Virus record (IMG/VR): IMGVR_UViG_2061766007_000951
Reading direction: 5' to 3' (one strand)
Length of the DNA stretch: 64,000 nucleotides
Origin: an uncultured virus (IMG/VR IMGVR_UViG_2061766007_000951)
Lineage: Duplodnaviria > Heunggongvirae > Uroviricota > Caudoviricetes
In this document: positions 1 to 64,000 of the stretch, one piece after another
How positions within the stretch are numbered: the stretch's first letter is position 1
Layout: each line of letters begins with the position of its first letter
Notes under the pieces: generated by a model
The model's input: the letters and a program-made list of their open reading frames with translations, nothing else
Told to the model about the DNA's origin: nothing
Database searches by the model: none
Program-made: the position numbers and the translations under genes

Positions 1-17
1 GTGAAAAGCAAATCGTT

Positions 18-404
18 TTAAGTTTTTGCCCCCCTATCCCCTTTTTGATGAAAGTTGTTATTTTCTTTCATCGTCTTGCGACTGTGGCAGCTCTGACACA
101 TCGGCTGAAGGTTTGATTCATCAAAGAACAGCGTTAAATCCCCGCGATGTGGAATGATATGATCTGCAATTGTCGCTGGCTTGCCACAAATAAAGCATGT
201 AGGATATTTGCGCAGGAACATTGCCCTTCGCTTTCTCCACTCCTGGCTCTCATATAAAGAATGCCATTGTGCAGACTTTCCTCTTTGTGTGAATATTTTG
301 CGGTTCTGTGCGCTATTCTGTAGATTCTTGTGTTTTTCACAATATTTGATACCGTTTAGCGCAGTCCGTCCGCATCCAGGCTTAGCACACACTCTTGTTT
401 TCAT
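18..404 (-). CDS. HNH endonuclease (terminase-associated, HK97 gp74-like)
   Basis: CFICG...ADHIIPHRGD...NLQPMCQSCHSRKT motif; next to cos-like end. Confidence 0.9.
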   Translation of the reverse strand: MKTRVCAKPGCGRTALNGIKYCEKHKNLQNSAQNRKIFTQRGKSAQWHSLYESQEWRKRRAMFLRKYPTCFICGKPATIADHIIPHRGDLTLFFDESNLQPMCQSCHSRKTMKENNNFHQKGDRGAKT

Positions 405-1041
405 TATGCTCCTCTTTCAAAAGCTTATTGATGTAAGCCACACCCTTCTGCAACACCAACGTTTTCAAACTTATTTTGGTTTCGCCAGATGGAATTGTGA
501 ACTTTGTCTCAATTACTCTGAAATATCCGCTATCAATATATTTTTGATAAGGAATGTTGTCTTGCTGTAAAATGTTCTTGTTGCGTAAGAACTCAAACAA
601 ACGATTGCGCCCGATGTTTCTGTTGAGGACCTTTGCACAGTTACCAATATCAATTGCATCTTTGCTGGAACAAATCTGATAAGCAAACTCTGCAGCAGGC
701 TCAAGCTTTGCAACTTTATCCTGAAGCTCTGCAATCATTTCCTGTTGAAGCTGCATTGCCTGTTGAATAATCAATTGCTTTTCAAGAGTTGTCTTAGGAG
801 TAAGAGCATTTACCTTACTGTGATTCTCAATGGCAATCTTAATTGCGGTTGCCTGCTCTTCTGTAAACACCATTGTGTGATTACTTCCTACTCGCGCGAC
901 ATTTATGTCGAGCGAATCAACAGCACGCTGGATTGTCTTTACATCAACTCCAAGAACATCTGCCAGCTCTTTTGTGGTCATTGTCCTTTGTGCCACTTCC
1001 CACTTGTTTGCGAGCTCTTCAACCATTTCGTTCATAATCAC
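382..1041 (-). CDS. Phage antirepressor, N-terminal HTH plus KilAC-type C-terminal domain
   Basis: IGRNRLFEFLR...PYQKYIDSGYFRVIE...TLVLQKGVAYI. Confidence 0.8.
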   Translation of the reverse strand: MIMNEMVEELANKWEVAQRTMTTKELADVLGVDVKTIQRAVDSLDINVARVGSNHTMVFTEEQATAIKIAIENHSKVNALTPKTTLEKQLIIQQAMQLQQEMIAELQDKVAKLEPAAEFAYQICSSKDAIDIGNCAKVLNRNIGRNRLFEFLRNKNILQQDNIPYQKYIDSGYFRVIETKFTIPSGETKISLKTLVLQKGVAYINKLLKEEHNENKSVC

Positions 1042-1047
1042 CTCCCT

Positions 1048-1482
1048 TTAGAACGGAATAACCTCGTTACCGTCGAACATATCACCGCTCTCTTCTGAAA
1101 CATCCGGCACTGGTTCAGGCTGATAAGCCTGTTGTCCTGATCCGTCGCTCTTTGGCATTGGCGGCAATGAAATTTCGGCAACCTTAATAACAATTGCAGA
1201 ATGCATCTGCTCGTTTTCGTCCTTCCAGCGCTGCTGTTTAAGACGCCCCGCAACACTGATATGCTTACCCTTAAGCAGATACTTTGCCATTGATTCTGCA
1301 TATTTGCCTTTACACTGGCAGTCAAAATAACTTGGAATGCTCTGCCATTGGCCCTGAGCATCCTTGTAGGTTTCATTGTTGGCGATAGTAAATCTCATGT
1401 AAGGAGTACCGTCCGCCCAGTGTGAAAGCTCTGCACTCTTTACAAGATTACCCTCAACAATTACAGAATTAAGACTTCCCAT
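1048..1482 (-). CDS. ssb: Single-stranded DNA-binding protein
   Basis: NSVIVEGNL, KGKHISVAGRL, acidic tail ending IPF. Confidence 0.92.
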   Translation of the reverse strand: MGSLNSVIVEGNLVKSAELSHWADGTPYMRFTIANNETYKDAQGQWQSIPSYFDCQCKGKYAESMAKYLLKGKHISVAGRLKQQRWKDENEQMHSAIVIKVAEISLPPMPKSDGSGQQAYQPEPVPDVSEESGDMFDGNEVIPF

Positions 1483-2128
1483 TCTTTCCCCTTCGCTTTT
1501 CAATGAATGCGCGTAAATCGTTTTCTGCTTTGTTGTCGATACAGCTTATGTGATAAGTATGTCCGACAATTTTTATTTTCATACCAGAGCACAGGATGTA
1601 CTCTGTACCAATTCCCATTTTTTCTTGTGCCTGAGCTTTTACTTTTGCACAAGACAGTTTCTTTGCTTCTGCAGGAACATTGCCGCCATACATACTGTCA
1701 AGCTGTCTCACTGCCTGATACTGATTAGCAACCCAGACGTCAGATTTTCCAAACATCTTGCCTATCTGCTTCTGATTCAAGTTGTGGCGCCTTTTCAGAT
1801 CGTCAAACACTTCGACAAGCTCCCAGGCGCTCATGTTTTTGCGCTGTACATTTTCTGCAATCTGAGCAGCAAGGATGTCTTTGTCGTTCAGATCATCATC
1901 AATGATGTTACACTCAATATGCGGTAATCCAAGATATTTAACAGCTTCATAGCGTCTGTGCCCCGCAATAACCACATATTTGCCATCCTTAGCGCGTTTC
2001 TGGACCAGAATAGGATTTATAAGGCCCTGTGCAAGAATGGATGCAGCAAGCTCTGTAATCTCGCTGTCCTTTTCGTTTCTGATATTCTTGCCGTTTACAA
2101 TCTGCGACATTTCCAACGTCTTAAGCAT
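1469..2128 (-). CDS. ParB/Spo0J-like N-terminal domain protein with HTH
   Basis: ELAASILAQGLINPILV...VIAGHRRYEA...ENVQRKNM. Confidence 0.85.
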   Translation of the reverse strand: MLKTLEMSQIVNGKNIRNEKDSEITELAASILAQGLINPILVQKRAKDGKYVVIAGHRRYEAVKYLGLPHIECNIIDDDLNDKDILAAQIAENVQRKNMSAWELVEVFDDLKRRHNLNQKQIGKMFGKSDVWVANQYQAVRQLDSMYGGNVPAEAKKLSCAKVKAQAQEKMGIGTEYILCSGMKIKIVGHTYHISCIDNKAENDLRAFIEKRRGKNGKS

Positions 2129-2139
2129 TTTTTATCCTC

Positions 2140-2628
2140 CTAAAAAATCTGCTGTACCTTTTTGGTGTAATCACCTTTGATGGCATCCAGGCTCAACTCT
2201 TCATCGGCCTTGGTATGATATTCAAGCGCGTGCCTCATGCCATCCTGAAGCACCACAATCATGTTTTTATCAACGTAGTAACCTTTACCCTTTGTGTAGC
2301 GGCGGAAAACGTACTCAAAAGCGGTTGCTATAGCGTCCATGTCCTGCTCTTCGTCAAGGAACATCCGGCGCTTTTTCTTTTCACCCCAGAGGATGCGGCG
2401 GAGACACTCGTAACCCAGCAGAAACAAGCGGTCCCTTGCCTGTTCATCATGATTTTTGAGCCATTTCCACTGTTCTAAAATCATGCGCTCATTGTCATCC
2501 TTGGGCTCACCGGTGCAGGGACATGGAAGGCTTGCATAAAACAATTCCCTCTGCTCCTGTGCCTTTGTTGCAAGATACTGTTTGTTATCCTGGACGGCCT
2601 GAGCAACGTCAAACAGGCTCTGCTGCAT
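2140..2628 (-). CDS. Putative sigma-70 region-2-only protein (candidate late transcription factor)
   Basis: HDEQARDRLF..DEEQDMDAIATAFEYVFRRY..MRHALEY..LSLDAI resembles ECF sigma2; ends with no room for sigma4; N-terminal QQSLF; ortholog at 48127-48630. Confidence 0.5.
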   Translation of the reverse strand: MQQSLFDVAQAVQDNKQYLATKAQEQRELFYASLPCPCTGEPKDDNERMILEQWKWLKNHDEQARDRLFLLGYECLRRILWGEKKKRRMFLDEEQDMDAIATAFEYVFRRYTKGKGYYVDKNMIVVLQDGMRHALEYHTKADEELSLDAIKGDYTKKVQQIF

Positions 2629-3907
2629 TTTTCTGTCTCTTTGCCAGAATTAGCTGCATCATTGCATTTGGAGCTTCTGGATCAATGCCATAAGCTTCAA
2701 AGTTTTCCTGTAACCATCTGTCAGTTTCTTCGCGGTCTATAACCTCCTCTCGCAATGGTCTGAATTGAGCCGGCGGTAATTCTGCATGATTTAATAAATA
2801 AGCCCATACGGTCTCATTTATCATGTATTTCGGATAAAGCGGAATTCCGTGCCATTTGTTTGGCATTGGCTCCGTGTGCATCTTTTTGAACTCTTTGCAG
2901 ATAGCCTTTGCCATTTCCGGCACATCTGCCTTATTCTGAGCACTCTCAAAAAGCTCCTGAACAATGCCCTCTACAGCCTTGGCGCCTTTTGTTTCGTTGT
3001 ACGCAAGATTTGATGTCTTGAAAAAGTCCTGAAAGACCTTAAAAGCCTCCCCCTTAATTTTTTCGATTTCTTCTGGCATGAAACTTGCATCTTCTGTTTC
3101 TTTGTCAATGTCAGGCACATTCTCTGAGGCAGGAACATCACTCTCAGGAACAATGCTCCAATTAGGAACATCTATAAGCTTTTCTGATGTTTCTGTATTA
3201 TTTTTCTCAACATCTACGCTATTCTCACTGGAGGCAGCTGTAGAGCCCTCCAGAGGCTCGCAAGCTGCCGGAAGTTCCTCTCCTCCCACACCCTCTACTC
3301 TTGTGTGTGTGTTCTTCTCTACATCTGATATAATCTGCTCTGTCTCTCTCTTATCTTCTCTCTCTCTTCTATTCTGCGAAATCGCGTCGGAACAGCCTTG
3401 TATAGTGTCGCAACACTTGTTAACTTCGTCGTGTATAGTGTTAAAACGCCTGTTTTCGAGTGCCTTAATATCGTTTCTCACCGTGTCTACATTAGTAGAC
3501 TGCGGATTAAAAAAGGCCGATTCTGCCTGAGTATTCTTCCAGATTTCACAGGCAGCATTAAAACGGTTGCGCAGTGTTTTGTTTGGTTGTCTTGTAGGAT
3601 ATTCCCACTCAACAAAAAGGAAGATAGAACTCTTTGGAACATGAGCAAAAATGCGGAGCTTTACCATTGCTTCTGCAACCTGGCGGACGTTTTCGGGGCT
3701 GTCTACCTTGATAAGGCTTGCAAACTCCTCACCGTCTCCGATGTCAAAGATGCCATCTTCATCTGCCTTTGTAGCGCCTGCAAGATAAAGCAATACAGGA
3801 GCACAGCGCAGTTCCGGTTCAAGCATTTTTTCTGCTCTGTTCATAGCTTTGTTTTCGAGCAGATCTGTAGGGATTTTAGCCCAGGGCTTTGAATTAAAGA
3901 AACTCAT
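2609..3907 (-). CDS. Putative replication initiator / replisome organizer
   Basis: N-terminal WAKIPTDLL, central REREDKRETE low-complexity block typical of phage initiators; position in replication module. Confidence 0.6.
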   Translation of the reverse strand: MSFFNSKPWAKIPTDLLENKAMNRAEKMLEPELRCAPVLLYLAGATKADEDGIFDIGDGEEFASLIKVDSPENVRQVAEAMVKLRIFAHVPKSSIFLFVEWEYPTRQPNKTLRNRFNAACEIWKNTQAESAFFNPQSTNVDTVRNDIKALENRRFNTIHDEVNKCCDTIQGCSDAISQNRREREDKRETEQIISDVEKNTHTRVEGVGGEELPAACEPLEGSTAASSENSVDVEKNNTETSEKLIDVPNWSIVPESDVPASENVPDIDKETEDASFMPEEIEKIKGEAFKVFQDFFKTSNLAYNETKGAKAVEGIVQELFESAQNKADVPEMAKAICKEFKKMHTEPMPNKWHGIPLYPKYMINETVWAYLLNHAELPPAQFRPLREEVIDREETDRWLQENFEAYGIDPEAPNAMMQLILAKRQKNAAEPV

Positions 3908-5244
3908 TATGCTGCCTCCTTAATTTTGCGGGGCTTTGACTTCCATTTTGTTTTTGGAACCTGTTCCATCCACTTGGATAAAGCAACGCGAACCTCATCA
4001 GATGGTGCACAATCAGTACGGTCAGTTTCATCTGCATAGAACTGCCCGATTTTCCCTGTCGGATAAATCTGAGCTGTTGCAACCGGAACACCTTCTTTTT
4101 GAATAAATACGATTGTATAATTTCCATCTGCAGTGCCCTGATAATAACCACACGCGCAAATACACTGATGCAGAGCCTTTGCCTGTTTCTGCCATTCGTC
4201 ATAATCTGAAGTTACAAAAATTGAATAACCGTCAATGGAACTGTTAATTTCTGCAAACTTCTTCTCTATTCTCTTAATGGCCTTTTTCTGTTCCTTAAGA
4301 CGCTTTTCTTCTTCTCTTGCCTCCTGAATCATTCTTGCCTCCCTTTCTATTCGCTCTTCTTCAACAAGTCTGTCATGGAACTCATTAAGATTTGAAGGAT
4401 AACGCCAGTATTCATCATCAAAAGAATGGTTGCTTCTCTGAAGCATACAAAGATAATCTCTGTATAAATCAACAAGCTGCTTCATGGCTTTTTCTTCTTC
4501 TTCGTGAGTTGAAACAAACTTTTTTCGAGCTTTCTTTATGTATTTGAAATCTTCAAAGCTTATGCTGACTGTATAAGGATATTTTTTATCCGGTCGATAC
4601 CAGGAAGATACATAATGAAAATATTCAGCACATAAAGAAGGATTTACCGAGCGCATAGCGGCTCTTATTTCTTGAAGATTCAGATTCAAACAAAGCGGAT
4701 TGTTCTTAATGAATCTGCAAACAGCTTTCCGGTTCTTTTCAGTCATTCGCCAGAAGGTTTTATTGAATCCGATTTTCTCATATCCGGCAGCAAGCAGAAT
4801 TTCAAGTTCTCTATGCTCCACCCATAATTCAAGTATGCTAATAAGCTCAGCCTTTGACTGTATATCAAACTTATTCGCCAGGTATTTGAAACTAGGATAA
4901 AGCTGACAAACAAAATCAATATCTGCATCTGTTACACTATCAGAATAACCGACACTTGATCTTCTTTGTCTTTTACTCCAGCCTTCAAGTTGAGCAATAT
5001 CTGGATTATAGTACCAATAAGAACGCTCATTATAAGGTAAGCCTGGGAAAGCTACGCAATGACCTCCCCACATGCTATGATAAAGATTCTGCTCCCACGA
5101 TTCCCCAGAATCAGATTCCTTGTATACATCGCAGGAGTAAATATCTTCAGGATGATTCTTATGCCACCATTCAGCAGTAAGAATCCTGACAATCTGCCCG
5201 TTTTCAATTTCCAGACGGTCGTACCAGTTCTTAGGAGAATGCAT
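3907..5244 (-). CDS. PcfJ-like domain protein
   Basis: C-terminal QAKALHQCI..YY..IVFIQKEGVPVATAQI..IGQFYA; paired with PcfK-like gene. Confidence 0.7.
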   Translation of the reverse strand: MHSPKNWYDRLEIENGQIVRILTAEWWHKNHPEDIYSCDVYKESDSGESWEQNLYHSMWGGHCVAFPGLPYNERSYWYYNPDIAQLEGWSKRQRRSSVGYSDSVTDADIDFVCQLYPSFKYLANKFDIQSKAELISILELWVEHRELEILLAAGYEKIGFNKTFWRMTEKNRKAVCRFIKNNPLCLNLNLQEIRAAMRSVNPSLCAEYFHYVSSWYRPDKKYPYTVSISFEDFKYIKKARKKFVSTHEEEEKAMKQLVDLYRDYLCMLQRSNHSFDDEYWRYPSNLNEFHDRLVEEERIEREARMIQEAREEEKRLKEQKKAIKRIEKKFAEINSSIDGYSIFVTSDYDEWQKQAKALHQCICACGYYQGTADGNYTIVFIQKEGVPVATAQIYPTGKIGQFYADETDRTDCAPSDEVRVALSKWMEQVPKTKWKSKPRKIKEAA

Positions 5245-5255
5245 TTTTACGCCCC

Positions 5256-5927
5256 CTAGAAGCTGAAAAGCAAGCCATTGCCATTTTCATCATATAAAAC
5301 CAGATCAGATGCAGTGTCTTGTGGTTCGGCTTCGCGTGGATTCGAGCTTCCCTCGTTTTCGTTGTCCGCCTTTTGTGGTTCCGTTTCCGCCTTGGTTTCC
5401 ACCGCCCCGCAAGTCTGCGCATCCTGTTCTGGTTCCCCGTCAAATACTTCAAAACCGTATTCATCGGTCTTGATCCCACCCTGTTGTGCCTGTGGCATGG
5501 CTTCTGATTCTTCTGCTTCTTCAGATTCGCGTGGTTTCGAGCTTCCTGAGTTTTCGATGTCTACTCCGGTAGTTTCCGGCGGTGTTTCTGCCTCAGTTTC
5601 CTCTGATTCTGCAGTTTCTTCTGCCTGTGCCTGTGCTTTTACTTCAGGAGGCTCGTCAGCTTCCTTTGGTAAAATGTCTATAAAGTAATCCCTCGCCATT
5701 TTGAAAACAACAGCATCTTCAATACAGTATGCGTTACCGTTACCAATCGATTTAATGCATTCTCTGATGAAGTTATAACAGTCGTTTATCTTCTCAGGGC
5801 GATAAAGGGTTTTAAGAGCTTCGTCCCTCTCACTAAGCTCTTCCAGATAATTCTTAATTCTTTTAATCGGGTCTACTTCTCCAACCTGTATAGATTGTAA
5901 GTAAGCCTTATAGTCCGCTTTTGCCAT
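5256..5927 (-). CDS. PcfK-like protein with long acidic tail
   Basis: KINDCYNFI...CIEDAVVFKMARDYF; directly upstream of PcfJ-like gene. Confidence 0.65.
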   Translation of the reverse strand: MAKADYKAYLQSIQVGEVDPIKRIKNYLEELSERDEALKTLYRPEKINDCYNFIRECIKSIGNGNAYCIEDAVVFKMARDYFIDILPKEADEPPEVKAQAQAEETAESEETEAETPPETTGVDIENSGSSKPRESEEAEESEAMPQAQQGGIKTDEYGFEVFDGEPEQDAQTCGAVETKAETEPQKADNENEGSSNPREAEPQDTASDLVLYDENGNGLLFSF

Positions 5928-6341
5928 TTGAACTCCTAAAATTTCTGACTATAAAACTCCTGCCACATCGGCAGTTGTTTTTCCAGGTAATCAACAGCAG
6001 AAACGTAGTTTGCATAAGAAACTTCGTTGTATTTGCTTTTTCCCTGGCCTCTTGCTATATGTCTTTCCCAGCGCTTTACGTCCTGTCTGCACTGGTCAAT
6101 AACCGCTGCTATAAGAAGCTTTACTCCGTCGCTGTTCAGCTCTTCAGGCAGTCCTTTCTGGGTTTTTATACAAGGCTTTTCTTTGTTCATAAGACGCTCT
6201 TTTTCTTCCCTGTAATAATCCCTGCAATACTGTCTGTAGTGCTCCCTGTGAGTATCAAGATAGCCTTTCTGATACTCGCGGTGCTTCTCTCTTTCCCTTT
6301 CAAGATGCTGATAATACCAGCGCCTTGAAGGAGACATGGTA

Positions 6342-6647
6342 CTAAGCTCCTGCGCTGTCGGCATCCTTCGCATTTGCTGCATCCTTATGTCTTTGCGCTG
6401 CCTGTTCTTTTCCCTGTACAAACCAGCGGAAATCTTCTAAACGCTTATAGCGTTCTTCTGATAAAGGGCGAGAGCTTTCTTCTACGCTCATGTATCTGAT
6501 TTTATTTTCAAAACCTTCGCTGGCATGAATGAAAATATCTGCATCAATAGACTTTTCCCCGTCTATTTCGCGATAAGCTTTTGCAAGATCATTACAAAGG
6601 TTTTTCATTTCAAAATAATAGGAATATTTTGTCATCTGATTGTTCAT
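6342..6647 (-). CDS. Conserved hypothetical early protein
   Basis: Ortholog at 52050-52346 (KRLEDFRWFVQGKE shared). Confidence 0.7.
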   Translation of the reverse strand: MNNQMTKYSYYFEMKNLCNDLAKAYREIDGEKSIDADIFIHASEGFENKIRYMSVEESSRPLSEERYKRLEDFRWFVQGKEQAAQRHKDAANAKDADSAGA

Positions 6648-6841
6648 ACGCTCTGCCCTCCCAAGCGTTTGTGTTTGTTAGCCCATTTTTCCAGATCTTC
6701 AACAAGATAAAGCCTTACGCTGTTCATCTTGAAATATGGAAGATCTTTAATGCCGTACAAGGTAGTCCGCCCTATACTCAGCATTTCACATGCCTGCTTT
6801 ACCCTGACACAGATAAGCTGCCTCTTTTGCTTACCTTTCAT
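6644..6841 (-). CDS. Excisionase-like HTH protein
   Basis: VRVKQACEMLSIGRTTLY; first gene of early operon; GGAGG RBS. Confidence 0.75.
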   Translation of the reverse strand: MKGKQKRQLICVRVKQACEMLSIGRTTLYGIKDLPYFKMNSVRLYLVEDLEKWANKHKRLGGQSV

Positions 6842-7029
6842 TTTTATTTTCCTCCGGTAAAAGACGGGAATAAGAGAGTGCCGATATATCAGAAATTGCA
6901 GAACGGATTATCCTGCACTCTCCTCTTCCCTAGAGTGTTGTTTTTATGACAGACGCAATCGACGATTGCGGTAAGTCCGAAAGGAACAGTGCAGGAGCCT
7001 TGGGTCTTTGGATGAGAGCCCCTGCACCG

Positions 7030-7228
7030 TAAAAAAACAAACCCTCTCACCGGCCAAGCGAAAACCAGTTTGAGGGTTGCTATATTCATTGCGCCACCCG
7101 CCAGAGCAGCACAAATAAATACCTGTATCATTCGCTTGTGTTGAACATTCTTTTACTTAAAGCTGTCAAGGCTTTAAGTAAACCTGCTACTATAGTAGCA
7201 ATCAAAAGTACGCTTTCCGTACTTTCTA
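7030..7228 (-). ncRNA. Putative structured early leader RNA (~200 nt) ending in an intrinsic terminator
   Basis: Promoter at 7234-7262, 12-bp hairpin 7152-7182, terminator stem 7040-7078 plus U7; same layout at 52854-53051. Confidence 0.5.
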
Positions 7229-7287
7229 TAATAACTATATAACGCTTTACGTACTTTGTCAAATAAAAAATTACGTTTTTTGTACTT
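7205..7287. promoter_or_regulatory. Three repressor operators (consensus AAGTACG-N5-CGTACTT) overlapping leftward promoter TTGACA-17-TATAGT (7262-7234)
   Basis: Sites start at 7206, 7238, 7269; first is a perfect 8-5-8 inverted repeat; same spacing in phage B. Confidence 0.75.
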
Positions 7288-7317
7288 TTTCTCGAAAATT
7301 TAAGCAAGAGGTGTTTT

Positions 7318-7668
7318 ATGGCAGAAGTATTAGTTTTTATGGACAGAGTTGAGATGATTTTAAAACAAAAAAAGCTAACTCAAAAAGAGTTAGCTGAGGA
7401 ACTGGGATTAAGGCGTCCATCATTATCCGACTGGAAAAAAAACGGTTCTGTTCCGGCTGGTGATGTTTGTCTTAAAATTGCAAACTATCTTAAAGTTTCT
7501 GTAGAATGGCTTATAAGCGGTAAGGAAGGCGGACTATCAAAAGAAGAGAGCGAGCTCCTGGCACAATGGAGCATGCTCTCTCCTGAACAGAAAAACAATA
7601 TCAATATTCTGCTAGACGGTTGGAAAAAAGCCCGCGACAATGAAAAAAACAATTCGTCGCAAGCTTAA
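7318..7668 (+). CDS. CI-like XRE-family repressor
   Basis: LTQKELAEELGLRRPSLSDWKKNG HTH; divergent from early operon. Confidence 0.9.
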   Translation: MAEVLVFMDRVEMILKQKKLTQKELAEELGLRRPSLSDWKKNGSVPAGDVCLKIANYLKVSVEWLISGKEGGLSKEESELLAQWSMLSPEQKNNINILLDGWKKARDNEKNNSSQA

Positions 7669-7685
7669 AAATCATCACCTGTAAG

Positions 7686-8942
7686 TCATTTTAAGACAGC
7701 CCCGAAAACTTCTGACTGCGCAGCAGTAATTCTTTTTACATCCTCTGCAGTCTGATGGCTGGCATAATGTTCAAGCATCTCAATTGTCTTGTGGCCCGTC
7801 TGACTTTGCAGAGCCTTCTGGTTCACCCGCTCCGCCATGTAAGTAGTATAAAAGTGTCTCCAGGCGTGAAAGGTCATTTTCTTTGCTTCTGCTTCTGACA
7901 TTCCGGCCCTTATAAGAGCCTTGCGAAAATAGGTCAAAAAAAGCTTTCCATCAATAGGCTTATCCGGTGTATAACCCCAGAAAATAAAGCCGGCACCGTT
8001 GTCATAAGGATTACTGTCTGCAAGTTCCCTGAGCTTTTCCATAAGAAAAGGAAAGGCAACATAAACGGTGCGCTCTTCTGTGTTTTTTGTACATTTTAGT
8101 CCATCTTTTGTGTTATAAGAATGGCGCACGAAAATACAGTCATCTCCAAGATCATCTTGTGTGAGTGCAAGAATTTCACCGCATCTCATTCCGGTACACA
8201 TTGCCAGCATGGATGCAATTCGGGAATATTCATTATCCCATTCTACACGGAAAACACTGCGGGCCATTTCCATAGTCAAGATTGCCCTGCGCTTATAAAC
8301 TGTCTTATACATGATCCAGCCGCGTGTAATATCGCGTGGAATAAGCTCGTTATTATAAGCCCACTTGAGCGGAGTAAGGACCGCGCGGAGCACATGGTTT
8401 TTTGTGTTTCCGCTCAAGGTCATTTTATCAAGACGGTCAAACTGCTTCTGGATGTCTTTTCTTCCAAGTTCACCAAGCTTCTTGTCTCCAAGAATTTCAA
8501 GCCAGTGATTTGTTATAAAGGTTGTGGAAGTCATAAGATGCTTCTTGTGGACGGTCTGCCCTTTGCGGTCCTTTTCTCGCAGATATTGAGACTTTTCAGG
8601 GTTCCAGAAGTCTATAAGCCATTGAAGAGCCGGAACATTCAGGATGCCGTTATCATTCAAGACATACCCTGATAAAAACCCTTTGCGCTGGAAGTCCTCC
8701 AGGAACTGCTCAACATCCTCTTTTGTGTAGGTAGATTTCCGGAGCGTATCATATAGTGATATTGCGTCCAGCTTGTCTGACTTTTCGTTGTACATGTCCC
8801 AGGCTTTGCGAAGTGCCCTGTTATAGGTCTTTTCTTTGGTAGAAAGCCATGACATGAATTTGCCGGTGCGCTCGTTACGGAAACGCACATAATAATAGGG
8901 AGACCGGTCCCTGGTGGTAAGTGAGAATGGTAGTTTTTGCAT
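7686..8942 (-). CDS. int: Tyrosine integrase
   Basis: TGMRCGEI, FHAWRH, GHK..MLEHY catalytic motifs; adjacent to attP. Confidence 0.95.
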   Translation of the reverse strand: MQKLPFSLTTRDRSPYYYVRFRNERTGKFMSWLSTKEKTYNRALRKAWDMYNEKSDKLDAISLYDTLRKSTYTKEDVEQFLEDFQRKGFLSGYVLNDNGILNVPALQWLIDFWNPEKSQYLREKDRKGQTVHKKHLMTSTTFITNHWLEILGDKKLGELGRKDIQKQFDRLDKMTLSGNTKNHVLRAVLTPLKWAYNNELIPRDITRGWIMYKTVYKRRAILTMEMARSVFRVEWDNEYSRIASMLAMCTGMRCGEILALTQDDLGDDCIFVRHSYNTKDGLKCTKNTEERTVYVAFPFLMEKLRELADSNPYDNGAGFIFWGYTPDKPIDGKLFLTYFRKALIRAGMSEAEAKKMTFHAWRHFYTTYMAERVNQKALQSQTGHKTIEMLEHYASHQTAEDVKRITAAQSEVFGAVLK

Positions 8943-9010
8943 TGTGCTGCACTCCTTTAATTATCAAGGTTTGCGCTGCACACTTTTTGGCGGGTGGCTT
9001 GTTGCAGTTG

Positions 9011-9298
9011 TGTACCACTTTGTGTACCACTGCACCTTTTTGAGCTTCTTTTAAGACCCCTCTAAAAAAGAAACTCCGTAAATCCTTATATTATAAGCAT
9101 TTACGCGATGATTCCGATGCGACTCGAACGCACTACCTGTTGCTTAGGAGTTTGGTCAATTTCTGTTCACATCGGTTCATAAGTGTGCAAAACCCTTAAT
9201 AATTGCATATTTTACAATGATTTTTTGTGTTTTTCAATGTATTTTGTTCATAACTGTTCGCAAGTGTTCAGCGTTAATGTACCACTTTTGTGTACCAC
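9011..9298. other. attP of phage A with arm-type sites on both sides of the core
   Basis: TGTACCAC pairs at 9011/9023 and 9278/9291; 10-bp-phased GTTC at 9165/9175 and 9246/9256/9266. Confidence 0.8.
9109..9150 (-). other. att core = 3' half of tRNA-Arg(CCT), not a complete tRNA
   Basis: - strand CT-CCT-AA GCAAC AGGTA GTGCG TTCGAGT CGCAT CGGAATC A: anticodon loop, T arm, acceptor 3' strand. Confidence 0.85.
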
Positions 9299-9437
9299 TT
9301 TTTCCTGGCTGCAGATGTCCCTGCCATCGTTCTTTATGATGGTAAAGCTGTATTTTGATGGCAGAACTTTTTCAATTTCAACATTGTAATATTCTGCCAG
9401 TATCTTTCTTACATCTGCCTTACTCAAGACAATCGCT

Positions 9438-9689
9438 TCAGTCATTGCTCTGCTCCAGTTGTGCCTGAAGTTCATTGATTCTGTCGCGCACTTCCTGGCG
9501 CTCAGCAGAGAGTGTTTCATAATCGTATGGATCAGGATCGCCTTTAAGACGTGCCTCGTAAATCTTCACGATCTTCCAGTCTCCGATAGGACTTGTAGGA
9601 GCATCAAGACTTGAAACAAGAGCTCTGATTTCTGCGCTTATAGCGTCCTTTTCCATTTCTGTAAGTTGTGTGTTCTGATTTTTTGACAT
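9438..9689 (-). CDS. Putative tail-fibre assembly chaperone-like protein
   Basis: IGDWKIVKIYE...RQEVRDRINEL pattern; ortholog 55266-55523. Confidence 0.5.
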   Translation of the reverse strand: MSKNQNTQLTEMEKDAISAEIRALVSSLDAPTSPIGDWKIVKIYEARLKGDPDPYDYETLSAERQEVRDRINELQAQLEQSND

Positions 9690-10648
9690 TGTTTTTTCCT
9701 CCAAAAAGTTCTTTATATAAAGCGTCTGTTGTTTTTACGCTCAAATATGAATTGTATTTTACGATGTTTCCGCGCCAGCTTTTATACTGTTCTTTTGCCT
9801 GTTCCACTGTGATGCGCTTTTTGTCTACAAGCCCCTTGAGCTTTTTAAGTTTTCTTCTTTCGCGCACAATTGAACATCTGGCCGGAATAACAAGAATTCT
9901 GCCGGANNNNNNNNNNCCTCTTTTGTGTAGGTAGATTTTCGCAGTGTGTCATAAAGCGAGATTGCATCCAGCTTATCCGATTTTTCGTTGTACATGTCCC
10001 AGGCTTTGCGAAGTGCCCTGTTATAGGTCTTNNNNNNNNNNATATAAAACCTTTCTCAAGCTTTACAATCTGAGTTTTCTTTGAGTTGATCTGTATTCCC
10101 ATCTTCCTGGCAACCTGTTTATATTCTGCCAGAAGCTGTCTTAAAAACTCTTTGTCATTGTGGATGATATAGGTATCGTCCATATATCTGCCATAGTATT
10201 TACAGCCTTTTACTATCTTGCAGAAGTTATCAAGCTCTGTCGGATAAAATATTCCGGCGGTCTGTGAGAGCTGACTTCCAATTCCGACACCTTTTTCTCC
10301 AAAGGTCGATATAAGGTATTTTACAAGCTCGATGATTCTTTCATCATCTATCTTTTCTGCGATTTTCTGCAGAAGCATTTCATGCGGTATGTTATCAAAA
10401 TATTTTGAAAAATCTATAAGAAGAACATAACCTTTATTTCCGTGCTTACGGTAATATCTCTGCAAATGCACTTTCAGGCGGTCCCTTGAAAACTGGATGC
10501 CTTTTCCTTTTACGCTTGCAGCATTGTCATAAATAAGAGACTTGAATAAGACCGGATTCAAGACCTTATCGCACAATGTTCTTTGTACTACCCTGTCTGC
10601 AATATTCATTGCCTTTATATGTCTCTTTTTTCCTCGCTCGTTCAGGTC
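9604..10648 (-). CDS. DGR reverse transcriptase of phage A (interrupted by assembly gaps; 5' end missing)
   Basis: GVGIGSQLSQ and YGRYMDD motifs; colinear with intact RT at 55420-56565. Confidence 0.9.
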
Positions 10649-10823
10649 NNNNNNNNNNNNNNNNNNNNNNNNNNNNNNNNNNNNNNNNNNNNNNNNNNNN
10701 NNNNNNNNNNNNNNNNNNNNNNNNNNNNNNNNNNNNNNNNNNNNNNNNNNNNNNNNNNNNNNNNNNNNNNNNNNNNNNNNNNNNNNNNNNNNNNNNNNNN
10801 NNNNNNNNNNNNNNNNNAGACGC
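10649..10823 (-). repeat. Inferred position of phage A template repeat (almost entirely in N-gap)
   Basis: Only GCGTCT (10823-10818) is visible just after the avd stop; it matches the start of the VR at 33527; same position as TR in phage B. Confidence 0.55.
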
Positions 10824-10825
10824 TA

Positions 10826-11371
10826 TCAAGAATCACCCTGTTTTTCTTTTCTCCTCTTGTTGTCAGACTGTCTCCAGCCTTTTAATAAGCTCTCTTCCCG
10901 ATCCAGAGCTTTTAACAGATCTTCCGTAAACTTTATGCTTACATTAAAGATTTCTTTTATGTGTGCGATTTCTGTATAAATAATCTGTACCTGACTTATT
11001 GCCAGGTTCTGCTGTTTTCTCCGCTCTTCCCATTCAAAAGGTAAGGTCGGATTAAGCTTGTTTGCAACGGTAATATATAAAACAAGTCTTGCGGTATAAC
11101 CAGCTATAAGCTCCTGCTCATGCTTTATATACCACTCTGGATATTCGCCGTTATAGGTTTTATTTAAGTTTACGCTGTATTTTTCAAATATACTGTCAAT
11201 CAGCTTCTGGTCATCCTCGGTTATGTTCTTAATTACCTGGCGCACACTGCGGTAACTCTTTTTAAGTCCAAACTCGCGGATTAACCATTCATCTATAAGT
11301 GTGCGGATTCTTACGGCGTTTTTGTAATACTCCATCTTACTTAAATCTCGTAAACCACTTGGCACACTCAT
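10826..11371 (-). CDS. avd: DGR accessory variability determinant (Avd-like, four-helix bundle)
   Basis: MSV..S.ME.YKNA, VANKL.P...EWEERRKQQNLAI, LLKGWRQSD; lies between VR gene and TR/RT. Confidence 0.75.
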   Translation of the reverse strand: MSVPSGLRDLSKMEYYKNAVRIRTLIDEWLIREFGLKKSYRSVRQVIKNITEDDQKLIDSIFEKYSVNLNKTYNGEYPEWYIKHEQELIAGYTARLVLYITVANKLNPTLPFEWEERRKQQNLAISQVQIIYTEIAHIKEIFNVSIKFTEDLLKALDREESLLKGWRQSDNKRRKEKQGDS

Positions 11372-11418
11372 CTTTTTATCTGATCTCCTTTTGTCATAAA
11401 CTTATTCTTTTGTATGTG

Positions 11419-11442
11419 CTCCGCGCCCTCTCGGGCACGGAG
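11419..11442 (-). other. GC-rich hairpin downstream of VR/IMH
   Basis: CTCCGTGCCC-GAGA-GGGCGCGGAG; same core hairpin with GAAA loop at 33373-33392. Confidence 0.75.
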
Positions 11443-11455
11443 ATTAAGGCGGCGC

Positions 11456-12880
11456 TTACGCTGCGATTACGAAGCGGGGCCGAACATAAAGGCTCGCACC
11501 CGACGCGTTGTAGCAGTACGCATAGCCAAGGCCGTACACAATGCANNNNNNNNNNCCTTTAGCCAGTAATAAGAGCTTCTGTTATTGATAGCTTTCTTAG
11601 AGAAAAGAAACAGAGGCAGTTGTTTACAAGCTGTTCCTGTATCATATCCTGAAGAGCTCCAAACGGTAGAACCGTAAACTTCAACTTCGCTCATTAAGAT
11701 GGCCTGTTCGCTGGACCACTCCCATCCGTTGGAGCATCCGCTTGCTGCACCTAGTCTGTTGTAGCCGGTTGCATTTATTGCATTGCTTATCAATTCTCTT
11801 GTGGTTTTAAGATGGCTTCCAAACTCTGCATAAAGCTGCTGGTTTATTGTGGCACCGCTTGCGGTACTTCCCTGACTTACTACAGCACCAATTGTCGCTG
11901 TTCTCATTTCACTTGATTTATAAGCGCCGGTTGTAGAGTTTGTGCTGTTCATTCTCTTTCTACCAAAATGGAAAGAACCNNNNNNNNNNAGCACCGCTTG
12001 CGGTACTTCCCTGACTTACTACAGCACCGATTGTTGCTGTTCTCATTTCACTTGATTTATAAGCACCAGTTGTAGAGTTTGTGCTGTTCATTCTCTTTCT
12101 ACCAAAATGGAAAGAACCGGTCTCACCTTTTCCTGGAACCATAACAAGATGGTTATAGTCCATACTGATATTATCACCGTTACCTCTGAGCGAGTTAATT
12201 CCGGCAATTGTTACCCACTGAGAACCTGTTACAGCATACTGTGAATCCTGCTCAGGCGCAGTAATTGCCCGCGACATCTGGAAGAAGTCCCCGACATAAA
12301 TATCTTCAAAAAGCGCAAAGCCGTCTGTTCCGTTCAAGCGCTTCCAGAGTGTGCCGTCAGAATAATAAGCAGTGATGTCTTTTCCCAAAACTCCACCAAC
12401 CCAGCGCGGAATATTATGATCCTGTTCGATGTGGTTTTCGTTTAAGACAACCCACTTCTGCTGACGTGTTCCGCTGATAGTTACATCAATGTATTTAAGA
12501 TGAAGCCAGGAGCCTGCAGCAGTTGCCTGGAGAGTTTTTCCGGTCAAAGGTGCAAGCGGCATTGCACCTGTTCCTGCAAAATTCATTGTAGGTGAAACCG
12601 CACCGTCTCCGTTTGTCATGTAAACCAGAACTTCACGCCCCGAAACCAGACTGAAATCAGGACATGTGTCTGTTACCAGGGATGCAGTTTTTGCGGCAGT
12701 GCTTGCAGCTGTTGTACAAACTCCCACCGGAATAGACTGCAGAAGCGCCTTGCTTACGCCCTTATCTGCATCGTTTGATGTTCCTGGAGCATGGCGCACC
12801 TGGACCATATCTGAATCTGAAAGCTGAGCAAGAGAAAGCCTCTCGCTCGACGTACCGCCCTTAAATCTTGTGTTAGGCAT
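11456..12880 (-). CDS. DGR target 1 of phage A: putative tail fibre/receptor-binding protein with C-terminal variable domain (split by gaps)
   Basis: Ortholog of 57457-58794; true C-terminus CIVYGLGYAYCYNASGASLYVRPRFVIAA*; visible VR 11475-11545. Confidence 0.85.
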
Positions 12881-13091
12881 TTGATTTTTCCCCCATTATG
12901 TCTTTGATTTTTTTAGCTTGTACCGCGTCTGCCGGTGGGGCTGATGGCATTACAGGAGGCATCTGTCCCATTTCCCTCTGTTTAATAAACTGAGTTGTAA
13001 GATTTGCCGACAGAACCGCATAAGGTTCCAACAGCTTAAGAACCATTGAAACCTGCTCCGCGGTCATTGTGAATGTAAATTGATTGTTCAT
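12873..13091 (-). CDS. Hypothetical protein, probably leaderless
   Basis: ATG directly after late motif TGACATTATTTAT; overlaps start of next gene. Confidence 0.55.
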   Translation of the reverse strand: MNNQFTFTMTAEQVSMVLKLLEPYAVLSANLTTQFIKQREMGQMPPVMPSAPPADAVQAKKIKDIMGEKSNA

Positions 13092-13107
13092 ATAAATAAT
13101 GTCAGAT

Positions 13108-16100
13108 TTAAATATTACCGATTTTTAATTTTGTAATAACATTTAAATCTAAACCACCTGATGTAAAATTGAAAACACATTGCTGATAATCTTTTCGAGA
13201 AAACATTGTAGATTCCTGAACATGCTCCAAAGAAGCTGTACAAACACTTGATACTTCATGTATCTTATATAACCAAGCCGAACCTATATTATAAATAATT
13301 CCACTTTGAACGTAATAAGAATAATTTCCTGCCAAAAGATAAATTGAGACATCAGAGGCCGCATTATATCCTGTAAAAGATGGAATATGTTCATTATATT
13401 GACTTCGACCTTTATAACAAAATATTAAATACACTCCATTCGGAATAAAATAAGAAGAAGCAGAAACGCTCTCAGCTTCTCCTAAACCACCCTTAAATAC
13501 ACTATTACCATCTGCAAAAAAATTTGTAGTTTTAAGCTGATCAAAAACACCTTCTTTTGCAGTAACAATACTTGCCCAGACAGCATCAGCATCAATTAAC
13601 TTCGTTCTAATCATACCATTCAGAATAATAGTGCCATAATCAGAGCTTGCAGCTTTTGCAACCATATCGGCATAAGAAGAATAACCAAGCTTTTGTGCGA
13701 GGTTTTCCTGGGAGATTGTCTGCGCATCTGATGCATATCCTTGAGCAAGTAAATCTTCTGCAGCAATCTTGTCGTTTACTTCGCCGACGGTGATAAGGGA
13801 ACCGGCATTGATTACGCCTGCAGTAACAAGCTCAATAAATGCCTGATTTGCAACAAGCATATCGGCGTAGATGCTGTTAGAAGTAAGGTGATCAAGATAC
13901 TCCCAGGCATAAGAATTATTATGCTCAAGGTCTGCGCCGGCAATTCCTAAAACATCAGGCAATACAAAGGTACTGTGGCCGACATCATTGTCGGGCTCCC
14001 ATTTCCAGGCTTTATTTGGACCGATGTATTTATAAACCTTTGCCTGCTTGAAAACACCTTCGCTGGAAAGTGTAGATTCTGCATTTGCGCCGCTCCACAC
14101 AAAATAATCATTCAGGTTTGCGCTGTTCGGAATATTGGCAAGGCTTGAAATCATACCAAGATAGATGCCCTGAGTAAGTCCGAAATATGAGAACCAGATA
14201 TTATAAGTGTACTGAGTTGATGCGCTTTCCAGGTTCATATAATTTGCATCGTTTTCATCTACATAGGTGTTGCCGTTTTCATCCTCGTACTGTTCATAAG
14301 CAACAACAGGAGTATAAATTACAGGAATTGCAAACTGGCCGGAACGGACAATAGCACCTTCTGCAATGTGGAAAACAACCTTACCGCCGACAACTTCATA
14401 AGTCCAGCCGGATGGAACATTTATTGTACCGATAGAAAAAGCTCTCTCTTCCCAGCCCTGCTGTACTGTAATCTGTGTTTCTACAGTCTGAGCAGTAACT
14501 ACATTTCCAAGCTCGTCTGTTTCGACAACAACGCTTGTAACATCAGCATTTACTGCAATAGGCATTTCCAGAAGCTTATAAGCATTGATTAAATCTTCCT
14601 GCAGAACGTTCATGTCCTGGCGCAGTCTTGTAATATCATTTACATTTACGCCGCGGTTCCCTTCCTGTGGGCGTGTTACATTACTTTTATATGCCGGAAT
14701 AGGTCCGCCGTAAGAGTAAACATCAGGATCATAATTGCGCAAGGTTAAAACATATCCGCTCTTACCGTTTGGCTTTATGCCGTAAATCTTCATTGTATGA
14801 GTTACTTTTGTAAAGCCGCCGTTTTCATCCAAAAGCCCAAAAGACAGATGGTTTCCAAGAGTTGGTACAATTAAGCTCTGATCCGGTGTAAGAGGTACTG
14901 AGAAAGTAAGAGTTCTTGTCTGTCCTGTTCCGGTTACTTCTGCGCTGATGAGCTTGAAGCCGTAATCGTTCATTGCCTGGATTACAACGCCATAGCGTGA
15001 ACCGGAAACAAAATCAACTGCATCTGAGATGTCGATTTTTGTAATCTGATTTGATGTATTGTAATAAACATGCTTGATAACGCTTGAACGGAGGCCCTGC
15101 AGAAGCTGTGGAAGCTGCATCAAAACTGTTGAATAAAGCGGATAAAAGTCTCCCTCACTTCCTACATCAACTTCCATTGTCTGTGGCATGAGCTGAATTT
15201 CGCGGTGCTTTCTTTGTGCAAGCTTGTAGGCGTGGTTATAGGTTGTTACATAATCAAGCGCCAGTGAATCAACCTGATCTGTTGCGTAATCATAAGAGCC
15301 GCCGTCGAGCATTGAATAGAAAGTGTCTACGGTCCAGCTGTCGCGGTTTGTAAAGGTTACTTTTTTACCATCAAGCTTACGGGCAAGGCTCTTGCTCCAG
15401 GTCATTGAAATAATGTTTTCGCTGTTCAAAAGCGCTACAGGGTTTGTTTCTTCCTTATCGGTGCACACTTCGAGCAAGCCGTCTGCATTTATAATGAGCG
15501 TAGAATTACAGATGGTCAGAAGCTTTTCGATAAGGTCTTTTTTCTTGATGCTTTCTGAAACAATTCCATCGCAGTAAAACTCATTTGTTGCACAATAATC
15601 ATGCAGTGCCCCGAAAGAAGGCAGATAGATTTCATCATCATCAAACTTTGAAGGCTCGTGAATATCTGTTGTTAAAACTTCCAGAATCCAGTCTGCAACG
15701 TTTCTTGTCGGTGTTTTTGTTTCGCTCCAGGCGTTACTGCTCCAGGTTCTTGCGAGGCCCTGAGAATATACATGCAGTTCATCGAGCATGTTTTCTGTTG
15801 AATCGTTTGCAATGATTCTGTAAGCAACGCGTGTAATCTTGTCTTTAAGCCGATCTTCAACTACATAGCATGGTTCAAGTGTATTTGCAGAAGAAAGAGC
15901 CGCATCATAACAGAAAGTCTGATACCACAAAAGGCTGCAGTCCTCCTGAGTGCCCGATTCTGCCTTTGGAGTTTCTTTTACAACCTTAATTAAAATATCT
16001 TTGCCATAGCTTTCCTGAGCCGTAAAGTTTTTGGTTGCAACAAAGCGAATTGTCTTGTTTGAGTTTTTGGTAAAGGTGTTGTTTGTTGAACCTTCAAAAG

Positions 16101-17001
16101 TAAACTCATTCCAACTCTGGCCGCCATCGTTACTCCAGTAAGGACGTACAACAGCAGTGCGCTCGGTCCATACTTCATTTTCTGAATCGTAAGAACGGAG
16201 GCAAGAGAAGGCAATACAAACCTGAATCTTATACGCATTGCTTGCCGCCTGAACAGTAACAGGCACTGCATCCTGTCCGTAATCGTGCTTAAGCTCTGCG
16301 CCGGAATAAGTTGAGCTTACCTTATAATTGCAGTTGGTAAGCGTCATGTCCTGCCCTGGTTGTCTTACTTCTGCACGTCCTTCATAAACCTGTGAATCAA
16401 AATCAACCTCGCCGGAAATTCCGCTCTGATCTGATACAAGAGTTTCATTGCCGATTAAAATGTCTGTAACTTTCTGGGCACCATATCCGGCTGAGAAAAC
16501 TGCATTGTAATATGAATTAACACCGTCTGTACCGTCAATGCTATAAAATCCGTTTGTAAGGTTGTATGGCGTATTATAAACAGAACCCATTACAAACTGC
16601 ACAGGATTTCCAAGTGCATTTTTATTTCTTGCACCGCGGATAAATGGAAGCTGCTGAGCCTGCTGGGCCTGGTTCTGTGCATTGCGCTGGGCCTTTTCCA
16701 TTTCCTTACGGGCTTCTTCTGATTTTTTGTTTGCATAAACAGCGGCACCTACACCTACACCTACTGCAACAACAGCAACGGCAACTGCAACAATTGCAAT
16801 GGTAGTAACTGCGCCAGGAACCTTGCGGACGTAAAGAACATCATCCGGCTGCACCTCGTAATTTTCATCAATGCGGTTTCCGGCTTTTAACACAAGAGAA
16901 TGTTTGAAATTGATTTCTGGAAATATGTCTTTAAGTTTGCCGTTTGCGTTATAGTTAGTATGTTCTGCAGTTAAAGTGTCGTAGACGCTGATTCTTCCCA
17001 T
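13108..17001 (-). CDS. Tail tip / host-specificity protein (lambda gpI-gpJ-like fusion)
   Basis: 1297 aa after NlpC/P60 gene; PTRNVADWILEVL, FYCDG motifs; ortholog 58816-62589. Confidence 0.8.
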   Translation of the reverse strand: MGRISVYDTLTAEHTNYNANGKLKDIFPEINFKHSLVLKAGNRIDENYEVQPDDVLYVRKVPGAVTTIAIVAVAVAVVAVGVGVGAAVYANKKSEEARKEMEKAQRNAQNQAQQAQQLPFIRGARNKNALGNPVQFVMGSVYNTPYNLTNGFYSIDGTDGVNSYYNAVFSAGYGAQKVTDILIGNETLVSDQSGISGEVDFDSQVYEGRAEVRQPGQDMTLTNCNYKVSSTYSGAELKHDYGQDAVPVTVQAASNAYKIQVCIAFSCLRSYDSENEVWTERTAVVRPYWSNDGGQSWNEFTFEGSTNNTFTKNSNKTIRFVATKNFTAQESYGKDILIKVVKETPKAESGTQEDCSLLWYQTFCYDAALSSANTLEPCYVVEDRLKDKITRVAYRIIANDSTENMLDELHVYSQGLARTWSSNAWSETKTPTRNVADWILEVLTTDIHEPSKFDDDEIYLPSFGALHDYCATNEFYCDGIVSESIKKKDLIEKLLTICNSTLIINADGLLEVCTDKEETNPVALLNSENIISMTWSKSLARKLDGKKVTFTNRDSWTVDTFYSMLDGGSYDYATDQVDSLALDYVTTYNHAYKLAQRKHREIQLMPQTMEVDVGSEGDFYPLYSTVLMQLPQLLQGLRSSVIKHVYYNTSNQITKIDISDAVDFVSGSRYGVVIQAMNDYGFKLISAEVTGTGQTRTLTFSVPLTPDQSLIVPTLGNHLSFGLLDENGGFTKVTHTMKIYGIKPNGKSGYVLTLRNYDPDVYSYGGPIPAYKSNVTRPQEGNRGVNVNDITRLRQDMNVLQEDLINAYKLLEMPIAVNADVTSVVVETDELGNVVTAQTVETQITVQQGWEERAFSIGTINVPSGWTYEVVGGKVVFHIAEGAIVRSGQFAIPVIYTPVVAYEQYEDENGNTYVDENDANYMNLESASTQYTYNIWFSYFGLTQGIYLGMISSLANIPNSANLNDYFVWSGANAESTLSSEGVFKQAKVYKYIGPNKAWKWEPDNDVGHSTFVLPDVLGIAGADLEHNNSYAWEYLDHLTSNSIYADMLVANQAFIELVTAGVINAGSLITVGEVNDKIAAEDLLAQGYASDAQTISQENLAQKLGYSSYADMVAKAASSDYGTIILNGMIRTKLIDADAVWASIVTAKEGVFDQLKTTNFFADGNSVFKGGLGEAESVSASSYFIPNGVYLIFCYKGRSQYNEHIPSFTGYNAASDVSIYLLAGNYSYYVQSGIIYNIGSAWLYKIHEVSSVCTASLEHVQESTMFSRKDYQQCVFNFTSGGLDLNVITKLKIGNI

Positions 17002-17357
17002 TCTGGTACCTCGTAGATATTACGGAGCATTTTTGAGTAAATGGGTGAGATTTTAACTCCCTGATTTATAGTTGCGTGTATCATAACGCGCTCATCAAGA
17101 GCAACAGCAGTGTGAAGCTCGCCGGCCTTTACCATTTCCAAAAGTGCACCTTCATAAATAAAGTCAATCTTCTTTAAGCCAAGAGTTGGTGCATACTCCT
17201 GAGCAAGAGCTTCATCGTGATTTTCGCAAACTACATCTTTAAGGCGGCGGTGCAGGCGCTTTTCTACTTCGATGCATACACCGTAGCAGTCCATACCGTC
17301 CTTATCGCGCCCACCGTCTTTATAAGGTATTCCTATAAGGTCCGAAACATCTATCAT
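16971..17357 (-). CDS. NlpC/P60 tail tip protein (gpK-like)
   Basis: LIGIPYKDGGRDKDGMDCYG...H...MIHAT. Confidence 0.85.
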   Translation of the reverse strand: MIDVSDLIGIPYKDGGRDKDGMDCYGVCIEVEKRLHRRLKDVVCENHDEALAQEYAPTLGLKKIDFIYEGALLEMVKAGELHTAVALDERVMIHATINQGVKISPIYSKMLRNIYEVPEWEESASTTL

Positions 17358-17806
17358 GCATTACCTTTGTTTAAGTCCGTATCGTATTTGTAAACAGTAA
17401 ACTGCATATCAAGGCGGCCATCGTTTTCAAGCGTGAAGTTGATCTCGTTATTGTCTCCCATTGAGATACTGCCGTAAAAGTGTTTATAAGACTTGATTTC
17501 CTGAACTTCTGATCCGTTGATGATTCCCACTACCGTGAGCATATAGCGGTAGTCTGCCTTGTCTATCCACTCAACAAGATCAGCATTGTCTATTGCGGAA
17601 ATATTAAGGGAACCGCCGCCTCCCAGGGAATCCGGTCTTGTATAATCGAAATTTGCAGGACTGTATGTTTCATTGTTAAAAACAACATTCTGGTTATTGT
17701 TTACAAAGCGGAGTGTTCCTGCAACCGGATGAGAGAGCTTTATGAGATACTGTTTGGCGTAGTTTCCACCGTCGAAAAAAAGGCGGTATATCTGAGCCGC
17801 TGTCAT
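17354..17806 (-). CDS. Minor tail protein (DUF1833/gpL-like)
   Basis: LIKLSHP...LRFVNNNQNV; position. Confidence 0.65.
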   Translation of the reverse strand: MTAAQIYRLFFDGGNYAKQYLIKLSHPVAGTLRFVNNNQNVVFNNETYSPANFDYTRPDSLGGGGSLNISAIDNADLVEWIDKADYRYMLTVVGIINGSEVQEIKSYKHFYGSISMGDNNEINFTLENDGRLDMQFTVYKYDTDLNKGNA

Positions 17807-18147
17807 TAAAGCACCTCCTGAATTTCCATTGAGAGTGTGCGCGTTGTCTGATCCGTGTCATCAGGGTTTGGAACGCTCTTAAACTTGTAATATCCGTTGC
17901 CGATTGCAGAACAGGTAAAAGCGTTTGCAGTCTGTCCCAAAACATCATTGAACCAGGTCCAGAAGGCAGCAAGCTCTGTATGAGTTACCTGAAGCTTGAG
18001 CTTGTAACTCATAAGCTTTTTTGTGTTTATCTGCCAGGCAACGCGGCGCCCCGAAAGAAAAGACACTTCTTCTGTATTTTCAATCGGCTGGTCGTTGCCG
18101 GAATAAAATCTTGTATTAACTGTACTTGGCCATGTACTTACTGTCAT
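17806..18147 (-). CDS. Distal tail protein (gpM-like)
   Basis: TWP..., FWTWFNDVL; directly after tape measure gene. Confidence 0.6.
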   Translation of the reverse strand: MTVSTWPSTVNTRFYSGNDQPIENTEEVSFLSGRRVAWQINTKKLMSYKLKLQVTHTELAAFWTWFNDVLGQTANAFTCSAIGNGYYKFKSVPNPDDTDQTTRTLSMEIQEVL

Positions 18148-18156
18148 ATAAACTCC

Positions 18157-20754
18157 TTATAAAATGGTTACTCCGTTTTCACGGCTTTGAGCAATCTGCA
18201 TGCTCTGTGTATATGTGCCCTTTTCCATTTCAGATGAAACAATCTGATTTATAATTACGCGAAGTCCATCCGGCGAAGGCTGAGCACTTGCGCTTACCTT
18301 ATCGCTCGCGTTGTTTTCGATTGTTATAGGCATGTTTATTACACCACCAGCGCCACCACCATTTGCAGTTTTCCAGAGCTGTGCCTGCTGCTGTGCGTTG
18401 AGGATCATCTCGCCGGTACGAGCATGAATGTATGTATTATCGCCACCAGCTGTTGCTCCATTTATACCACCAACAACACCACCACCGGCAAACGCTGGAG
18501 ACTTTGGCTTATTTGCAGTGATGGTTGCAATCTGAATTGCGCCGGATGCGGCAACAAGCGCACCCGTGATGATTCCGGCAATACCGCCCTGAGCAATTGC
18601 TTTTGCAACACCTTCTGCAATATTAGCAGTTGCCTGAACAAGACTTGCGGACCATTCCCACATTTTAAGCTTATACTCTTCTCTTGCTGCTTTGCGGTCA
18701 ATTTCCTTTTTCTTTTCACAATATTCCTCATAAGAAATAAGCCCGTCGGTGTACTGCTTTGAAAGTTCAGTAAGTTCTTCCTGTGTCTGCTCTTCGTTGT
18801 TCTGGCGGGCAAGGTCGGTCATTTGCCCCGTAATATCAGCAAACTTTTCAACATAATCGCTTATGTTTGAAACAGTCTGCGCCATGTTGTCTTTCTGAGC
18901 CTGCTGTGCTTCTTTCTGCTGTCTGATAATTTCTTCATCAATATTTTTCTGAGCATCAGCAAGCTTCTGTTTCATGGCAATTTCTTCTTCTGTGAGTTCT
19001 GCCTTCTGATCCAGATAAGATGCATAAATATCAAGCATTGTGCGCTGTGCTTCAAGAGTTTCTTTTTCCTCTGTCTGCCAGGCATCTACTATTTCTTCAT
19101 AATGAGCCCATACATTCTGCTTTTCTTCTTCAGTTGCGTTTTCAATCTGTTCAATAATTTCAACGTTTGCTTTAGCCTGCTCGCCCCATTCCTTGATTTG
19201 AGCGCGAGCTTTTACTTCGTGGCTGTAGCCGCCGGAATTGCCCTTAAACTCTTCTGAGCTCATCATTTTTACATAAGCATTTACAGCGGTATTGAAAAGC
19301 TCCTGTGCTTCTTTTTCTTTGGTAATTTCTTCTCCGGCCTGTTTTCTCAGGCGGATTTCTTCTTTCTTCTTCTCAATGGTTTTATCATATTCATCGCGGA
19401 GCTTGTCTCTTGCATCAATAGCAGCCTGAGCTTTTTCTTCTGCACTCAAAGCGGCGGCGGCTTGAGTTGCTTCTTCAAGCTTTGGAGTAAGTTCTTCAAT
19501 TCTGTCTTTATTTGATTTGATGCGCTTATCAAGAACTGTTGTTGTGTAGCCCATTTCATAAGCTTCTGCATTAAGAGTTTTCCACTCTTTGGAAGCGTTT
19601 TTTACTGCAACATTCTGAGCTGCAAGATCTTCTTCAACCTGTATAATTTCAGGATGCATCTTGATGAATTCTTCTTTGAGGTATTCTGCATTTGCCATAA
19701 GCTCTGCAGCACCGGCAGACATATCCTGATTTTTTTCGATGTAGGCTTCCATCTCTTTATTGAGACTGTCATAAGTTTTCTGTAATTGAGCCTGTTTTTC
19801 TTTTTCGCCTTTTACAAAATCATTCTGAGAAGTTGTCAGGACAACCTTATATTTTTCATACTGTTCATTCTGCTTTGTAAGAAGGTCTATTTCTGACTGA
19901 ATTGTGTCTTTTGTACCCTGATCATCATTCTGAGCTATAAGGTTTAATTCTGCTTTAAATTCTTCAGCTTTTTCCTTGGCAACAGTCATTTTACTTGTGA
20001 TGCTGTCAAAGAAGTTGCTCAGAACATGTCCGACAGTATTCTGAAGATTAGCCCAGCCGGAACCTAAAACTTCCTTAAAATCACCAAGAGAGTTTTTGTA
20101 TTTTTCCCAGCCTCCGGTCTGCTCTGTTATGGCTTTAGCCATTCCTGCATACTGCTCTTTTATAATTCTGATGGCTTCACCGTTTTTGAGTTCTTCTGTG
20201 GTAAGCTCTTTAATGCCTTTTATCTGCTTTCCCAAAGTTCCGGTTGTGCCCTGAAGAGTACCGTTTAATGCAGAAACAGCCGCATCCATAGACATCATGC
20301 CAGATGCAGATAAATCTACAGCAGCCGCCATAATATCCTGAATTTCTGTCTGAGTACGTCCGGCATTGGCAAGCTCTGCCATCATCGGCAATAATTCTTC
20401 ATCACCGATTTTTGAGATTTCCTGCAATTGTCCTGCATAAGCTTTAAGCTGAATTACAGATGCATCTGTCAGATAAGGATTATTTTTAGCGGCAGCCTGA
20501 AGCTGAACCTCTGCTTTCTGCTGTTTTTGTGCCAGCTCTGTATTTTCTTTTATGGCTTCATTTACTTTCTTAACAGCATTTACACCAAGACTTGCAGCTT
20601 TTGTTACAGCCATAAAACCTGTTGCAAGAGCTGTTACATCATTGGATTTCATTGACTTTGCAGATTTTTGAAGCTGATTTGCAAGTTTTTTAATTCCGCT
20701 CTCTGCTTCTTTTGTTTCTGCATCAAACTTTATCGTTACGTTCTTCTTGGCCAT
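18157..20754 (-). CDS. Tape measure protein
   Basis: 865 aa Ala/Glu/Lys-rich helical; FAGGGVVGG..GDN..GEMILN C-terminal motif. Confidence 0.9.
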   Translation of the reverse strand: MAKKNVTIKFDAETKEAESGIKKLANQLQKSAKSMKSNDVTALATGFMAVTKAASLGVNAVKKVNEAIKENTELAQKQQKAEVQLQAAAKNNPYLTDASVIQLKAYAGQLQEISKIGDEELLPMMAELANAGRTQTEIQDIMAAAVDLSASGMMSMDAAVSALNGTLQGTTGTLGKQIKGIKELTTEELKNGEAIRIIKEQYAGMAKAITEQTGGWEKYKNSLGDFKEVLGSGWANLQNTVGHVLSNFFDSITSKMTVAKEKAEEFKAELNLIAQNDDQGTKDTIQSEIDLLTKQNEQYEKYKVVLTTSQNDFVKGEKEKQAQLQKTYDSLNKEMEAYIEKNQDMSAGAAELMANAEYLKEEFIKMHPEIIQVEEDLAAQNVAVKNASKEWKTLNAEAYEMGYTTTVLDKRIKSNKDRIEELTPKLEEATQAAAALSAEEKAQAAIDARDKLRDEYDKTIEKKKEEIRLRKQAGEEITKEKEAQELFNTAVNAYVKMMSSEEFKGNSGGYSHEVKARAQIKEWGEQAKANVEIIEQIENATEEEKQNVWAHYEEIVDAWQTEEKETLEAQRTMLDIYASYLDQKAELTEEEIAMKQKLADAQKNIDEEIIRQQKEAQQAQKDNMAQTVSNISDYVEKFADITGQMTDLARQNNEEQTQEELTELSKQYTDGLISYEEYCEKKKEIDRKAAREEYKLKMWEWSASLVQATANIAEGVAKAIAQGGIAGIITGALVAASGAIQIATITANKPKSPAFAGGGVVGGINGATAGGDNTYIHARTGEMILNAQQQAQLWKTANGGGAGGVINMPITIENNASDKVSASAQPSPDGLRVIINQIVSSEMEKGTYTQSMQIAQSRENGVTIL

Positions 20755-20806
20755 AGTTATCTCTTAAAAAAAATGATTCGTTATAATAAAGTCAGTTATA
20801 TAAGTA

Positions 20807-21391
20807 TTATTTTGTAAAAAGAGCGTTGAAGGCTTCCAGGTCTTTGTCTATCTGTGCCTGATTTTCTGCAGGAAGCTCCCAGGCGTTGTGAAGCGATTGC
20901 ATCTGTTTTCCGTAATCGGTGTCTGTTTTTCCGTTCCAGCTTCTATAACTCATAATCTCGTTGAGCTTTGTATTATGGAGCCCTTGTATAAGAGCAAGAA
21001 ACTTGTGCCAGTGCATCTGTACTGCATGGCCTTTATCGTCTGTGACAAGAAGATCTATTTTGTATTGTTCCTGAAAAGCTGCATAAATATAGTCTGCATC
21101 TATCTCATAATCAATAACTTTACCAGAACTCTTGCCTCCGGTATTTCTTGGTAGTTCACTTTTCGGCTGGAAGAATTCAAGCAGCTGTTCAAACGCTTTT
21201 TTCTTGTAAGTTGCAGGCGGCACTTCATCAGCATAAATAAAATCTACTTCATCAATTACTGCACCTTTTGTGTTTACAACGCGTGAAAAGTTGAGCCAGT
21301 CGCGGAAGTCTGTTTTAATTGGAAAAAGCTTCCCGTCCACATTAATGCAGTCGGGAAGCTTTACTTTGGCAAGAGAGAGCATTAGTCTCAA
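20807..21391 (-). CDS. Tail assembly chaperone (Gp15-like)
   Basis: IKTDFRDWL, DADYIYAAFQEQYKIDL, MHWHKFLAL. Confidence 0.75.
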   Translation of the reverse strand: MRLMLSLAKVKLPDCINVDGKLFPIKTDFRDWLNFSRVVNTKGAVIDEVDFIYADEVPPATYKKKAFEQLLEFFQPKSELPRNTGGKSSGKVIDYEIDADYIYAAFQEQYKIDLLVTDDKGHAVQMHWHKFLALIQGLHNTKLNEIMSYRSWNGKTDTDYGKQMQSLHNAWELPAENQAQIDKDLEAFNALFTK

Positions 21392-21927
21392 CCTGCAGGA
21401 GCTTGGGTTACTGTGTAATCACCTTCTGTAAATGCTGTAATAGTTCCGGTAGAAACGGTTACATATCCCTTCTTCACTGTGCCATTGAAATTTGTATCAA
21501 AGGTAAGTGTTGAATCAACGCTGTTCAGGTCGTTCAATGTAATTGTACAATCACATCTCCAGGCCTTAAAGTGTGTGTGATTTACTGCAGTTGTGTCTAC
21601 AGGCTCCTGGAAAAAAACAAGAAGAATTTCACTCTTTGCATTTTCGCCAGTCTGCATCTTGAAGAACTTGTCGAAGATAAACTTGTAGTCATCGTCGGCC
21701 TCATACATAACAAGCGGAGTGTTGAAAGCAGGATTGTATTTCTTGAGCTCTGTTGTAGGGTTTTCATCGCAAATATAATCGTGCTCTTCTGTTTCTGGAT
21801 TCATGTTCAAGTCAAAGCTAGCAGTCTTGCAGACACGCATCCAGCTTGGATTTGTTTTATCTACAAGACCTGTTTCTGAGTCAATTGCTTTGTTCAAGAA
21901 CGGTGCAATCTGATGTTTCTTAACCAT
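21388..21927 (-). CDS. Major tail (tube) protein
   Basis: MNPETEEHDYICDENPTTE; position; strong RBS. Confidence 0.75.
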   Translation of the reverse strand: MVKKHQIAPFLNKAIDSETGLVDKTNPSWMRVCKTASFDLNMNPETEEHDYICDENPTTELKKYNPAFNTPLVMYEADDDYKFIFDKFFKMQTGENAKSEILLVFFQEPVDTTAVNHTHFKAWRCDCTITLNDLNSVDSTLTFDTNFNGTVKKGYVTVSTGTITAFTEGDYTVTQAPAG

Positions 21928-21968
21928 AATTATAGTCTCCCTTAAATTGGTTTATAAATAATGTCATA

Positions 21969-22475
21969 TTACGATTCTATGACTTCTTCTTCCTCTTCCG
22001 GCTCTGGCGGAGTATAAGCTTCAAGCTCAAACTCTGTTATAGCATCCAGTGAAAGCTCAAAGGCAGTCATCTGCTGCGCTACAGCTCCCGTGTCCGGATA
22101 ATACTGGATGTTCGTAATTACGCTTTCTTCAAGGTCTCCAAAGTCAGGCTCCTTTGCGTGTGCAATCCAGAAGGCGCGGGCATAGCGGCACATTCTTTTT
22201 ACTAATACCTTATAGGTTGCTTTCTGAAATAAGAAAGTAACCGTGAATGCGGACCTCTGCGAAGTACCGTCAATAAAGCCTGGTTCCGGCTCCTGATTTT
22301 CCGGAAGGATGGAAACGACAACCGGCACCTCATAACGAGACAGGTCCACGGTTCCGAAAACTATATTATCTTTTGTAATTGCCGGAAGTGTAAGGCCTGT
22401 TTCTGCAAGCCCCGGAAGTTCCGCGTTTACATTTGCAAGAATAAAATCTTTAATATTTTCTGCTATCTGATCCAT
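21969..22475 (-). CDS. Putative tail terminator/completion protein
   Basis: Size and position upstream of major tail gene. Confidence 0.5.
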   Translation of the reverse strand: MDQIAENIKDFILANVNAELPGLAETGLTLPAITKDNIVFGTVDLSRYEVPVVVSILPENQEPEPGFIDGTSQRSAFTVTFLFQKATYKVLVKRMCRYARAFWIAHAKEPDFGDLEESVITNIQYYPDTGAVAQQMTAFELSLDAITEFELEAYTPPEPEEEEEVIES

Positions 22476-22478
22476 TTA

Positions 22479-22934
22479 TTACCCCCAGTATTTCTCAAGT
22501 TCTTTATTAACCATCTTCTGCACTTCTTCCATGTATGCGCCGCTTTCTGCATACTGCTGTCCCGCCTGAACAAATCCGCGCGGTGCTATATGCCAGTGCG
22601 AAGCTCTCTTAGTCGGTCCGTCGTGTCCATAAGAAAGAGTCATGGCTTTCGGAAAGATCGTGTTTCCGTTCCCGCTCAGGGCCTTCGGAAACACGCTTGC
22701 TGCAGAGCCGTCTTTCTTTACTTTGTAGACATAGGCCTTCAAAAGCTCGCCGGTGCGCCTCTGCAGGTCGCTTGTGTTTATGGCAGCCTTTACACGCTTT
22801 GCAGTTTCTTTGGCTGCTATCCTTAAAACGCTTTTTCTTATGGACTTTAAGCTTTTAGATGTTCCGGCAAGAGCCTTTTCAACATCCTCTATATCAACCT
22901 GTGTTCTAATCAGCTGGTCGTTCGCCATAAACAA
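22479..22934 (-). CDS. HK97 gp10-like neck protein
   Basis: RRTGELLKA, LSYGH, IAPRGFV. Confidence 0.6.
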   Translation of the reverse strand: MFMANDQLIRTQVDIEDVEKALAGTSKSLKSIRKSVLRIAAKETAKRVKAAINTSDLQRRTGELLKAYVYKVKKDGSAASVFPKALSGNGNTIFPKAMTLSYGHDGPTKRASHWHIAPRGFVQAGQQYAESGAYMEEVQKMVNKELEKYWG

Positions 22935-23278
22935 TATCCTCTACAGTTTCGCCCCAGAGCTCCCATTCCTGCACCAGAGCTTCGTAATAAACAAGTGTGA
23001 GCGCAAGGTCCTTTGTATTTTCAACCGGCTTCAATTCCCTGCGCACAGGCTTCGGCGGTAAAACTATTTCCTTTTCATTCTGCTTTGTGCTTCTGCACGA
23101 GAGAATTGTTAGCATCAATAATGCCATTAACAATGTTATAAACTTCTTCATNNNNNNNNNNTTCCCTGCGCACTGGCTTTGGCGGTAAAATGATTTCCGG
23201 TTCACTCTGTTTTGTGCTTTTGCACGATAGAATTGTTAGCATCAATAATGCCATTAACAATGTTATAAACTTCTTCAT
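22906..23278 (-). CDS. Putative o-spanin lipoprotein (5' part duplicated across a gap)
   Basis: MKKFITLLMALLMLTILS-C lipobox, Pro-rich LPPKP; overlaps 3' end of i-spanin in another frame. Confidence 0.65.
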
Positions 23279-23513
23279 CGTCCTGCGCTTCTCCGAGCTG
23301 TTCTTCGAGCTTCTGCTCGTTTATTTTAATTTCCTGCAGTTCTTCTGCATGATTTACCAGATAAACAACATTTTTTTGAGCCTTATCAAGTTCTTTTTCC
23401 AGGTCTTTTATAACGTTTTTATGTTCCTTAAGCTTCTGGAACAGAGAATAAATGACAGATGCCATAATCAGAAAAACTACAGCAATTGTAAGAACTATTG
23501 TAAAAGTGTTCAT
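23202..23513 (-). CDS. Putative i-spanin
   Basis: Single N-terminal TM helix then coiled coil. Confidence 0.6.
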   Translation of the reverse strand: MNTFTIVLTIAVVFLIMASVIYSLFQKLKEHKNVIKDLEKELDKAQKNVVYLVNHAEELQEIKINEQKLEEQLGEAQDDEEVYNIVNGIIDANNSIVQKHKTE

Positions 23514-23743
23514 TCGCTCCTCCTGAACTTATCGAGCATGATATTAAGGTCAATTGTTCCGGCTCCAAGCCCGTAAACGACAGCCCACATAAAGCAGATT
23601 TCTGTTGAATCTGCTGTAAGTTTTCCACACCATTTAAAAATATGGCAGACAATAATTCCAAGAACTGCAAGCACCTTAAAAACTTTGCTCATTGTTTTGG
23701 CGCTGGTGAGCTTGTCTTTTGTCTGTTCTTTTGTTTCTTCCAT
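23510..23743 (-). CDS. Holin-like two-TM protein
   Basis: GGAGG RBS, two hydrophobic segments, in lysis cluster. Confidence 0.5.
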   Translation of the reverse strand: MEETKEQTKDKLTSAKTMSKVFKVLAVLGIIVCHIFKWCGKLTADSTEICFMWAVVYGLGAGTIDLNIMLDKFRRSE

Positions 23744-23824
23744 AAGTCCTCCGTAGAAAAAATGACCCGCCGTTTTGAGCTTCTTCGAGAGGCTTGGCGG
23801 GNNNNNNNNNNNNNNNNNNNNNNN

Positions 23825-24025
23825 ACCTGCTGAAGCTTTCTTTTGGAGCATCTGCTTAATAAAGATAATCAGAAGTCCGATTGCTTCAACAATTCCGAAA
23901 ACGAGCATCGGAACTTTTTCAATATTACCGACATCTGTACCACCCAAGATAAGCACAAGAGTGCCAATAATCACCATAATCCAGGCTACAACCTGGACCC
24001 AAACCTGCTGAAAAAAGTTTTTCAT
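23825..24025 (-). CDS. Holin-like two-TM protein (end lost in gap)
   Basis: Two TM segments, basic tail; follows peptidase gene. Confidence 0.5.
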
Positions 24026-24036
24026 AGTTCCTCCTA

Positions 24037-24465
24037 CTATTTAGCAAGCTTTATAATTCGGGCGGTTACTGGCCGCCCTTTATCTACACACTGAGAGTAA
24101 ACAAGCGGATTAAACTTAATCATTCCGTTTTCTACCCCTACCCAGTGGCTTTTACCTTTGTAGTCATAGCGTACCGGTGTACGGTTTTTAATGCCCCGTA
24201 AATCCTTTATATCCTTGAATTCAACGGTTATTTTGCGCCCTGTAAGATGTTCTGCAGCTTCTACCCATTTGACAGTACAATCTTCTTCAATGGCTTTGGC
24301 TTTAATCAGATCATTTACGGTTTCTATTGCCTGGTAATCATCAGGCTCTATTCCAAGGCACCACAAGAGAACAAAGGCGCAGCATCCGTAACGGCTTATT
24401 GCTTCGAGCCTCTGTGGTGTAATGTTTTTGGAAATATCTTCAGCTTTTGTCTGTGGATGGTCCAT
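24037..24465 (-). CDS. Papain-like (C39/DUF261-like) cysteine peptidase, candidate endolysin
   Basis: YGCCAF...SHWVG...FNPL Cys/His/Asn arrangement; between TM genes. Confidence 0.55.
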   Translation of the reverse strand: MDHPQTKAEDISKNITPQRLEAISRYGCCAFVLLWCLGIEPDDYQAIETVNDLIKAKAIEEDCTVKWVEAAEHLTGRKITVEFKDIKDLRGIKNRTPVRYDYKGKSHWVGVENGMIKFNPLVYSQCVDKGRPVTARIIKLAK

Positions 24466-24698
24466 TAATTAACTCCCAGCTTTACCAAAATAAATGCAAC
24501 AACCCCCGAAACAACGGCAGCAACAAGAGGATTAAGCCAGCGGTCTACACTCTTGTCGATTTTCTTTTCAAGACTCGAAAGCCTGAGCTCCTGCTCTTTT
24601 GTCTGCATTAAAAGTGTTGTTACCTGATCCAGTTTGCTTTCAATCTGAGTAAGGCGGTATTCTACAAGGCTCTGGCTGTCTTTATTTTCATCTCCCAT
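24465..24698 (-). CDS. Small coiled-coil plus C-terminal TM protein (lysis-associated)
   Basis: Ortholog 35957-36193. Confidence 0.55.
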   Translation of the reverse strand: MGDENKDSQSLVEYRLTQIESKLDQVTTLLMQTKEQELRLSSLEKKIDKSVDRWLNPLVAAVVSGVVAFILVKLGVN

Positions 24699-24706
24699 AA
24701 AACCTC

Positions 24707-25234
24707 CTAGAACCTACGCTTATACTGTGCAATCTGCTTCAAGAAGCGGTCTGCCTGAAAGTTATTGAAAACGCGGCTTCCGGTATCTGCAAAAGTTGTT
24801 GAGCTTACGGCAAGATTTCCGCCTGCGCTTTCCCAGAGGAGTGAAGCAAGTTGTAAGGCTGTTGTCTTTATAATTTCAGGAACTGTCTGATAGCCTGCAG
24901 TGAATGTGAAAAGGTATCTTGAACCTTTGAGGAATGATGAACCGTCCTTAAAGCAGATGTAGTTTTCCGATTCTACTTCTACTTCTGCAGGACTGTGAAT
25001 TTCTCCGTCGATAGAGAATGCTGTAATTGTGCTTACAGGCCATGCACATAAGGCAACAAGCTTTCCGTTATCACCTTTTATTTCCTGCGTATATGTCTGC
25101 TGTTCCGGATCATATCCAAGATAATCGCGCACCTGTTCCATTGCCGCATTGCAGTATCCTGCCGGCTTTGTATCATTCTGCTCACATGTCTTATCCATAA
25201 AAGCCTGGAGCATCGCGCTTGTAATGAATGTCAT
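24707..25234 (-). CDS. Head-tail connector/adaptor
   Basis: AMEQVRDYLGY, FTAGY.TVPEIIKTTALQLA. Confidence 0.75.
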   Translation of the reverse strand: MTFITSAMLQAFMDKTCEQNDTKPAGYCNAAMEQVRDYLGYDPEQQTYTQEIKGDNGKLVALCAWPVSTITAFSIDGEIHSPAEVEVESENYICFKDGSSFLKGSRYLFTFTAGYQTVPEIIKTTALQLASLLWESAGGNLAVSSTTFADTGSRVFNNFQADRFLKQIAQYKRRF

Positions 25235-25236
25235 TA

Positions 25237-25533
25237 TTAGTCCTCCAGTATTTCACAGCGTCCAGCTGCAGCCATTTCCACGGCATCCCTGTAAGGAATT
25301 GTGGCAATATCACCCTTATGATAGGTTCCATAAGGTGCGCACAACAAATCAAGCATTTTTACCTTTGCATGACGAAAATAGTCGCCGGCTTCAACAACCG
25401 GACGCTTCTTTTCAACCTTTTCGACCTTCTGAATATCTGCTGTTTCTGCAGTTTCAATTTTCTTTTCATCAGCAGTTTCTACTGCTTTCTGCTCAGGTTC
25501 TGCCGCCTTTGTGTTTGTTTTTTTACTAGCCAT
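25237..25533 (-). CDS. Hypothetical head-associated protein
   Basis: Ortholog 36861-37130. Confidence 0.6.
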   Translation of the reverse strand: MASKKTNTKAAEPEQKAVETADEKKIETAETADIQKVEKVEKKRPVVEAGDYFRHAKVKMLDLLCAPYGTYHKGDIATIPYRDAVEMAAAGRCEILED

Positions 25534-25544
25534 TTTTATCCTCC

Positions 25545-25973
25545 TTAAAAATTTGGCTTTTTACCTTTTCCATAATTGTTGTTTTCTACCATGCCGTCCC
25601 AGGCAAGCTTTAAGCCAAGCCCCGCAAAATAACCAACAAGAAAAGCAACTGCAGGCCTCTGCTGCGCATATTCATCATTGGCAACCATAGGAGCTCCTAC
25701 GATTGAAATATCCGTATAACCCAAAAGCCATGCATAAACCAGCATTGCGCTTATGGAATTGTTTATTGGTAATCCCTGGTTATAAACTTCTTCTGGCATT
25801 TCGTAAGTTGTATTAGGATGCTTTACCTTTATGCCGTGCAGTTCAAAATATCTGTCTGCACCTTCGCGTTCGTCTACCCCTACCATCCATATTTCACGGT
25901 CAGGCTCCCTTATCTGTTCAACGCTCAGATGCCTGTTCGCCTTACCGCAAATCATCAGTTTTTTCTCTTTCAT
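25545..25973 (-). CDS. Conserved protein resembling a sialyltransferase/Maf-type Rossmann fold
   Basis: LMICGKA, NSISAML..A...GYTDISIVGAPM, EY..QRP; ortholog 37120-37566. Confidence 0.4.
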   Translation of the reverse strand: MKEKKLMICGKANRHLSVEQIREPDREIWMVGVDEREGADRYFELHGIKVKHPNTTYEMPEEVYNQGLPINNSISAMLVYAWLLGYTDISIVGAPMVANDEYAQQRPAVAFLVGYFAGLGLKLAWDGMVENNNYGKGKKPNF

Positions 25974-25995
25974 ATAAATAATGTCAATTCAAATA

Positions 25996-26022
25996 AAAAA
26001 CCCCCGCCGGAGGAGCGAGGGT
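25996..26022 (-). terminator. Intrinsic terminator after major capsid gene
   Basis: ACCCTCGC-TCCTCCG-GCGGGGGT followed by T-tract; counterpart at 37588-37613. Confidence 0.75.
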
Positions 26023-26084
26023 AAACTTACATCTGGGCAGAAGTGAGTTTTATATCAAAAGCTGTAAAGCTTATGATTTTCTTA

Positions 26085-27320
26085 CTACGCTGTAGCAGGA
26101 TCAGAACCTGTTGAAGTAGTTCCGCCGACCTTCATACGAACGAAGGCTTCGCCGAGAACAGGCATACCGTCTGCAAGTGTGTGTCCGAGGTAGCCGATGC
26201 AGTTCTTTGTTGCAAAAGCTTCAACGAGTACCTGAACTTCAACATTCTTCCAGTAAGCGAACTTGTAATAGTCCTTGAAGTCTCCAAGAACGATTACATA
26301 GTTGTTTGTATGCTTGCCGTTTGGTGCAAACTCACTTTCAACTACAGGCATACCAAGAATGGTATCCGGTTCACCGTCGCGCAAGCCTGGACGCCAGAGG
26401 TACTGTCCGTCATTATCCTTCAAGAGCATGATTGTCTGAAGAATGTCTGTATGCATTACCCATACAGCGTTCTTGCGATAACCAGGACGAAGTTTCATCT
26501 TCATCTTGATAAGGTCGTCAGCACAGCAAACCATTCCGCTTGCTACAGTGTAAGCAGAGCGGTCTGATGCAATATCGCGTGCTGTTGGAACACCGTTGAC
26601 TGATGCTGTGAAAACACCAAGAGGCTGGCCTGAACCATTACCTGTCAAGATGCCTGCTTCAAAAGCAGACATGAACTTGTAAGCAAGCTTATTGCGAACA
26701 AGCTGGTCAATAGGTACAGCTGAAGAAGCGAGCATCTTCTTTGAAACCTTAACAAGCTTTGCAAGGTCTGTTGGAATAAGTTCGCGTTTGCTGAATGCCC
26801 ATGAGCTGTCTGCAGCAATTGCTTCGCTTGGAACTTCCTGAGTCCAAGAAGCATCAGATGCGTCTGTTGATTCGTAAGGAATACCGAGCGAACCTGCACC
26901 AGATACCGGAATCTTGTCTACTTCTTTGTAGATCTGTGTATCTTTTTCGATGGCAGCGATGATTTCATCAGAAAACTCCTGAGGAGCCAGAGCGTAGCCA
27001 CTTCCCTGTGAGCCGGATGTTCCGACTGTAAGATCGCGTTTCTCGCCCTTAAGGAACTTGCGGAATTCTTCTTTTGCATCATCATCAGGTGCACCACGAC
27101 CTTCATCATCCTTTGGAAGAGGAAGAGCTGAAGCAAAACCTTCGATGACAGCCTGGCGCTCTTCTGCTGCAATCTGAGCAGAGAGTTCTCTCATCTCCTT
27201 TTCCTTTTCGTCATAAAGAGCTTTTTCTTCTGCAGTAAACTCTCTTTTCTCACCGAGAACCTTCTCGTTGAGTTCGCGCATTTCAGCAATAAGCTGTGCG
27301 CGGCGCTGTTTCTTATCCAT
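26085..27320 (-). CDS. Major capsid protein, HK97 fold with delta domain
   Basis: GYALAPQEFSDEII, GNGSGQPLGV, LKDNDGQYLWRP, TILGMPV. Confidence 0.95.
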   Translation of the reverse strand: MDKKQRRAQLIAEMRELNEKVLGEKREFTAEEKALYDEKEKEMRELSAQIAAEERQAVIEGFASALPLPKDDEGRGAPDDDAKEEFRKFLKGEKRDLTVGTSGSQGSGYALAPQEFSDEIIAAIEKDTQIYKEVDKIPVSGAGSLGIPYESTDASDASWTQEVPSEAIAADSSWAFSKRELIPTDLAKLVKVSKKMLASSAVPIDQLVRNKLAYKFMSAFEAGILTGNGSGQPLGVFTASVNGVPTARDIASDRSAYTVASGMVCCADDLIKMKMKLRPGYRKNAVWVMHTDILQTIMLLKDNDGQYLWRPGLRDGEPDTILGMPVVESEFAPNGKHTNNYVIVLGDFKDYYKFAYWKNVEVQVLVEAFATKNCIGYLGHTLADGMPVLGEAFVRMKVGGTTSTGSDPATA

Positions 27321-27347
27321 AGTTTAATTCTCCCTGGAATAAAAAAA

Positions 27348-28031
27348 TTACATATTCTCAAGCAGTTCAAGCTCGCGTTTGCGTGCTTCTGCTTCCAAAA
27401 CTGCCTGACGCTCTGCTTCTTCCTTCTTTTCAGCTTCCAGTCGCTCCGCCTGAATCTTCTCGATCAATCCGTCTGAGAAGCTTCGTGCTGATATAGAAGT
27501 GTGGTCATCAGCTGGAATGCTGACAACTGAAACATCATACAGCTTTCTTATTTTGGTTATAGTGCGTAATACAACGCGCTTTTCCCCCTCTGTAAACTCT
27601 TCTGTCTTGTCATCTTCAACTACAAAGCGATAAGACATTTTTGTAAGGTAGCCGCCTTCAATTTCTTCGTGAATTTTGCGTCCTTCTTCTGTTCCACCAA
27701 GGTAGGCATCAACCTTAAGACCCTTTTCCTCAATTGTGAGCTTTAAGGTGTCGTTTGAGAGGCGTGCAAATACACGACCTTCATGATTCAGATTGAAAAT
27801 AACATCGCTCATGTCGCATTCATCAAAAGCATGAGAATCTACCTGCTCGCGTACTTCCCATTCCTGGCCGCCCCATTTCTCGCGCCAGAGAACAAAAGGC
27901 TGGTTGAACATTGTAGAATAACCGGAAACACGATATTCCGGTTTTTCCGAGTTGTTTTTTACAGCCCGCAGCTCCATATCACGATACTGCTGGCCGTCTT
28001 GTATTCTTTTAATAAGTTTTTGTACATCCAT
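27348..28031 (-). CDS. HK97-family prohead protease
   Basis: FNLNHEG, MSYRF, LYDVSVVSIPA. Confidence 0.92.
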   Translation of the reverse strand: MDVQKLIKRIQDGQQYRDMELRAVKNNSEKPEYRVSGYSTMFNQPFVLWREKWGGQEWEVREQVDSHAFDECDMSDVIFNLNHEGRVFARLSNDTLKLTIEEKGLKVDAYLGGTEEGRKIHEEIEGGYLTKMSYRFVVEDDKTEEFTEGEKRVVLRTITKIRKLYDVSVVSIPADDHTSISARSFSDGLIEKIQAERLEAEKKEEAERQAVLEAEARKRELELLENM

Positions 28032-28037
28032 TTTTGG

Positions 28038-29275
28038 TTATTCCTCCTTAATAGTGTCAGATGTATTTTTGCCAGCATCTGCTGGATTCTGTGCGGCGAT
28101 CTTATCAACAGTGGAAAGATTAACAGGCATAAAGTGCTGATCTCCCCATGTTTCCTTTGTTTTTGGCAGATTTTCACGCTCGAAAATCTGATTTGGTGTA
28201 TAAACACCGTTTGTAAGACCTTTGGTATACATTTCCATGCGGCTCTTGTAATCTGCACGGAGCATTGTATCTGTGTCAAACTCTACATAATGGTCGCTCT
28301 GGAACGGATAAGTAAGAAGCTGGTCCAGATATTGCTGCAATCGTACAACCCAAGGGCTCAAAGTATGCTGCAGGAAGAATGTATTTGCCTGTTCCTGATT
28401 TGTAAACTTACTGTCATCCTTTCCAAGCATATAAAGAGGAACGCGGAATATCTTGGCAACTTCGCGCTCTGAATAAGTACGGTTTTCTGTAAGCTGTGCA
28501 TCTGCATTGCTTGCCAGGTCCAGCGAACTTGCTTTCATTCCATTTGCAACAATAAAAGGGNNNNNNNNNNNNNNNNNNNNNNNNNNNNNNNNNNNTGAGC
28601 ATCTTCCTGAGTAAACTTCTTTTCATCTGCAGGAACCTCTATAAGAAGCTTAGAATGAATACCACCGTCAAAGCTGTCGTTTGTATATTCATCCAGAGTC
28701 AAACCAAGACGCGCTGCATGATGAGCATAAGCAAGCGGTGAAACTCCTCTTATAGTTCCAAAACGATAAGCCGGAATATGCAGCATATTAACAGGACGAT
28801 ATTTATAGATTTCGCCCTGGTAATTGTATTCATAATAAACATCGCCGTTATCATCAAAACAGATTCTCACGCGCTCCGGCGGAAGCGGTGTAAGACTGCG
28901 CGGCGAGTTATCAGCATTTCTGGCAACAAAAATAAACGCGTTTCCGTTTAACAGTAAATCCATCATCACAGTCTGCTTAAAAGTAAACGGTACATCGTAA
29001 TAATTCGGCTGCTTTCTCAGTAAATATGCAAGGTTTGGTCTGTCATCGCGGATGCGTCCGTCAGAAGTGCGCTTATAAACATGCACACTCATCTGAGCAA
29101 TAGAATCGGCAATAAGCATTGTACAAGCAGATACAGTTGTATTGCTCATAAGCTCAGCGCGAGACATATTCGGCATAAAAAACAGGCTTCCATTTGCAGG
29201 CCGAGAAATAACCGGTAAAGCCTTATCCATCTTTGGCAATGACGCCCGACGGATTTCCAATCCTAGAATTTTCAT
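28038..29275 (-). CDS. HK97-family portal protein (gap 28561-28595)
   Basis: LLLNGNAF, GVSPL, EVAKIFRVP, TPNQI. Confidence 0.92.
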
Positions 29276-29289
29276 ATTAATAATGTCAG

Positions 29290-29736
29290 TTAGTCAAAAT
29301 CAAACTCAAACGACTGCTGGCCGTCTCCATCCCATTTAAGACCATATTTATCAAGGATGTAGTAAAAATCCTGAACAGAGTGCGGAATAAGCCGCTTTTT
29401 GATATTTCCTTTATCGCTACGCTCTACACCTATATGCATAAGCTCATGGAGCATAAGGATTTTCTTCTGTTCCTTTGTCATGTGGCCAACATTCGGCGTA
29501 TAAACCGTGATTATAAAATCTGCATCAATTGCCCATCGCTTGGAATCAGCAACCTTCTCGCAGTCTGCATGAGTTATTCCCCAGCTCGTTTTCTTTGGTC
29601 TGTCTGATTCCAGATAGATAATTTTAATAAATCCGGCTTCTACATAGCCCCGCAAATCCATCAACATAGGATGCTTTGATATAAGCTCCTGCCCCAGTTC
29701 TTCGTATTGTTCCGATGTAATTCTTGTTTCTGTCAT
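29290..29736 (-). CDS. Putative phage metallopeptidase (HExxH)
   Basis: DFIITV...LMLHELMHIG...PHSVQDF. Confidence 0.75.
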   Translation of the reverse strand: MTETRITSEQYEELGQELISKHPMLMDLRGYVEAGFIKIIYLESDRPKKTSWGITHADCEKVADSKRWAIDADFIITVYTPNVGHMTKEQKKILMLHELMHIGVERSDKGNIKKRLIPHSVQDFYYILDKYGLKWDGDGQQSFEFDFD

Positions 29737-29847
29737 AAAAAAAAATGCCGGAAACAAGAGGCATTGCTTCCGGCACAGGACTAATTTTTTCTGATTTTTT
29801 AGGAGTTAAAAATCGTGTATGACATCACAATAATAAAGTCAGTTGAA

Positions 29848-31529
29848 CTAAAAGAACATCTCATCCACGCTCAGTGGTGCCCTTGCTTCATCTGCTAAAG
29901 CTATTTCAAGGCGGTTATTTGCCATAATCGAAGTAATAACACCGTCTATGCGCTTACTGGTCTTGTTCGTGTCCGGCTTAATCGGTTTTATATTTCCGTT
30001 TGCATCAGGCTTAACGGTAGCACAAGAGACCATCCAAGCCATNNNNNNNNNNNNNNNNNNNNNNNNNNNNNNNGCTCCCAGGCTTTGGAAGGCTCGCTCA
30101 TTCCTATAATTGATTGTGAAAAATCTACACATGTAAACTCTGCAGCAAGGTCCTGTATAAGATATTCTGCAAGGTTACGGTCATAAGCGATTTCCTGAAT
30201 GTCATATTTTTTAGCATCCTCGCGGATAATGTTGAGCATAAAATTAAAATCCTGAGTTTCGCCTGGCGTTGCGGTTATATAACCCTGCTTTATCCAGGAA
30301 CGGATGCGGTAAGAATCCTGCTTCATCTTTATATCTATCTGCCCTTCAGGAATAAAAAAGTAGTGTTTGGCGTAACGCTTGCCCTTTGGAAGCTCAAAAT
30401 ACCAGGTTAATACAGTAAAGTCGAGGCGCTTGGAAAGGTCTATACCGCCCCAGCATCTGAGACCTTCGAGGCTCTTTTCAGAGAACCGCTTCTGGCATTT
30501 GCTCCACTGTCTGTCATTGATCCATACTTCAGCAACATTGAGCCATTCGTTTAAGTTTTTGGTCCTGAAGGAAGTCTCACTTGTATTTGAAAGTAAAGCT
30601 TCACGATAAGCAGTATGCATTGCATCAAGCTCTACGCTTACGCCCAGGTTTGGATTTGCTTTATACCAGTTCTTTTCGTTTTTCCAGTCATCGCCTTTGT
30701 CGAGCTCATAAATTATAGAAAAATACTCGTCATTCTCGTAACCGTTTGCATCTGAAAGCATTTTCTTACACTTTTCGTATTCTTCAAAGCATGGCGCATT
30801 GCGGTTGTTTCCGGCTGTTGTGATGATGAACATTAAAGGCTGCTGTCTTGCCCTCATACCTGTTTCTATTACATCCAAAAGCTCTGTTGTTTTATGCGCA
30901 TGGTATTCATCAATAATTGCACAGGAAGGATTGAGACCGTCCAGAGTGTTTGAATCAGAAGCAAGAGGCTTCATAAAACCATCTGCACAGGTTAAAGAGT
31001 GAGCCAGCGGTTTGATGTATTTTTTTAGGTCCACTGAATATTGCACGGTTTTCTTTGCATCTTCAAAAACAATTCGCGCCTGGTCTTTTTTGGTTGCCGC
31101 ACTGTAAACTTCGGCACCTGGTTCTGTAAGAAGATCATAAAGTGAAACGCCTGCAGCAAGAAAAGACTTTCCGTTTTTGCGGGCAATCTGAATATAAGCT
31201 CTCCTGAAGCGGCGCTTGTTGTTGTCTCTTCTACGCCATCCGTAAAGGCTCGCAATTATAAACTGTTGCCACGGTTCCGGCTTAAGCTTCTGCCCCGCAA
31301 GTTTTCCTTTAGTGTGGACCAGCTGAGAAAAGAAAATAATGGCAGCCTGCGCTTTTTTGTGGTCAAAATAATAAGGAAAGGTTCCCTCTTCGCTTGCCTT
31401 TATGTCTTTAATATGGCGCTTTACAGCAAGCTTTACCATCTTACAAGTAGGAATTTTCGAGTTTGAAACATCATTTATGTATTTAAGATAGGTAAACTTT
31501 ATTTTTTCCACGTTTTCTTCTCTTTCCAT
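29848..31529 (-). CDS. terL: Terminase large subunit (gap 30043-30073)
   Basis: IARKNGKS Walker A, IIDEYH, ITTAG, GIDLS, KRIDG. Confidence 0.95.
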
Positions 31530-33353
31530 AAACAATGCAGTCATTATTAAAATGCTCACAATTTGGGCAGACTTCTGAAAATGGCAATTCAAACAATTCA
31601 GGATTAAAGATGTTTCCAGGGCAGACATAACCTTTCTTTCTTATCTGTTCTGCATAAAATTCTTCTTTTTCCCAAACTCTGCCTTCTCTGTCTACGCGAA
31701 TTTCCCAAATAAACAAAGCTTACTCCTCAAAAGTCAGTGTTTCACACAAGTCTTTTATCTGCTCAATTACAAATTTGCAAGCTTTTAATTTATTTTCATA
31801 ATCTACAACTCGTTTTTCTCTTGGCGCTGCAAATCTTAAAATCAAATATAATTTTGCCTCATACGCTGCACATCTTGTTCTAATACCGGCTTTACATTCG
31901 CTCTTAAACTCACAACAATATTCTTTGTCAAGATATTCTTCAATTTCTGATTTCAATTTTTCTTCTGTCATTTACCAATCTCCTTTAGTTATTTTTATTT
32001 CACACCTTGTTGCAAGTGGTAATTCTTCATAAGGAGTTGTTGTTATTGTTAATATCAATTCTCCACAACGTCTAATCTCTGTTTTTTTTGAATTATTATT
32101 ACCAAATATTCCTCTGGGATAATCTTCAAGCGTACAAAATCCACGCATATCTTCAATTCTTAAATGATATTTCTGCATATATTCATACAATATGCGATTT
32201 ATTTCTTCAGATACATTTTTCCCAAATTGTGCAAATGCAGTTTGTAAATCTGTCATATNNNNNNNNNNCAACGGTGCCGCCGTCAAGATAATGAACAGTA
32301 AAAGGAAAATCCCTGAAATAATCCGCTTCTGTTTTCCATGTATTTTGACCAGTTAAGTGATAAAACAAAACAGCGCTCTGCATCAAAATCTTATACGCTT
32401 TGTTTATATCCTTTGTTTTCAAAATTTCGGTTATAATCGCGTCAGGAAGTCCTTCCTGGGCTTTCAATTCTTCTAACTGTTTTACTTCCGGCTTGATTCT
32501 GTAATCCTCTGGATCTGCAGTAAAATCAGGGTTGTCCCAGTCCATCCAGTCTCCTGCACAATTAAATTGAATTGTTTTACCCTCATCACGGGCTTTCTGT
32601 AAATCTTCTTTAGTCATCTTCAGTCCTCCGTATCTGAAATTTTTGCGTATTTACGCAATTGTTTTAGCTCTCAATTCCCAGCCACTCTTCTATGGTCCCG
32701 CTTGGAACTCCGTTTCTGTATTTTTCGCGGATAGCTTCAAGCTTTTCCTGGCTGTTTTTGTAATCAAGTCCGCTATATCTTCCTTTTGCAGTTTTCGGCA
32801 CCCTGTAATTTGCAGAAAGTTTGCCATGCTTCAGCTGATAGTAATAAGTGGACTTATTTAATCCTAGTTCCTTCCACGGTTCCTTGCGTTCCCTCATTTT
32901 CGGGCCCCGCATGGCTCTAGAAATGCATCCAGGCAATTACCTTCATCATCAAACACAGTTATAATCGCGCACCTGTAGTTTTCAGGAAACTTGCCATCTT
33001 CAAGATAGTGCCATTCTGCTTTATTTTCCGGCATCTTCTCCACCTCCGACTGTGCTCAAAAATTTTTCCAGAACTGCTGCACACTGCACAGCTTCACCGG
33101 CAAGAGCAACTGCAACGCCTTTTAATCTTGTCAGCTCGTCATCTACTGGGAAATTTATCTTTATGGTTTCCCATAGATGTTCCAGATTCTGTTCAATCTG
33201 CTTCATATCCTCTGCAGCTTCTTCAACTTCTTCTTTAAGCACCGCATAGCCTTCATGCGTACTGTGGTAAGTTGGCCCGTATTCTTTTACGATGTTCTGC
33301 AGTTCGTAACAAACTGCCTGATCAATTGATTCTTTTGCTTTTGTTGCTATCAT
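31483..33353 (-). other. Cluster of small accessory ORFs between DGR target 2 and terL (partly gapped)
   Basis: ORFs 31483-31716, 31720-31971, 32207-32617, 32664-32897 (HTH-like), 33021-33353 (HEGYAVLKEEVEE, MazG-like helix); partly shared with 43078-43910. Confidence 0.5.
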
Positions 33354-33407
33354 ATATTTTCCTCACAAGTACCCGCGCCCTTTCGGGCACGGAGATTAAG
33401 GCGCCGC

Positions 33408-34025
33408 TCAGTCTTTCGCCTGAGCTCCGATTACGAAGCGGGGCCGAACATAAAGGTTCGCACCCGACGCGCCGCTGTAGGCCGCACAGCCATGGTCGTA
33501 CACACCGCAGAAGTAAGCAGCAGACGCATCCTTGTCATCATCCTGGTATTTTGTAGAAAGCCACCACCAGCGGCCTAAACCGTCAAACATTGCGATTTTA
33601 TGTTTTGGCTCTGTGAACCATGCAAGCTTCTTTTCTTCATCGAAAACATCATCGTTTGAAGGAATATCGCACCTTATTTTAATTTTTTCCAGGTCATATA
33701 CCTGGCAGAAAACCGGCACAAAAACCTTTTTAAGATATTTTTTCAAAAAGGAATTCTCAAAGCAGACCTCTTTACCGTCCTTAAAAGGTGCAATCGGCAT
33801 CTGAAACATTGCATTGTCAAACAAAAACTGAGTTTTTCCATCCTTCTTGTCAATGCAATAAAGCTTTGTTTCTTCTGTGGTAAATTCAGGAACCCAAATT
33901 GTAGAACCATTAAACTTCACTTCTGCAGCCGGAACCGAAAAAGGCTCTATAACTGCATACCAGCCCACCTCAGCTTCTTCGCTGAAAAGCTCACTTAAAA
34001 AACATCTTTTTTCTTGAAAAATCAT
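33408..34025 (-). CDS. DGR target 2 of phage A: stand-alone variable (CLec/DUF6273-like) protein
   Basis: WWWLST...FCGVYDHGCAAYSGASGANLYVRPRF; VR 33439-33527, IMH CCCCGCTTCGTAATC, hairpin 33373-33392. Confidence 0.85.
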   Translation of the reverse strand: MIFQEKRCFLSELFSEEAEVGWYAVIEPFSVPAAEVKFNGSTIWVPEFTTEETKLYCIDKKDGKTQFLFDNAMFQMPIAPFKDGKEVCFENSFLKKYLKKVFVPVFCQVYDLEKIKIRCDIPSNDDVFDEEKKLAWFTEPKHKIAMFDGLGRWWWLSTKYQDDDKDASAAYFCGVYDHGCAAYSGASGANLYVRPRFVIGAQAKD

Positions 34026-34285
34026 TTTTCACCTCCATCTTCTTCAAGATATACATTCTCAACCGCAAGTCTCAGGATGATTTCTGTATCAGTCTTTACC
34101 TGTCTGATCTCAGATGCCTGATGCTCCTGTTGTTCTATCATTTCCACAATGGTTTGCCTCATTCTGTCGTTGTTCTTCTGCATAATCCTGTTGTCATGGC
34201 AGCAGGCAATCATTGCAATCATGCTCAAGAATAAAACCGTCAAACTACACAATAAAATTGCAAGGTTTCTTGTATATTCACTCAT
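34022..34285 (-). CDS. Hypothetical TM plus coiled-coil protein
   Basis: Translationally coupled to terS and target 2. Confidence 0.5.
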   Translation of the reverse strand: MSEYTRNLAILLCSLTVLFLSMIAMIACCHDNRIMQKNNDRMRQTIVEMIEQQEHQASEIRQVKTDTEIILRLAVENVYLEEDGGEK

Positions 34286-34755
34286 TAACCATTCCCCATA
34301 AGCTCTTTCAAAAAGTCCTGATCGTCCTTTTCTTTTGGCTTTACCCTCATTCTTGTTCTTGCTTCCGGCGTTACACCAAACTTCATCATAATTTTATGAA
34401 ATCGGTTCATGTGTTCTTTGTAGACGTCCAGAAGGTTCATCTGTTTTATTTTGTCAAGATTTGACAAATACTCGCCATAAGATTCATAAGCGTTTACTTT
34501 TTCCAGGCAATCCTGTGCAATGTCATAGCTTATAAAAGCATCCTTAAGAATTACCGTATCAACAATGGAAATAAGACCAGCTTCAAGCATTGCCGGAACA
34601 AGCTCGTCCCATTTATCCGATGCCCTCTTTGAAAGGTTTATCGGAGCAGGAAGCTTCTCAAGCGGTTCAATTGTGATACCGCGTCCATCGTGTCTGGATG
34701 GTTTATAAGTTCCGTTTGCTTTATGATCTTCAACGCTTTTTGGCGGTCTACCCAT
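34285..34755 (-). CDS. terS: Terminase small subunit (P27 family)
   Basis: MGRPPKS..HKANGT, APINLSKRA, FGVTPEARTRM. Confidence 0.9.
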   Translation of the reverse strand: MGRPPKSVEDHKANGTYKPSRHDGRGITIEPLEKLPAPINLSKRASDKWDELVPAMLEAGLISIVDTVILKDAFISYDIAQDCLEKVNAYESYGEYLSNLDKIKQMNLLDVYKEHMNRFHKIMMKFGVTPEARTRMRVKPKEKDDQDFLKELMGNG

Positions 34756-34885
34756 TTTTTATAAAATCTCCTTGATGGATTTTACCCATTCTCCAAACCG
34801 TTCAAGAGTAAGATGCATTGTATCTCCTCCTGTCATTTTTCCTTTCCACATACTGAAAGTTGCACCAAAGAAAAAATCATCATCT

Positions 34886-35131
34886 TTACCGANNNNNNNN
34901 NNCGGATTTTACCCATTCGCCAAACTGCTCAAGAGTAAGATGCATTGTATCTCCTCCTGTCATTTCTCCCTTGTACATGCAGAAAGTTGCACCAAAGAAA
35001 AAATCGTCATCCTTACCGACCACATAACCAACCAGATTATCATGGGCAGTTTCTTCCTTCCCGTTTTCATCTTCAAACGTATATTCAAGCTCCAAAAGAT
35101 AAAGCTTGTTTTTTTTCAGTTCCTTACTCAT
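34886..35131 (-). CDS. Hypothetical protein (3' end duplicated across gap)
   Basis: Ortholog 45107-45358. Confidence 0.6.
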   Translation of the reverse strand: MSKELKKNKLYLLELEYTFEDENGKEETAHDNLVGYVVGKDDDFFFGATFCMYKGEMTGGDTMHLTLEQFGEWVKSXXXXR

Positions 35132-35352
35132 AGTTTATTTTCTCAATCTGACTTTTAAGCGCATACCAATAGCACAGCAGACGAGTTGCCCCCCTGTCAT
35201 CTTCAGCTACCCCACATTTTGAAACAAAGCCTTCCAGCATCAGTTCAAAATCATCAAGTTTATCTTCTAAATCCTCCGGCATCTTTTTTCCTCCCTAAAA
35301 TTTTACCCCCTGGCTTTTTTTTCGCACGCACACACGAAAAAGNNNNNNNNNN

Positions 35353-35518
35353 TCTTTACGAACTGTCCGCAGATTTCAATTACTGCTGTTGCACCAATTC
35401 CGATTGAAGAGTTGATGGCTACTGCATAAGCAGGGTTAAAAAATGTAACAACGCCGATTGCGATTGTAGACAAACCGCCAACAATGGCAACAATAAGGTT
35501 GTAAACTTTCTTGCTCAT
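35353..35518 (-). CDS. Holin-like two-TM protein (truncated at gap)
   Basis: MSKKVYNLIVAIVGGL... two TM segments; GGAGG RBS. Confidence 0.5.
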
Positions 35519-35531
35519 AAAATCCTCCTGA

Positions 35532-35960
35532 TTATTTTGCAAGCTTTATAATACGGGCAGTAGTTGGCCGCCCTTTATCAACACACTGGGAGTAAACAAG
35601 CGGATTAAACTTAATCATTCCGTTTTCTACTCCAACCCAGTGGCCTTTACCTTTGTAATCATAACGGACAGGAGTGCGCTCTTTTATGCCCCTCAAGTCC
35701 TTTATATCCTTAAACTCAACGGTAATTTTACGCCCCGTAAGATATGCTGCAGCGTCTGCCCATTTTACTGTACAGTCTTTTTCTATAACGCCGGCATTTA
35801 TCATGTTGTTTACAGTCTTTACGGCGTCTATATCGTCAGGCTCAATTCCAAGGCACCACATAAGCACAAAAGCGCAGCATCCGTATTTACCGATTGTCTC
35901 CATTCGTTCTGGCTTTATGGTGTCCTTAATTTCTATTGCAAGACTTTGTGGTGTTTTCAT
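35532..35960 (-). CDS. Papain-like (C39/DUF261-like) cysteine peptidase, candidate endolysin
   Basis: YGCCAF...GHWVG...FNPL. Confidence 0.55.
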   Translation of the reverse strand: MKTPQSLAIEIKDTIKPERMETIGKYGCCAFVLMWCLGIEPDDIDAVKTVNNMINAGVIEKDCTVKWADAAAYLTGRKITVEFKDIKDLRGIKERTPVRYDYKGKGHWVGVENGMIKFNPLVYSQCVDKGRPTTARIIKLAK

Positions 35961-36193
35961 TTAAGACCTACCTTTAAGAAAATAAACGCAATGAGCCCCG
36001 AAACCACTGCCGCAATAAGAGGGTTGAGCCATCTGTCTGTTGCATTTTTTTTTGAGTTTCTAAGCTCACGGATTGCGCTTTCCATATTGGCAATCCTTAT
36101 TTCCTGCTCTGTAGTCTGTTTTAAGAGTTCTGTTACCGTGTCGAGCTTCTTTTCTATCTGGTCCAAGCGGTATTCAATAGTCTCTTCGTTCAT
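35957..36193 (-). CDS. Small coiled-coil plus C-terminal TM protein
   Basis: Ortholog 24465-24698. Confidence 0.55.
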   Translation of the reverse strand: MNEETIEYRLDQIEKKLDTVTELLKQTTEQEIRIANMESAIRELRNSKKNATDRWLNPLIAAVVSGLIAFIFLKVGLK

Positions 36194-36201
36194 ACTCCCT
36201 C

Positions 36202-36852
36202 CTAAAAATACCGCTTATATTTTGCAATCTGCTTCAAGAAGCGGTCGGCTGTAAAGTTATTGAATACACGGGAACCTGTATCTGCAAAAGTCTGTGAGCT
36301 TACAGCAAGATTTCCGCCGGCACTTTCCCAGAGCAATGAAGCTATCTGCAAAGCTGTAGTTTTAATAATATCCGGGACGCTCTCATAACCTGCAGTAAAG
36401 GTTATTGAATAACGGCTGCCTTTCTGGAAAACTGAATTGTCCTTAAAGCAGATGTAGTTCATCTTTTCTACTTCAAGTGTAGCAGGGTCGCCTGTTGCTC
36501 CGTCTATTGACAATGCAGTTATGGAATTAACCGGCATTGCCTGGAGAGCTGCAAGGGTTCCACCGTCGCCTTTAATAACCTGTGTATAGGTCTGCAATTC
36601 AGGGTCATATCCGAGATAATCCGCAACCTGTTCCATGGCAGACTTACAGTAAGTGTCCGGTCCGTCAAATTCTGCCGGCGGATCATCGTTTGTCTGCTCC
36701 TGTGTTTCTGTGCCTTCTGTACCTGTTCCAGCTTCTGCACCCAGCTCTTCTTCCTGACTTGTTGTATCAGGTTCTGGAGTTGGAGTTGGTTCCGGTTCGT
36801 CCGGATACTTATTCATAAAGGCATACAGATCATTTTTTGTAATGAAGTTCAT
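36202..36852 (-). CDS. Head-tail connector/adaptor with acidic insertion
   Basis: Ortholog 24707-25234. Confidence 0.75.
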   Translation of the reverse strand: MNFITKNDLYAFMNKYPDEPEPTPTPEPDTTSQEEELGAEAGTGTEGTETQEQTNDDPPAEFDGPDTYCKSAMEQVADYLGYDPELQTYTQVIKGDGGTLAALQAMPVNSITALSIDGATGDPATLEVEKMNYICFKDNSVFQKGSRYSITFTAGYESVPDIIKTTALQIASLLWESAGGNLAVSSQTFADTGSRVFNNFTADRFLKQIAKYKRYF

Positions 36853-36860
36853 ATAAACTC

Positions 36861-37130
36861 CTAGTCTTTACAGATTTCTACAAGGCCGTCGTTTTCAAGC
36901 TCTCTTGCAGTGATAAGAGGAATTTCTCCGTATTCGCCGGAATTAAAGCATCCAAAATCACCGCAGATTAAAGTCTTAAAAAGACACTTTACCTTTTTGT
37001 AGTGTTCGCCAGGAGCAACAACAGGCTCTGCTTTATGTCTTACAGCTGCCGCAACTTCCTGAACTTTTTCAAGGTCATTTTTTTCTACAACCTTGCCATC
37101 TGTCTTGTTTACTGTTTTATTACTTGCCAT
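36861..37130 (-). CDS. Hypothetical head-associated protein
   Basis: Ortholog 25237-25533. Confidence 0.6.
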   Translation of the reverse strand: MASNKTVNKTDGKVVEKNDLEKVQEVAAAVRHKAEPVVAPGEHYKKVKCLFKTLICGDFGCFNSGEYGEIPLITARELENDGLVEICKD

Positions 37131-37566
37131 TTTCTTTTCCTCCTTTAGATTCTGGCGTTATCTTATATCCGTATGATTTATTTTCAGGCATTCCGTCCCA
37201 TTCAAGCTTCATTCCAAGCCCCGCAAAATATCCAACAACAAAAGCAAGAGCAGGGCGTTCTTCCTGATATTCAGGATTTGAATTCATAGGGCAGCCGACA
37301 AGCGATACTTCCTTATAGCCGGAAATGAATGCAAGAATAAGCAATGCAGAAATAGAGTTATTTACAGGAAGTCCCATGTTATAAACTTCATCCGGCAACT
37401 GGTAAACTGTGTTTTCGTGATTTACTTTTATTCCGTGAAGTTCAAAATATTTGTCTGCACCTTCGCGCGGATCTGTTCCAAGCATCCACAGGTCAGAGTT
37501 TTTTTCTCTTATTTCGGCGGTTGTTTTTTCCATATTTGCCTTACCGCATATAATCAGCTTATTCAT
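37120..37566 (-). CDS. Conserved protein resembling a sialyltransferase/Maf-type Rossmann fold
   Basis: MNKLIICGKA...NSISALL..A...GYKEVSLVG...EYQEERP. Confidence 0.4.
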   Translation of the reverse strand: MNKLIICGKANMEKTTAEIREKNSDLWMLGTDPREGADKYFELHGIKVNHENTVYQLPDEVYNMGLPVNNSISALLILAFISGYKEVSLVGCPMNSNPEYQEERPALAFVVGYFAGLGMKLEWDGMPENKSYGYKITPESKGGKENGK

Positions 37567-37587
37567 ATAAAAGAATGTCAGATAAAC

Positions 37588-37613
37588 AAAAACCCCCGCC
37601 GGAGGAGCGGGGG
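37588..37613 (-). terminator. Intrinsic terminator after major capsid gene
   Basis: CCCCCGC-TCCTCCG-GCGGGGG followed by TTTTT. Confidence 0.75.
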
Positions 37614-37664
37614 CAAACATTACAAAGTATGTTTTATATCAAAAGCGGCAAGGCTTATGATTCA

Positions 37665-38900
37665 TCAGGTAGCCGGTACAGTTCCTGTTGATGTAGTATT
37701 GCCAACCTTAAGGCGGGCAAAAGCTTCACCAAGAACAGGCATACCGTCTGCAAGAGTGTGTCCGAGGTAGCCGATGCAGTTCTTCAAAGCGAACTGTTCA
37801 ACAAGTACCTGGATGTCTACATTCTTCCAGTAAGCAAACTTGTAGTAATCCTTGAAGTCTCCAAGAACTGCTACATAGAGGTTTGTTCCAACAATGTTAG
37901 GAGCAAACTCGCTTTCAATTACAGGCATACCGAGGATTGTGTCAGGTTCACCGTCGCGCAAACCTGGTCTCCACATGTACTGTCCGTCATTGTCCTTCAA
38001 AAGCATAATGCTCTTAAGGATGTCTGTGTGCATTACCCATACAGCGTTCTTGCGGTATCCTGGGCGGAGCTTCATCTTCATCTTGATGAGGTCGTCAGCG
38101 CAACAAGGCATTCCGCTTACTCTTGTGAAAGCAGAGCGGTCAGACACAACGTCGCGGCCTGTTGAAACCCCGTCGTTTGATGCGTAGAACACACCAAGTG
38201 GCTGTCCTGAACCATTACCAACAAGGATACCTTTTTCAAAAGCGCTCATGAACTTGTAAGCAAGCTTATTGCGTACAAGCTGGTCAATAGGCACTGCAGA
38301 AGATGCAATCATCTTCTTAGAAACCTTTACAAGCTTTGCAAGGTCTTTAGGAGCAAGCTCGCGCTTACCGAAAGCCCATGCAGAATCAGCAGAAATATCG
38401 CTGCCTGGAACTTCGTTTGTCCAGTCTGCATCAGATGCGTCTGTTGATTCATAAGGAAGGCCGAGAGAACCTGCACCGTTTACAGGAATCTTGTCTACCA
38501 TCTTGTAAAGCTGTGTGTCTTTTTCAACAGCAGCAATGATTTCGTCAGAGAATTCCTGTGGAGCAAGAGCATAGCCATTGCCCTGGCTTCCAGATGTTCC
38601 TACTGTAAGGTCGCGTTTTTCACCTGTCATAAGGAACTTGCGGAAAGATTCCATTTCGTTTGTTTCAGAAGCACTGCGTCCTTCGTCGCTTTTTGGCTTT
38701 GGAAGTTCTGTTGCAAAACCTGCAATGGCAGCTTCGCGTTCTTCTGCCATAATCTGTGCGGAAAGTTCGCGCATTTCCTTATCTTTTTCATCGTAGAGCT
38801 TCTTTTCTTCTTCGTTGAAGTCTCTTTTTTCCGAGAGCACTGTCTCGTTCATTGCGCGCATTTCAGCAATAAGCTGTGCGCGTCTTGCTTTCTTATCCAT
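37665..38900 (-). CDS. Major capsid protein, HK97 fold
   Basis: Ortholog of 26085-27320; start at MDKKARR. Confidence 0.95.
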   Translation of the reverse strand: MDKKARRAQLIAEMRAMNETVLSEKRDFNEEEKKLYDEKDKEMRELSAQIMAEEREAAIAGFATELPKPKSDEGRSASETNEMESFRKFLMTGEKRDLTVGTSGSQGNGYALAPQEFSDEIIAAVEKDTQLYKMVDKIPVNGAGSLGLPYESTDASDADWTNEVPGSDISADSAWAFGKRELAPKDLAKLVKVSKKMIASSAVPIDQLVRNKLAYKFMSAFEKGILVGNGSGQPLGVFYASNDGVSTGRDVVSDRSAFTRVSGMPCCADDLIKMKMKLRPGYRKNAVWVMHTDILKSIMLLKDNDGQYMWRPGLRDGEPDTILGMPVIESEFAPNIVGTNLYVAVLGDFKDYYKFAYWKNVDIQVLVEQFALKNCIGYLGHTLADGMPVLGEAFARLKVGNTTSTGTVPAT

Positions 38901-38925
38901 AATTGTTTTCCTCACAATTTTAAGA

Positions 38926-39609
38926 TTAAATATTCTGGAGCAATTCAAGTTCCCTTGCTCTTGCTTCAGCCGTCAAAACTGCCTGACGCTCTTCTTCTGC
39001 CTTCTTTTCAGCTTCCAGTCGCTCCGCCTGAAGCTTCTCGATCAATCCGTCAGAGTAGCTTCTTGCCGAAATTGAAGTGTGGTCGTCTGCAGGAATTGAG
39101 ACAACCGAAACATCATACAGCTTTCTTATTTTGGTTATAGTGCGCAAAATTACGCGCTTTTCACCCTCTGTAAACTCTTCTGTCTTGTCATCTTCTACAA
39201 CAAAACGATAAGACATCTTTGTAAGGTAGCCGCCTTCGATTTCTTCATGAATCTTACGGCCTTCTTCTGTTCCTCCCAGGTAGGCATCTACATGCAGGCC
39301 CTTCTGCTCAATATTGAGCTTGAGAGTGTTATTTGAAAGGCGCGCAAAAACACGGCCCTCATGGTTCAGGTTAAAAATGACATCCGACATGTCGCACTCG
39401 TCGAAAGCATGAGAATCTACCTGCTCGCGAATCTCGTATTCAGTGCCGCCCCATTTTTCGCGGTAAAGCACAAAAGGCTGATTGAACATTGTAGAATAGC
39501 CGGAAACACGATATTCAGGCTTTTCTTTATCGTTCTGGATGGCGCGCAGCTCCATGTCGCGGTATTGCTGCCCGCTCTGAATTCTTTTTACAAGCTTTTC
39601 AATATCCAT
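38926..39609 (-). CDS. HK97-family prohead protease
   Basis: FNLNHEG, MSYRF, LYDVSVVSIPA. Confidence 0.92.
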   Translation of the reverse strand: MDIEKLVKRIQSGQQYRDMELRAIQNDKEKPEYRVSGYSTMFNQPFVLYREKWGGTEYEIREQVDSHAFDECDMSDVIFNLNHEGRVFARLSNNTLKLNIEQKGLHVDAYLGGTEEGRKIHEEIEGGYLTKMSYRFVVEDDKTEEFTEGEKRVILRTITKIRKLYDVSVVSIPADDHTSISARSYSDGLIEKLQAERLEAEKKAEEERQAVLTAEARARELELLQNI

Positions 39610-39612
39610 CTT

Positions 39613-40884
39613 TTACTCCTTTGTAATATTGTCAGTTGAGTTTGTTTTTGCATCGTCTATATTCTGCGCTGCAATCTTATCGACTGTCGAAAGATTAACA
39701 GGCATAAAGTGCTGGTCTCCCCATGCTTCTTCTGTGCGCGGCAAGTTTTCGCGCTCGAAAATCTGGTTTGGTGTATAAACACCGTTTGTAAGTCCTTTTG
39801 TGTACATTTCCATGCGGCTTTTGTAGTCTGCACGGAGCATTGTGTCCGTATCAAATTCTACATAGTGGTCATTTGCAAAAGGATAGGTTAAGAGACGGTC
39901 AAAATACTGCTGCAAGCGTACAACCCACGGACTTAATGTATGCTGCAGAAAGAAAGTGTTTGCCTGTTCCTGATTAGTAAACTTGCTGTCGTCTTTTCCA
40001 AGCATGTACAGAGGAACACGGAAAATCTTTGCAACTTCGCGCTCTGAATAGGTGCGGTTTTCTGCCAGCTGTGCATCTGCATTGCTCGAAAGGTCCAGAG
40101 CGCTTGCTTTCATGCCGTTGGCAACAATAAACGGATCATTTGCATGTTCGCGTCCGCCATAAGCTCCCAGGATGCGTTCTTTAAGCTTTTTGGCATCTTC
40201 TTCTTCAAACTTACGTTCGGTAGTTGGCACTTCTATCAAAAGCTTAGAGTGTACTCCGCCGTCAAAACTGTCGTTTGTGTATTCGTCAAGCGTAAGTCCA
40301 AGCTTTGCCGCATGGAAGGCATAGGCAAGAGGCGAAACACCCCTTATTGCGCCGTAGCGGTATGCCGGAATATGCAGGATATTTCCTACAACAGAGTTTC
40401 CTACCGGACGGTAGTTGTAAATAACGCCCTGAAAATTGTACTCGTAATAAACATCGCCGTTGTCATCAAAACAGATGCGAACACGTTCTGGAGGAAGAGG
40501 AGTGAGGCTTTTTGGGGAGCCGTCAGGGGTCCACGCAATAAAAATAAAAGCGTTTCCTTCCAGAAGAAGATCGGCGGTTATTGTTTCCTTAAAAGTAAAA
40601 GGCGCATCGTAGAAATTCGGACGTTTACGCAAAAGATACGAAAGGTTAGGGCGGTCATCTTTTACGCGCCCTTTTTCCGTCTTTTTGTATACGTTCATCG
40701 TCATCTGCGCAATGGAATCTGCAATGAGCATTACACAGGCAGAAACCGTTGTATTTTTCATCAGGTCCGCGCGGGACATATTAGGATAAAAAAGAAGGTT
40801 TCCGGTTGCCGCTCTTGGAATTGTTGGCAGTTTGTGATCTTCTTTTATACCTGCTTTTCGTATTTCTAAACCAAAAAATCTCAT
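39613..40884 (-). CDS. HK97-family portal protein
   Basis: LLLEGNAF, GVSPL, EVAKIFRVP. Confidence 0.95.
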   Translation of the reverse strand: MRFFGLEIRKAGIKEDHKLPTIPRAATGNLLFYPNMSRADLMKNTTVSACVMLIADSIAQMTMNVYKKTEKGRVKDDRPNLSYLLRKRPNFYDAPFTFKETITADLLLEGNAFIFIAWTPDGSPKSLTPLPPERVRICFDDNGDVYYEYNFQGVIYNYRPVGNSVVGNILHIPAYRYGAIRGVSPLAYAFHAAKLGLTLDEYTNDSFDGGVHSKLLIEVPTTERKFEEEDAKKLKERILGAYGGREHANDPFIVANGMKASALDLSSNADAQLAENRTYSEREVAKIFRVPLYMLGKDDSKFTNQEQANTFFLQHTLSPWVVRLQQYFDRLLTYPFANDHYVEFDTDTMLRADYKSRMEMYTKGLTNGVYTPNQIFERENLPRTEEAWGDQHFMPVNLSTVDKIAAQNIDDAKTNSTDNITKE

Positions 40885-40911
40885 TTTTATTTCCTTATAT
40901 AATTAAAAATG

Positions 40912-41367
40912 TCAGTTAAACTCAAATTCAAACTCAAGCTGCTGGTACGGTCGGGACCAGTTCAAGCCGTATTTATCAAGGATATATTCAAAATCCTGCA
41001 CGGAATGAGGCACTATATATTTTTTGATTTCTCCCTTTTCGTTTATCTCAATTCCTATGTGCATAAGCTCATGCAACATAAGGATTTTGAGCTGTTCGTC
41101 GTTCATTGCCTCGACATTAGGCGCATAAACAGTGATAACAAAGTCTGCATCAATGGCCCAGCGCTTACTGTCTGCAATTTTTTCGCAATCTGCATGAACT
41201 ATACCTGCAGCAGATTTTTTCTGCTTTGTAGATTCCAAAAATATGAGCTTGATTGTGCCGGCGTTCAAAAATCCTTTGAGATTATCTAAAAGAGGATGTT
41301 TTTCGATGATGTCTAAAGCTATTTCCTGGTATTTTTCTGAAACTGTTCTGACTTCCGGTATTTTCAT
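40912..41367 (-). CDS. Putative phage metallopeptidase (HExxH)
   Basis: LMLHELMHIG...PHSVQDF. Confidence 0.75.
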   Translation of the reverse strand: MKIPEVRTVSEKYQEIALDIIEKHPLLDNLKGFLNAGTIKLIFLESTKQKKSAAGIVHADCEKIADSKRWAIDADFVITVYAPNVEAMNDEQLKILMLHELMHIGIEINEKGEIKKYIVPHSVQDFEYILDKYGLNWSRPYQQLEFEFEFN

Positions 41368-41390
41368 ACTAAGAATGTCAGATAAAAAGA

Positions 41391-43070
41391 TTAAAAGAAC
41401 ATGTCATCAACAGATATGCTGCCTTTGGCTTCGTCTGCAAGGGCAACTTCAAGACGGTTGTTTGCCATAATACTTGTAATTACACCGTCTATGCGTTTGC
41501 TTGTCTTGTTTGTATCTGGTTTTATAGGCTTGATATTTCCGTTTGCATCCGGTTTTACAGTCGTACAGGAAACCATCCAAGCCATTACAGGATTGTTATC
41601 TATTATTTTGTTGTCTAAAATTGCCTGCTCCCATGCTTTTGAAGGCTCGCTCATTCCCACAATGGACTGCGAAAAGTCTACGCACATAAACTCTGCAGCA
41701 AGGTCCTGAATAAGAAATTCCGCAAGGTTGCGGTCGTAGGCAATTTCCTGAATGTCATACTTTTTGGCATCTTCGCGGATAATATTAAGCATGAATGAAA
41801 AATCCTGTGTCTCGCCTGGCGTTGCGGTTATATATCCCTGTTTTATCCATGAGCGGATGCGGTAGGAATCCTGCTTCATCTTTATGTCTATCTGACCTTC
41901 GGGAATAAAAAAGTAGTGCTTTGCATAGCGCTTGCCTTTTGGAAGCTCAAAATACCATGTTAAAACCGTGAAGTCGAGACGCTTTGACAAGTCTATGCCG
42001 CCCCAGCATCGCAAACCCTCAAGATTTTTTTCTGCATAACGATGTAAGCAGTGTGCCCAGGAGCGCTCGTTTATCCATACATCTGCAACATTGAGCCATT
42101 CGTTTAAGTTCTTTGTTCTGAATGATGTCTCGCTTGAGTTTGACAGCAAAGCTTCTCGAAAAGCAGTGTGCATGGCGTCAAGCTCTACGCTCACTCCAAG
42201 ATTTGGATTTGCTTTATACCAGTTGCGCTCGTTTTTCCAATCGTCGCCTTTGTCGAGCTCATAAATAATAGAAAAATACTCGTCATTCTCGTAGCCGTTA
42301 GCTTCTGAAAGCATTTTTTTGCACTTTTCGTATTCATCAAAACATGGCGCGTTGCGGTTGTTTCCGGCGGTTGTAATAATGAACATCAAAGGCTGCTGTC
42401 TTGCCCTCATACCTGTTTCTATTACATCCAGAAGCTCTGTAGTTTTATGCGCATGGTATTCGTCTATAATTGCGCAGGAAGGGTTGAGACCATCCAGCGT
42501 GTTTGAATCAGAAGCAAGAGGCTTCATAAAACCGTCTGCACAGGTGAGGGAATGAGCAAGAGGTTTAATGTATTTTTTTAAGTCTTGTGAATACTGGATT
42601 GTCTTTTTTGCATCTTCAAAAACAATTCGCGCCTGATCCTTTTTTGTTGCTGCAGAATAAACCTCGGCGCCTGGTTCGGTCAGAAGATCATAAAGTGAAA
42701 CGCCTGCAGCAAGAAAAGACTTGCCGTTTTTTCGGGCAATCTGGATATAACATCTTCTAAAGCGTCTTTTGTTGTTATCACGTCTGCGCCATCCGTAAAG
42801 ACTTGCAATTATAAACTGCTGCCATGGTTCCGGCTTGAGCTTCTGGCCCGCAAGTTTTCCTTTTGTGTGGACCAGCTGGGAAAAGAAGATAATGGCGGCC
42901 TGCGCTTTTTTATGGTCAAAATAATAAGGGAAGGTCCCTTCTTCGCTCGCCTTAATATCTTTTATATGTCGCTTTATGGCAAGCTTTACCATCTTACATG
43001 TAGGAATCCTTGAGTTTGAAACATCATTTATGTATTTAAGATAGGTAAACTTTATTTTTTCATCTGCCAT
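41391..43070 (-). CDS. terL: Terminase large subunit
   Basis: IARKNGKS, IIDEYH, GIDLS, KRIDG; start at MADEKIKF. Confidence 0.95.
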   Translation of the reverse strand: MADEKIKFTYLKYINDVSNSRIPTCKMVKLAIKRHIKDIKASEEGTFPYYFDHKKAQAAIIFFSQLVHTKGKLAGQKLKPEPWQQFIIASLYGWRRRDNNKRRFRRCYIQIARKNGKSFLAAGVSLYDLLTEPGAEVYSAATKKDQARIVFEDAKKTIQYSQDLKKYIKPLAHSLTCADGFMKPLASDSNTLDGLNPSCAIIDEYHAHKTTELLDVIETGMRARQQPLMFIITTAGNNRNAPCFDEYEKCKKMLSEANGYENDEYFSIIYELDKGDDWKNERNWYKANPNLGVSVELDAMHTAFREALLSNSSETSFRTKNLNEWLNVADVWINERSWAHCLHRYAEKNLEGLRCWGGIDLSKRLDFTVLTWYFELPKGKRYAKHYFFIPEGQIDIKMKQDSYRIRSWIKQGYITATPGETQDFSFMLNIIREDAKKYDIQEIAYDRNLAEFLIQDLAAEFMCVDFSQSIVGMSEPSKAWEQAILDNKIIDNNPVMAWMVSCTTVKPDANGNIKPIKPDTNKTSKRIDGVITSIMANNRLEVALADEAKGSISVDDMFF

Positions 43071-43077
43071 AATAAAA

Positions 43078-43910
43078 TCAAACAGCGGGCTTTTCTTCTG
43101 TTTCCTCATATTTTGGATAATCACACCAGGCAAGAACTTCATGCTCAATATAATCTCCAAATATATTAGACCATTGGCCATTTCCGTGGTCATAATAAGC
43201 AACCTGCCCATCGTCTATAATAACATCATCTGAATATTGACCTTTGAAAGGTGGAGGGTAGTCTCCCTGATTTTCTTTTAAGTTATGCCATCTGCCTTTA
43301 GATCCGGCAATATAAGCTTTTTCTATAAGCTCTATTACATGAGTAATATCTGTCGGCTCTGAAAGGTTGAGCTTTCTGCTCATTGCATAATCTTTGGCCT
43401 GTGCTTCAAGTTCTGTCATTTACCAATCTCCTTTAGTTATTTTTATTTCACACCTTGTTGNNNNNNNNNNCCGGTTATAATCTCGTCAGGGAGTCCTTCC
43501 TGGGCCTTCAGTTCTTCTAACTGTTTTACTTCCGGCTTGATTCTGTAATCCTCAACATCTGCAGAGAAGTCAGGATTATCCCAGTCCATCCAGTCCCCTG
43601 CACAATTAAACTGAATTGTCTTACCTTCATCCCGTGCCTTTTTTAATTCTTCCAACGTCATAAATTATCCTCCGTTCTCTATTCCAACCATTGCCTCTAT
43701 GGTCCCGTCTGGTATCCCGTTTTTGTATTTTTCGCGGATTTCCAATAAGCGTTCCTTTGTATTTTTGTAAGATTGCCCGCTGTATCTGCCGGTAGGCTTC
43801 CTTTTTACCCGATAATTACACGGCAAGGTTCCTTTGCGCAGCTGATAATAATACGAGCTTTTTGTCAATCCAAAATCTTTCCACGGTTCATGCCTTATTC
43901 TTTCGCTCAT
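43078..43910 (-). other. Small accessory ORFs (43078-43419, 43443-43661 gapped, 43665-43910 HTH-like)
   Basis: Two have counterparts at 32207-32897 in phage A. Confidence 0.55.
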
Positions 43911-43923
43911 AACAACCTCTGCA

Positions 43924-43944
43924 CCCCGCCCACACGGGGCGGGG
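43924..43944 (-). other. GC-rich hairpin downstream of VR2
   Basis: CCCCGCCC-ACACG-GGGCGGGG on + strand. Confidence 0.75.
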
Positions 43945-43964
43945 ATGCAAGCGCCGACAAGTCC

Positions 43965-44619
43965 CTAGCGGTCCTTGTCTCTGATTACGAAGCGGGGACG
44001 GACATAAAAGTACGCACCGCTCGCATAGCAGCAGGCCGCACCGCCGCCGTCGTCCACATAGGCGAAAAGAGAAACTCGACGCGTTATCATTATCAACTTC
44101 TTCAACATCAGAAAGCCAATACCATCGGCTGTATTCGTCATCACAAGCCAAACGGTGCTTTATTTCGTTGAACCACTCAAGCCCGTTATTTTCATCTGAA
44201 CCGCCGAAAATGTCAGCTTTTGACAAAATATCGCACTTTATCTTAAATTTTCCGGCAGCATCTTCATTCCAGTCAGAATCTATTTTGTAGATCTGGGCTT
44301 CAAACTGCGGCATAAACAGCTTCTTAAGATACTTCTTCAAAAGGCTGTTCTTAAAGCAAACTTCTTTTCCGTCCTTAAACGGAGCAATAGACATATTGAA
44401 CATTACGCTGTCAAATAAATACTGGCGCTCACCGTTTGCATTGTAGATGCAGTAAAGCTTTGTTTCCGGTGTTGTGAATTCAGGGATTTCAATTTCTTTG
44501 CCATTAAAAACCGTTTTTCCCCCCGGCAGCTTAAAGCTCGGAATAACTGCATAGTCTCCAACTTCTGCCGCCCATCTGAATAATTCTTTGAGTTCAACTC
44601 TTGTTTCATTAAAAATCAT
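43965..44619 (-). pseudogene. DGR target 2 of phage B, +1 frameshift at 5' edge of VR
   Basis: Ortholog of 33408-34025; VR 43993-44083 is 1 nt longer than TR; restored frame ends FAYVDDGGGAACCYASGAYFYVRPRFVIRDKDR*. Confidence 0.8.
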
Positions 44620-44632
44620 GGTTTTACCTCCT

Positions 44633-45103
44633 TTAACCATTTCCCATGAGTTCCTTAAGAAAATCGTTTGTGTCTTTTTCTTTAGGTTTTACGCGCATTC
44701 GTGTTCGTGCCTCTGGGGTCACGCCAAACTTCATCATTATTTTATGAAAGCGGTTCATGTGTTCCTTATAGACATCAAGCAGGTTCATCTGCTTTATCTT
44801 ATCAAGGTTCTGCAGATACTCGCCGTAGTTCTCGTAGGCGTTTACCTGTTCCAGGCAGTCCTGCGCAATGTCATAGCTTATAAAAGCATCTTTAAGAATT
44901 ACCGCATCCACAACCGACACAAGACCTGCCGCAAGCATTGCCGGAACTATCTCATTCCATTTTTCTGCAGCGCGTTTAGAAAGCGACACAGGAGCGGGGA
45001 GGGTCTCAAGCGGTTCAATGCTTATTCCCCGTCCGTCGTGCCTGGAAGGTTTGTAGGTCCCGTTGCTTTTGTGCTCTTCAACGCTTTTCGGCGGTCGTCC
45101 CAT
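44633..45103 (-). CDS. terS: Terminase small subunit (P27 family)
   Basis: MGRPPKS, FGVTPEARTRM. Confidence 0.9.
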   Translation of the reverse strand: MGRPPKSVEEHKSNGTYKPSRHDGRGISIEPLETLPAPVSLSKRAAEKWNEIVPAMLAAGLVSVVDAVILKDAFISYDIAQDCLEQVNAYENYGEYLQNLDKIKQMNLLDVYKEHMNRFHKIMMKFGVTPEARTRMRVKPKEKDTNDFLKELMGNG

Positions 45104-45106
45104 TTA

Positions 45107-45358
45107 TTACAAAATCTCCTTGATGGATTTTACCCATTCTCCAAATTGTTTTAGATCAAGATGCATTGTGTCGCCTCCGGTCATCTCGCCTTTCCACATA
45201 CAGAAGTTTGCCCCGAAAAAGAAATCATCCTCTTTCCCGACAACATAACCGACCAGATTATCGTGGGCTGTTCCCTGTTCTCCATCGTCTGTTTCAAAAG
45301 TGTATTCAAGCTCCAAAAGATACAGCTTGTTTTTTTTCAGTTCCTTAGTTCCATCCAT
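45107..45358 (-). CDS. Hypothetical protein
   Basis: GGAGG RBS; ortholog in phage A. Confidence 0.65.
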   Translation of the reverse strand: MDGTKELKKNKLYLLELEYTFETDDGEQGTAHDNLVGYVVGKEDDFFFGANFCMWKGEMTGGDTMHLDLKQFGEWVKSIKEIL

Positions 45359-45389
45359 TTTGTTTTCCTCCGTAAAATTCTGCCCCTAT

Positions 45390-45475
45390 CGTTTTTTTTC
45401 GCACGTGCACACAAAAAAGGGCGCGTGTTGGTGAACATGCGTGCGGTTAAAGTTTCTAACCCCCATCCCCCCTTT
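45390..45475. other. Putative cos region
   Basis: Between HNH and terS operon; flanks align to both ends of phage A, leaving GGCGCGTGTTG (45420-45430) unmatched. Confidence 0.6.
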
Positions 45476-45848
45476 TGCCATTTTTCCGATTAAAATTGTT
45501 GTTTTCCTTCATGGTTTTACGACTGTGGCAGCTTTGACACATGGGCTGCAGGTTGTTGTCATCATAAAATAAAGTCAAATCTCCACGGTGAGGGATGATA
45601 TGATCTGCAATAGTTGCAGGAGCCCCGCAAACAAAACAGCGCGGATACTTCTTAAGGAATTGCGCACGGCGTTTCCTCCATTCCTGTGATTCATACATAG
45701 AATGATACTGCCCGGATTTACCGCGTTGATTGAAAACCTTACGCTGTTGTCCCTGTAAAGAAATATGCTGCTTGCAGTAGTCTTTACCTGGTTCTGCTGC
45801 ACGGCCGCAACCTGCTTTCTTACAAACCTTTGTTTTCACTATTCCCAC
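45456..45848 (-). CDS. HNH endonuclease (terminase-associated)
   Basis: ADHIIPHRGD...NLQPMCQSCHSRKT. Confidence 0.9.
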   Translation of the reverse strand: MGIVKTKVCKKAGCGRAAEPGKDYCKQHISLQGQQRKVFNQRGKSGQYHSMYESQEWRKRRAQFLKKYPRCFVCGAPATIADHIIPHRGDLTLFYDDNNLQPMCQSCHSRKTMKENNNFNRKNGKRGDGG

Positions 45849-46043
45849 CTGCCATTGCTAAGAATGTCGATGCACGTATCTGTCATCCTCATACATCTTG
45901 CCTCGCTCTCTTCCAGTTCCTTTTCCAACCTGATAACAGTAAGCTTAAGATCTGATTCTGCATTGTGCTGTCTGATATATAATTGTGCTTCAATGAGCAA
46001 CACAATCAGAAGAACTGCAAGCTCAATCAGATGTACAAACCTG

Positions 46044-46709
46044 TCAATCATTTACAGCCTCTTTAAGAAGCTTGTTGATATATGCAACACCCTTTTGCAG
46101 TACAAGTGTCTTTAAGCTTATCTTTGTTTCTCCAGAGGGAATTACATATTTTGTTTCGATAACCCGAAAATATCCGGCATCAATATATTTCTGATACGGA
46201 ATATTATCCGGCTGTAATATCTTTTTATTGCGCAGCAGTTCAAAAAGCCTGTTGCGTCCTATGTTCCTGTTCAATACCTTTGCACAGTTGCCGATGTCTA
46301 TTGCATCCTTTGAGCTGCAGATCTGATAAGCAAAAGCGGCAGCCGGTTTTAGTTTCTCGACTTCCTTCTGTGCTTCTGTCAATCGCCTCTGCAGAATAGT
46401 GAAGGCCTGTGCAATCATCTGGTTTTCTTCCTGCTCGGTAGACACTTTGTCTATCTGTCTTGAAGAAAGATTGTGGTGCTTCTGTATTTCCTGTTTTATC
46501 TGTGTTGCCTGTGTTTCTGTAAACAGATAGCCACCCTGTTTGTTTCTTGAAAGTCCGCCCAGTACTGGTCGCAGTTCTTCCACAGCCCGCTTTACTGTAC
46601 TCTCTCCAACATCTAAAGCTTCTGCCAGCTCACTTGTAGACATGAAGCTTTCTTCACGCTGGATGTTTACATCGAGCGCCGTTTCTTCTGATAACATCAA
46701 ATCACTCAT
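46044..46709 (-). CDS. Phage antirepressor with KilAC-type C-terminal domain
   Basis: C-terminal half nearly identical to 382-1041; GGAGG RBS before MSDLML. Confidence 0.8.
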   Translation of the reverse strand: MSDLMLSEETALDVNIQREESFMSTSELAEALDVGESTVKRAVEELRPVLGGLSRNKQGGYLFTETQATQIKQEIQKHHNLSSRQIDKVSTEQEENQMIAQAFTILQRRLTEAQKEVEKLKPAAAFAYQICSSKDAIDIGNCAKVLNRNIGRNRLFELLRNKKILQPDNIPYQKYIDAGYFRVIETKYVIPSGETKISLKTLVLQKGVAYINKLLKEAVND

Positions 46710-47050
46710 CCTTTGCCTCCCTGATAATCTGTCTGATGTTGTAGAAATCTTGCCACCGCCATTTATTCTCGCGATAGTATTTCTTGCCATACTTTTTGTA
46801 TTTATCTGCATTTTTGCGGTAATAAGCTTTGCACTGTTCTTTGTGGGTCCTGTAGTATTCCTTCTGGTATTCCCGTCTTGTCATGCTTCTAACCCCTTGA
46901 CGATCTGAACAGATTCAACGCTTATCTTTTCAACGCCTTTTACATCAACAACAAGGCCCTCGTCGGTCACTACAACCTTTGCCTGGGCGTAGCCTTCATG
47001 ACACAAAAAGGTTAATTCATCGCACAGCTCCTGAACTGTCATACATCCTC

Positions 47051-47479
47051 CTAAAACGGTATTTCTTCGTTTCCGTCGAACATGTCATTTCCAACATCTG
47101 CAGGCGGTTCCATAGGCACATTGTCAGGCTGTTCTGAATGCTGTCCGTTGCCGGTTGGTGCAAGGGAAATTTCAGAAACTTTTACCACAACAGCAGACCG
47201 TTTGTTTCCCTGTTCATCCTGCCAGCGGTTCTGTTTAAGCCGCCCCGTAATCGTAAGATGCCGGCCTTTGAGCAGATACTTTGACATGCTCTCTGCATAA
47301 TTGCCTTTGACAATGCAGTCAATATAACTAGGGATGCTGTCGTACTTGCCTTCTGACGTCTTAAAATACTCATTGTTTGCAATAGTGAAACGTACATAAG
47401 GTGTACCGTCTCCCCATCTGGAAAGAACAGCAGAAGCTGTAAGGTTGCCCTCTAAAACAACCTGATTGATGTTTGCCAT
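47051..47479 (-). CDS. ssb: Single-stranded DNA-binding protein
   Basis: INQVVLEGNL...EEIPF. Confidence 0.92.
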   Translation of the reverse strand: MANINQVVLEGNLTASAVLSRWGDGTPYVRFTIANNEYFKTSEGKYDSIPSYIDCIVKGNYAESMSKYLLKGRHLTITGRLKQNRWQDEQGNKRSAVVVKVSEISLAPTGNGQHSEQPDNVPMEPPADVGNDMFDGNEEIPF

Positions 47480-48123
47480 TACTTCCTCCTGTGCTTCTTA
47501 ATCAAGGTGCGCAGCTCGTTTTCCATGTCGTTTGTCTCGCATGTAATAACGTATTTGTGCCCCGTAATTTCTACCTTCATGCCTTTGCAGAAGATAGTCT
47601 CTTTTTCCACCATTGATTTTTTTGCAAGACGCTTAATTTTATTTGCAGAATAGGTTTTGCAAACTTCTGGAATCTTTTCGCCATACTGTGCTTCTAAAGT
47701 CCTGACTGCCTGATACTGCAGAGAAACCCAGGAATCATCCTTGCCGAAAAGCTTTGCGATGACATTCTGCTTCATGTGGTATTTTTCTTTGAGCTCTTCA
47801 AATACGTCTACAAGCTCCTGTGCGCTCATGTTTTTGCGCTGCACATTTTCGGCCATCTGCATTAAAACAATGTCCTTTTCGGTTGCAAACTCTATGATCT
47901 GGCACTCAATATGCGGCAATCCAAGCCTTTTTACAGCTTCAAAGCGGCGATGCCCCGCAATGATTCTGTATTTACCACCCTCTACAGGCATTACCGTAAT
48001 CGGATTTATAAGCCCCTGTCTGTTGATGGAGTCTGCAAGCTCTTCAATTTCTTTGTCATGCTCATTTCTGATATTTTTTACAGACATGATTTTTGACACT
48101 TCCAAAACCTTAAGCATTTCCAC
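47479..48123 (-). CDS. ParB/Spo0J-like protein
   Basis: ELADSINRQGLINPITV..IIAGHRRFEA..ENVQRKNM. Confidence 0.85.
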   Translation of the reverse strand: MEMLKVLEVSKIMSVKNIRNEHDKEIEELADSINRQGLINPITVMPVEGGKYRIIAGHRRFEAVKRLGLPHIECQIIEFATEKDIVLMQMAENVQRKNMSAQELVDVFEELKEKYHMKQNVIAKLFGKDDSWVSLQYQAVRTLEAQYGEKIPEVCKTYSANKIKRLAKKSMVEKETIFCKGMKVEITGHKYVITCETNDMENELRTLIKKHRRK

Positions 48124-48126
48124 CTC

Positions 48127-48630
48127 CTAAAAGATATGCTCAATCTTGTTTGTATAATCGCCTTTTATGGCATCAAGGCTTGTTTCCGAGTTTGCCATAG
48201 TCCTGTAAAACAGTGCATGGCGCAACCCGTCATTGAGTACAGTCAGAAAGTTTTTGGTCACCACATAACCGTAATCAAACCGCCGGAAAACATAGACAAA
48301 GGCATTGCTCACAATGTCGCTCTGCTGTTCTTCGTCCAGATACCCGACGCCGCCTTTTTTCATCTTGCGCCATAAAAGACGCTTCATGACTTTATAGCCC
48401 AGTTCAAACATCTTCTGTCTTGAGCCAAAATCAGCATGAACTATCCAGTCGTGCTGATAATTCATAAGCAGTTCGTTGTCGTTTTCAGGGTTGTCGTAGT
48501 AGGGCAGGTCAGAATCGGGCCTTTGGCAAGGCTTTATTTCCGACTCTGGCTCTGGTTTTACCGGCTCAACCTTTTTTACGTTCAGCTTGACGTAGTAATC
48601 TATGTCAAATAACGACTGCTGCTCCCACAC
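48127..48630 (-). CDS. Putative sigma-70 region-2-only protein
   Basis: NDNELLMNYQ..SRQKMFE..DEEQQSDIVSNAFVYVFRRFD..NFLTVLNDGLRHAL..TSLDAI; N-terminal QQSLF. Confidence 0.5.
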   Translation of the reverse strand: MWEQQSLFDIDYYVKLNVKKVEPVKPEPESEIKPCQRPDSDLPYYDNPENDNELLMNYQHDWIVHADFGSRQKMFELGYKVMKRLLWRKMKKGGVGYLDEEQQSDIVSNAFVYVFRRFDYGYVVTKNFLTVLNDGLRHALFYRTMANSETSLDAIKGDYTNKIEHIF

Positions 48631-49931
48631 TATTGCCCCTCTGCCTGTACAGGTGCCCGTCTTGCAAGCACAAGCTTCATCATTGCGTTTGGTTCAGACG
48701 GATCTATTCCGTAATCTTCAAACTGCTGTTCAAGCCATCTGTTTGTTTCGGCGCGTTCTTCTTCGCTAGGCGGATGCGGAAAAGATGTGCTGTTGTTTTC
48801 CGGCAGCTTTGCACGTGATAAAAGCGCCTGCCATACCGTTTCCTTTGCCATATAAGCCGGAAAAAGCGGTATTCCGTGCCATTTATTCGGTGCCGGTTCG
48901 TCGTGCATCTTCTGAAACTCTGCACACATGCTTCTGGCAAGCGCCGGAGCATCCTGCAGATTCTTTACAGTACCGACAAGCTCCGAGGCGGCGGCCTCTA
49001 CAAACTTCATTCCCTTTGCCGTGTTATATGCAACGTTTACTTTTGCAAAGAAAGCGTTGAGAACTCCGACAACCTCCCCCTTAATTTTTTCGTTTTCTTC
49101 TGGCATGGAACTTGCATCTACTTTTTCTTTGTCAATGTCAGAAGGTAAAGGTTTTTCAGAAGCATCACTTTCAGGAGCAATAGTCCAGTTTGGAACAGTA
49201 ATCAATCTTTCTGAATCTTTGGAACTCTGCTCATTTTCTGAACTACTCTCAATGCCGGAGGCTGGAGAACCCTGTAAAGGTTCGGAAGCCGCAGGCAATT
49301 CCTCTCCTCCCACACCCTCTACTCTTGTGTGTGTGCTCTTTTCTACCTCTGGTATAATCTGCTCTGTCTCTCTCTTATCTTCTCTCTCTCTTCTATTCTG
49401 CGGATTTTCGGTCGGCGCGGGCTGTATAGTGTCGGAACACTCGTTAACTTCGCGTAGTATAGTGTTAAAACGCTTGTTTTCGAGTGCCTTAATATCTTTT
49501 CTCCAAGTGTCTACATTAGTAGACTTTGGATTAAAAAAGGATGCTTCTTCCTGTCGCGCCTTCCAAAGCTCGCACGCAGTGTTAAAACGGTTGCGTAAAG
49601 TCTTACCGGCCTGACGCGTTGTATACTCCCATTCAACAAAAAGGAAGATAGAGCTTTCTGGAACATGTGCAAAAATGCGCAGCTTTACCATTGCTTCTGC
49701 AACCTGGCGCACGTTTTCGGGGCTTTCAACCTTTATAAGGCTTGCAAACTCCTCACCGTCGCCGATGTCAAAAATGCCGTCATCGTCTGCTTTTGTAGCT
49801 CCTGCAAGATATAACAATACAGGTGCGCTTTTAAGTTCCGGGGCCAGCATCTTTTCTGCTCTGTTCATTGCTTTGTTTTCAAGCAGATCTGTCGGAATCT
49901 TGGCCCATGGTTTTGAATTAAAAAAACTCAT
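48630..49931 (-). CDS. Putative replication initiator
   Basis: Ortholog of 2609-3907. Confidence 0.6.
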   Translation of the reverse strand: MSFFNSKPWAKIPTDLLENKAMNRAEKMLAPELKSAPVLLYLAGATKADDDGIFDIGDGEEFASLIKVESPENVRQVAEAMVKLRIFAHVPESSIFLFVEWEYTTRQAGKTLRNRFNTACELWKARQEEASFFNPKSTNVDTWRKDIKALENKRFNTILREVNECSDTIQPAPTENPQNRREREDKRETEQIIPEVEKSTHTRVEGVGGEELPAASEPLQGSPASGIESSSENEQSSKDSERLITVPNWTIAPESDASEKPLPSDIDKEKVDASSMPEENEKIKGEVVGVLNAFFAKVNVAYNTAKGMKFVEAAASELVGTVKNLQDAPALARSMCAEFQKMHDEPAPNKWHGIPLFPAYMAKETVWQALLSRAKLPENNSTSFPHPPSEEERAETNRWLEQQFEDYGIDPSEPNAMMKLVLARRAPVQAEGQ

Positions 49932-51310
49932 TATGCTGCCTCCTTAATCTGCTTTTTAGTTTTGCGGGGCTTCCATTTTGTCTGTGGCACTGTTTTATAC
50001 CATTTTTCAAAAACGGCTTTAACTTCTGGAGTAGGCAGGCAGTTTCTTCTGTCGCGTTCATCTGCATAGAACTGCCCGATTTTTCCATCGTTCTTTACCT
50101 CTGCCGTTGCAACAGGCACGCCTTCTTTTTGAATAAAGACAATAGTGCATTCGCCTTTAAGGGTTTTCTGATAATAACCGCCGGCACAGATGCACTGATG
50201 TAAAGCTTCTGCCTGACGCTTCCATTCCTCGTAATCTGTACATACGAAAATAGAATAGCCGTCTACGACATCGCTGTACTGCCCGAATTTCTTAAGAATT
50301 TTTTCAGCTTTAGGCTGGAGCTTAATAAGTTCTTTTTTGAACTTTTCAGCGCGTTCAGCTTCTGCAGCAAGACGTTGAGCTTCGTATTCTGCCGCCCTTG
50401 CTTCTGCCGCTATTCGCTCTGCTTCTTCAATGCGGTCAATTTCTGCCATGACAACATCATGCTTTGCAAGCAGGTCTTTTGGATGCCTCCAGTAAGGATC
50501 GTGTACATCGTGGCCGGCTCTTACAGCCATGCGGATGTAGTCTCCCCAATAATTCATTTTGGCATTAAAAGCTTTCTGCCCCTTAAAACGTGATTCAATA
50601 TGAACACGAAGCTTTTTAAGATAGAGATAATCCTCATACTTCACAGCGCTTACACTTCGGCTGTTTCGATCCCATTCGCTCACATCTACCATGTACTGCA
50701 GATAGTTTTCAGGATCGTTGCTTTTGATACATTCATTAAGGTTCTTTAATGGAAGCAGGCGGTATTTTCTATTCATGTTTTTACGCATAAAAAGACAGAT
50801 TTCCCGCCGGCGCTTTTCTGAATATCTCCAGAAGCGTCCATCCATTCCCACCTTTTCATAGCCTGCAGCCATTACAAGCTCTAACTGCGGATGCTTTACC
50901 CAGACCTGCAAAACTCTTATAAGATAGAGCCTGTTCCAATCGGAATGCGCAACCTTCTTCAAAAGATATTTAAAATCAGGATATACACCACAAATCAGTT
51001 CTTCATCTTGTTTTGTAAGCCTGCCGGAATAACCGACAAAAGAAGGGCGCTGTCTTTTATTCCAGCCTTCTTCTTCTGCGATGTTATCATCATAGTAATA
51101 ACCATCAATCCTAAGCCCCGGAAATGTGATTACTACGCCACCATAAATAGATACATAAAGATTCTGGTCCCAGTATTCTTTATTATCATTTTCCTTGTAG
51201 ACATCTACAGTCGAGTATTCGCCTTTTTTTGAATATTCAGCATTTACTATCCGTGTAATATGTCCGTCCACGACTTCAAGACGGTCGGTCCATTTTGTTG
51301 GTCTATGCAT
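49931..51310 (-). CDS. PcfJ-like domain protein
   Basis: QAEALHQCI..YY..IVFIQKEGVPVATAEV. Confidence 0.7.
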   Translation of the reverse strand: MHRPTKWTDRLEVVDGHITRIVNAEYSKKGEYSTVDVYKENDNKEYWDQNLYVSIYGGVVITFPGLRIDGYYYDDNIAEEEGWNKRQRPSFVGYSGRLTKQDEELICGVYPDFKYLLKKVAHSDWNRLYLIRVLQVWVKHPQLELVMAAGYEKVGMDGRFWRYSEKRRREICLFMRKNMNRKYRLLPLKNLNECIKSNDPENYLQYMVDVSEWDRNSRSVSAVKYEDYLYLKKLRVHIESRFKGQKAFNAKMNYWGDYIRMAVRAGHDVHDPYWRHPKDLLAKHDVVMAEIDRIEEAERIAAEARAAEYEAQRLAAEAERAEKFKKELIKLQPKAEKILKKFGQYSDVVDGYSIFVCTDYEEWKRQAEALHQCICAGGYYQKTLKGECTIVFIQKEGVPVATAEVKNDGKIGQFYADERDRRNCLPTPEVKAVFEKWYKTVPQTKWKPRKTKKQIKEAA

Positions 51311-51318
51311 AGCTTCAC

Positions 51319-52092
51319 CTACTCAAAATCAAACAACAGACCGTTGCCGTTTTCGTCATAATGGACCGGTTCAGATGCAGCTTCTTTTGGTTCTGCTTCG
51401 CGTGGATTCGAGCTTCCCTCGTTTTCGTTGTCCGCCTTTTCAGGTTCCGTTTCTGCCTTGGTTTCCACAGCCCCGCAAGATTGTGCATCTTCTTCAGTTT
51501 CCCCAAATACTTCAAAACCATATTCGTCGGTTTTGAGCCCACCCTGTTCTTCTGCCTGATTGGACATGACACTTGAGTTTTCGTTGTCGGCCTCTGTGGG
51601 TTCCGTTTCTGCCTCTGTATCATTCTGCAAGTTTTCGTTTTCAGGAGATGCTTCGCAGTCTGTTTCTGCCTCTGTTGTAGAGTTTTCGTTTTCCAGTTCT
51701 GCATCATCCGGGGTTTCTGCCTTACAGTCCTCACATGCTTTTGAAACTTCCGGCGGAGTTTCCGCCAGCTTTGGCAATATCTCAAGATAAAAATCCCTCG
51801 CCATTTTGAAAACGACCACGTCCTCAACACAAGCTGTATTGCCTTGTCTTGGCATTGCTTTTACAGCTTCTGTAATGAAGTTCCAGCAGTCGTCTATTTT
51901 CTCCGGGCGATAAAGAGATTTAAGAGCTTCGTCTCTCTCACACTCTTCTTCAAGATATTTTTTGATAATTACTATATGCTGCGCAGTCTCGACTTTTCCG
52001 AGCCCCGCAAGATATTCTTTGTAGTTGATTTTGCTTGGCATACGACCACCTAGCTCTGCGAGCTTTGTTTTTCTTTTTCTCGTAAGTGCCAT
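51319..52092 (-). CDS. PcfK-like protein with long acidic tail (start may be 52041)
   Basis: KIDDCWNFI...CVEDVVVFKMARDFY. Confidence 0.65.
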   Translation of the reverse strand: MALTRKRKTKLAELGGRMPSKINYKEYLAGLGKVETAQHIVIIKKYLEEECERDEALKSLYRPEKIDDCWNFITEAVKAMPRQGNTACVEDVVVFKMARDFYLEILPKLAETPPEVSKACEDCKAETPDDAELENENSTTEAETDCEASPENENLQNDTEAETEPTEADNENSSVMSNQAEEQGGLKTDEYGFEVFGETEEDAQSCGAVETKAETEPEKADNENEGSSNPREAEPKEAASEPVHYDENGNGLLFDFE

Positions 52093-52346
52093 GCGGCGGC
52101 ATCTTCCTTGCCCTGAACAAACCAGCGGAAATCTTCAAGACGCTTTAAGCGTTCTTCTGCACAGATACGGTTTGCCTGATCTACTGACATGCCGATAGTT
52201 TTCTGATAAAAACCCTGTTCTGCCATTGAGTAGACATCTACTAAAGGTTCCTTATCGCCTTCTATCGTTCTGAAAGCTTTAACAAGACGATTACAAAGGT
52301 CCTGCATTTCCTGGTAATACTGATAAACAGTCATTGTCTTAATCAT
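52050..52346 (-). CDS. Conserved hypothetical early protein
   Basis: Ortholog 6342-6647; GGAGG RBS. Confidence 0.7.
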   Translation of the reverse strand: MIKTMTVYQYYQEMQDLCNRLVKAFRTIEGDKEPLVDVYSMAEQGFYQKTIGMSVDQANRICAEERLKRLEDFRWFVQGKEDAAAWHLREKEKQSSQS

Positions 52347-52531
52347 GCAGCACCTCCGCGTTTTGCTCTGCCAACTCTTTTGTGGGCTTCCAGATAAGCC
52401 TCCAAATCCTTTATTAAGTAAAGGCGCAGGCTCTTCATTTTGATGTAGGGAATGTCCGACATAAAAAGGGTAGTGCGCCCGATTCCGAGAAGCTTGCATG
52501 CTTCGTTTACTCTTACGCAGATGCGTTCCAT
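52343..52531 (-). CDS. Excisionase-like HTH protein
   Basis: VRVNEACKLLGIGRTTLF; GGAGG RBS. Confidence 0.75.
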   Translation of the reverse strand: MERICVRVNEACKLLGIGRTTLFMSDIPYIKMKSLRLYLIKDLEAYLEAHKRVGRAKRGGAA

Positions 52532-52853
52532 TTTGTTTACCTCCGTTCAACAAAATAAAAAAGAGTGGGAACCGACATCGTCGATTTAATCCGTTGCAGA
52601 ACGCTGCCGGTTCCCATAGGATTTTATATGACTAACACTTTCGGGTAGGGACCTGTAAGTGGAAAGTCCAGAAGAGAGCCCGAGGCGGCGGAGATGGTTT
52701 TGGGTCTGCCGCCCCAGGCAATAACAGCTTTTTGGTGATGAGCCAGGCCCGCTGTCATAACCTCCATACTTCTCGGAAAGAAAGACTTACGGTAATCGTC
52801 CAACTCTCAATCCAAAGCCGTCCAGCGTATTTACACGGCATGCGTAATGGCCT

Positions 52854-53051
52854 AAAAAAAAGAGCCCGTCAAACTGCACGCTTCGAGAAATGCAATCTAA
52901 CAGGCTTTATGTCAAACCGTTTGTCCTGTCGGGGATTTGCGGTTATAACCAGATTAAAACCTCGAAGCTTGTCATTTCTAAGCAGTTTGTCAAGAACTGC
53001 TTAGAATCTGTTAGTATACTAACAGCGATATGTACGGTTCCCGTACTTCAT
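52854..53051 (-). ncRNA. Putative structured early leader RNA (~200 nt) ending in an intrinsic terminator
   Basis: Hairpin 52976-53006; 17-bp G-U-rich stem 52863-52906 followed by U8. Confidence 0.5.
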
Positions 53052-53111
53052 GATTATAGAATATTACGAAAAGCGTACATTGTCAAGAAAAAAATTACAG
53101 AAACCGTACTT
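53030..53111. promoter_or_regulatory. Three repressor operators overlapping leftward promoter TTGACA-17-TATTCT (53086-53058)
   Basis: ATGTACG-N5-CGTACTT (53030), TATTACG-N5-CGTACAT (53062), AATTACA-N5-CGTACTT (53093). Confidence 0.75.
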
Positions 53112-53141
53112 TTTTTTCGATTTAAAAGTAAGGGGTTTTAT

Positions 53142-53483
53142 ATGGCATTTATGGATAATGTAGAAAGGGAATTAGAGAGTAGGGGCATAACTCAAAAAAA
53201 GCTGGCTGAAGATCTGGGCTTAAGAAGGCCCACTTTATCAGATTGGAAAAAGAACGGAGCAATTCCTGCCGGAGACATCTGCATAAAAATTGCAGATTAT
53301 CTCGGAGTTTCTGTTGAATGGCTTATAACAGGAAAAGAAAAGGAAGGAAACGGCCTTACACCAGAAGAGCGCCATTTATTGACACTCTGGGCACACCTCA
53401 CTTCTGAACAGAAAGACACAATCAGCACCCTTTTAGAAAAATGGGAAGCCGATTATGTTCAGGCAAAAAAAGAGAAAGCTTAG
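53142..53483 (+). CDS. CI-like XRE-family repressor
   Basis: ITQKKLAEDLGLRRPTLSDWKKNG. Confidence 0.9.
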   Translation: MAFMDNVERELESRGITQKKLAEDLGLRRPTLSDWKKNGAIPAGDICIKIADYLGVSVEWLITGKEKEGNGLTPEERHLLTLWAHLTSEQKDTISTLLEKWEADYVQAKKEKA

Positions 53484-54766
53484 AAAGTCTGACAATCATC
53501 ACATGGAGCGGGATGTAAAACAGCCCCGAAAATACGCTGCTGTGCTCCCATTATAAGCTTTGCTTCTTCCATTGTCTGATGCGCTGCATAGTGTTCAAGC
53601 ATAACCTGTGATTTATGGCCCGTCTGACTTTGCAGAGCCTTCTGGTTTACCTTATCGGCCATGTAGGTAGTATAAAAATGACGCCAGGCGTGAAAAGTCA
53701 TTTTCTTTGCAGTTTCCTTATCCATACCGGCCTTTATAAGCGCCTGCCTGAAGTACATCAAAAAATGTTTGCCGTCTGTCGGTCTGTCGGGTTTATATCC
53801 CCAGAAAATATAACCCGCTCCGTTTGGATACGGATTAGTCTGTGCAAGCTCGCGCAGTTTTTCTATGATATAAGGGAAGGCAACATATACAGTGCGCTCC
53901 TCGGTGTTTTTGGTACACTTAAGCCCGTCTTTTTCACTCCAGGAGTGGCGCACGTGGATGCAGTCATCTTCCAGATCATCCTTTGTAAGTGCTAAAATTT
54001 CACCGCATCGCATACCGGTACACATTGCCAGCATGGATGCAAGGCGTGAATATTCGTTGGTCCATTCTACACGGAAAACACTGCGAGCCATTTCCATTGT
54101 AAGTATTGCCCGCTTGTGATATTCAGCCTTATACATAACCCAGCCTTTTGAAAGGTCTCTGGGCATAAGCTCGTTATTGTATGCCCATTTTAATGGAGTA
54201 AGGACTGCGCGTAAAATATGATTTTTTGTGTTGCCGCTCAATTCCATTTTATCAAGCCGGTCAAACTGCTTTTGAATATCTGCCCGCGTTAGTTCTCCCA
54301 GCTGTTTATTCTGCAAAAGCTCGGTCCAGTGCTTTCGGATAAACTGCTCGGAATTCATTGTGTGCTTTTTGTGGACTTTCTGCCCTTTGCGAAGCTTCTC
54401 GTTTAAGTAGCGTGATTTTTCAGGATTCCAGAAATCGCACAGCCAGTCTAAAGCCGGAACATTGAGCTTCTGTACATCCGTCAGGCAATAGCCGGAAATA
54501 AAACCTTTGCGCTGGAAATCTTCAAGGAACTGCAGGACATCTTCTTTTGTGTAGGAAGCTTTTTTGATGCTATCATAGAATGAGAGTTTTTCAATATCCT
54601 GTTCGCGGTTGTTGTACATATTCCATGCAGTACGCACAGCTCTGTTGTAGTTTGTTTCTTTTGTGGAAAGCCAGGAAAGATATTTACCGGTGCGCTCATT
54701 TCGGAAACGCACATAATAGTAGGGCGAGTTTGCCCTCGTAGTGAGAGAGAATGGAAGTTTTTGCAT
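53480..54766 (-). CDS. int: Tyrosine integrase
   Basis: TGMRCGEI, FHAWRH, GHK..MLEHY. Confidence 0.95.
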   Translation of the reverse strand: MQKLPFSLTTRANSPYYYVRFRNERTGKYLSWLSTKETNYNRAVRTAWNMYNNREQDIEKLSFYDSIKKASYTKEDVLQFLEDFQRKGFISGYCLTDVQKLNVPALDWLCDFWNPEKSRYLNEKLRKGQKVHKKHTMNSEQFIRKHWTELLQNKQLGELTRADIQKQFDRLDKMELSGNTKNHILRAVLTPLKWAYNNELMPRDLSKGWVMYKAEYHKRAILTMEMARSVFRVEWTNEYSRLASMLAMCTGMRCGEILALTKDDLEDDCIHVRHSWSEKDGLKCTKNTEERTVYVAFPYIIEKLRELAQTNPYPNGAGYIFWGYKPDRPTDGKHFLMYFRQALIKAGMDKETAKKMTFHAWRHFYTTYMADKVNQKALQSQTGHKSQVMLEHYAAHQTMEEAKLIMGAQQRIFGAVLHPAPCDDCQTF

Positions 54767-54839
54767 TTTGCAGGTCTCCTGTGTAGTTTAGTTTTTCACA
54801 GGTTATAACCGCATAATACCCCGACAGGATGTATTTTTA

Positions 54840-55122
54840 TGTACCACTTTGTGTACCACTTTTGATTTTTGCCCCGAAATGCTGTTTTTTACAAACCCCG
54901 CACTTGAGCTAAATCCTTATAATACAACGATTTAAGTGGTCTGATGCTGGGCGGGCTCGAACCGTCTACCTGCTGCTTAGAAGAAGGTCAAAAGGTAGTT
55001 CAAAACCGTTCACATCAATTCGGAAAACCTGCTAAGTCCTTATAATATAACGATTTATGGTTCATGTCAATTTTTAACCGTTCGCAACAGTTCAATTTTT
55101 ATGTACCACTTTTATGTACCAC
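54840..55122. other. attP of phage B with arm-type sites on both sides
   Basis: TGTACCAC pairs at 54840/54852 and 55102/55115; phased GTTC at 54998/55008 and 55060/55080/55090. Confidence 0.8.
54942..54983 (-). other. att core = 3' half of tRNA-Arg(TCT), not a complete tRNA
   Basis: - strand CT-TCT-AA GCAGC AGGTA GACGG TTCGAGC CCGCC CAGCATC A. Confidence 0.85.
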
Positions 55123-55265
55123 TTTTTCAGGCGGCTTTATTTCTTTATCAGATTCTTTAATCACCGTAAAAGAATACTGCGACGCCAGGACACAAGATTC
55201 TTCAACACCGTAATATACAGCGATGATTTTCTTTATGTCTGCCTTATTCAGAACTATTGCCTCTT

Positions 55266-55523
55266 TCATTTTTCAAGCTCCGCAAGACGGGTCTGCAATT
55301 CGTTGATTCTGTCGCGGGCTTCCTGACGCTGGGCTGCAAGCTCTTCATAATCATACGGATCTTCTTCGCCTTTAAGTCTTGCTTCGTAGATTTTGACAAC
55401 CTTCCAGTCGCCGATAGAACTAACTGGAGAATCTAAGGCCGAGACAAGTGAACCAATCTCCTGTCGGATGCTTTCTTCTTCTTCGCGTTTTTGTTCGAGT
55501 GTTTTTTCGTTCTTTGACTTCAT
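55266..55523 (-). CDS. Putative tail-fibre assembly chaperone-like protein
   Basis: IGDWKVVKIYE...RQEARDRINEL; GGAGG RBS. Confidence 0.5.
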   Translation of the reverse strand: MKSKNEKTLEQKREEEESIRQEIGSLVSALDSPVSSIGDWKVVKIYEARLKGEEDPYDYEELAAQRQEARDRINELQTRLAELEK

Positions 55524-56565
55524 TTTGTTTACCTCCAAAAAGATATTTATATAATGCATCCAGATTCCGGACGCTCTTATATGCGTTGTATTTCATAATA
55601 TTTCCGCGCCAACTTTTATACTGTTCTTCTATCTGCTGTTTAGTAATCCTATGTTTATGCAGAAGTACATAAAGCTTTTTAAGTTTTCGTCTCTGGCGGA
55701 CTATGGACCTGTTTACCGGAATGATTACAACCTTGCCCGTTTCGGTTAATAGATAGCGCATCTGCAGAAAGATAAAACCTTTTTCAAGCTTCATAATTTG
55801 TGTTTTTTGGGAATTGATTTTAATACCAAGATTTTGGGAAATTACCTGATATTCTTTATAAAGCTTGCGCAGAAATTCCTTGCTCTCATGGATTATATAT
55901 GTATCGTCCATATATCTGCCATAATATTTACAGCCTTTTACAATCTTGCAGAAGTTATCAAGTTCTGTCGGATAAAAGATGCCGGCGGTCTGGCTCAACT
56001 GACTGCCAATGCCTACTCCCTTATCGCCTTCAAAAGTTTGTACAAGATATTCCGTAAGCTTTATGACTTTTTCATCATCTATCTTTTCTTTGATTTTCTG
56101 CAGAAGTATGTCATGCGGAATGCTGTCAAAATATTTTGAAAAATCTATTTTAAGCACCCAGCCTTTGTTTCCGTGTTTTCTGTAATAGCGCTGCAGATGT
56201 ACTTTAAGTCTTTTTCGTGAAAACTCAATGCCTTTTCCCTTTACGCTGGCTCCGTTATCATATATTAGGTTTTTGAATAATACAGGATTCAAGACATAAT
56301 CGCACAAAGCTCTCTGCAGCACTCTGTCGGAAATGTGCATTGATTTTATATGACGCGGTTTTCCCCGTTCGTTTATATCAAACTCATAAAAAGCTTTCTG
56401 TCTGTAGGTGCCGTCGAGCAAAGCTTTGCGCAGTGTATTTATGTTCTGGAGCAGGTTTGATTCATAACGCTGCACGCTTTCTTTCCAATCAACACCCTTC
56501 TTGCAGTTCATAAATGAATTGTAGAGATTATTCAAATCTGTAAGGCGGTCAAAAAGCTCTGCCAT
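55420..56565 (-). CDS. DGR reverse transcriptase
   Basis: 381 aa; DRVLQRA, KIDFSKYFDSI, GVGIGSQLSQ, YGRYMDD; downstream of TR. Confidence 0.95.
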   Translation of the reverse strand: MAELFDRLTDLNNLYNSFMNCKKGVDWKESVQRYESNLLQNINTLRKALLDGTYRQKAFYEFDINERGKPRHIKSMHISDRVLQRALCDYVLNPVLFKNLIYDNGASVKGKGIEFSRKRLKVHLQRYYRKHGNKGWVLKIDFSKYFDSIPHDILLQKIKEKIDDEKVIKLTEYLVQTFEGDKGVGIGSQLSQTAGIFYPTELDNFCKIVKGCKYYGRYMDDTYIIHESKEFLRKLYKEYQVISQNLGIKINSQKTQIMKLEKGFIFLQMRYLLTETGKVVIIPVNRSIVRQRRKLKKLYVLLHKHRITKQQIEEQYKSWRGNIMKYNAYKSVRNLDALYKYLFGGKQNEVKERKNTRTKTRRRRKHPTGDWFTCLGLRFSS

Positions 56566-56702
56566 ATATCCTCAAAAAAAACAACAGGCGTTTACAGCGG
56601 TACTGGTCATAACCAACCGCATCGCCTGCATTATTCGCCTTTTACGGCAAGGTTGCAGTTTCCTTCGCATCACGCGCGGACTAAAAAGCCCTGATTGCGT
56701 AT

Positions 56703-56803
56703 GATTCAAATCGGGGACGGACATAATTGTTCGTATTGCTCGCATTGTTGTAGTTCGCATTGCCGTTGTTGTTCACATTGGCGAAATTGGAACTCGACGC
56801 GAC
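56703..56803 (-). repeat. DGR template repeat (56712-56803) plus IMH*
   Basis: AAC/AAT-rich (VASSSNFANVNNNGNANYNNASNTNNYVRPR); 29 adenines; differs from VR1 only at adenines. Confidence 0.95.
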
Positions 56804-56804
56804 T

Positions 56805-57383
56805 TTATAAACTGCCGCCTTCTTTATCACGTTTTAATTTTTCTGCCATCTTCCTGCGCGACTTGTTGTCGCTCTGCCTCCAGCCCTTCAAAAGATGTTC
56901 TTCTTTCTCAAGGGAATCAAGCAGCTTGTCAAAATAGTTGAGATTCTGTGGGAGCAGTCTCTCAATATATTCAAGCTCGTAGAACAGATGGCGCACTGCT
57001 GCAATGGCTTCATTCTGGCAGAATCTTCTCTGCTCCCACTCGGCCATTATAGCAGGATAAATACTGTTTGCGGCAACGATTCCTGATACCATTTTCCACA
57101 TTGTCTCAATTATGATTTTGCGCTCGGCATCTATAAACCATTGCGGATATTCGCAAACAAATTCTTTATTTAATCCTTTTCCGTGCTTTTCAAAAATGTC
57201 ATTGATGATTTTTGTTTCTTCAGGCGTTGCATCTTTAATTGTATGCGCAATGTTTTTAGGATGCTTCTTTTCGCCAAAATCACGCATTAACCAGCGAGTT
57301 ATCTCAAGCCTTATGTTTATGGCGTTTTTGTAAAACTCCATATCGCTTAATTTTCGCAGATTTTTAATTACTGACATTTTCAA
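56805..57383 (-). CDS. avd: Avd-like accessory protein
   Basis: AANSIYP...EWEQRRFCQNEAI...LLKGWRQSD; between VR1 and TR. Confidence 0.75.
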   Translation of the reverse strand: MKMSVIKNLRKLSDMEFYKNAINIRLEITRWLMRDFGEKKHPKNIAHTIKDATPEETKIINDIFEKHGKGLNKEFVCEYPQWFIDAERKIIIETMWKMVSGIVAANSIYPAIMAEWEQRRFCQNEAIAAVRHLFYELEYIERLLPQNLNYFDKLLDSLEKEEHLLKGWRQSDNKSRRKMAEKLKRDKEGGSL

Positions 57384-57408
57384 CTCCTATAACGTAATCT
57401 GTCGCCCA

Positions 57409-57429
57409 CCGCACCCACAAGGGGTGCGG
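57409..57429 (-). other. GC-rich hairpin downstream of VR1
   Basis: CCGCACCC-ACAAG-GGGTGCGG on + strand. Confidence 0.75.
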
Positions 57430-57456
57430 ATTAGGGCGCCGCTTCGGGCATTCGCC

Positions 57457-58794
57457 CTACGCTCCGATTACGAAGCGGGGACGGACACAATAGCCCGCAT
57501 AGCTCGCAATGTCGCAGGCCGCAAAGCCGTTGTTGCTCACACCGGCGAAAAGGGAACTCGACGCGACATCGCGCAGCCAGTAATACGACTTTCTGTTATT
57601 GATTGCCATTGTCGAGAAGGCAAACAGCGGCAGACGTGTCTTTCCAGTTCCTGTGTCGTATCCTGAAGAACTCCAGACAACAGAGCCGTAAACTTCAACT
57701 TCTGTCATAAGACAAGCCTGTACGTTGTTCCATGCCCATGAAGAAGATGCGCCTTTTTCAGAATGTAAGCGGTTTTCGTAGGTTGTGGTCACGACAGTCG
57801 ATACCAGCTCATTACAGGTTTTAAGATGACTTCCAAATTCCGCATAAAGCTGCTGGTTTATGGTTGCGCCGCTTGCAGTTGAGCCGGAAGAAACAACCGA
57901 GCCCAGAGTAGACGATGCCATTTCGGAACCCCAATAACCGCCGCTTGTCGTGTTGCTGGAGTTCATTCGTTTTCGTCCAAAATGATTTTTTTCTGTAGGA
58001 TCTGCGCCTTTTCCCGGGATAAGAACCAGATGATGTTTTCCACTTACAGGGTTTAAGCAGTCGTTGTCGCCTTCCGGGAAGGTTGAACCGTTGCCCATGA
58101 GAGTGTCAATGCCGGCAATGGTGACCCACGCTGTTCCGGTTTCTGCATACTGACTGTCCTGATTTGGCGCAGAAATTGCCCGCGACATCTGGAAGTAGTC
58201 TCCGACATAAATATCTTCTAAAACAGAATAGCCGTCGGTACCGTTCAGACGCTTCCACAAAGTGCCGTCGCTGTAATATTCTGTGATGTTCTTACCAAGT
58301 ACACCGTTTATAAAGCGCGGTACATTGTGGTCCTGCTCCATAAAGGCATTTTCTTCAAGCAGAAGCCATTTCTGGTGGCGCACACTCGAAACTGTAATGT
58401 CGATGTATTTAAGGTGCACCCAGCTGTTTGGTCTGCAGGCCCCTACAAGATTGCCCGAAAGTGAAGCAATAGGAAAGGTGCCCGTTCCTGCAAAGTTTAA
58501 GGTTGGAGCTGTGTTTGTGTTTCCGTTTACAAAGAAAACTAAAACCTCGCGCCCCGTAAGTAAAGTAAAGTCAGGACAGCTCTCTGCAGAAAGCGTTGCC
58601 TCCTTGCCCTCTGTTGCGGCAGCTGTCGTACAGATGGCAATAGGAACCGACTGCAGCACCGCTTTTGAAACACCCTTGTCTGCATCATCTGCAGTGCCGG
58701 GCTTGTGCCTTGTCTGAAACATATCACTGTCGCTCAAACTAAGCAGCGACAACCGCTCCGACGATGTAGCACCTTTGAATCTTGTGTTTGACAT
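57457..58794 (-). CDS. DGR target 1 of phage B: putative tail fibre/receptor-binding protein
   Basis: Follows tail tip gene; YYWLRD..VR (57476-57567)..VRPRFVIGA; 18 substitutions vs TR in 92 nt, all at TR adenines. Confidence 0.9.
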   Translation of the reverse strand: MSNTRFKGATSSERLSLLSLSDSDMFQTRHKPGTADDADKGVSKAVLQSVPIAICTTAAATEGKEATLSAESCPDFTLLTGREVLVFFVNGNTNTAPTLNFAGTGTFPIASLSGNLVGACRPNSWVHLKYIDITVSSVRHQKWLLLEENAFMEQDHNVPRFINGVLGKNITEYYSDGTLWKRLNGTDGYSVLEDIYVGDYFQMSRAISAPNQDSQYAETGTAWVTIAGIDTLMGNGSTFPEGDNDCLNPVSGKHHLVLIPGKGADPTEKNHFGRKRMNSSNTTSGGYWGSEMASSTLGSVVSSGSTASGATINQQLYAEFGSHLKTCNELVSTVVTTTYENRLHSEKGASSSWAWNNVQACLMTEVEVYGSVVWSSSGYDTGTGKTRLPLFAFSTMAINNRKSYYWLRDVASSSLFAGVSNNGFAACDIASYAGYCVRPRFVIGA

Positions 58795-58815
58795 ATTTTA
58801 TCTCCTTATTAAAAA

Positions 58816-61800
58816 TTATTCCCATCCTGATGTAAATATTTTCAAATTGAAAACTTTATAATGGCGTTGATATCCACTTGTTAAGCTATTTGTTATTGTT
58901 ATTATTTTTTCATCATCGATTGTCTGTTGATACAACAAAGAATCTCCTGCTAATTTTGTCAATAACAAAGAGCTTCTATCCTGACATTCTATTCTACCAA
59001 GCCAAGCATCTAATTGATTGTTGTAAGCATAAAAATATACAGCTTTTTTATCATAAACAGGACAGATTACTCTGAATGGATCAGAGCCATACGATTTCAC
59101 TGTATCACCTTCAAAAACAACAAGAAGCCCTGCGATTGTCTCTATATCATCCAGTTCAACAGTGCTGAAAGAAGAACTAGACGAAAACAAACCCTCTGCA
59201 ATAAGTTGGCCTAAACCAGCGGCAAATCTTCCCTGATTTGCTTCAATAGTTCCATCTGCAGAAATATTAAAACCATAATGAGAACCTTGTGCCCAATCTT
59301 CGCTATGTATACTTCCTCCTTCTGGTACTATAATTTCATTTGCAAAAAGCTTGTTTATAAAAGCCTCATTAGCAACAAGATTTTCAATAAAAGCCTCATT
59401 AGCAACAAGCCTATCCGTAAAAATCTGATTACTTGTAAGATGATCCAAATAAGCATACGCCCTTGAGTTGTTCTTCTGAAGGTCTGCCTGGGCAATGTTG
59501 AGAATATCACCCATAGCAATGTTATTATGTCCGATGTCTGTATCTTCTTCCCACTGCCATTCTTTGGCGGTACCTATAAACTTGTAGAGCCTGCCCGGTA
59601 AGAATTCGCCGGTAATAGACAGGCTGGATTCTGTCTGACTGCCGCTCCATACAAAATAATCGTTGATGGAAAGCAAAGCCGGAATATCCTCTACTGCAGA
59701 AATAGGACCTAAGAAAGCGCCCTCTGCAAAAGTGTAATAAGTAAACCATAAGTCGTAAGAATAAGGTGTAGAAGAAATCTGCTGGTCGATGTAGTTGTTG
59801 TTGTTCTGGTCCTGATATTCGTTGCCTTCTTCATCCTCGTATTGTTCGTAAGCAACAACAGGGCTGTAATAAACCGGAATCTTAAAGCGTCCAGGTTTTA
59901 CGATATTTCCCTGTCTTATAAAGAAAATAATCTTATGCCCGATAACTTCATACTCCCAGCCGGCAGGAAGATTTATCTCACCGATAGAAAAATCGCGATC
60001 TTCAAGGCCCTGTTTTACGCTTATTGTTGTTTCTATGCGCTGCGGTAAAACTGCGCGTCCGTTTTCGTCTGTATTGACTACGGCATTAAGAACATCTGCA
60101 GAAACATCTACAGGAGCAACAGCGCCATAAAGTTCTACAAGTTCGTTCTGCAGCGTGTTTATCTGTTCGCGCAGGCGGTTCAGATCGTTTAAGGTTGCGT
60201 TGCGGTTGTTTGCCTGTGGCTTCGTGAGGTTTGTCTTATAGGTTGGAATTGTGCCGTACTGGTAAATTGCTTCGTTGTAATCTTTAAGGGTTAAAGTCAT
60301 TCCGCCGTTCTGGTTTGGCTCTATACCGTAGATTTTCATTGTGTTTGTAATCTTGGTAAAGTGTCCGCCGTTATCCAGAAGTCCAAAAGACAGATGGTTG
60401 CCGATTTCCGGCTTTGCATGATAAGCAGAAACAGTAAGAGGCGTTGTAAAGATAAGCGAGCGGGTCTGTGTTTCATCTTCTCCCAGATCTCCCTCAACTT
60501 CTGCACTGAAAAGCGCAAATCCGTAGTCGTTTGTGCCCTGAATGATTACGCCGTAGCGCTCGTTTTCGTCAAACTCTACGACATCCTGAATTGTAATCTT
60601 TGTTATCTGATTCTGGTCGTTATAAGTGATGCTTGAAATGATGCTTGAGCGCAAGCCCTGCAAAAGCTGTGGAACCTGCAGCAATACAGTAGAGTAGAGC
60701 GGATAATAGTCGCCTTCGCTTCCTACGTCTACTTTAATTTCACGTGGCTGGAGCTGGGACTGTCTAAGCATTCGTTGTGCAATTTTATAAGCATGGTTAT
60801 ATTCTGTAATATAATCAAACGCAGCTTCGGTCACCGTGTCGCTCTGGTAGTCATAAGAACCGCCGTCGAGCATGGAATAGAATGTATCTATCTGCCAGCT
60901 GTAGCGGTTTGTAAAGGTAATTTTCATTCCGTCAGGCTTACGCTGCATGCTTTTTGAATAGGTCATGCTTGCAATGTTTTCGGCATTCAGAAGGGCAACA
61001 GGTGTTGTCTCTTCTTTGTCTATGCACACTTCGAGCAGGCCTTCCTGATTTATGATAAGGGTTGAATTACAGATAGACAAAAGCTTTTCGATAAGGTTTT
61101 TCTTGCTTATGGATTCTGTTAAGATGCCGTCGCAATTAAAGCCTTCTGTATCGCAGTAGTCGTACAATGCCCCGAAAGATGAAAGGTCTATTTCATCCAT
61201 GTCAAACTTGCTGGGCTCATGTACAGAGCTTGTAAGGATTTCCAAAATCCAAGATGCAATATTTCTTGTAGGTGTTTTTGATTCGCTCCAGTCGGTACCG
61301 TCCCAGGTGCGTGCATATCCCTGCGACATACAGTGCAATTCGTCGAGCATTCCTTCTGTGTTGTCGTTTGCAACAATTCTGTAGCCTACGCGTGTACATT
61401 TGTTAAAAAGCTCTTCTTCTACAAGGCTGCAGGCAACAAGAGAATTTGCGCTGGACTTTGCAGCATCATAACAGAAAGTCTGATACCAGAGGAGCATACA
61501 GTCCTCCTGGCTGTTCTTTTCCATTTTTGGAGTTGCCTTTTCAAGCTTTATGGAAATTGTCTTGCCATAGCTTTCTGCAGCTGTAAAAGTCTTTTCGGCA
61601 ACAAAGCGGATTGTGTGGTTTACATTTCGTGTAATAACATTGTTTTCTGTAAAGTAGAAAAGATGCCAGGTATTGCCGCCGTCATTACTCCAGTAAGGAT
61701 TTACGGTGACGGAGCGAGCCTCCCATGCTTCTGCTTCTGTGTTATACTGTCGCAATGAGTTGAACTGAATACAAACCTGAATCTTCATTGCGTTATCGGC

Positions 61801-62589
61801 TGCCTGTACGATAACAGGCTCTGCATCCTGTCCGAATTCATGCTTTACTTCACTTCCGGCATAAGTAGAACTTACCTTCTGGTTAAAGCCCGGTAAAGTC
61901 ATATTTACACCCGGCTGTCTTACTTCTACTTTGTTTGCCTGTCTTGAATCGTAATAAAGGGAATCTGAATCGAAATTCTGCTCACCGCTTATGCCGTTTG
62001 CATTGCTTGCAATACGTTCGTTTCCGATAAACATTTCGGTAATTTTCTGTGAACCGTAGCCGGCAGAAAAGGCAGCGTTATAAAAACTGAATATTCCGTC
62101 CTCTCCGCTTTCTGAACCGTTTTGAATAGAGAAAAATCCGTCTGTAAGGTTGTAAGGCGTATTGTAAACCGAGCCCATAACAAACTGCACGGGATTTCCA
62201 AGCGCCTTTTTATTTTTGGCACCGCGTACAAAAGGAAGCTGCTGGACCTGCTGAGCAAGGTTCTGCGCGTTCCTCTGTGCCTTTTCCATTTCTTCCTGCG
62301 CTTCTTTAGACTTCTGGTCTGCATAAGCTGCAACGCCGACTGCCGTACCGACAGCAATAACAGTTGCCGTAATTGCAATAATAGCAATGGTTGTTGCCGC
62401 CTTTGGAACCTTGCGCACATAAAGAACATCATCCGGCTGGACTATATAAGAACCGTCTATGCGGTTGCCGGCTTTAAGGCACAATGAATGAGAAAAATTG
62501 ATGTCAGGAAAAATATCTTTAAGCCTTCCGTTGGCGGTAATTTCTTCATGCTTTGCGTTTAATGTGTTGTAGACGTTAATTGTTCCCAT
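58816..62589 (-). CDS. Tail tip / host-specificity protein (gpI-gpJ-like)
   Basis: Ortholog of 13108-17001. Confidence 0.8.
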   Translation of the reverse strand: MGTINVYNTLNAKHEEITANGRLKDIFPDINFSHSLCLKAGNRIDGSYIVQPDDVLYVRKVPKAATTIAIIAITATVIAVGTAVGVAAYADQKSKEAQEEMEKAQRNAQNLAQQVQQLPFVRGAKNKKALGNPVQFVMGSVYNTPYNLTDGFFSIQNGSESGEDGIFSFYNAAFSAGYGSQKITEMFIGNERIASNANGISGEQNFDSDSLYYDSRQANKVEVRQPGVNMTLPGFNQKVSSTYAGSEVKHEFGQDAEPVIVQAADNAMKIQVCIQFNSLRQYNTEAEAWEARSVTVNPYWSNDGGNTWHLFYFTENNVITRNVNHTIRFVAEKTFTAAESYGKTISIKLEKATPKMEKNSQEDCMLLWYQTFCYDAAKSSANSLVACSLVEEELFNKCTRVGYRIVANDNTEGMLDELHCMSQGYARTWDGTDWSESKTPTRNIASWILEILTSSVHEPSKFDMDEIDLSSFGALYDYCDTEGFNCDGILTESISKKNLIEKLLSICNSTLIINQEGLLEVCIDKEETTPVALLNAENIASMTYSKSMQRKPDGMKITFTNRYSWQIDTFYSMLDGGSYDYQSDTVTEAAFDYITEYNHAYKIAQRMLRQSQLQPREIKVDVGSEGDYYPLYSTVLLQVPQLLQGLRSSIISSITYNDQNQITKITIQDVVEFDENERYGVIIQGTNDYGFALFSAEVEGDLGEDETQTRSLIFTTPLTVSAYHAKPEIGNHLSFGLLDNGGHFTKITNTMKIYGIEPNQNGGMTLTLKDYNEAIYQYGTIPTYKTNLTKPQANNRNATLNDLNRLREQINTLQNELVELYGAVAPVDVSADVLNAVVNTDENGRAVLPQRIETTISVKQGLEDRDFSIGEINLPAGWEYEVIGHKIIFFIRQGNIVKPGRFKIPVYYSPVVAYEQYEDEEGNEYQDQNNNNYIDQQISSTPYSYDLWFTYYTFAEGAFLGPISAVEDIPALLSINDYFVWSGSQTESSLSITGEFLPGRLYKFIGTAKEWQWEEDTDIGHNNIAMGDILNIAQADLQKNNSRAYAYLDHLTSNQIFTDRLVANEAFIENLVANEAFINKLFANEIIVPEGGSIHSEDWAQGSHYGFNISADGTIEANQGRFAAGLGQLIAEGLFSSSSSFSTVELDDIETIAGLLVVFEGDTVKSYGSDPFRVICPVYDKKAVYFYAYNNQLDAWLGRIECQDRSSLLLTKLAGDSLLYQQTIDDEKIITITNSLTSGYQRHYKVFNLKIFTSGWE

Positions 62590-62944
62590 TTTGGACCTCG
62601 TATAAGTTTTGAATAATCTTTGGATTGATTAAGGAAATGCGCACTCCCTGATTTGTTGTTGCATGAATCATCCGCTTGTTATCAAGGGCAAAGGCAATAT
62701 GCAGCTCGCTGTTGCTGTGCATTTCGATTATCGTTCCTGTTTTAATAATGTCAGTTTTTTTGACGTTGAGGGTCGGTGCTTTTTCACCGGCAAGTTTAAT
62801 GTCGTGGTTTTCGTAGATTACATCATCAAGATGATTTCCCAGCCGCTTTTCACATTCAATTACAAGTCCGTAGCAGTCAAACCCGTTCCGGTCCCTTCCG
62901 TTTTCTTTATAAGGAACTCCTATAAGGTCTGAAACATCTATCAT
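62576..62944 (-). CDS. NlpC/P60 tail tip protein
   Basis: LIGVPYKENGRDRNGFDCYG...MIHAT. Confidence 0.85.
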   Translation of the reverse strand: MIDVSDLIGVPYKENGRDRNGFDCYGLVIECEKRLGNHLDDVIYENHDIKLAGEKAPTLNVKKTDIIKTGTIIEMHSNSELHIAFALDNKRMIHATTNQGVRISLINPKIIQNLYEVQNGNN

Positions 62945-63393
62945 GCGCCGCCTCGGTTTGAATCCGTATCGTATTTGTAAACATTAAAAACCATGTTCAG
63001 GCGCCCGTCGTTTTCAAGATTGAATTCCAGCTGGTTGTTGTCTCCGAGTGAAACAGATCCGTAGAAATGGCGGTAAGACTTGAGCTCTTCAACACTTCCC
63101 CCGTTCAATATACCTATGACTTCCATTGAGTAGCGGCAGTCTGCATTTTCTACCCATTCAAAAACATCGGGATTATCGACAATAGAAATTGAAAGGTTTC
63201 CGGCTTCACCCTGATTGTTTGGTTTTGTGTAATCAAAACTGGATGCTTTGTAAGTCTGCTCTTCAAAAACTACATCTTCGTTATTGTTTACAAAGCGCAG
63301 TGTTCCGGCGGTTGGATGAGAAAGCTTTATAAGGTACTGTTTGGCGTAGTTGCCGCCTTCAAACAAAAGGCGGTAGATTTGTGATGCTGTCAT
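62941..63393 (-). CDS. Minor tail protein (DUF1833/gpL-like)
   Basis: Ortholog 17354-17806. Confidence 0.65.
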   Translation of the reverse strand: MTASQIYRLLFEGGNYAKQYLIKLSHPTAGTLRFVNNNEDVVFEEQTYKASSFDYTKPNNQGEAGNLSISIVDNPDVFEWVENADCRYSMEVIGILNGGSVEELKSYRHFYGSVSLGDNNQLEFNLENDGRLNMVFNVYKYDTDSNRGGA

Positions 63394-63732
63394 TTACACT
63401 TCCTCTATGTTCATTGAAAGTACGCGTGTCGTCTGGTCCGTATCTTCGGGCGACGGAATATCTGAAAATCTGTAAACACCGTTTCCAAGGCCGGAGCATG
63501 TAAAACAGCCGGATGTCTGTCCGAGTACATCATTGAACCAGGTCCAGAAAAGAGCAAGTTCTGAATGAGTAAAGAAAAGCCGACACTTCCATTTCATGAG
63601 CTTTTTTGTGTTTACCTGCCAGGCAACGCGGCGGCCCGACATATAAGAGATTTCTTCTGTATTTGCAATAGGCTGATTATTTGCCCCGAAAAACTTTGAA
63701 TTAACGCCAGTAGGCCATGTATGTACAGTCAT
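63394..63732 (-). CDS. Distal tail protein (gpM-like)
   Basis: Ortholog 17806-18147. Confidence 0.6.
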   Translation of the reverse strand: MTVHTWPTGVNSKFFGANNQPIANTEEISYMSGRRVAWQVNTKKLMKWKCRLFFTHSELALFWTWFNDVLGQTSGCFTCSGLGNGVYRFSDIPSPEDTDQTTRVLSMNIEEV

Positions 63733-63741
63733 TGCTTCCTC

Positions 63742-64000
63742 CTAAAAATAACTTATACCGCTGTTTTTATTGTTTCCTACTGCCATTGACTGCGAGTAGT
63801 CTCCGTTTTCCATCTGGGCGCGCACAATATCGCGGATGATAATCTGCAGCCCTTTTGGAGACATCTGTGCACTTGCACTCACTTTGTCGGATGCAGTATT
63901 TTCTATGGTCACCGGCATGTTTACAGTTGCGCCTCCGCGTCCGCCTCCGTTGGCAGCTTCCCAGAGTGCACGCTGTTGCTGTGCGTTCAAAATCATTTCG
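63742..64000 (-). CDS. Tape measure protein, C-terminal fragment (runs off window)
   Basis: EMILNAQQQ...VNMPVTIEN.ASDKVSASAQ matches end of 18157-20754. Confidence 0.85.
   Translation of the reverse strand, partial: EMILNAQQQRALWEAANGGGRGGATVNMPVTIENTASDKVSASAQMSPKGLQIIIRDIVRAQMENGDYSQSMAVGNNKNSGISYF

Follow-up and report, generated by a model that had tools for sequence, protein, structure and literature searches.

A phage DGR with a tail-side target and a second, remote small target encoded behind the small terminase gene

Why should a phage DGR diversify, besides a protein encoded beside its tail genes, a small protein encoded among genes for DNA packaging? The question arises from a 64,000-nt stretch of DNA (hereafter the window), in which two related phages of ~35 kb, A and B, are joined into one scaffold interrupted by 13 N runs. 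Phage B (~35 kb), recovered from bovine gut (rumen) metagenome data, is temperate and siphophage-like. Its packaging region is organized as HNH-terS-terL, and its complete DGR, composed of an Avd-like gene, the TR, and the reverse transcriptase (RT) gene, has the tail genes on one side and the integrase on the other. The first-pass annotation of the window had described one DGR with two targets, the second located 12.6 kb from the TR and directly after terS, and this layout was confirmed in our analysis (Table 1). Phage A has a two-target layout like that of phage B, with its TR and VR regions interrupted by N runs.

Table 1. Features of the two-target DGR and neighbouring genes in the window (positions counted from its first letter)
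Feature	Position	Strand	Remarks
DGR reverse transcriptase, phage B, 381 aa	55420..56565	-	IGSQLSQ and YMDD motifs; RVT_1 E 8e-22; phrog_1423 E 2e-81
Avd-like accessory gene, phage B, 192 aa	56805..57383	-	phrog_3206 'Avd protein of DGR' E 7.9e-6, residues 91-185
TR, phage B, AAY-rich	56703..56801	-	3' end 56703-56716 is the TR-type IMH*
Large target, phage B, 445 aa	57457..58794	-	VR1 at its 3' end; immediately follows the gene for the 1257-aa tail protein
VR1, phage B	57466..57565	-	includes IMH 57466-57480
8-bp GC hairpin downstream of VR1	57409..57429	-	5-nt loop; z -3.2
Small target, phage B, DUF6273-only, start MIF..., +1 frameshift	43965..44619	-	assembled ORF 43888-44640
VR2, phage B	43983..44083	-	includes IMH 43983-43997
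Homopolymer run with extra base	44065..44068	-	T-run; plus-strand AAAA
8-bp GC hairpin downstream of VR2	43925..43945	-	5-nt loop; z -4.4
Small terminase subunit (terS), phage B	44633..45103	-	Terminase_4, phrog_83
Large terminase subunit (terL), phage B	41391..43211	-	part of the packaging region
Intact small target, phage A, 205 aa, DUF6273	33408..34025	-	VR2-A with IMH at about 33429-33530
Large target, phage A, split by N runs	11455..12880	-	VR1-A IMH at 11465-11485
169-N run hiding phage A TR	10649..10817	.	between Avd-like gene (10826-11371) and RT fragments (9664-10648)

The RT, the Avd-like gene, and the TR of phage B are all intact. RTs of the DGR clade bear the hallmark motifs [LIV]GxxxSQ and YxDD, and both were found in the phage B enzyme. 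The Avd-like gene keeps its position beside the RT gene in relatives; its assignment depends on the weak match to phrog_3206.

Alignment of the three minus-strand repeats confirmed that the TR matches two VRs. VR1 differs from the TR by 19 substitutions at TR adenines, 18 in the VR proper, as first counted, and one in the IMH; the remaining differences are one T>C change and a 1-nt indel, both in the IMH. In VR2, the count of 19 adenine substitutions 3′ of TTCGCC was also correct, and two further ones 5′ of this motif and one in the IMH bring the total to 22, but an extra T had been missed. The T>C change and the indel in the VR2 IMH are identical to those of VR1, and outside the IMH the non-adenine changes are limited to one C>T just 5′ of TTCGCC and the inserted T. 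Since A accounts for 32 of the 99 nt of the TR core, a pattern of A-only substitution is far beyond chance. The common IMH claimed for both VRs was likewise found, their ends being identical to each other and different from the TR end, and this VR-type end has exactly four occurrences in the window (zero expected), namely in VR1 and VR2 of phages A and B. From work on BPP-1, a GC-rich hairpin that lies downstream of the VR and is absent after the TR is known as a target recognition element. Hairpins with 8-bp stems are present after VR1 and VR2, in agreement with the first description, and none was detected after the TR (z 0.07). The TR could be compared with VR2 in five relatives, all with the two-target layout (L034/L001, L022/L002, L007, L008+L044, and L011), and in all five the differences outside the IMH fell only at A.

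In the best reading of this organization, the TR RNA is reverse-transcribed with adenine-specific errors and the resulting cDNA replaces any DNA that ends in the VR-type IMH and the GC hairpin following it. Two such sites are available, one at the 3′ end of the 445-aa tail-side gene and the other at the 3′ end of the ~205-217-aa gene after terS, and the product of the latter would be a variable binder of accessory status and no part of the tail. We consider this DGR anatomy, together with the accessory, non-tail status of the small target, highly probable.

As had been proposed, the small target seems to be translationally coupled behind terS, whose stop codon is followed by AGGAGGT and, 13 nt later, by the ATG of the phage B small target. 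The absence of a signal peptide or TM helix was also upheld, given that no hydrophobic N-terminus was found and the maximum 19-aa Kyte-Doolittle value was 0.78. The interval originally given for folding the VR2 gene (33408-34025) belongs instead to the phage A homologue, the protein of which is 52% identical to that of phage B; the model predicted for it (pLDDT 94.2, pTM 0.90) has the expected C-type-lectin-like fold, with residues 15-203 of 205 forming one domain and the variable residues placed in the C-terminal strands. Structurally, the model came closest to 9qa6_A, a DUF6273 domain from an IgA peptidase (Z 12.6, rmsd 3.1, 157 aligned), followed by the DGR variable protein TvpA (2y3c; Z 6.7, rmsd 4.5, 131 aligned). 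The domain solved in 9qa6 is the one named DUF6273 (PMC12402451). Dozens of C-type lectin domains were matched at Z 5-6, and nearly all of the 40 chains with Z of at least 5 were C-type-lectin-like; Mtd was not among the structural matches listed for this model. TvpA (PDB 2y3c), which is among the top matches, comes from the bacterium Treponema denticola and not from a phage, and is a surface lipoprotein. With the Pfam DUF6273 profile, the phage A small target scored 24.7 bits against a gathering cut-off of 23.5, and relatives scored up to 55 bits. When the small and large targets were compared by hhalign, the common part comprised the last ~85 residues only, which is the portion obliged to match the TR. 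The whole small protein is one domain, and no Mtd-like N-terminal attachment or oligomerisation domain was found in it. The description of a '~217-aa stand-alone domain' therefore stands as regards the single, stand-alone ligand-binding domain, but a length of 217 aa is obtained in phage B only when a frameshift is read through.

This frameshift is caused by the extra T in VR2, as a result of which the upstream ORF enters VR2 in the wrong frame and terminates at 43888; the frame of VR2 equivalent to that of VR1 ends at 43965 and is closed upstream. An ORF intact through the VR is thus missing in the phage B copy, whereas it is present in the phage A copy, a hypervariable version like those of close relatives. 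The additional T at 44065-44068 was reproduced by independent assembly of the probable source sample, in which contigs from two runs (depth 60x and 49x) span 43500-45100 with 0 differences from the window. Among these assembled contigs, VR2 is represented by one clonal, frameshifted genotype. A contig from another sample has one base fewer at 44065, and the close B-type relatives are in frame through VR2 in 6/6 cases. Other damaged small-target alleles were observed as well, namely L046, with -1 in an A-run, and P0082, with a replaced C-terminus. Because its small-target copy is broken, the second arm of the phage B DGR is, judging from the sequence, currently non-functional.

Since the scaffold has 13 N runs, joins two related phages, and is broken in the TR and VR regions of phage A, one might suspect that VR2 arose in assembly, for instance from VR1 or TR reads misplaced in a chimeric scaffold. 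Given the independent contigs from two runs, which cross the region without a difference, and the occurrence of the same gene with a VR in 34 other contigs, we regard such an artefact as next to inconceivable. It could also be argued that the phage B VR2 is a relic in decay, the frameshift marking the loss of the second target, since the lesion is found in the genotype that dominates the probable source sample and further damaged alleles exist. However, the lesion is single, the IMH and hairpin of VR2 are intact, the 22 A-specific differences from the TR indicate past homing, and all six close relatives are not only in frame but hypervariable. Moreover, later homing could overwrite the lesion, which is located within sequence homologous to the TR. 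Decay is therefore an unlikely reading of the phage B copy.

For the small-target family as a whole, the possibility that VR2 is a relic, which was to be expected if A-specific variation were lacking in reads or relatives, can be set aside, as such variation is abundant among relatives. The 45 small-target protein clusters share a conserved body with hypervariability at fixed C-terminal positions. In two B-type 90% clusters (15 and 14 members listed), about 12 VR positions hold 6-9 residue types each, while the protein outside these positions is nearly invariant. The hypervariability at TR-adenine positions across relatives indicates that the family is not a relic.

The same small-target gene with a VR was found in 34 other unique related contigs, 33 of which were classifiable by context and one not. 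The gene follows terS in 19/34 contigs, with terL seen downstream in 13 of these 19, and is otherwise situated between ParB and SSB (7/34), before RecT (2/34), or between the ERF and DUF6291/IstB-like (DnaC-like loader) genes (5/34). Early recombination/replication modules thus hold it in 14/33 classifiable contigs, and it occurred in the tail module or the DGR cassette in none of the 33, nor in phages A and B. A conserved terS-target2-terL synteny, which had been suggested as worth surveying, is consequently not kept. Even inside the terS-terL gap the gene order varies (terS-small, terS-o87-small, and terS-o43665-o110-small), and no conserved neighbouring partner gene of the small target was found. 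A tblastn search of the deposited phage collection returned no cultured relative.

These contexts bear on the second suggestion of the first-pass annotation, according to which the small target is a packaging modulator working with the terminase. The 13-nt gap behind terS in phage B and the position after terS in 19/33 classifiable contigs are in line with it. Nevertheless, the link to packaging genes is not conserved, with 14/33 contexts far from the terminase genes and an inconstant order within the gap, and a hypervariable surface would be of no obvious use against the phage's own invariant packaging proteins. A role in packaging is, therefore, very improbable.

When compared to known systems, phage B shows both canonical and divergent traits. 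The BPP-1 DGR has one target, Mtd, a trimeric protein of the tail-fibre tip with N-terminal attachment domains. With phage B it shares an Avd-TR-RT cassette beside tail genes and adenine-specific transfer from TR to VR; in both, the target carries an IMH with a hairpin downstream, and its VR forms the C-terminal part of a C-type-lectin-like domain. In contrast to BPP-1, phage B also has a remote second target, which consists of one bare domain. Phage DGRs with two targets, one of them small and DUF6273-only, have already been published (Toutatis/Lelie/CP11 and nd4/nd12), and since the arrangement was in print, its novelty had been overrated. The Faecalibacterium phages FP_Toutatis, Lelie, and CP11 are described as having one TR and two VRs, in 'large' and 'small' DUF6273 targets; the small one is a ~215-aa DUF6273-only protein reported to be of unknown function, located 17,480 nt from the TR in Toutatis, and in CP11 the two VRs differ between cognate genomes at adenine positions (PMC11792537; bioRxiv 10.1101/2024.10.15.618418). 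In the Toutatis record, we verified the VR of gp24, a DUF6273-only protein of the early region, and counted 13 A-substitutions in it relative to the Toutatis TR. Phage B resembles these phages in having one TR, two VRs, and a remote small DUF6273-only target. Unlike phage B, Toutatis is of a phage type that has a 54-kb genome with annotated sheath and baseplate; its small target is only weakly similar to the phage B family (hhalign probability 84% over 42 columns), gave no tblastn hit, and has a VR that is not at the extreme C-terminus. The Toutatis preprint lists the other target as a Hoc-like head decoration protein (bioRxiv 10.1101/2024.10.15.618418).

In the gut phages nd4/nd12, tentaclin and tgt2 are reported to be co-diversified from one TR, tgt2 being a single globular DUF6273/C-type-lectin-like domain of 234-294 aa with a C-terminal VR (PMC10743442). 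As described there, both targets lie within the DGR cassette, whereas the phage B small target is 12.6 kb away and, in its lineage, lies among packaging or replication genes. For the Roseburia phage Shimadzu, two VRs have been reported, one in a tail gene and the other in an ORF of unknown function (bioRxiv 10.1101/575076), and by this published description it is like phage B in having two VRs, one of them tail-side.

What, then, might the small target bind? The phage DGR targets with a characterised function, such as BPP-1 Mtd, are to our knowledge all receptor binders. It is conceivable that the small target serves as an accessory adhesin carried on the virion, a free C-type-lectin-like module docked non-covalently on the tail or head that widens host or surface binding in the manner of Mtd in BPP-1 and is merely encoded outside the tail module. 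In line with this, the VR scaffold is common to the small and tail-side targets, the fold is that of known DGR receptor binders, and 19/33 classifiable contexts correspond to the head of the late morphogenesis operon. Receptor binding is also what the published authors propose for small DUF6273 targets (PMC10743442; bioRxiv 10.1101/2024.10.15.618418), and in Shimadzu both VRs are reported as mutated in virion-derived reads and in 5/5 virulent isolates (10.1101/575076). Against it stand the 0/33 tail-module contexts and the 14/33 early recombination/replication contexts, the early location of the Toutatis homologue, upstream of the annotated antiterminator Q gene, the single-domain structure without an N-terminal attachment or trimerisation part, and the lack of a conserved partner gene in the neighbourhood. 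We consider an adhesin role doubtful, though still worth serious attention. Gene position is in general a weak guide to virion membership.

We lean towards an alternative, with a probability of roughly 45-50%, in which the small target acts within the infected cell and its ligand is a variable protein of the host or of a rival phage. A gene never placed in the tail module, and a product predicted to have neither an anchoring domain nor a signal peptide, lend indirect support to such a cytoplasmic role. More tentatively, the intracellular reading can be specified as a phage cytoplasmic binder, the ligand-binding face of which would be continually re-randomised by the DGR against variable intracellular host proteins (defence sensors or effectors) or against rival-phage proteins; it would be expressed early or early-late and selected directly via the genome that encodes it, and the null alleles that recur would reflect an accessory gene that the phages can afford to lose. 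Cytoplasmic DGR targets have been described in bacterial conflict systems as host-encoded putative antigen sensors (PMC10907252). As portrayed there, they are a precedent for DGR-diversified proteins that are not adhesins, although they are host-encoded, unlike the phage small target; in the literature compared, we found no description of a phage-encoded counterpart.

Phage DGRs have been read almost entirely as tail-fibre host-range devices, and the recurrent second target fits this reading poorly, being a bare lectin-like domain without a signal peptide that is never among tail genes in the phage B lineage or Toutatisvirus, where its neighbours are packaging or early replication genes. If the small target were a virion accessory, the element would be an ordinary two-target DGR. 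If it is intracellular, it would correspond, on the phage side, to the DGR-diversified sensors of bacterial conflict systems and offer a natural scaffold for evolving intracellular binders.

The template repeat (TR) of phage B, one of the two related phages in the window, aligned over about 100 nt with two variable repeats: VR1, in a 445-aa tail-side protein (the large target), and VR2, in a DUF6273-only protein encoded behind terS (the small target). VR1 differed from the TR by 19 substitutions at TR adenines (A-substitutions) plus a T>C change and a 1-nt indel, the last two located in the IMH, the signal at the 3′ end of a VR; VR2 showed 22 A-substitutions and the same IMH changes. The 18 and 19 substitutions counted in the first-pass annotation hold for the stretches named there. 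Read as codons, the TR is a string of AAY (Asn) triplets. Four copies of the VR-type end are present in the window, one for every VR of the two phages, where none is expected, and an 8-bp GC hairpin follows VR2, VR1, and the VR2 of phage A, with none after the TR. The reverse transcriptase (RT) carries IGSQLSQ and YMDD motifs, and the gene between VR1 and the TR gave a weak PHROG match to Avd; NCBIfam searches with seven proteins returned only RT families, all below the cut-off. The repeats, IMH, hairpins, RT, and Avd match therefore describe a complete DGR with two recognisable targets, and the repeat anatomy, RT motifs, and hairpins bear out the earlier claim that the DGR is genuine and has a second target far from its TR. 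That account was largely right, apart from an overlooked frameshift and a confusion of phages A and B. TR RNA, together with Avd and the RT, would yield adenine-mutagenised cDNA that would replace any VR bounded by a VR-type IMH and hairpin; the retrohoming part of this scheme follows the standard course and has good support. The C-terminal scaffold is common to both targets because each must match the single TR, and in profile comparisons only the last ~85 residues were common to the two proteins.

Coordinates of the DGR repeats, phage genomes, assembly gaps, and small genes near the small targets
Feature	Position	Strand	Remarks
TR	56703-56801	minus	~100-nt alignment with VR1 and VR2
VR1	57466-57565	minus	alignment to TR
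VR2	43983-44083	minus	alignment to TR
Phage A	about 1-34800		from terS at 34755 down to the HNH gene at 18-404; complete from terS to HNH
Phage B	about 35500-64000		circularly permuted, read across its own HNH-terS junction
Join of phages A and B	34893-35352		two N runs
N runs (n = 13)	9907, 10032, 10649-10817, 11546, 11980, 23152, 23802, 28561, 30043, 32259, 34893, 35343, 43461		
87-aa ORF	34022-34285	minus	A-type phages
81-aa basic protein	43665-43910	minus	B-type phages

Two phage genomes, colinear and with 66-88% DNA identity, are joined in the window, and all genes of interest lie on the minus strand. Along this strand, phage B encodes tail genes (including a 1257-aa protein), the large target, the Avd-like gene, the TR, the RT, and an integrase, then a cI-like repressor on the opposite strand, PcfK/PcfJ-like proteins, ParB, SSB, an antirepressor, and HNH, and finally terS, the small target, two small ORFs, terL, a metallopeptidase, portal, protease, and capsid. 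The two-target layout is repeated in phage A, where a 169-N run conceals the TR and an N run interrupts VR1. Several gaps coincide exactly with the phage A TR and VR1, and a stretch of ~100 nt that is nearly duplicated flanks the gap at 11980-11989, corresponding to an unmerged overlap; the gap pattern is probably a strain-mixture scaffolding artefact. Since the HNH-terS junction of phage B is read through and host DNA is absent between its DGR and integrase, we regard it not as an integrated prophage but as replicative or virion-derived DNA within a mis-scaffolded metagenome assembly. The sequencing runs containing this DNA were bovine gut metagenomes. A scan of 41000-46500 found fewer promoter-like sites than in shuffled sequences and terminator-like sites near the shuffled expectation, and no such site enters the interpretation.

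The small target of phage B, previously taken to be intact, is frameshifted. VR2 is one base too long, as the minus-strand TTT before CGCC reads TTTT (plus-strand AAAA, 44065-44068), with a C>T change adjoining the extra T. The ORF starting after terS consequently passes through VR2 in the wrong frame and stops at 43888, and the frame matching VR1, which ends at 43965, is closed upstream. Logan contigs from two runs of the probable source sample covered 43500-45100 with 0 differences at depths of 60x and 49x. At 44065, exactly one base is missing from a contig belonging to another study, and all six close B-type relatives (L004, L005, L058, L061, L063, L064) kept the in-frame spacing. Given the identical source contigs and the in-frame relatives, the frameshift is real and dominant in the probable source sample, and the phage B copy is currently a null allele. 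The extra T sits inside the TR-homologous stretch, so a subsequent homing event might, in principle, replace it. In X3 and X8, contigs break at VR2 and have divergent loose ends; these were not counted as within-sample diversity because VR1, the TR, and the VRs of other phages also map there. The interval 33408-34025, earlier proposed for folding as the phage B protein, belongs to the intact homologue of phage A, which is 52% identical. Among related sequences, the MAG contig L046 (1021-1634) carries a -1 change in an A5 run at about codon 98, splitting the gene into two frames, and the protein P0082, found on three contigs, has unrelated sequence in place of the C-terminal VR part. Null alleles thus recur, which fits an accessory gene, with assembly homopolymer errors being possible for L046 and P0082.

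Regarding the fold, a first model of the small target from a shallow alignment reached a pLDDT of 71, with the VR region under 50; searches with it gave nothing in Foldseek against the PDB at E<=0.001, weak rows only in a viral library, and 9qa6 at Z 5.8 in a wide search. The model rebuilt from a deeper alignment of 64 diverse homologues had a pLDDT of 94.2 and a pTM of 0.90, with one domain spanning residues 15-203 of 205. Its best structural match was to the IgA peptidase of Thomasclavelia ramosa at residues 33-286 (9qa6_A; Z 12.6, rmsd 3.1, 157 aligned), a part termed a DUF6273 domain by the depositors (PMC12402451). Below it ranked TvpA, a DGR variable protein (2y3c; Z 6.7, rmsd 4.5, 131 aligned), alongside PvdO, a Bacteroides pilin, and the C-terminal domain of Legionella Lcl; several dozen C-type lectin domains matched at Z 5-6. 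Foldseek with the rebuilt model returned no hit at E<=0.001 (top, 9qa6 at 3e-3), and a profile search of PDB sequences gave two chance-level rows. The predicted structure accordingly agrees with the C-type-lectin-like fold anticipated for this protein. A hydrophobic N-terminus and a TM segment were looked for in the small protein, and neither was found.

A word-indexed search recovered 45 clusters of 203-225 aa, most with Pfam DUF6273, in whose alignment the body is conserved and hypervariability falls at a fixed set of C-terminal positions. Six almost identical proteins differed essentially at these positions only, and in two B-type 90% clusters (15 and 14 members listed) about twelve VR positions held 6-9 different residues, the remainder of each protein being nearly invariant. 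In all five relatives with a TR comparable to VR2, differences outside the IMH fell only at adenines; the alignments of L004 with L042 and of L012 with L045, all related loci, matched VR1 and not the TR and were uninformative. This A-specific variation among relatives, whose lack had been named earlier as a sign of a relic, indicates an actively diversified family. A full profile search gave 312 representative clusters at E<=0.001, most of 175-310 aa and ending in the matched region, and a protein atlas search returned DUF6273 clusters only. Two MAG contigs in a genome collection, of 3.5 and 35.5 kb and labelled Treponema and Proteobacteria, are probably phage contigs in bins, and no host was assigned from these labels. 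In tblastn searches against deposited phages, three small-target proteins had no match, so this collection offers neither a cultured relative nor virion proteomics. With the large target, three phages matched (28-33% identity) in or next to tail or lysis genes, which is uninformative on the small target.

Gene position was surveyed in 40 loci with a match covering the whole small protein (L001-L012, L046-L047, L048-L073), with markers placed by tblastn and Pfam. Six duplicates of the same contig (L048, L052, L060, L062, L071, L073) were dropped, leaving 34 contigs, and 57 loci (L013-L041, L074-L101) were excluded as fragments or as matching only the C-terminal region shared with large targets. 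The gene lay downstream of terS in 19 contigs (terL followed further downstream in 13, and 6 ended first), between ParB and SSB in 7, between ERF and a DUF6291/IstB-like pair in 5, and before RecT in 2, one contig being unclassifiable. Small targets therefore sit among packaging or early replication genes, and in 0/34 contigs in the tail module or beside the RT. The ParB-linked subgroup kept the IMH, hairpin, and hypervariability. Order inside the terS-terL gap also varied, and since the link to terS is not conserved, the packaging modulator suggested earlier is unlikely.

Several neighbourhoods deserve description. Between ParB and SSB, L003:1-16229 (24-kb record, 66% complete) retains a small target that is hypervariable and has the IMH and hairpin; the tail-side protein of this phage is only 250 aa and has no VR. 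This 66%-complete record gave no RT match and the locus no TR-like repeat; its DGR lies either elsewhere or was recently lost. L011:29-10296 and L006:29-6489 have an unusually compact order of terS, small target, four small ORFs, and terL, followed directly by a 525-aa protein whose C-terminus is that of a large target and then by Avd, RT, and integrase; portal and capsid genes are absent between terL and the DGR (27-kb contig), and these could be rearranged phages or satellite-like elements. A-type phages, but not B-type phages, have an 87-aa ORF between terS and the small target; it has a predicted TM helix at its N-terminus and overlaps the small-target start by 4 nt. The 81-aa basic protein is encoded downstream of the small target in B-type phages and just upstream of terS in L002, L003, and L066, the L003 homologue having a weak HTH_68 match, and appears to come from a small DNA-binding gene that is mobile near the packaging genes. 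A search for a conserved partner gene upstream of the small target (ORFs o87, o122, o140) found no similarity among the candidates.

When compared to known systems, gp24 of Faecalibacterium phage FP_Toutatis is annotated as DUF6273 in the deposited record, lies upstream of the antiterminator Q gene, flanked by lysogeny genes and the replication initiator, and has a VR with 13 A-substitutions relative to the TR of its own phage. It corresponds to the 'second VR gene of unknown function' in the description of the two-VR DGR of Toutatisvirus (10.1101/2024.10.15.618418). In the same record (L105, NC_047915), the TR at 49048-49200 is annotated as a 50-aa 'DUF6273 domain-containing protein' CDS, an annotation artefact since the TR mimics a VR. 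Other reports describe a tail gene and an ORF of unknown function in Shimadzu, both VRs being mutated in virion reads (10.1101/575076), tentaclin and a DUF6273-only tgt2 in nd4/nd12 (PMC10743442), and large and small DUF6273 targets in Lelie, CP11, and Lagaffe_CP, with both VRs of CP11 varying at adenine positions across 37 cognate genomes (PMC11792537).

From its gene position, single domain, and lack of export signals, we lean toward the small target being a non-virion protein acting in the infected cell, at a probability of about 45-50%. DGR-diversified putative sensors are described in bacterial conflict systems (PMC10907252), and the limited literature covered yielded no proposal of a cytoplasmic role for a phage DGR target. 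Receptor binding is the role suggested by the authors of two-VR phage DGR papers (PMC10743442; 10.1101/2024.10.15.618418), and viral DGR targets were annotated mostly as tail proteins by Roux et al. (PMC8144416). A virion-borne accessory adhesin seems to us less likely than the intracellular role, and other roles take the remaining probability. After the survey, the intracellular reading is still viable, though not demonstrated. A two-target DGR with a small DUF6273 target is of a published kind, to which this phage adds a member; new here are the broken state of the phage B copy, the high-confidence C-type-lectin-like model, and the survey of gene position.

What the first reader, a model, noticed from the sequence alone, without database searches (positions are those of the whole stretch)
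52854..54830. Early leader RNA is complementary to the integrase 5' UTR, with different but matched sequences in each phage
Seen in B: + strand 52924-52950 (TCCTGTCGGGG-ATT-TGCGGTTATAACC) equals the - strand int leader 54829-54801 (TCCTGTCGGGGTATTATGCGGTTATAACC) apart from two 1-nt gaps. Seen in A: + strand 7093-7103 GCCACCCGCCA equals int leader 8998-8988. Also 7106-7114 GCAGCACAA equals 8950-8942, between the int RBS and ATG (and 9/10 to 8979-8970). The A and B sequences are unrelated to each other, yet each matches its own int leader. In both phages the segment lies just before a terminator that ends a ~200-nt transcript from the repressor-controlled promoter. Inference: a leader-derived antisense RNA that controls integrase expression once the lytic promoter fires. 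Alternatives are a long-range pairing in a read-through RNA or a DNA inverted repeat flanking int-repressor.
Basis: partly seen in the sequence, partly recalled or inferred. Interest (0 to 1): 0.72.

Follow-up and report, generated by a model that had tools for sequence, protein, structure and literature searches.

The report
Phage leader RNA unlocks integrase translation
In a group of temperate phages that probably infect gut Treponema, the stretch behind the predicted lytic promoter is complementary to the front of the integrase gene, and the two sequences change in step from phage to phage; it likely makes a small folded RNA that is predicted to open a hairpin hiding the integrase ribosome-binding site, which would tie integration and excision to the lytic switch by a route not found in our literature searches.

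Summary
In B the match is the best in the 69.5-kb contig (score 46, shuffles at most 34). In A alone it is at chance level, but relatives support it. In 15 of 18 distinct relatives the leader segment binds its own int 5' UTR better than 100 of 100 shuffles, with compensatory changes: B and L001 have 99% identical Int yet three matched seed changes on both sides. The segment is the middle hairpin of a 110-127 nt RNA module (pseudoknot strand, antisense hairpin, terminator). Its 7-10 bp pseudoknot is kept in 14 of 15 loci with unrelated sequences, and it has no Rfam match. The target is the anti-Shine-Dalgarno arm of a hairpin that makes the two int starts the most occluded of 55 in the window. 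Predicted binding halves the opening cost, so activation is likelier than repression. No transcript was shown, and the sign of regulation rests on folding models. Verdict: new variant of a known kind (activating antisense RNA, closest to IsrK); interest 0.74.

The parts
52854..52972 (-). Phage B leader RNA module (119 nt): pseudoknot strand, AU linker, antisense hairpin P2, terminator hairpin P3, U-tract
   Evidence: homologous module in 23 of 24 loci (L048 mis-anchored there, placed by hand)
52961..52968 (-). B pseudoknot 5' strand; pairs with the terminator loop 52887-52880
   Evidence: covariation
52880..52887 (-). B pseudoknot 3' strand in the apical loop of the terminator hairpin
52924..52950 (-). 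B antisense segment to the int 5' UTR (within hairpin P2, about 52949-52912)
52854..52907 (-). B intrinsic-terminator-like hairpin P3 with many G-U pairs, plus U-tract
   Evidence: -23.5 kcal/mol on this strand versus -10.0 on the other
53058..53086 (-). B predicted lytic promoter (TTGACA-17-TATTCT) among GTAC-box inverted repeats at 53032-53046, 53065-53078 and 53096-53109 (CI operators by inference)
   Evidence: operator role inferred
52976..53023 (-). B optional upstream unit: 14-nt palindrome (53010-53023) plus a 12-bp hairpin with a TTGACA loop (52976-53006); role unexplained
   Evidence: TTGAC-loop hairpin found in 21 of 24 loci, not in L002, L012, L037
52619..52632 (-). B second antisense element, complementary to the cI ribosome-binding site and AUG (53132-53146)
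52343..52531 (-). B xis-like HTH gene, first gene after the leader
   Evidence: 56% identical to A's ORF, which matches Pfam HTH_17; excisionase role inferred
53142..53483 (+). B CI-like repressor gene
   Evidence: Pfam HTH_3 and Phage_CI_repr
53480..54766 (-). B tyrosine integrase gene
   Evidence: Pfam Phage_integrase
54767..54839 (-). B int 5' UTR: GC-rich seed 54829-54819, target to 54801, hairpin 54802-54778 (outer stem about 54819-54763) covering the AGGAG Shine-Dalgarno
54833..55126 (-). B attP-type site: arm-type repeats 54833-54863 and 55095-55126 around the 3' half of tRNA-Arg(TCT) (54983-54942)
   Evidence: the core continues into tRNA 5' halves in laid contigs; complete tRNA-Arg(TCT) upstream of int in 7 clade loci
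7031..7142 (-). Phage A leader RNA module (112 nt); pseudoknot 7138-7131 with 7062-7055; antisense segment 7115-7093
7234..7262 (-). A predicted lytic promoter (TTGACA-17-TATAGT)
7152..7199 (-). A palindrome (7186-7199) plus TTGACA-loop hairpin (7152-7182)
6931..6953 (-). A second antisense element, complementary to the cI start region 7301-7325
   Evidence: not significant against a leader-wide null (7 of 60)
8943..9010 (-). A int 5' UTR: seed 8998-8988; hairpin about 8982-8944 covering the Shine-Dalgarno
7686..8942 (-). A tyrosine integrase gene
7318..7668 (+). A CI-like repressor gene
6644..6841 (-). A xis-like gene
   Evidence: Pfam HTH_17

Best explanation
The lytic leader is complementary to the integrase 5' UTR and co-varies with it, and it likely makes a pseudoknotted small RNA that is predicted to pair in trans with the int message and free its ribosome-binding site, so that integrase would be made only while the repressor-controlled promoter is on. 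SHOWN in sequence: the complementarity and its compensatory changes; conserved pairing potential of the pseudoknot, of hairpin P2 and of the terminator; a hairpin over the int Shine-Dalgarno (SD); in prophage-state loci, int directly downstream of a host tRNA-Arg gene on the same strand. PREDICTED by folding: the GC-rich apex of P2 (often GGCG) meets the upstream UTR loop (often CGCC), then the RNA zips along the anti-SD arm and opens the SD hairpin, as in a toehold switch. INFERRED: in a lysogen, int RNA keeps being made by read-through from the tRNA promoter but stays translationally locked. When CI is lost (induction) or not yet present (infection), the leader RNA unlocks Int just as Xis appears. 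Read-through leader RNA also carries a second element that would block cI translation.
For: Cognate binding beats 100 of 100 dinucleotide shuffles in 15 of 18 loci; cognate ranks first in its row in 11 of 18 and first in its column in 11 of 18, with most rivals being near-identical seed types. Seed: 91% of cells paired versus at most 83.5% in 2000 partner permutations; 127 of 128 cells paired in the central 8 columns, 5 of them with two or more Watson-Crick pair types (16 loci). B versus L001: three matched seed changes on each side, only one other substitution in the 119-nt RNA, Int 98.8% identical. Pseudoknot of at least 7 bp in 14 of 15 cognate versus 8 of 210 swapped pairs; terminator more stable on the leader strand in 14 of 15. 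The two int starts are the most occluded of 55 window starts (14.1 and 11.9 versus median 5.6 kcal/mol). Cognate RNA lowers SD opening energy in 18 of 18 and -20..+3 opening in 17 of 18, below all 20 shuffled cores in 16 of 18. Out of sample: L125 (Int 61%) has a new matched seed, and L128 (Int 44%) a 17-nt perfect match, -22.2 kcal/mol, 0 of 100 shuffles, opening 14.2 to 9.0. Complete tRNA-Arg(TCT) upstream of int in 7 clade loci, with a sigma70-like promoter seen by eye in the 5 printed. Anti-cI element: 18 of 19 beat 200 shuffles and 17 of 19 favour the leader strand, as G-U pairing predicts.
Against: No transcript, binding or reporter data. A (7 of 100), L026 (9 of 100, 8-nt seed only, apparently mosaic) and L048 (89 of 100) fail the binding test. 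L037 becomes more occluded with its RNA (5.8 to 10.0). The int duplex shows no clear strand bias (11 of 18), so that test does not separate RNA from DNA pairing. With the whole module and no pseudoknot modelled, the best complex opens the SD hairpin in 4 of 6, leaves it shut in L049 and covers the start in L007. Distant integrases with no module found also have occluded starts (7.0-13.5 kcal/mol), so the lock alone does not imply the RNA key. L125 showed opening only after I extended the RNA core by 10 nt, having seen the first result (12.9 to 12.2; 12.9 to 5.8). Against a leader-wide null the anti-cI match passes in 5 of 8 tested (A, L032, L128 fail), and in B the best window there is a different stretch just after the terminator.
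Confidence: 0.63

Rival explanations
1. The same trans pairing represses int, by covering the start region or by making a long duplex that a double-strand RNase cuts. Int would then be kept low during lytic growth, functionally like lambda sib retroregulation.
For: In A the RNA has a perfect 9-nt match between SD and AUG. In L007 the unconstrained full-module complex covers the start region, and L037 becomes more occluded. Duplexes of 25-45 bp are plausible nuclease substrates (general knowledge).
Against: In the 18 core complexes the main pairing is to the seed and the anti-SD arm, and SD opening energy falls in 18 of 18. The start is already locked without the RNA. Excision needs Int together with Xis, exactly when this promoter is on (established for tyrosine integrases).
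Confidence: 0.13
2. The control runs the other way. int-UTR RNA made from the host tRNA promoter in the lysogen binds the nascent lytic leader, blocks the pseudoknot (an anti-terminator in this view) and forces termination: an RNA immunity layer like P4 CI.
For: The pseudoknot engages the terminator loop in every type. The UTR target lies between the two pseudoknot strands. The UTR lies downstream of a tRNA promoter in prophage loci. The early genes lie beyond this terminator, so read-through must be controlled somehow.
Against: The pseudoknot strand pairs almost only with loop bases and is compatible with the terminator stem. The terminator stays folded in 6 of 6 complexes. This view does not explain why complementarity extends over the anti-SD arm. 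It can coexist with the best explanation.
Confidence: 0.1
3. The pairing is in cis: an int transcript reads through cI and the control region and folds back on its own 5' UTR about 1.8 kb away.
For: Both segments are on one strand. In 21 of 23 loci int and cI stop codons are within 67 nt, mostly with no room for a terminator.
Against: L014 and L037 carry extra genes and, by eye, a U-tailed hairpin between int and cI (gaps 412 and 725 nt), yet keep the match. The module has its own predicted promoter and terminator, and its loop-to-loop geometry suits trans recognition.
Confidence: 0.07
4. The match acts at the DNA level: an inverted repeat for flipping the int-cI cassette, a shared protein site (B contains a 10-bp palindrome), or, most boldly, a guide RNA that pairs with DNA beside the arm-type sites to steer the integrase.
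For: The target starts within about 12 nt of the arm-type repeats, and the int duplex has no strand bias (11 of 18).
Against: The match is gapped and bipartite, and its sequence differs from phage to phage. The palindrome is not conserved. The arm site lies directly before the UTR in 58 of 59 clade loci (duplicates included), and no strand-changing joint was listed in 4 laid runs. The target coincides with an RBS hairpin.
Confidence: 0.05

Closest known systems
IsrK sRNA of Salmonella prophage Gifsy-1 (PMC4825925; passages read)
   Same: A prophage RNA made as the terminated 5' part of a longer transcript, with partial read-through. It acts in trans by pairing with one strand of an inhibitory helix and making an RBS accessible.
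   Different: IsrK acts on its own mRNA (orf45-anrP, an antirepressor). Here the target is an unlinked gene, the integrase, 1.7-2.5 kb away. No Rfam hit; the pseudoknot to the terminator loop and the phage-specific seed are not among the IsrK features in the passages read.
c4 antisense RNA of phages P1/P7 (review PMC12197685, passages) and P4 CI RNA (passage in PMC4825925)
   Same: Leader-derived, structured phage RNA that recognises a same-phage target, likely through loops, with phage-specific sequences.
   Different: c4 blocks translation of the antirepressor and CI causes termination; both favour lysogeny or immunity. Here the RNA is predicted to come from the lytic promoter, to activate int and to oppose cI. 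No Rfam C4-type match in the window or 10 relatives.
Lambda int control by pL/pI and sib retroregulation (PMC5300877, passages)
   Same: Post-transcriptional control that ties Int level to the phage's state and to the attP versus prophage layout.
   Different: sib is a cis element downstream of int, and int shares the pL transcript with xis. Here int lies on the far side of cI from the promoter that drives xis, and the link is a separate RNA acting on the 5' UTR.
Anti-antisense activators (DsrA/RprA on rpoS, RNAIII on hla) and synthetic toehold switches (all recalled, no call)
   Same: An RNA pairs with the anti-SD strand of a leader hairpin, starting from an exposed upstream seed.
   Different: Those are host regulators or engineered parts. 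This one is phage-encoded, has 25-45 bp complementarity, and comes in more than a dozen natural seed variants.

Membership tests
Trans-acting anti-antisense translational activators (IsrK-like mode) | Target RBS sequestered in a leader hairpin | tested here: met
   Folding only: int starts rank 1 and 2 of 55; median 11.7 kcal/mol in 26 clade loci
Trans-acting anti-antisense translational activators (IsrK-like mode) | RNA complementary to the anti-SD strand, with predicted release of the RBS | tested here: met
   (16 of 18 beat all shuffled cores); mixed with the full module (4 of 6)
Trans-acting anti-antisense translational activators (IsrK-like mode) | Discrete small RNA is transcribed | tested here: inconclusive
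   Only contigs were available; they cannot show strand, ends or level
Trans-acting anti-antisense translational activators (IsrK-like mode) | Translation rises with the RNA and compensatory mutations restore it | not testable with these tools
   needs a reporter or toeprint
IsrK / Rfam-catalogued phage sRNA families | Match to an Rfam covariance model | tested here: not met
   No hit over the module at E up to 1 in the window or in 10 relatives
IsrK | Target lies in the RNA's own read-through mRNA and encodes an antirepressor | tested here: not met
   The target is the int UTR, upstream of and separate from the leader
P1/P7 c4 and P4 CI immunity RNAs | Targets the antirepressor RBS (c4) or flanking seqA/seqC in the same leader (CI) | tested here: not met
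   Best match in the contig for B is between leader and int UTR; the second element targets cI. I did not search for weaker targets of the RNA elsewhere in the genome
P1/P7 c4 and P4 CI immunity RNAs | Matured by RNase P from a longer leader (recalled) | not testable with these tools
   No end-mapping data
Invertible segments flanked by inverted repeats | Both orientations occur | tested here: not met
   Arm site directly before the UTR in 58 of 59 loci; no strand-change joint listed in 4 runs; contigs drop rare variants

The most novel reading that the evidence does not exclude
The first 500 nt of the lytic transcript form an all-RNA commitment switch with two addressed arms. A pseudoknotted toehold RNA turns integrase translation on, and a read-through element turns repressor translation off. 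The seed acts as a phage-specific address, so that related prophages sharing the tRNA-Arg site each unlock mainly their own integrase. This would be a natural family of orthogonal toehold switches that controls recombination timing.
Probability: 0.4. Interest if true: 0.88.

Novelty: new variant of a known kind. Interest (0 to 1): 0.74.

Why it matters
A prophage whose int gene lands behind a strong host tRNA promoter has to keep integrase off for stability, yet supply it on cue for excision. This locus offers a concrete answer: lock the int ribosome-binding site and let the repressor-controlled leader RNA be the key. I found no report of an sRNA that activates a phage integrase (paper searches), and the RNA is not in Rfam. 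Nature supplies the compensatory mutants (B versus L001), so the test is cheap. A set of natural matched RNA/UTR pairs with low predicted cross-talk between seed types would also interest synthetic biologists.

Tried and rejected
Expression: of 12 runs listed I laid 8, all contigs. In three RNA-library runs of three studies (X3, X5, X6) short contigs cover the leader region. One ends at the U-tract with no loose end, two run across the terminator, and none covers int. X4 covers int/att only. One stop is below the tool's two-study hint, DNA can be present and uncovered parts prove nothing, so this is not used as evidence. Strand test on the int duplex: 11 of 18, uninformative. RNAalifold on the MAFFT alignment recovered the terminator and the P2 apex but misplaced the P2 base and cannot show the pseudoknot, so I used anchored counts instead. 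Model R1 built on it is partly mis-structured. R1 over 151 genomes of the host family hit 2: the training locus, and one terminator-like stretch with no integrase in the 8 kb fetched, rejected as chance. A degenerate pattern in IMG/VR gave 23 matches: 4 known loci, and 19 with no U-tailed terminator, rejected. Of 10 distant integrase loci (38-44%), only L128 had a leader match above its null; L130's match is an arm-site repeat. The idea that distant integrases without the module have open starts was tested and failed. No cultured relative in GenBank phages (best 25% identity). RNAduplex on whole leaders over-extended and was used only to locate the match. The 10-bp palindrome in B as a protein site was rejected as not conserved. 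The TTGACA hairpin loop as a -35 box was rejected: no -10 at 16-18 nt, by eye and.
Full report
SETTING. The window is the first 64 kb of a 69,533-nt virus record. Self-comparison shows two related temperate phage genomes of about 35 kb, A and B, each apparently a circle opened at a different point and joined (the joining is my inference, a 99% relative of B is a 35,408-nt contig). Each has, on the minus strand, an attP-type site (arm repeats on both sides of a tRNA-Arg 3' half), a tyrosine integrase, a convergent CI-like gene, a leader of about 480-610 nt and a small xis-like HTH gene. The closest named relative lies in an uncultured Treponema MAG (Int 64%), and another sits in a bin labelled Proteobacteria (69%). 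Three more clade members came from genomes of that Treponema's family. The host is therefore probably Treponema.

OBSERVATION. Coordinates and letters are as stated. For B the leader is the best match to the int UTR in the whole contig, 46 against at most 34 for 20 shuffled UTRs. For A alone the match is not above chance: it is not in the top 8 windows, and shuffles reach 35.

RELATIVES. Scans gave 9 viral, 38 metagenome and 13 genome loci; a repeat viral scan returned the same 9 contigs. With A and B, 25 non-identical loci had an Int at least 61% identical and a full leader. I carried 24 into (L035 dropped as a near-copy of L005) and 18 into the energy tests (L004, L006, L009, L010, L015, L023 dropped as near-copies). 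Ensemble binding of the antisense core to its own UTR beat 100 of 100 dinucleotide shuffles in 15 of 18. A (7 of 100), L026 (9 of 100) and L048 (89 of 100) failed. L026 has only an 8-nt seed match and looks mosaic. L048 has an A-rich match partly buried in its own hairpin. Cognate pairs ranked first in 11 of 18 rows and 11 of 18 columns, and the competitors were mostly the same seed type. In an anchored 14-column seed alignment of 16 loci (L008, L012, L048 left out, L125 added), 91% of cells pair versus a maximum of 83.5% in 2000 partner permutations. The central 8 columns pair in 127 of 128 cells, and 5 of them hold two or more Watson-Crick types. The cleanest case is B versus L001: Int is 98.8% identical, the seed differs at three positions in the UTR and at the three partner positions in the RNA, and the RNA has only one other substitution, an A-U to G-U change in the terminator. 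A versus L016 and L007 versus L033 also show matched changes. Related sequences are not independent, so the permutation count is not a probability.

THE RNA. The antisense segment is the middle of a 110-127 nt module. A 7-10 nt 5' strand is complementary to the apical loop of the terminator. With windows set by anchors, 14 of 15 cognate pairs reach 7 bp or more versus 8 of 210 swapped pairs, the latter among look-alike types, and the strand has about a dozen unrelated sequences (L001, L008, L012 left out as sharing a strand). The terminator folds better on the leader strand in 14 of 15. With the pseudoknot strands held out, the antisense segment folds as a hairpin (P2) in 17 of 17 loci, often capped by GGCG, and the UTR seed often sits in an upstream hairpin with CGCC at or next to its loop. 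This suggests loop-loop initiation (inference). No Rfam family matches at E up to 1. From the predicted promoter the terminated leader would be 197-198 nt. Its 5' 80 nt hold an operator-like repeat, a palindrome and a hairpin with a TTGAC loop, found in 21 of 24 loci and not found in L002, L012 and L037, so that hairpin is not needed for the module.

SIGN OF REGULATION. The int UTR folds a hairpin whose 3' arm is the Shine-Dalgarno and whose 5' arm (typically ACCU) is the second half of the RNA's target. The int starts of A and B are the two most occluded of 55 window starts. Cognate core lowers the SD opening cost in 18 of 18 and the -20..+3 cost in 17 of 18 (B: 12.1 to 5.5 kcal/mol), below all 20 shuffled cores in 16 of 18 (A 4 of 20; L037 reversed). 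Against this: with the full module and no pseudoknot modelled, 4 of 6 complexes open the hairpin, L049 leaves it shut and L007 adopts a register over the start. Distant integrases without a detected module are also fairly occluded (7.0-13.5). Activation is thus the best reading, not a shown one.

WHY A LOCK. ARAGORN found a tRNA gene in 10 of 43 loci; 7 are clade loci with a complete tRNA-Arg(TCT) on the int strand, ending 168-190 nt before the int start in the 5 printed. By eye those 5 have a sigma70-like promoter before the tRNA. Four show no U-tailed hairpin before int, and L037 has a 13-bp hairpin without a clean U-tract. Read-through into int in the lysogen is therefore plausible (inference). 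Excision needs Int with Xis (established for tyrosine integrases), and an RNA from the promoter that also drives xis would supply both together.

OUT-OF-SAMPLE. Of three new clade genomes, L125 has a new matched seed and a module found by the model (E 5.7e-4). Binding was -17.3 (1 of 100 shuffles) with no opening on my first cut, and -17.2 (0 of 60) with opening 12.9 to 5.8 after I extended the core by 10 nt. L126 and L127 are decayed and lack the leader. Among 10 distant loci only L128 (Int 44%) matches: 17 nt perfect, -22.2 kcal/mol, 0 of 100 shuffles, opening 14.2 to 9.0, but only E 0.42 to the model.

A SECOND ELEMENT. Downstream of the terminator the leader carries GUCAUA(U)AAAA..., complementary to the cI SD and AUG. 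In 19 loci (L032 used for L005, whose cI start was mis-called; L048 had no cI hit) 18 beat 200 shuffles and 17 favour the leader strand through G-U pairs, and A-tract lengths track those of the cI leader. Those windows were centred on the motif. Against a leader-wide null, 5 of 8 pass (A, L032, L128 fail), and B's best window was another stretch just after the terminator, -20.4 versus -19.8. In L125 the two copies form a 14-nt direct repeat, and the near-identical L126 has one copy with the whole control region between them gone. The element would damp cI translation once transcription reads through (inference).

RIVALS. Repression by the same pairing (0.13); reverse control of termination by UTR RNA (0.10); cis pairing (0.07; L014 and L037 keep the match despite inserted genes and a U-tailed hairpin seen by eye); DNA-level action (0.05; arm site directly before the UTR in 58 of 59 clade loci, duplicates included; no strand-change joint listed). 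Expression data were inconclusive.

LITERATURE. Ten full-text searches listed nothing on an RNA pairing with a phage int leader; for most hits I saw only listings and abstract starts. I read term-matched passages of PMC4825925 (IsrK activates in trans by freeing an RBS; P4 CI terminates via seqA/seqC), PMC12197685 (review of phage sRNAs; 'integrase' and 'excision' occur 0 times; c4, sar, OOP), PMC5300877 (lambda sib), and PMC5737381, PMC8040213 and PMC11109978 (motif surveys, no matching motif in the passages). Their supplements were not opened and could hold the motif, and subscription journals are mostly absent from the library. DsrA/RprA, RNAIII, toehold switches and RNase P maturation of c4/CI are recalled. 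Earlier scan notes describe other RNA/int-leader matches in unrelated phages; these are unchecked and not used as support.

VERDICT. A real, covarying RNA-RNA address between the lytic leader and the int 5' UTR, in an uncatalogued pseudoknotted RNA. It works like an IsrK-type activator but is not a member of IsrK, c4 or CI. New variant of a known kind; confidence in activation 0.63; interest 0.74.

Noticed in passing
window 52619-52632 with 53132-53146; 6931-6953 with 7301-7325: Second leader element complementary to the cI RBS and AUG, covarying across relatives; a candidate anti-repressor antisense arm.
   Followed up: yes
L125 2389 and 2740; L126 2435: A decayed prophage (L126) has lost promoter, operators and RNA module by deletion between the 14-nt repeat formed by the cI start and the anti-cI element.
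   Followed up: partly
window 52976-53023 and 7152-7199: Palindrome followed by an 11-13 bp hairpin of variable stem but conserved TTGAC(A/G) loop; one per phage, found in 21 of 24 loci and also in distant L128. Could be a processing site, a face-to-face cI promoter or a sigma decoy; unexplained.
   Followed up: partly
window 53022-53355: Laid contigs swap the operator and cI N-terminal part at joints 53022/53289 and 53022/53355 while leader RNA and int stay: an exchangeable immunity cassette (also L003 versus L004).
   Followed up: no
whole record, junction near 35400: The record looks like two circular phage genomes of about 35 kb joined end to end, each with an attP-type site, rather than tandem prophages; possibly an assembly chimera.
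   Followed up: partly
window 55420-56565, 56709-56803, 57473-57567, 43979-44083; 9845-10609: Reverse transcriptase genes with template and variable repeats (a DGR), including a remote repeat copy near 43980 and 33400.
   Followed up: no
window 23765-23801: Rfam abiF RNA motif above its gathering score; a similar stretch lies at the record's end.
   Followed up: no
window 54908-54934 and 55031-55057: A 27-nt imperfect palindrome repeated on both sides of the att core; the upstream copy holds the -10 of a near-consensus promoter (55070-55042) facing int in the attP state.
   Followed up: no
L037 about 1705-2430; L048 about 4260-4870; L014 and L027 after int: Cargo genes inserted between int and cI; the pairs in L037 and L048 look HicA/HicB-like (label recalled, not tested).
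   Followed up: no
L026 4844-4959: The UTR is of the L003 type but the leader RNA resembles the L002/L014 type, leaving an 8-nt seed: a natural mismatched recombinant worth testing.
   Followed up: partly
window 8717-8831 and 9917-10031: A 115-nt stretch of the A integrase gene is repeated (90%) inside A's reverse transcriptase region; may be a misassembly or an insertion.
   Followed up: no
about window 52830-52850: In B a further stretch just after the terminator also pairs with B's cI start (-20.4 kcal/mol); the same stretch is in L001, whose cI start differs, so it may be chance.
   Followed up: no
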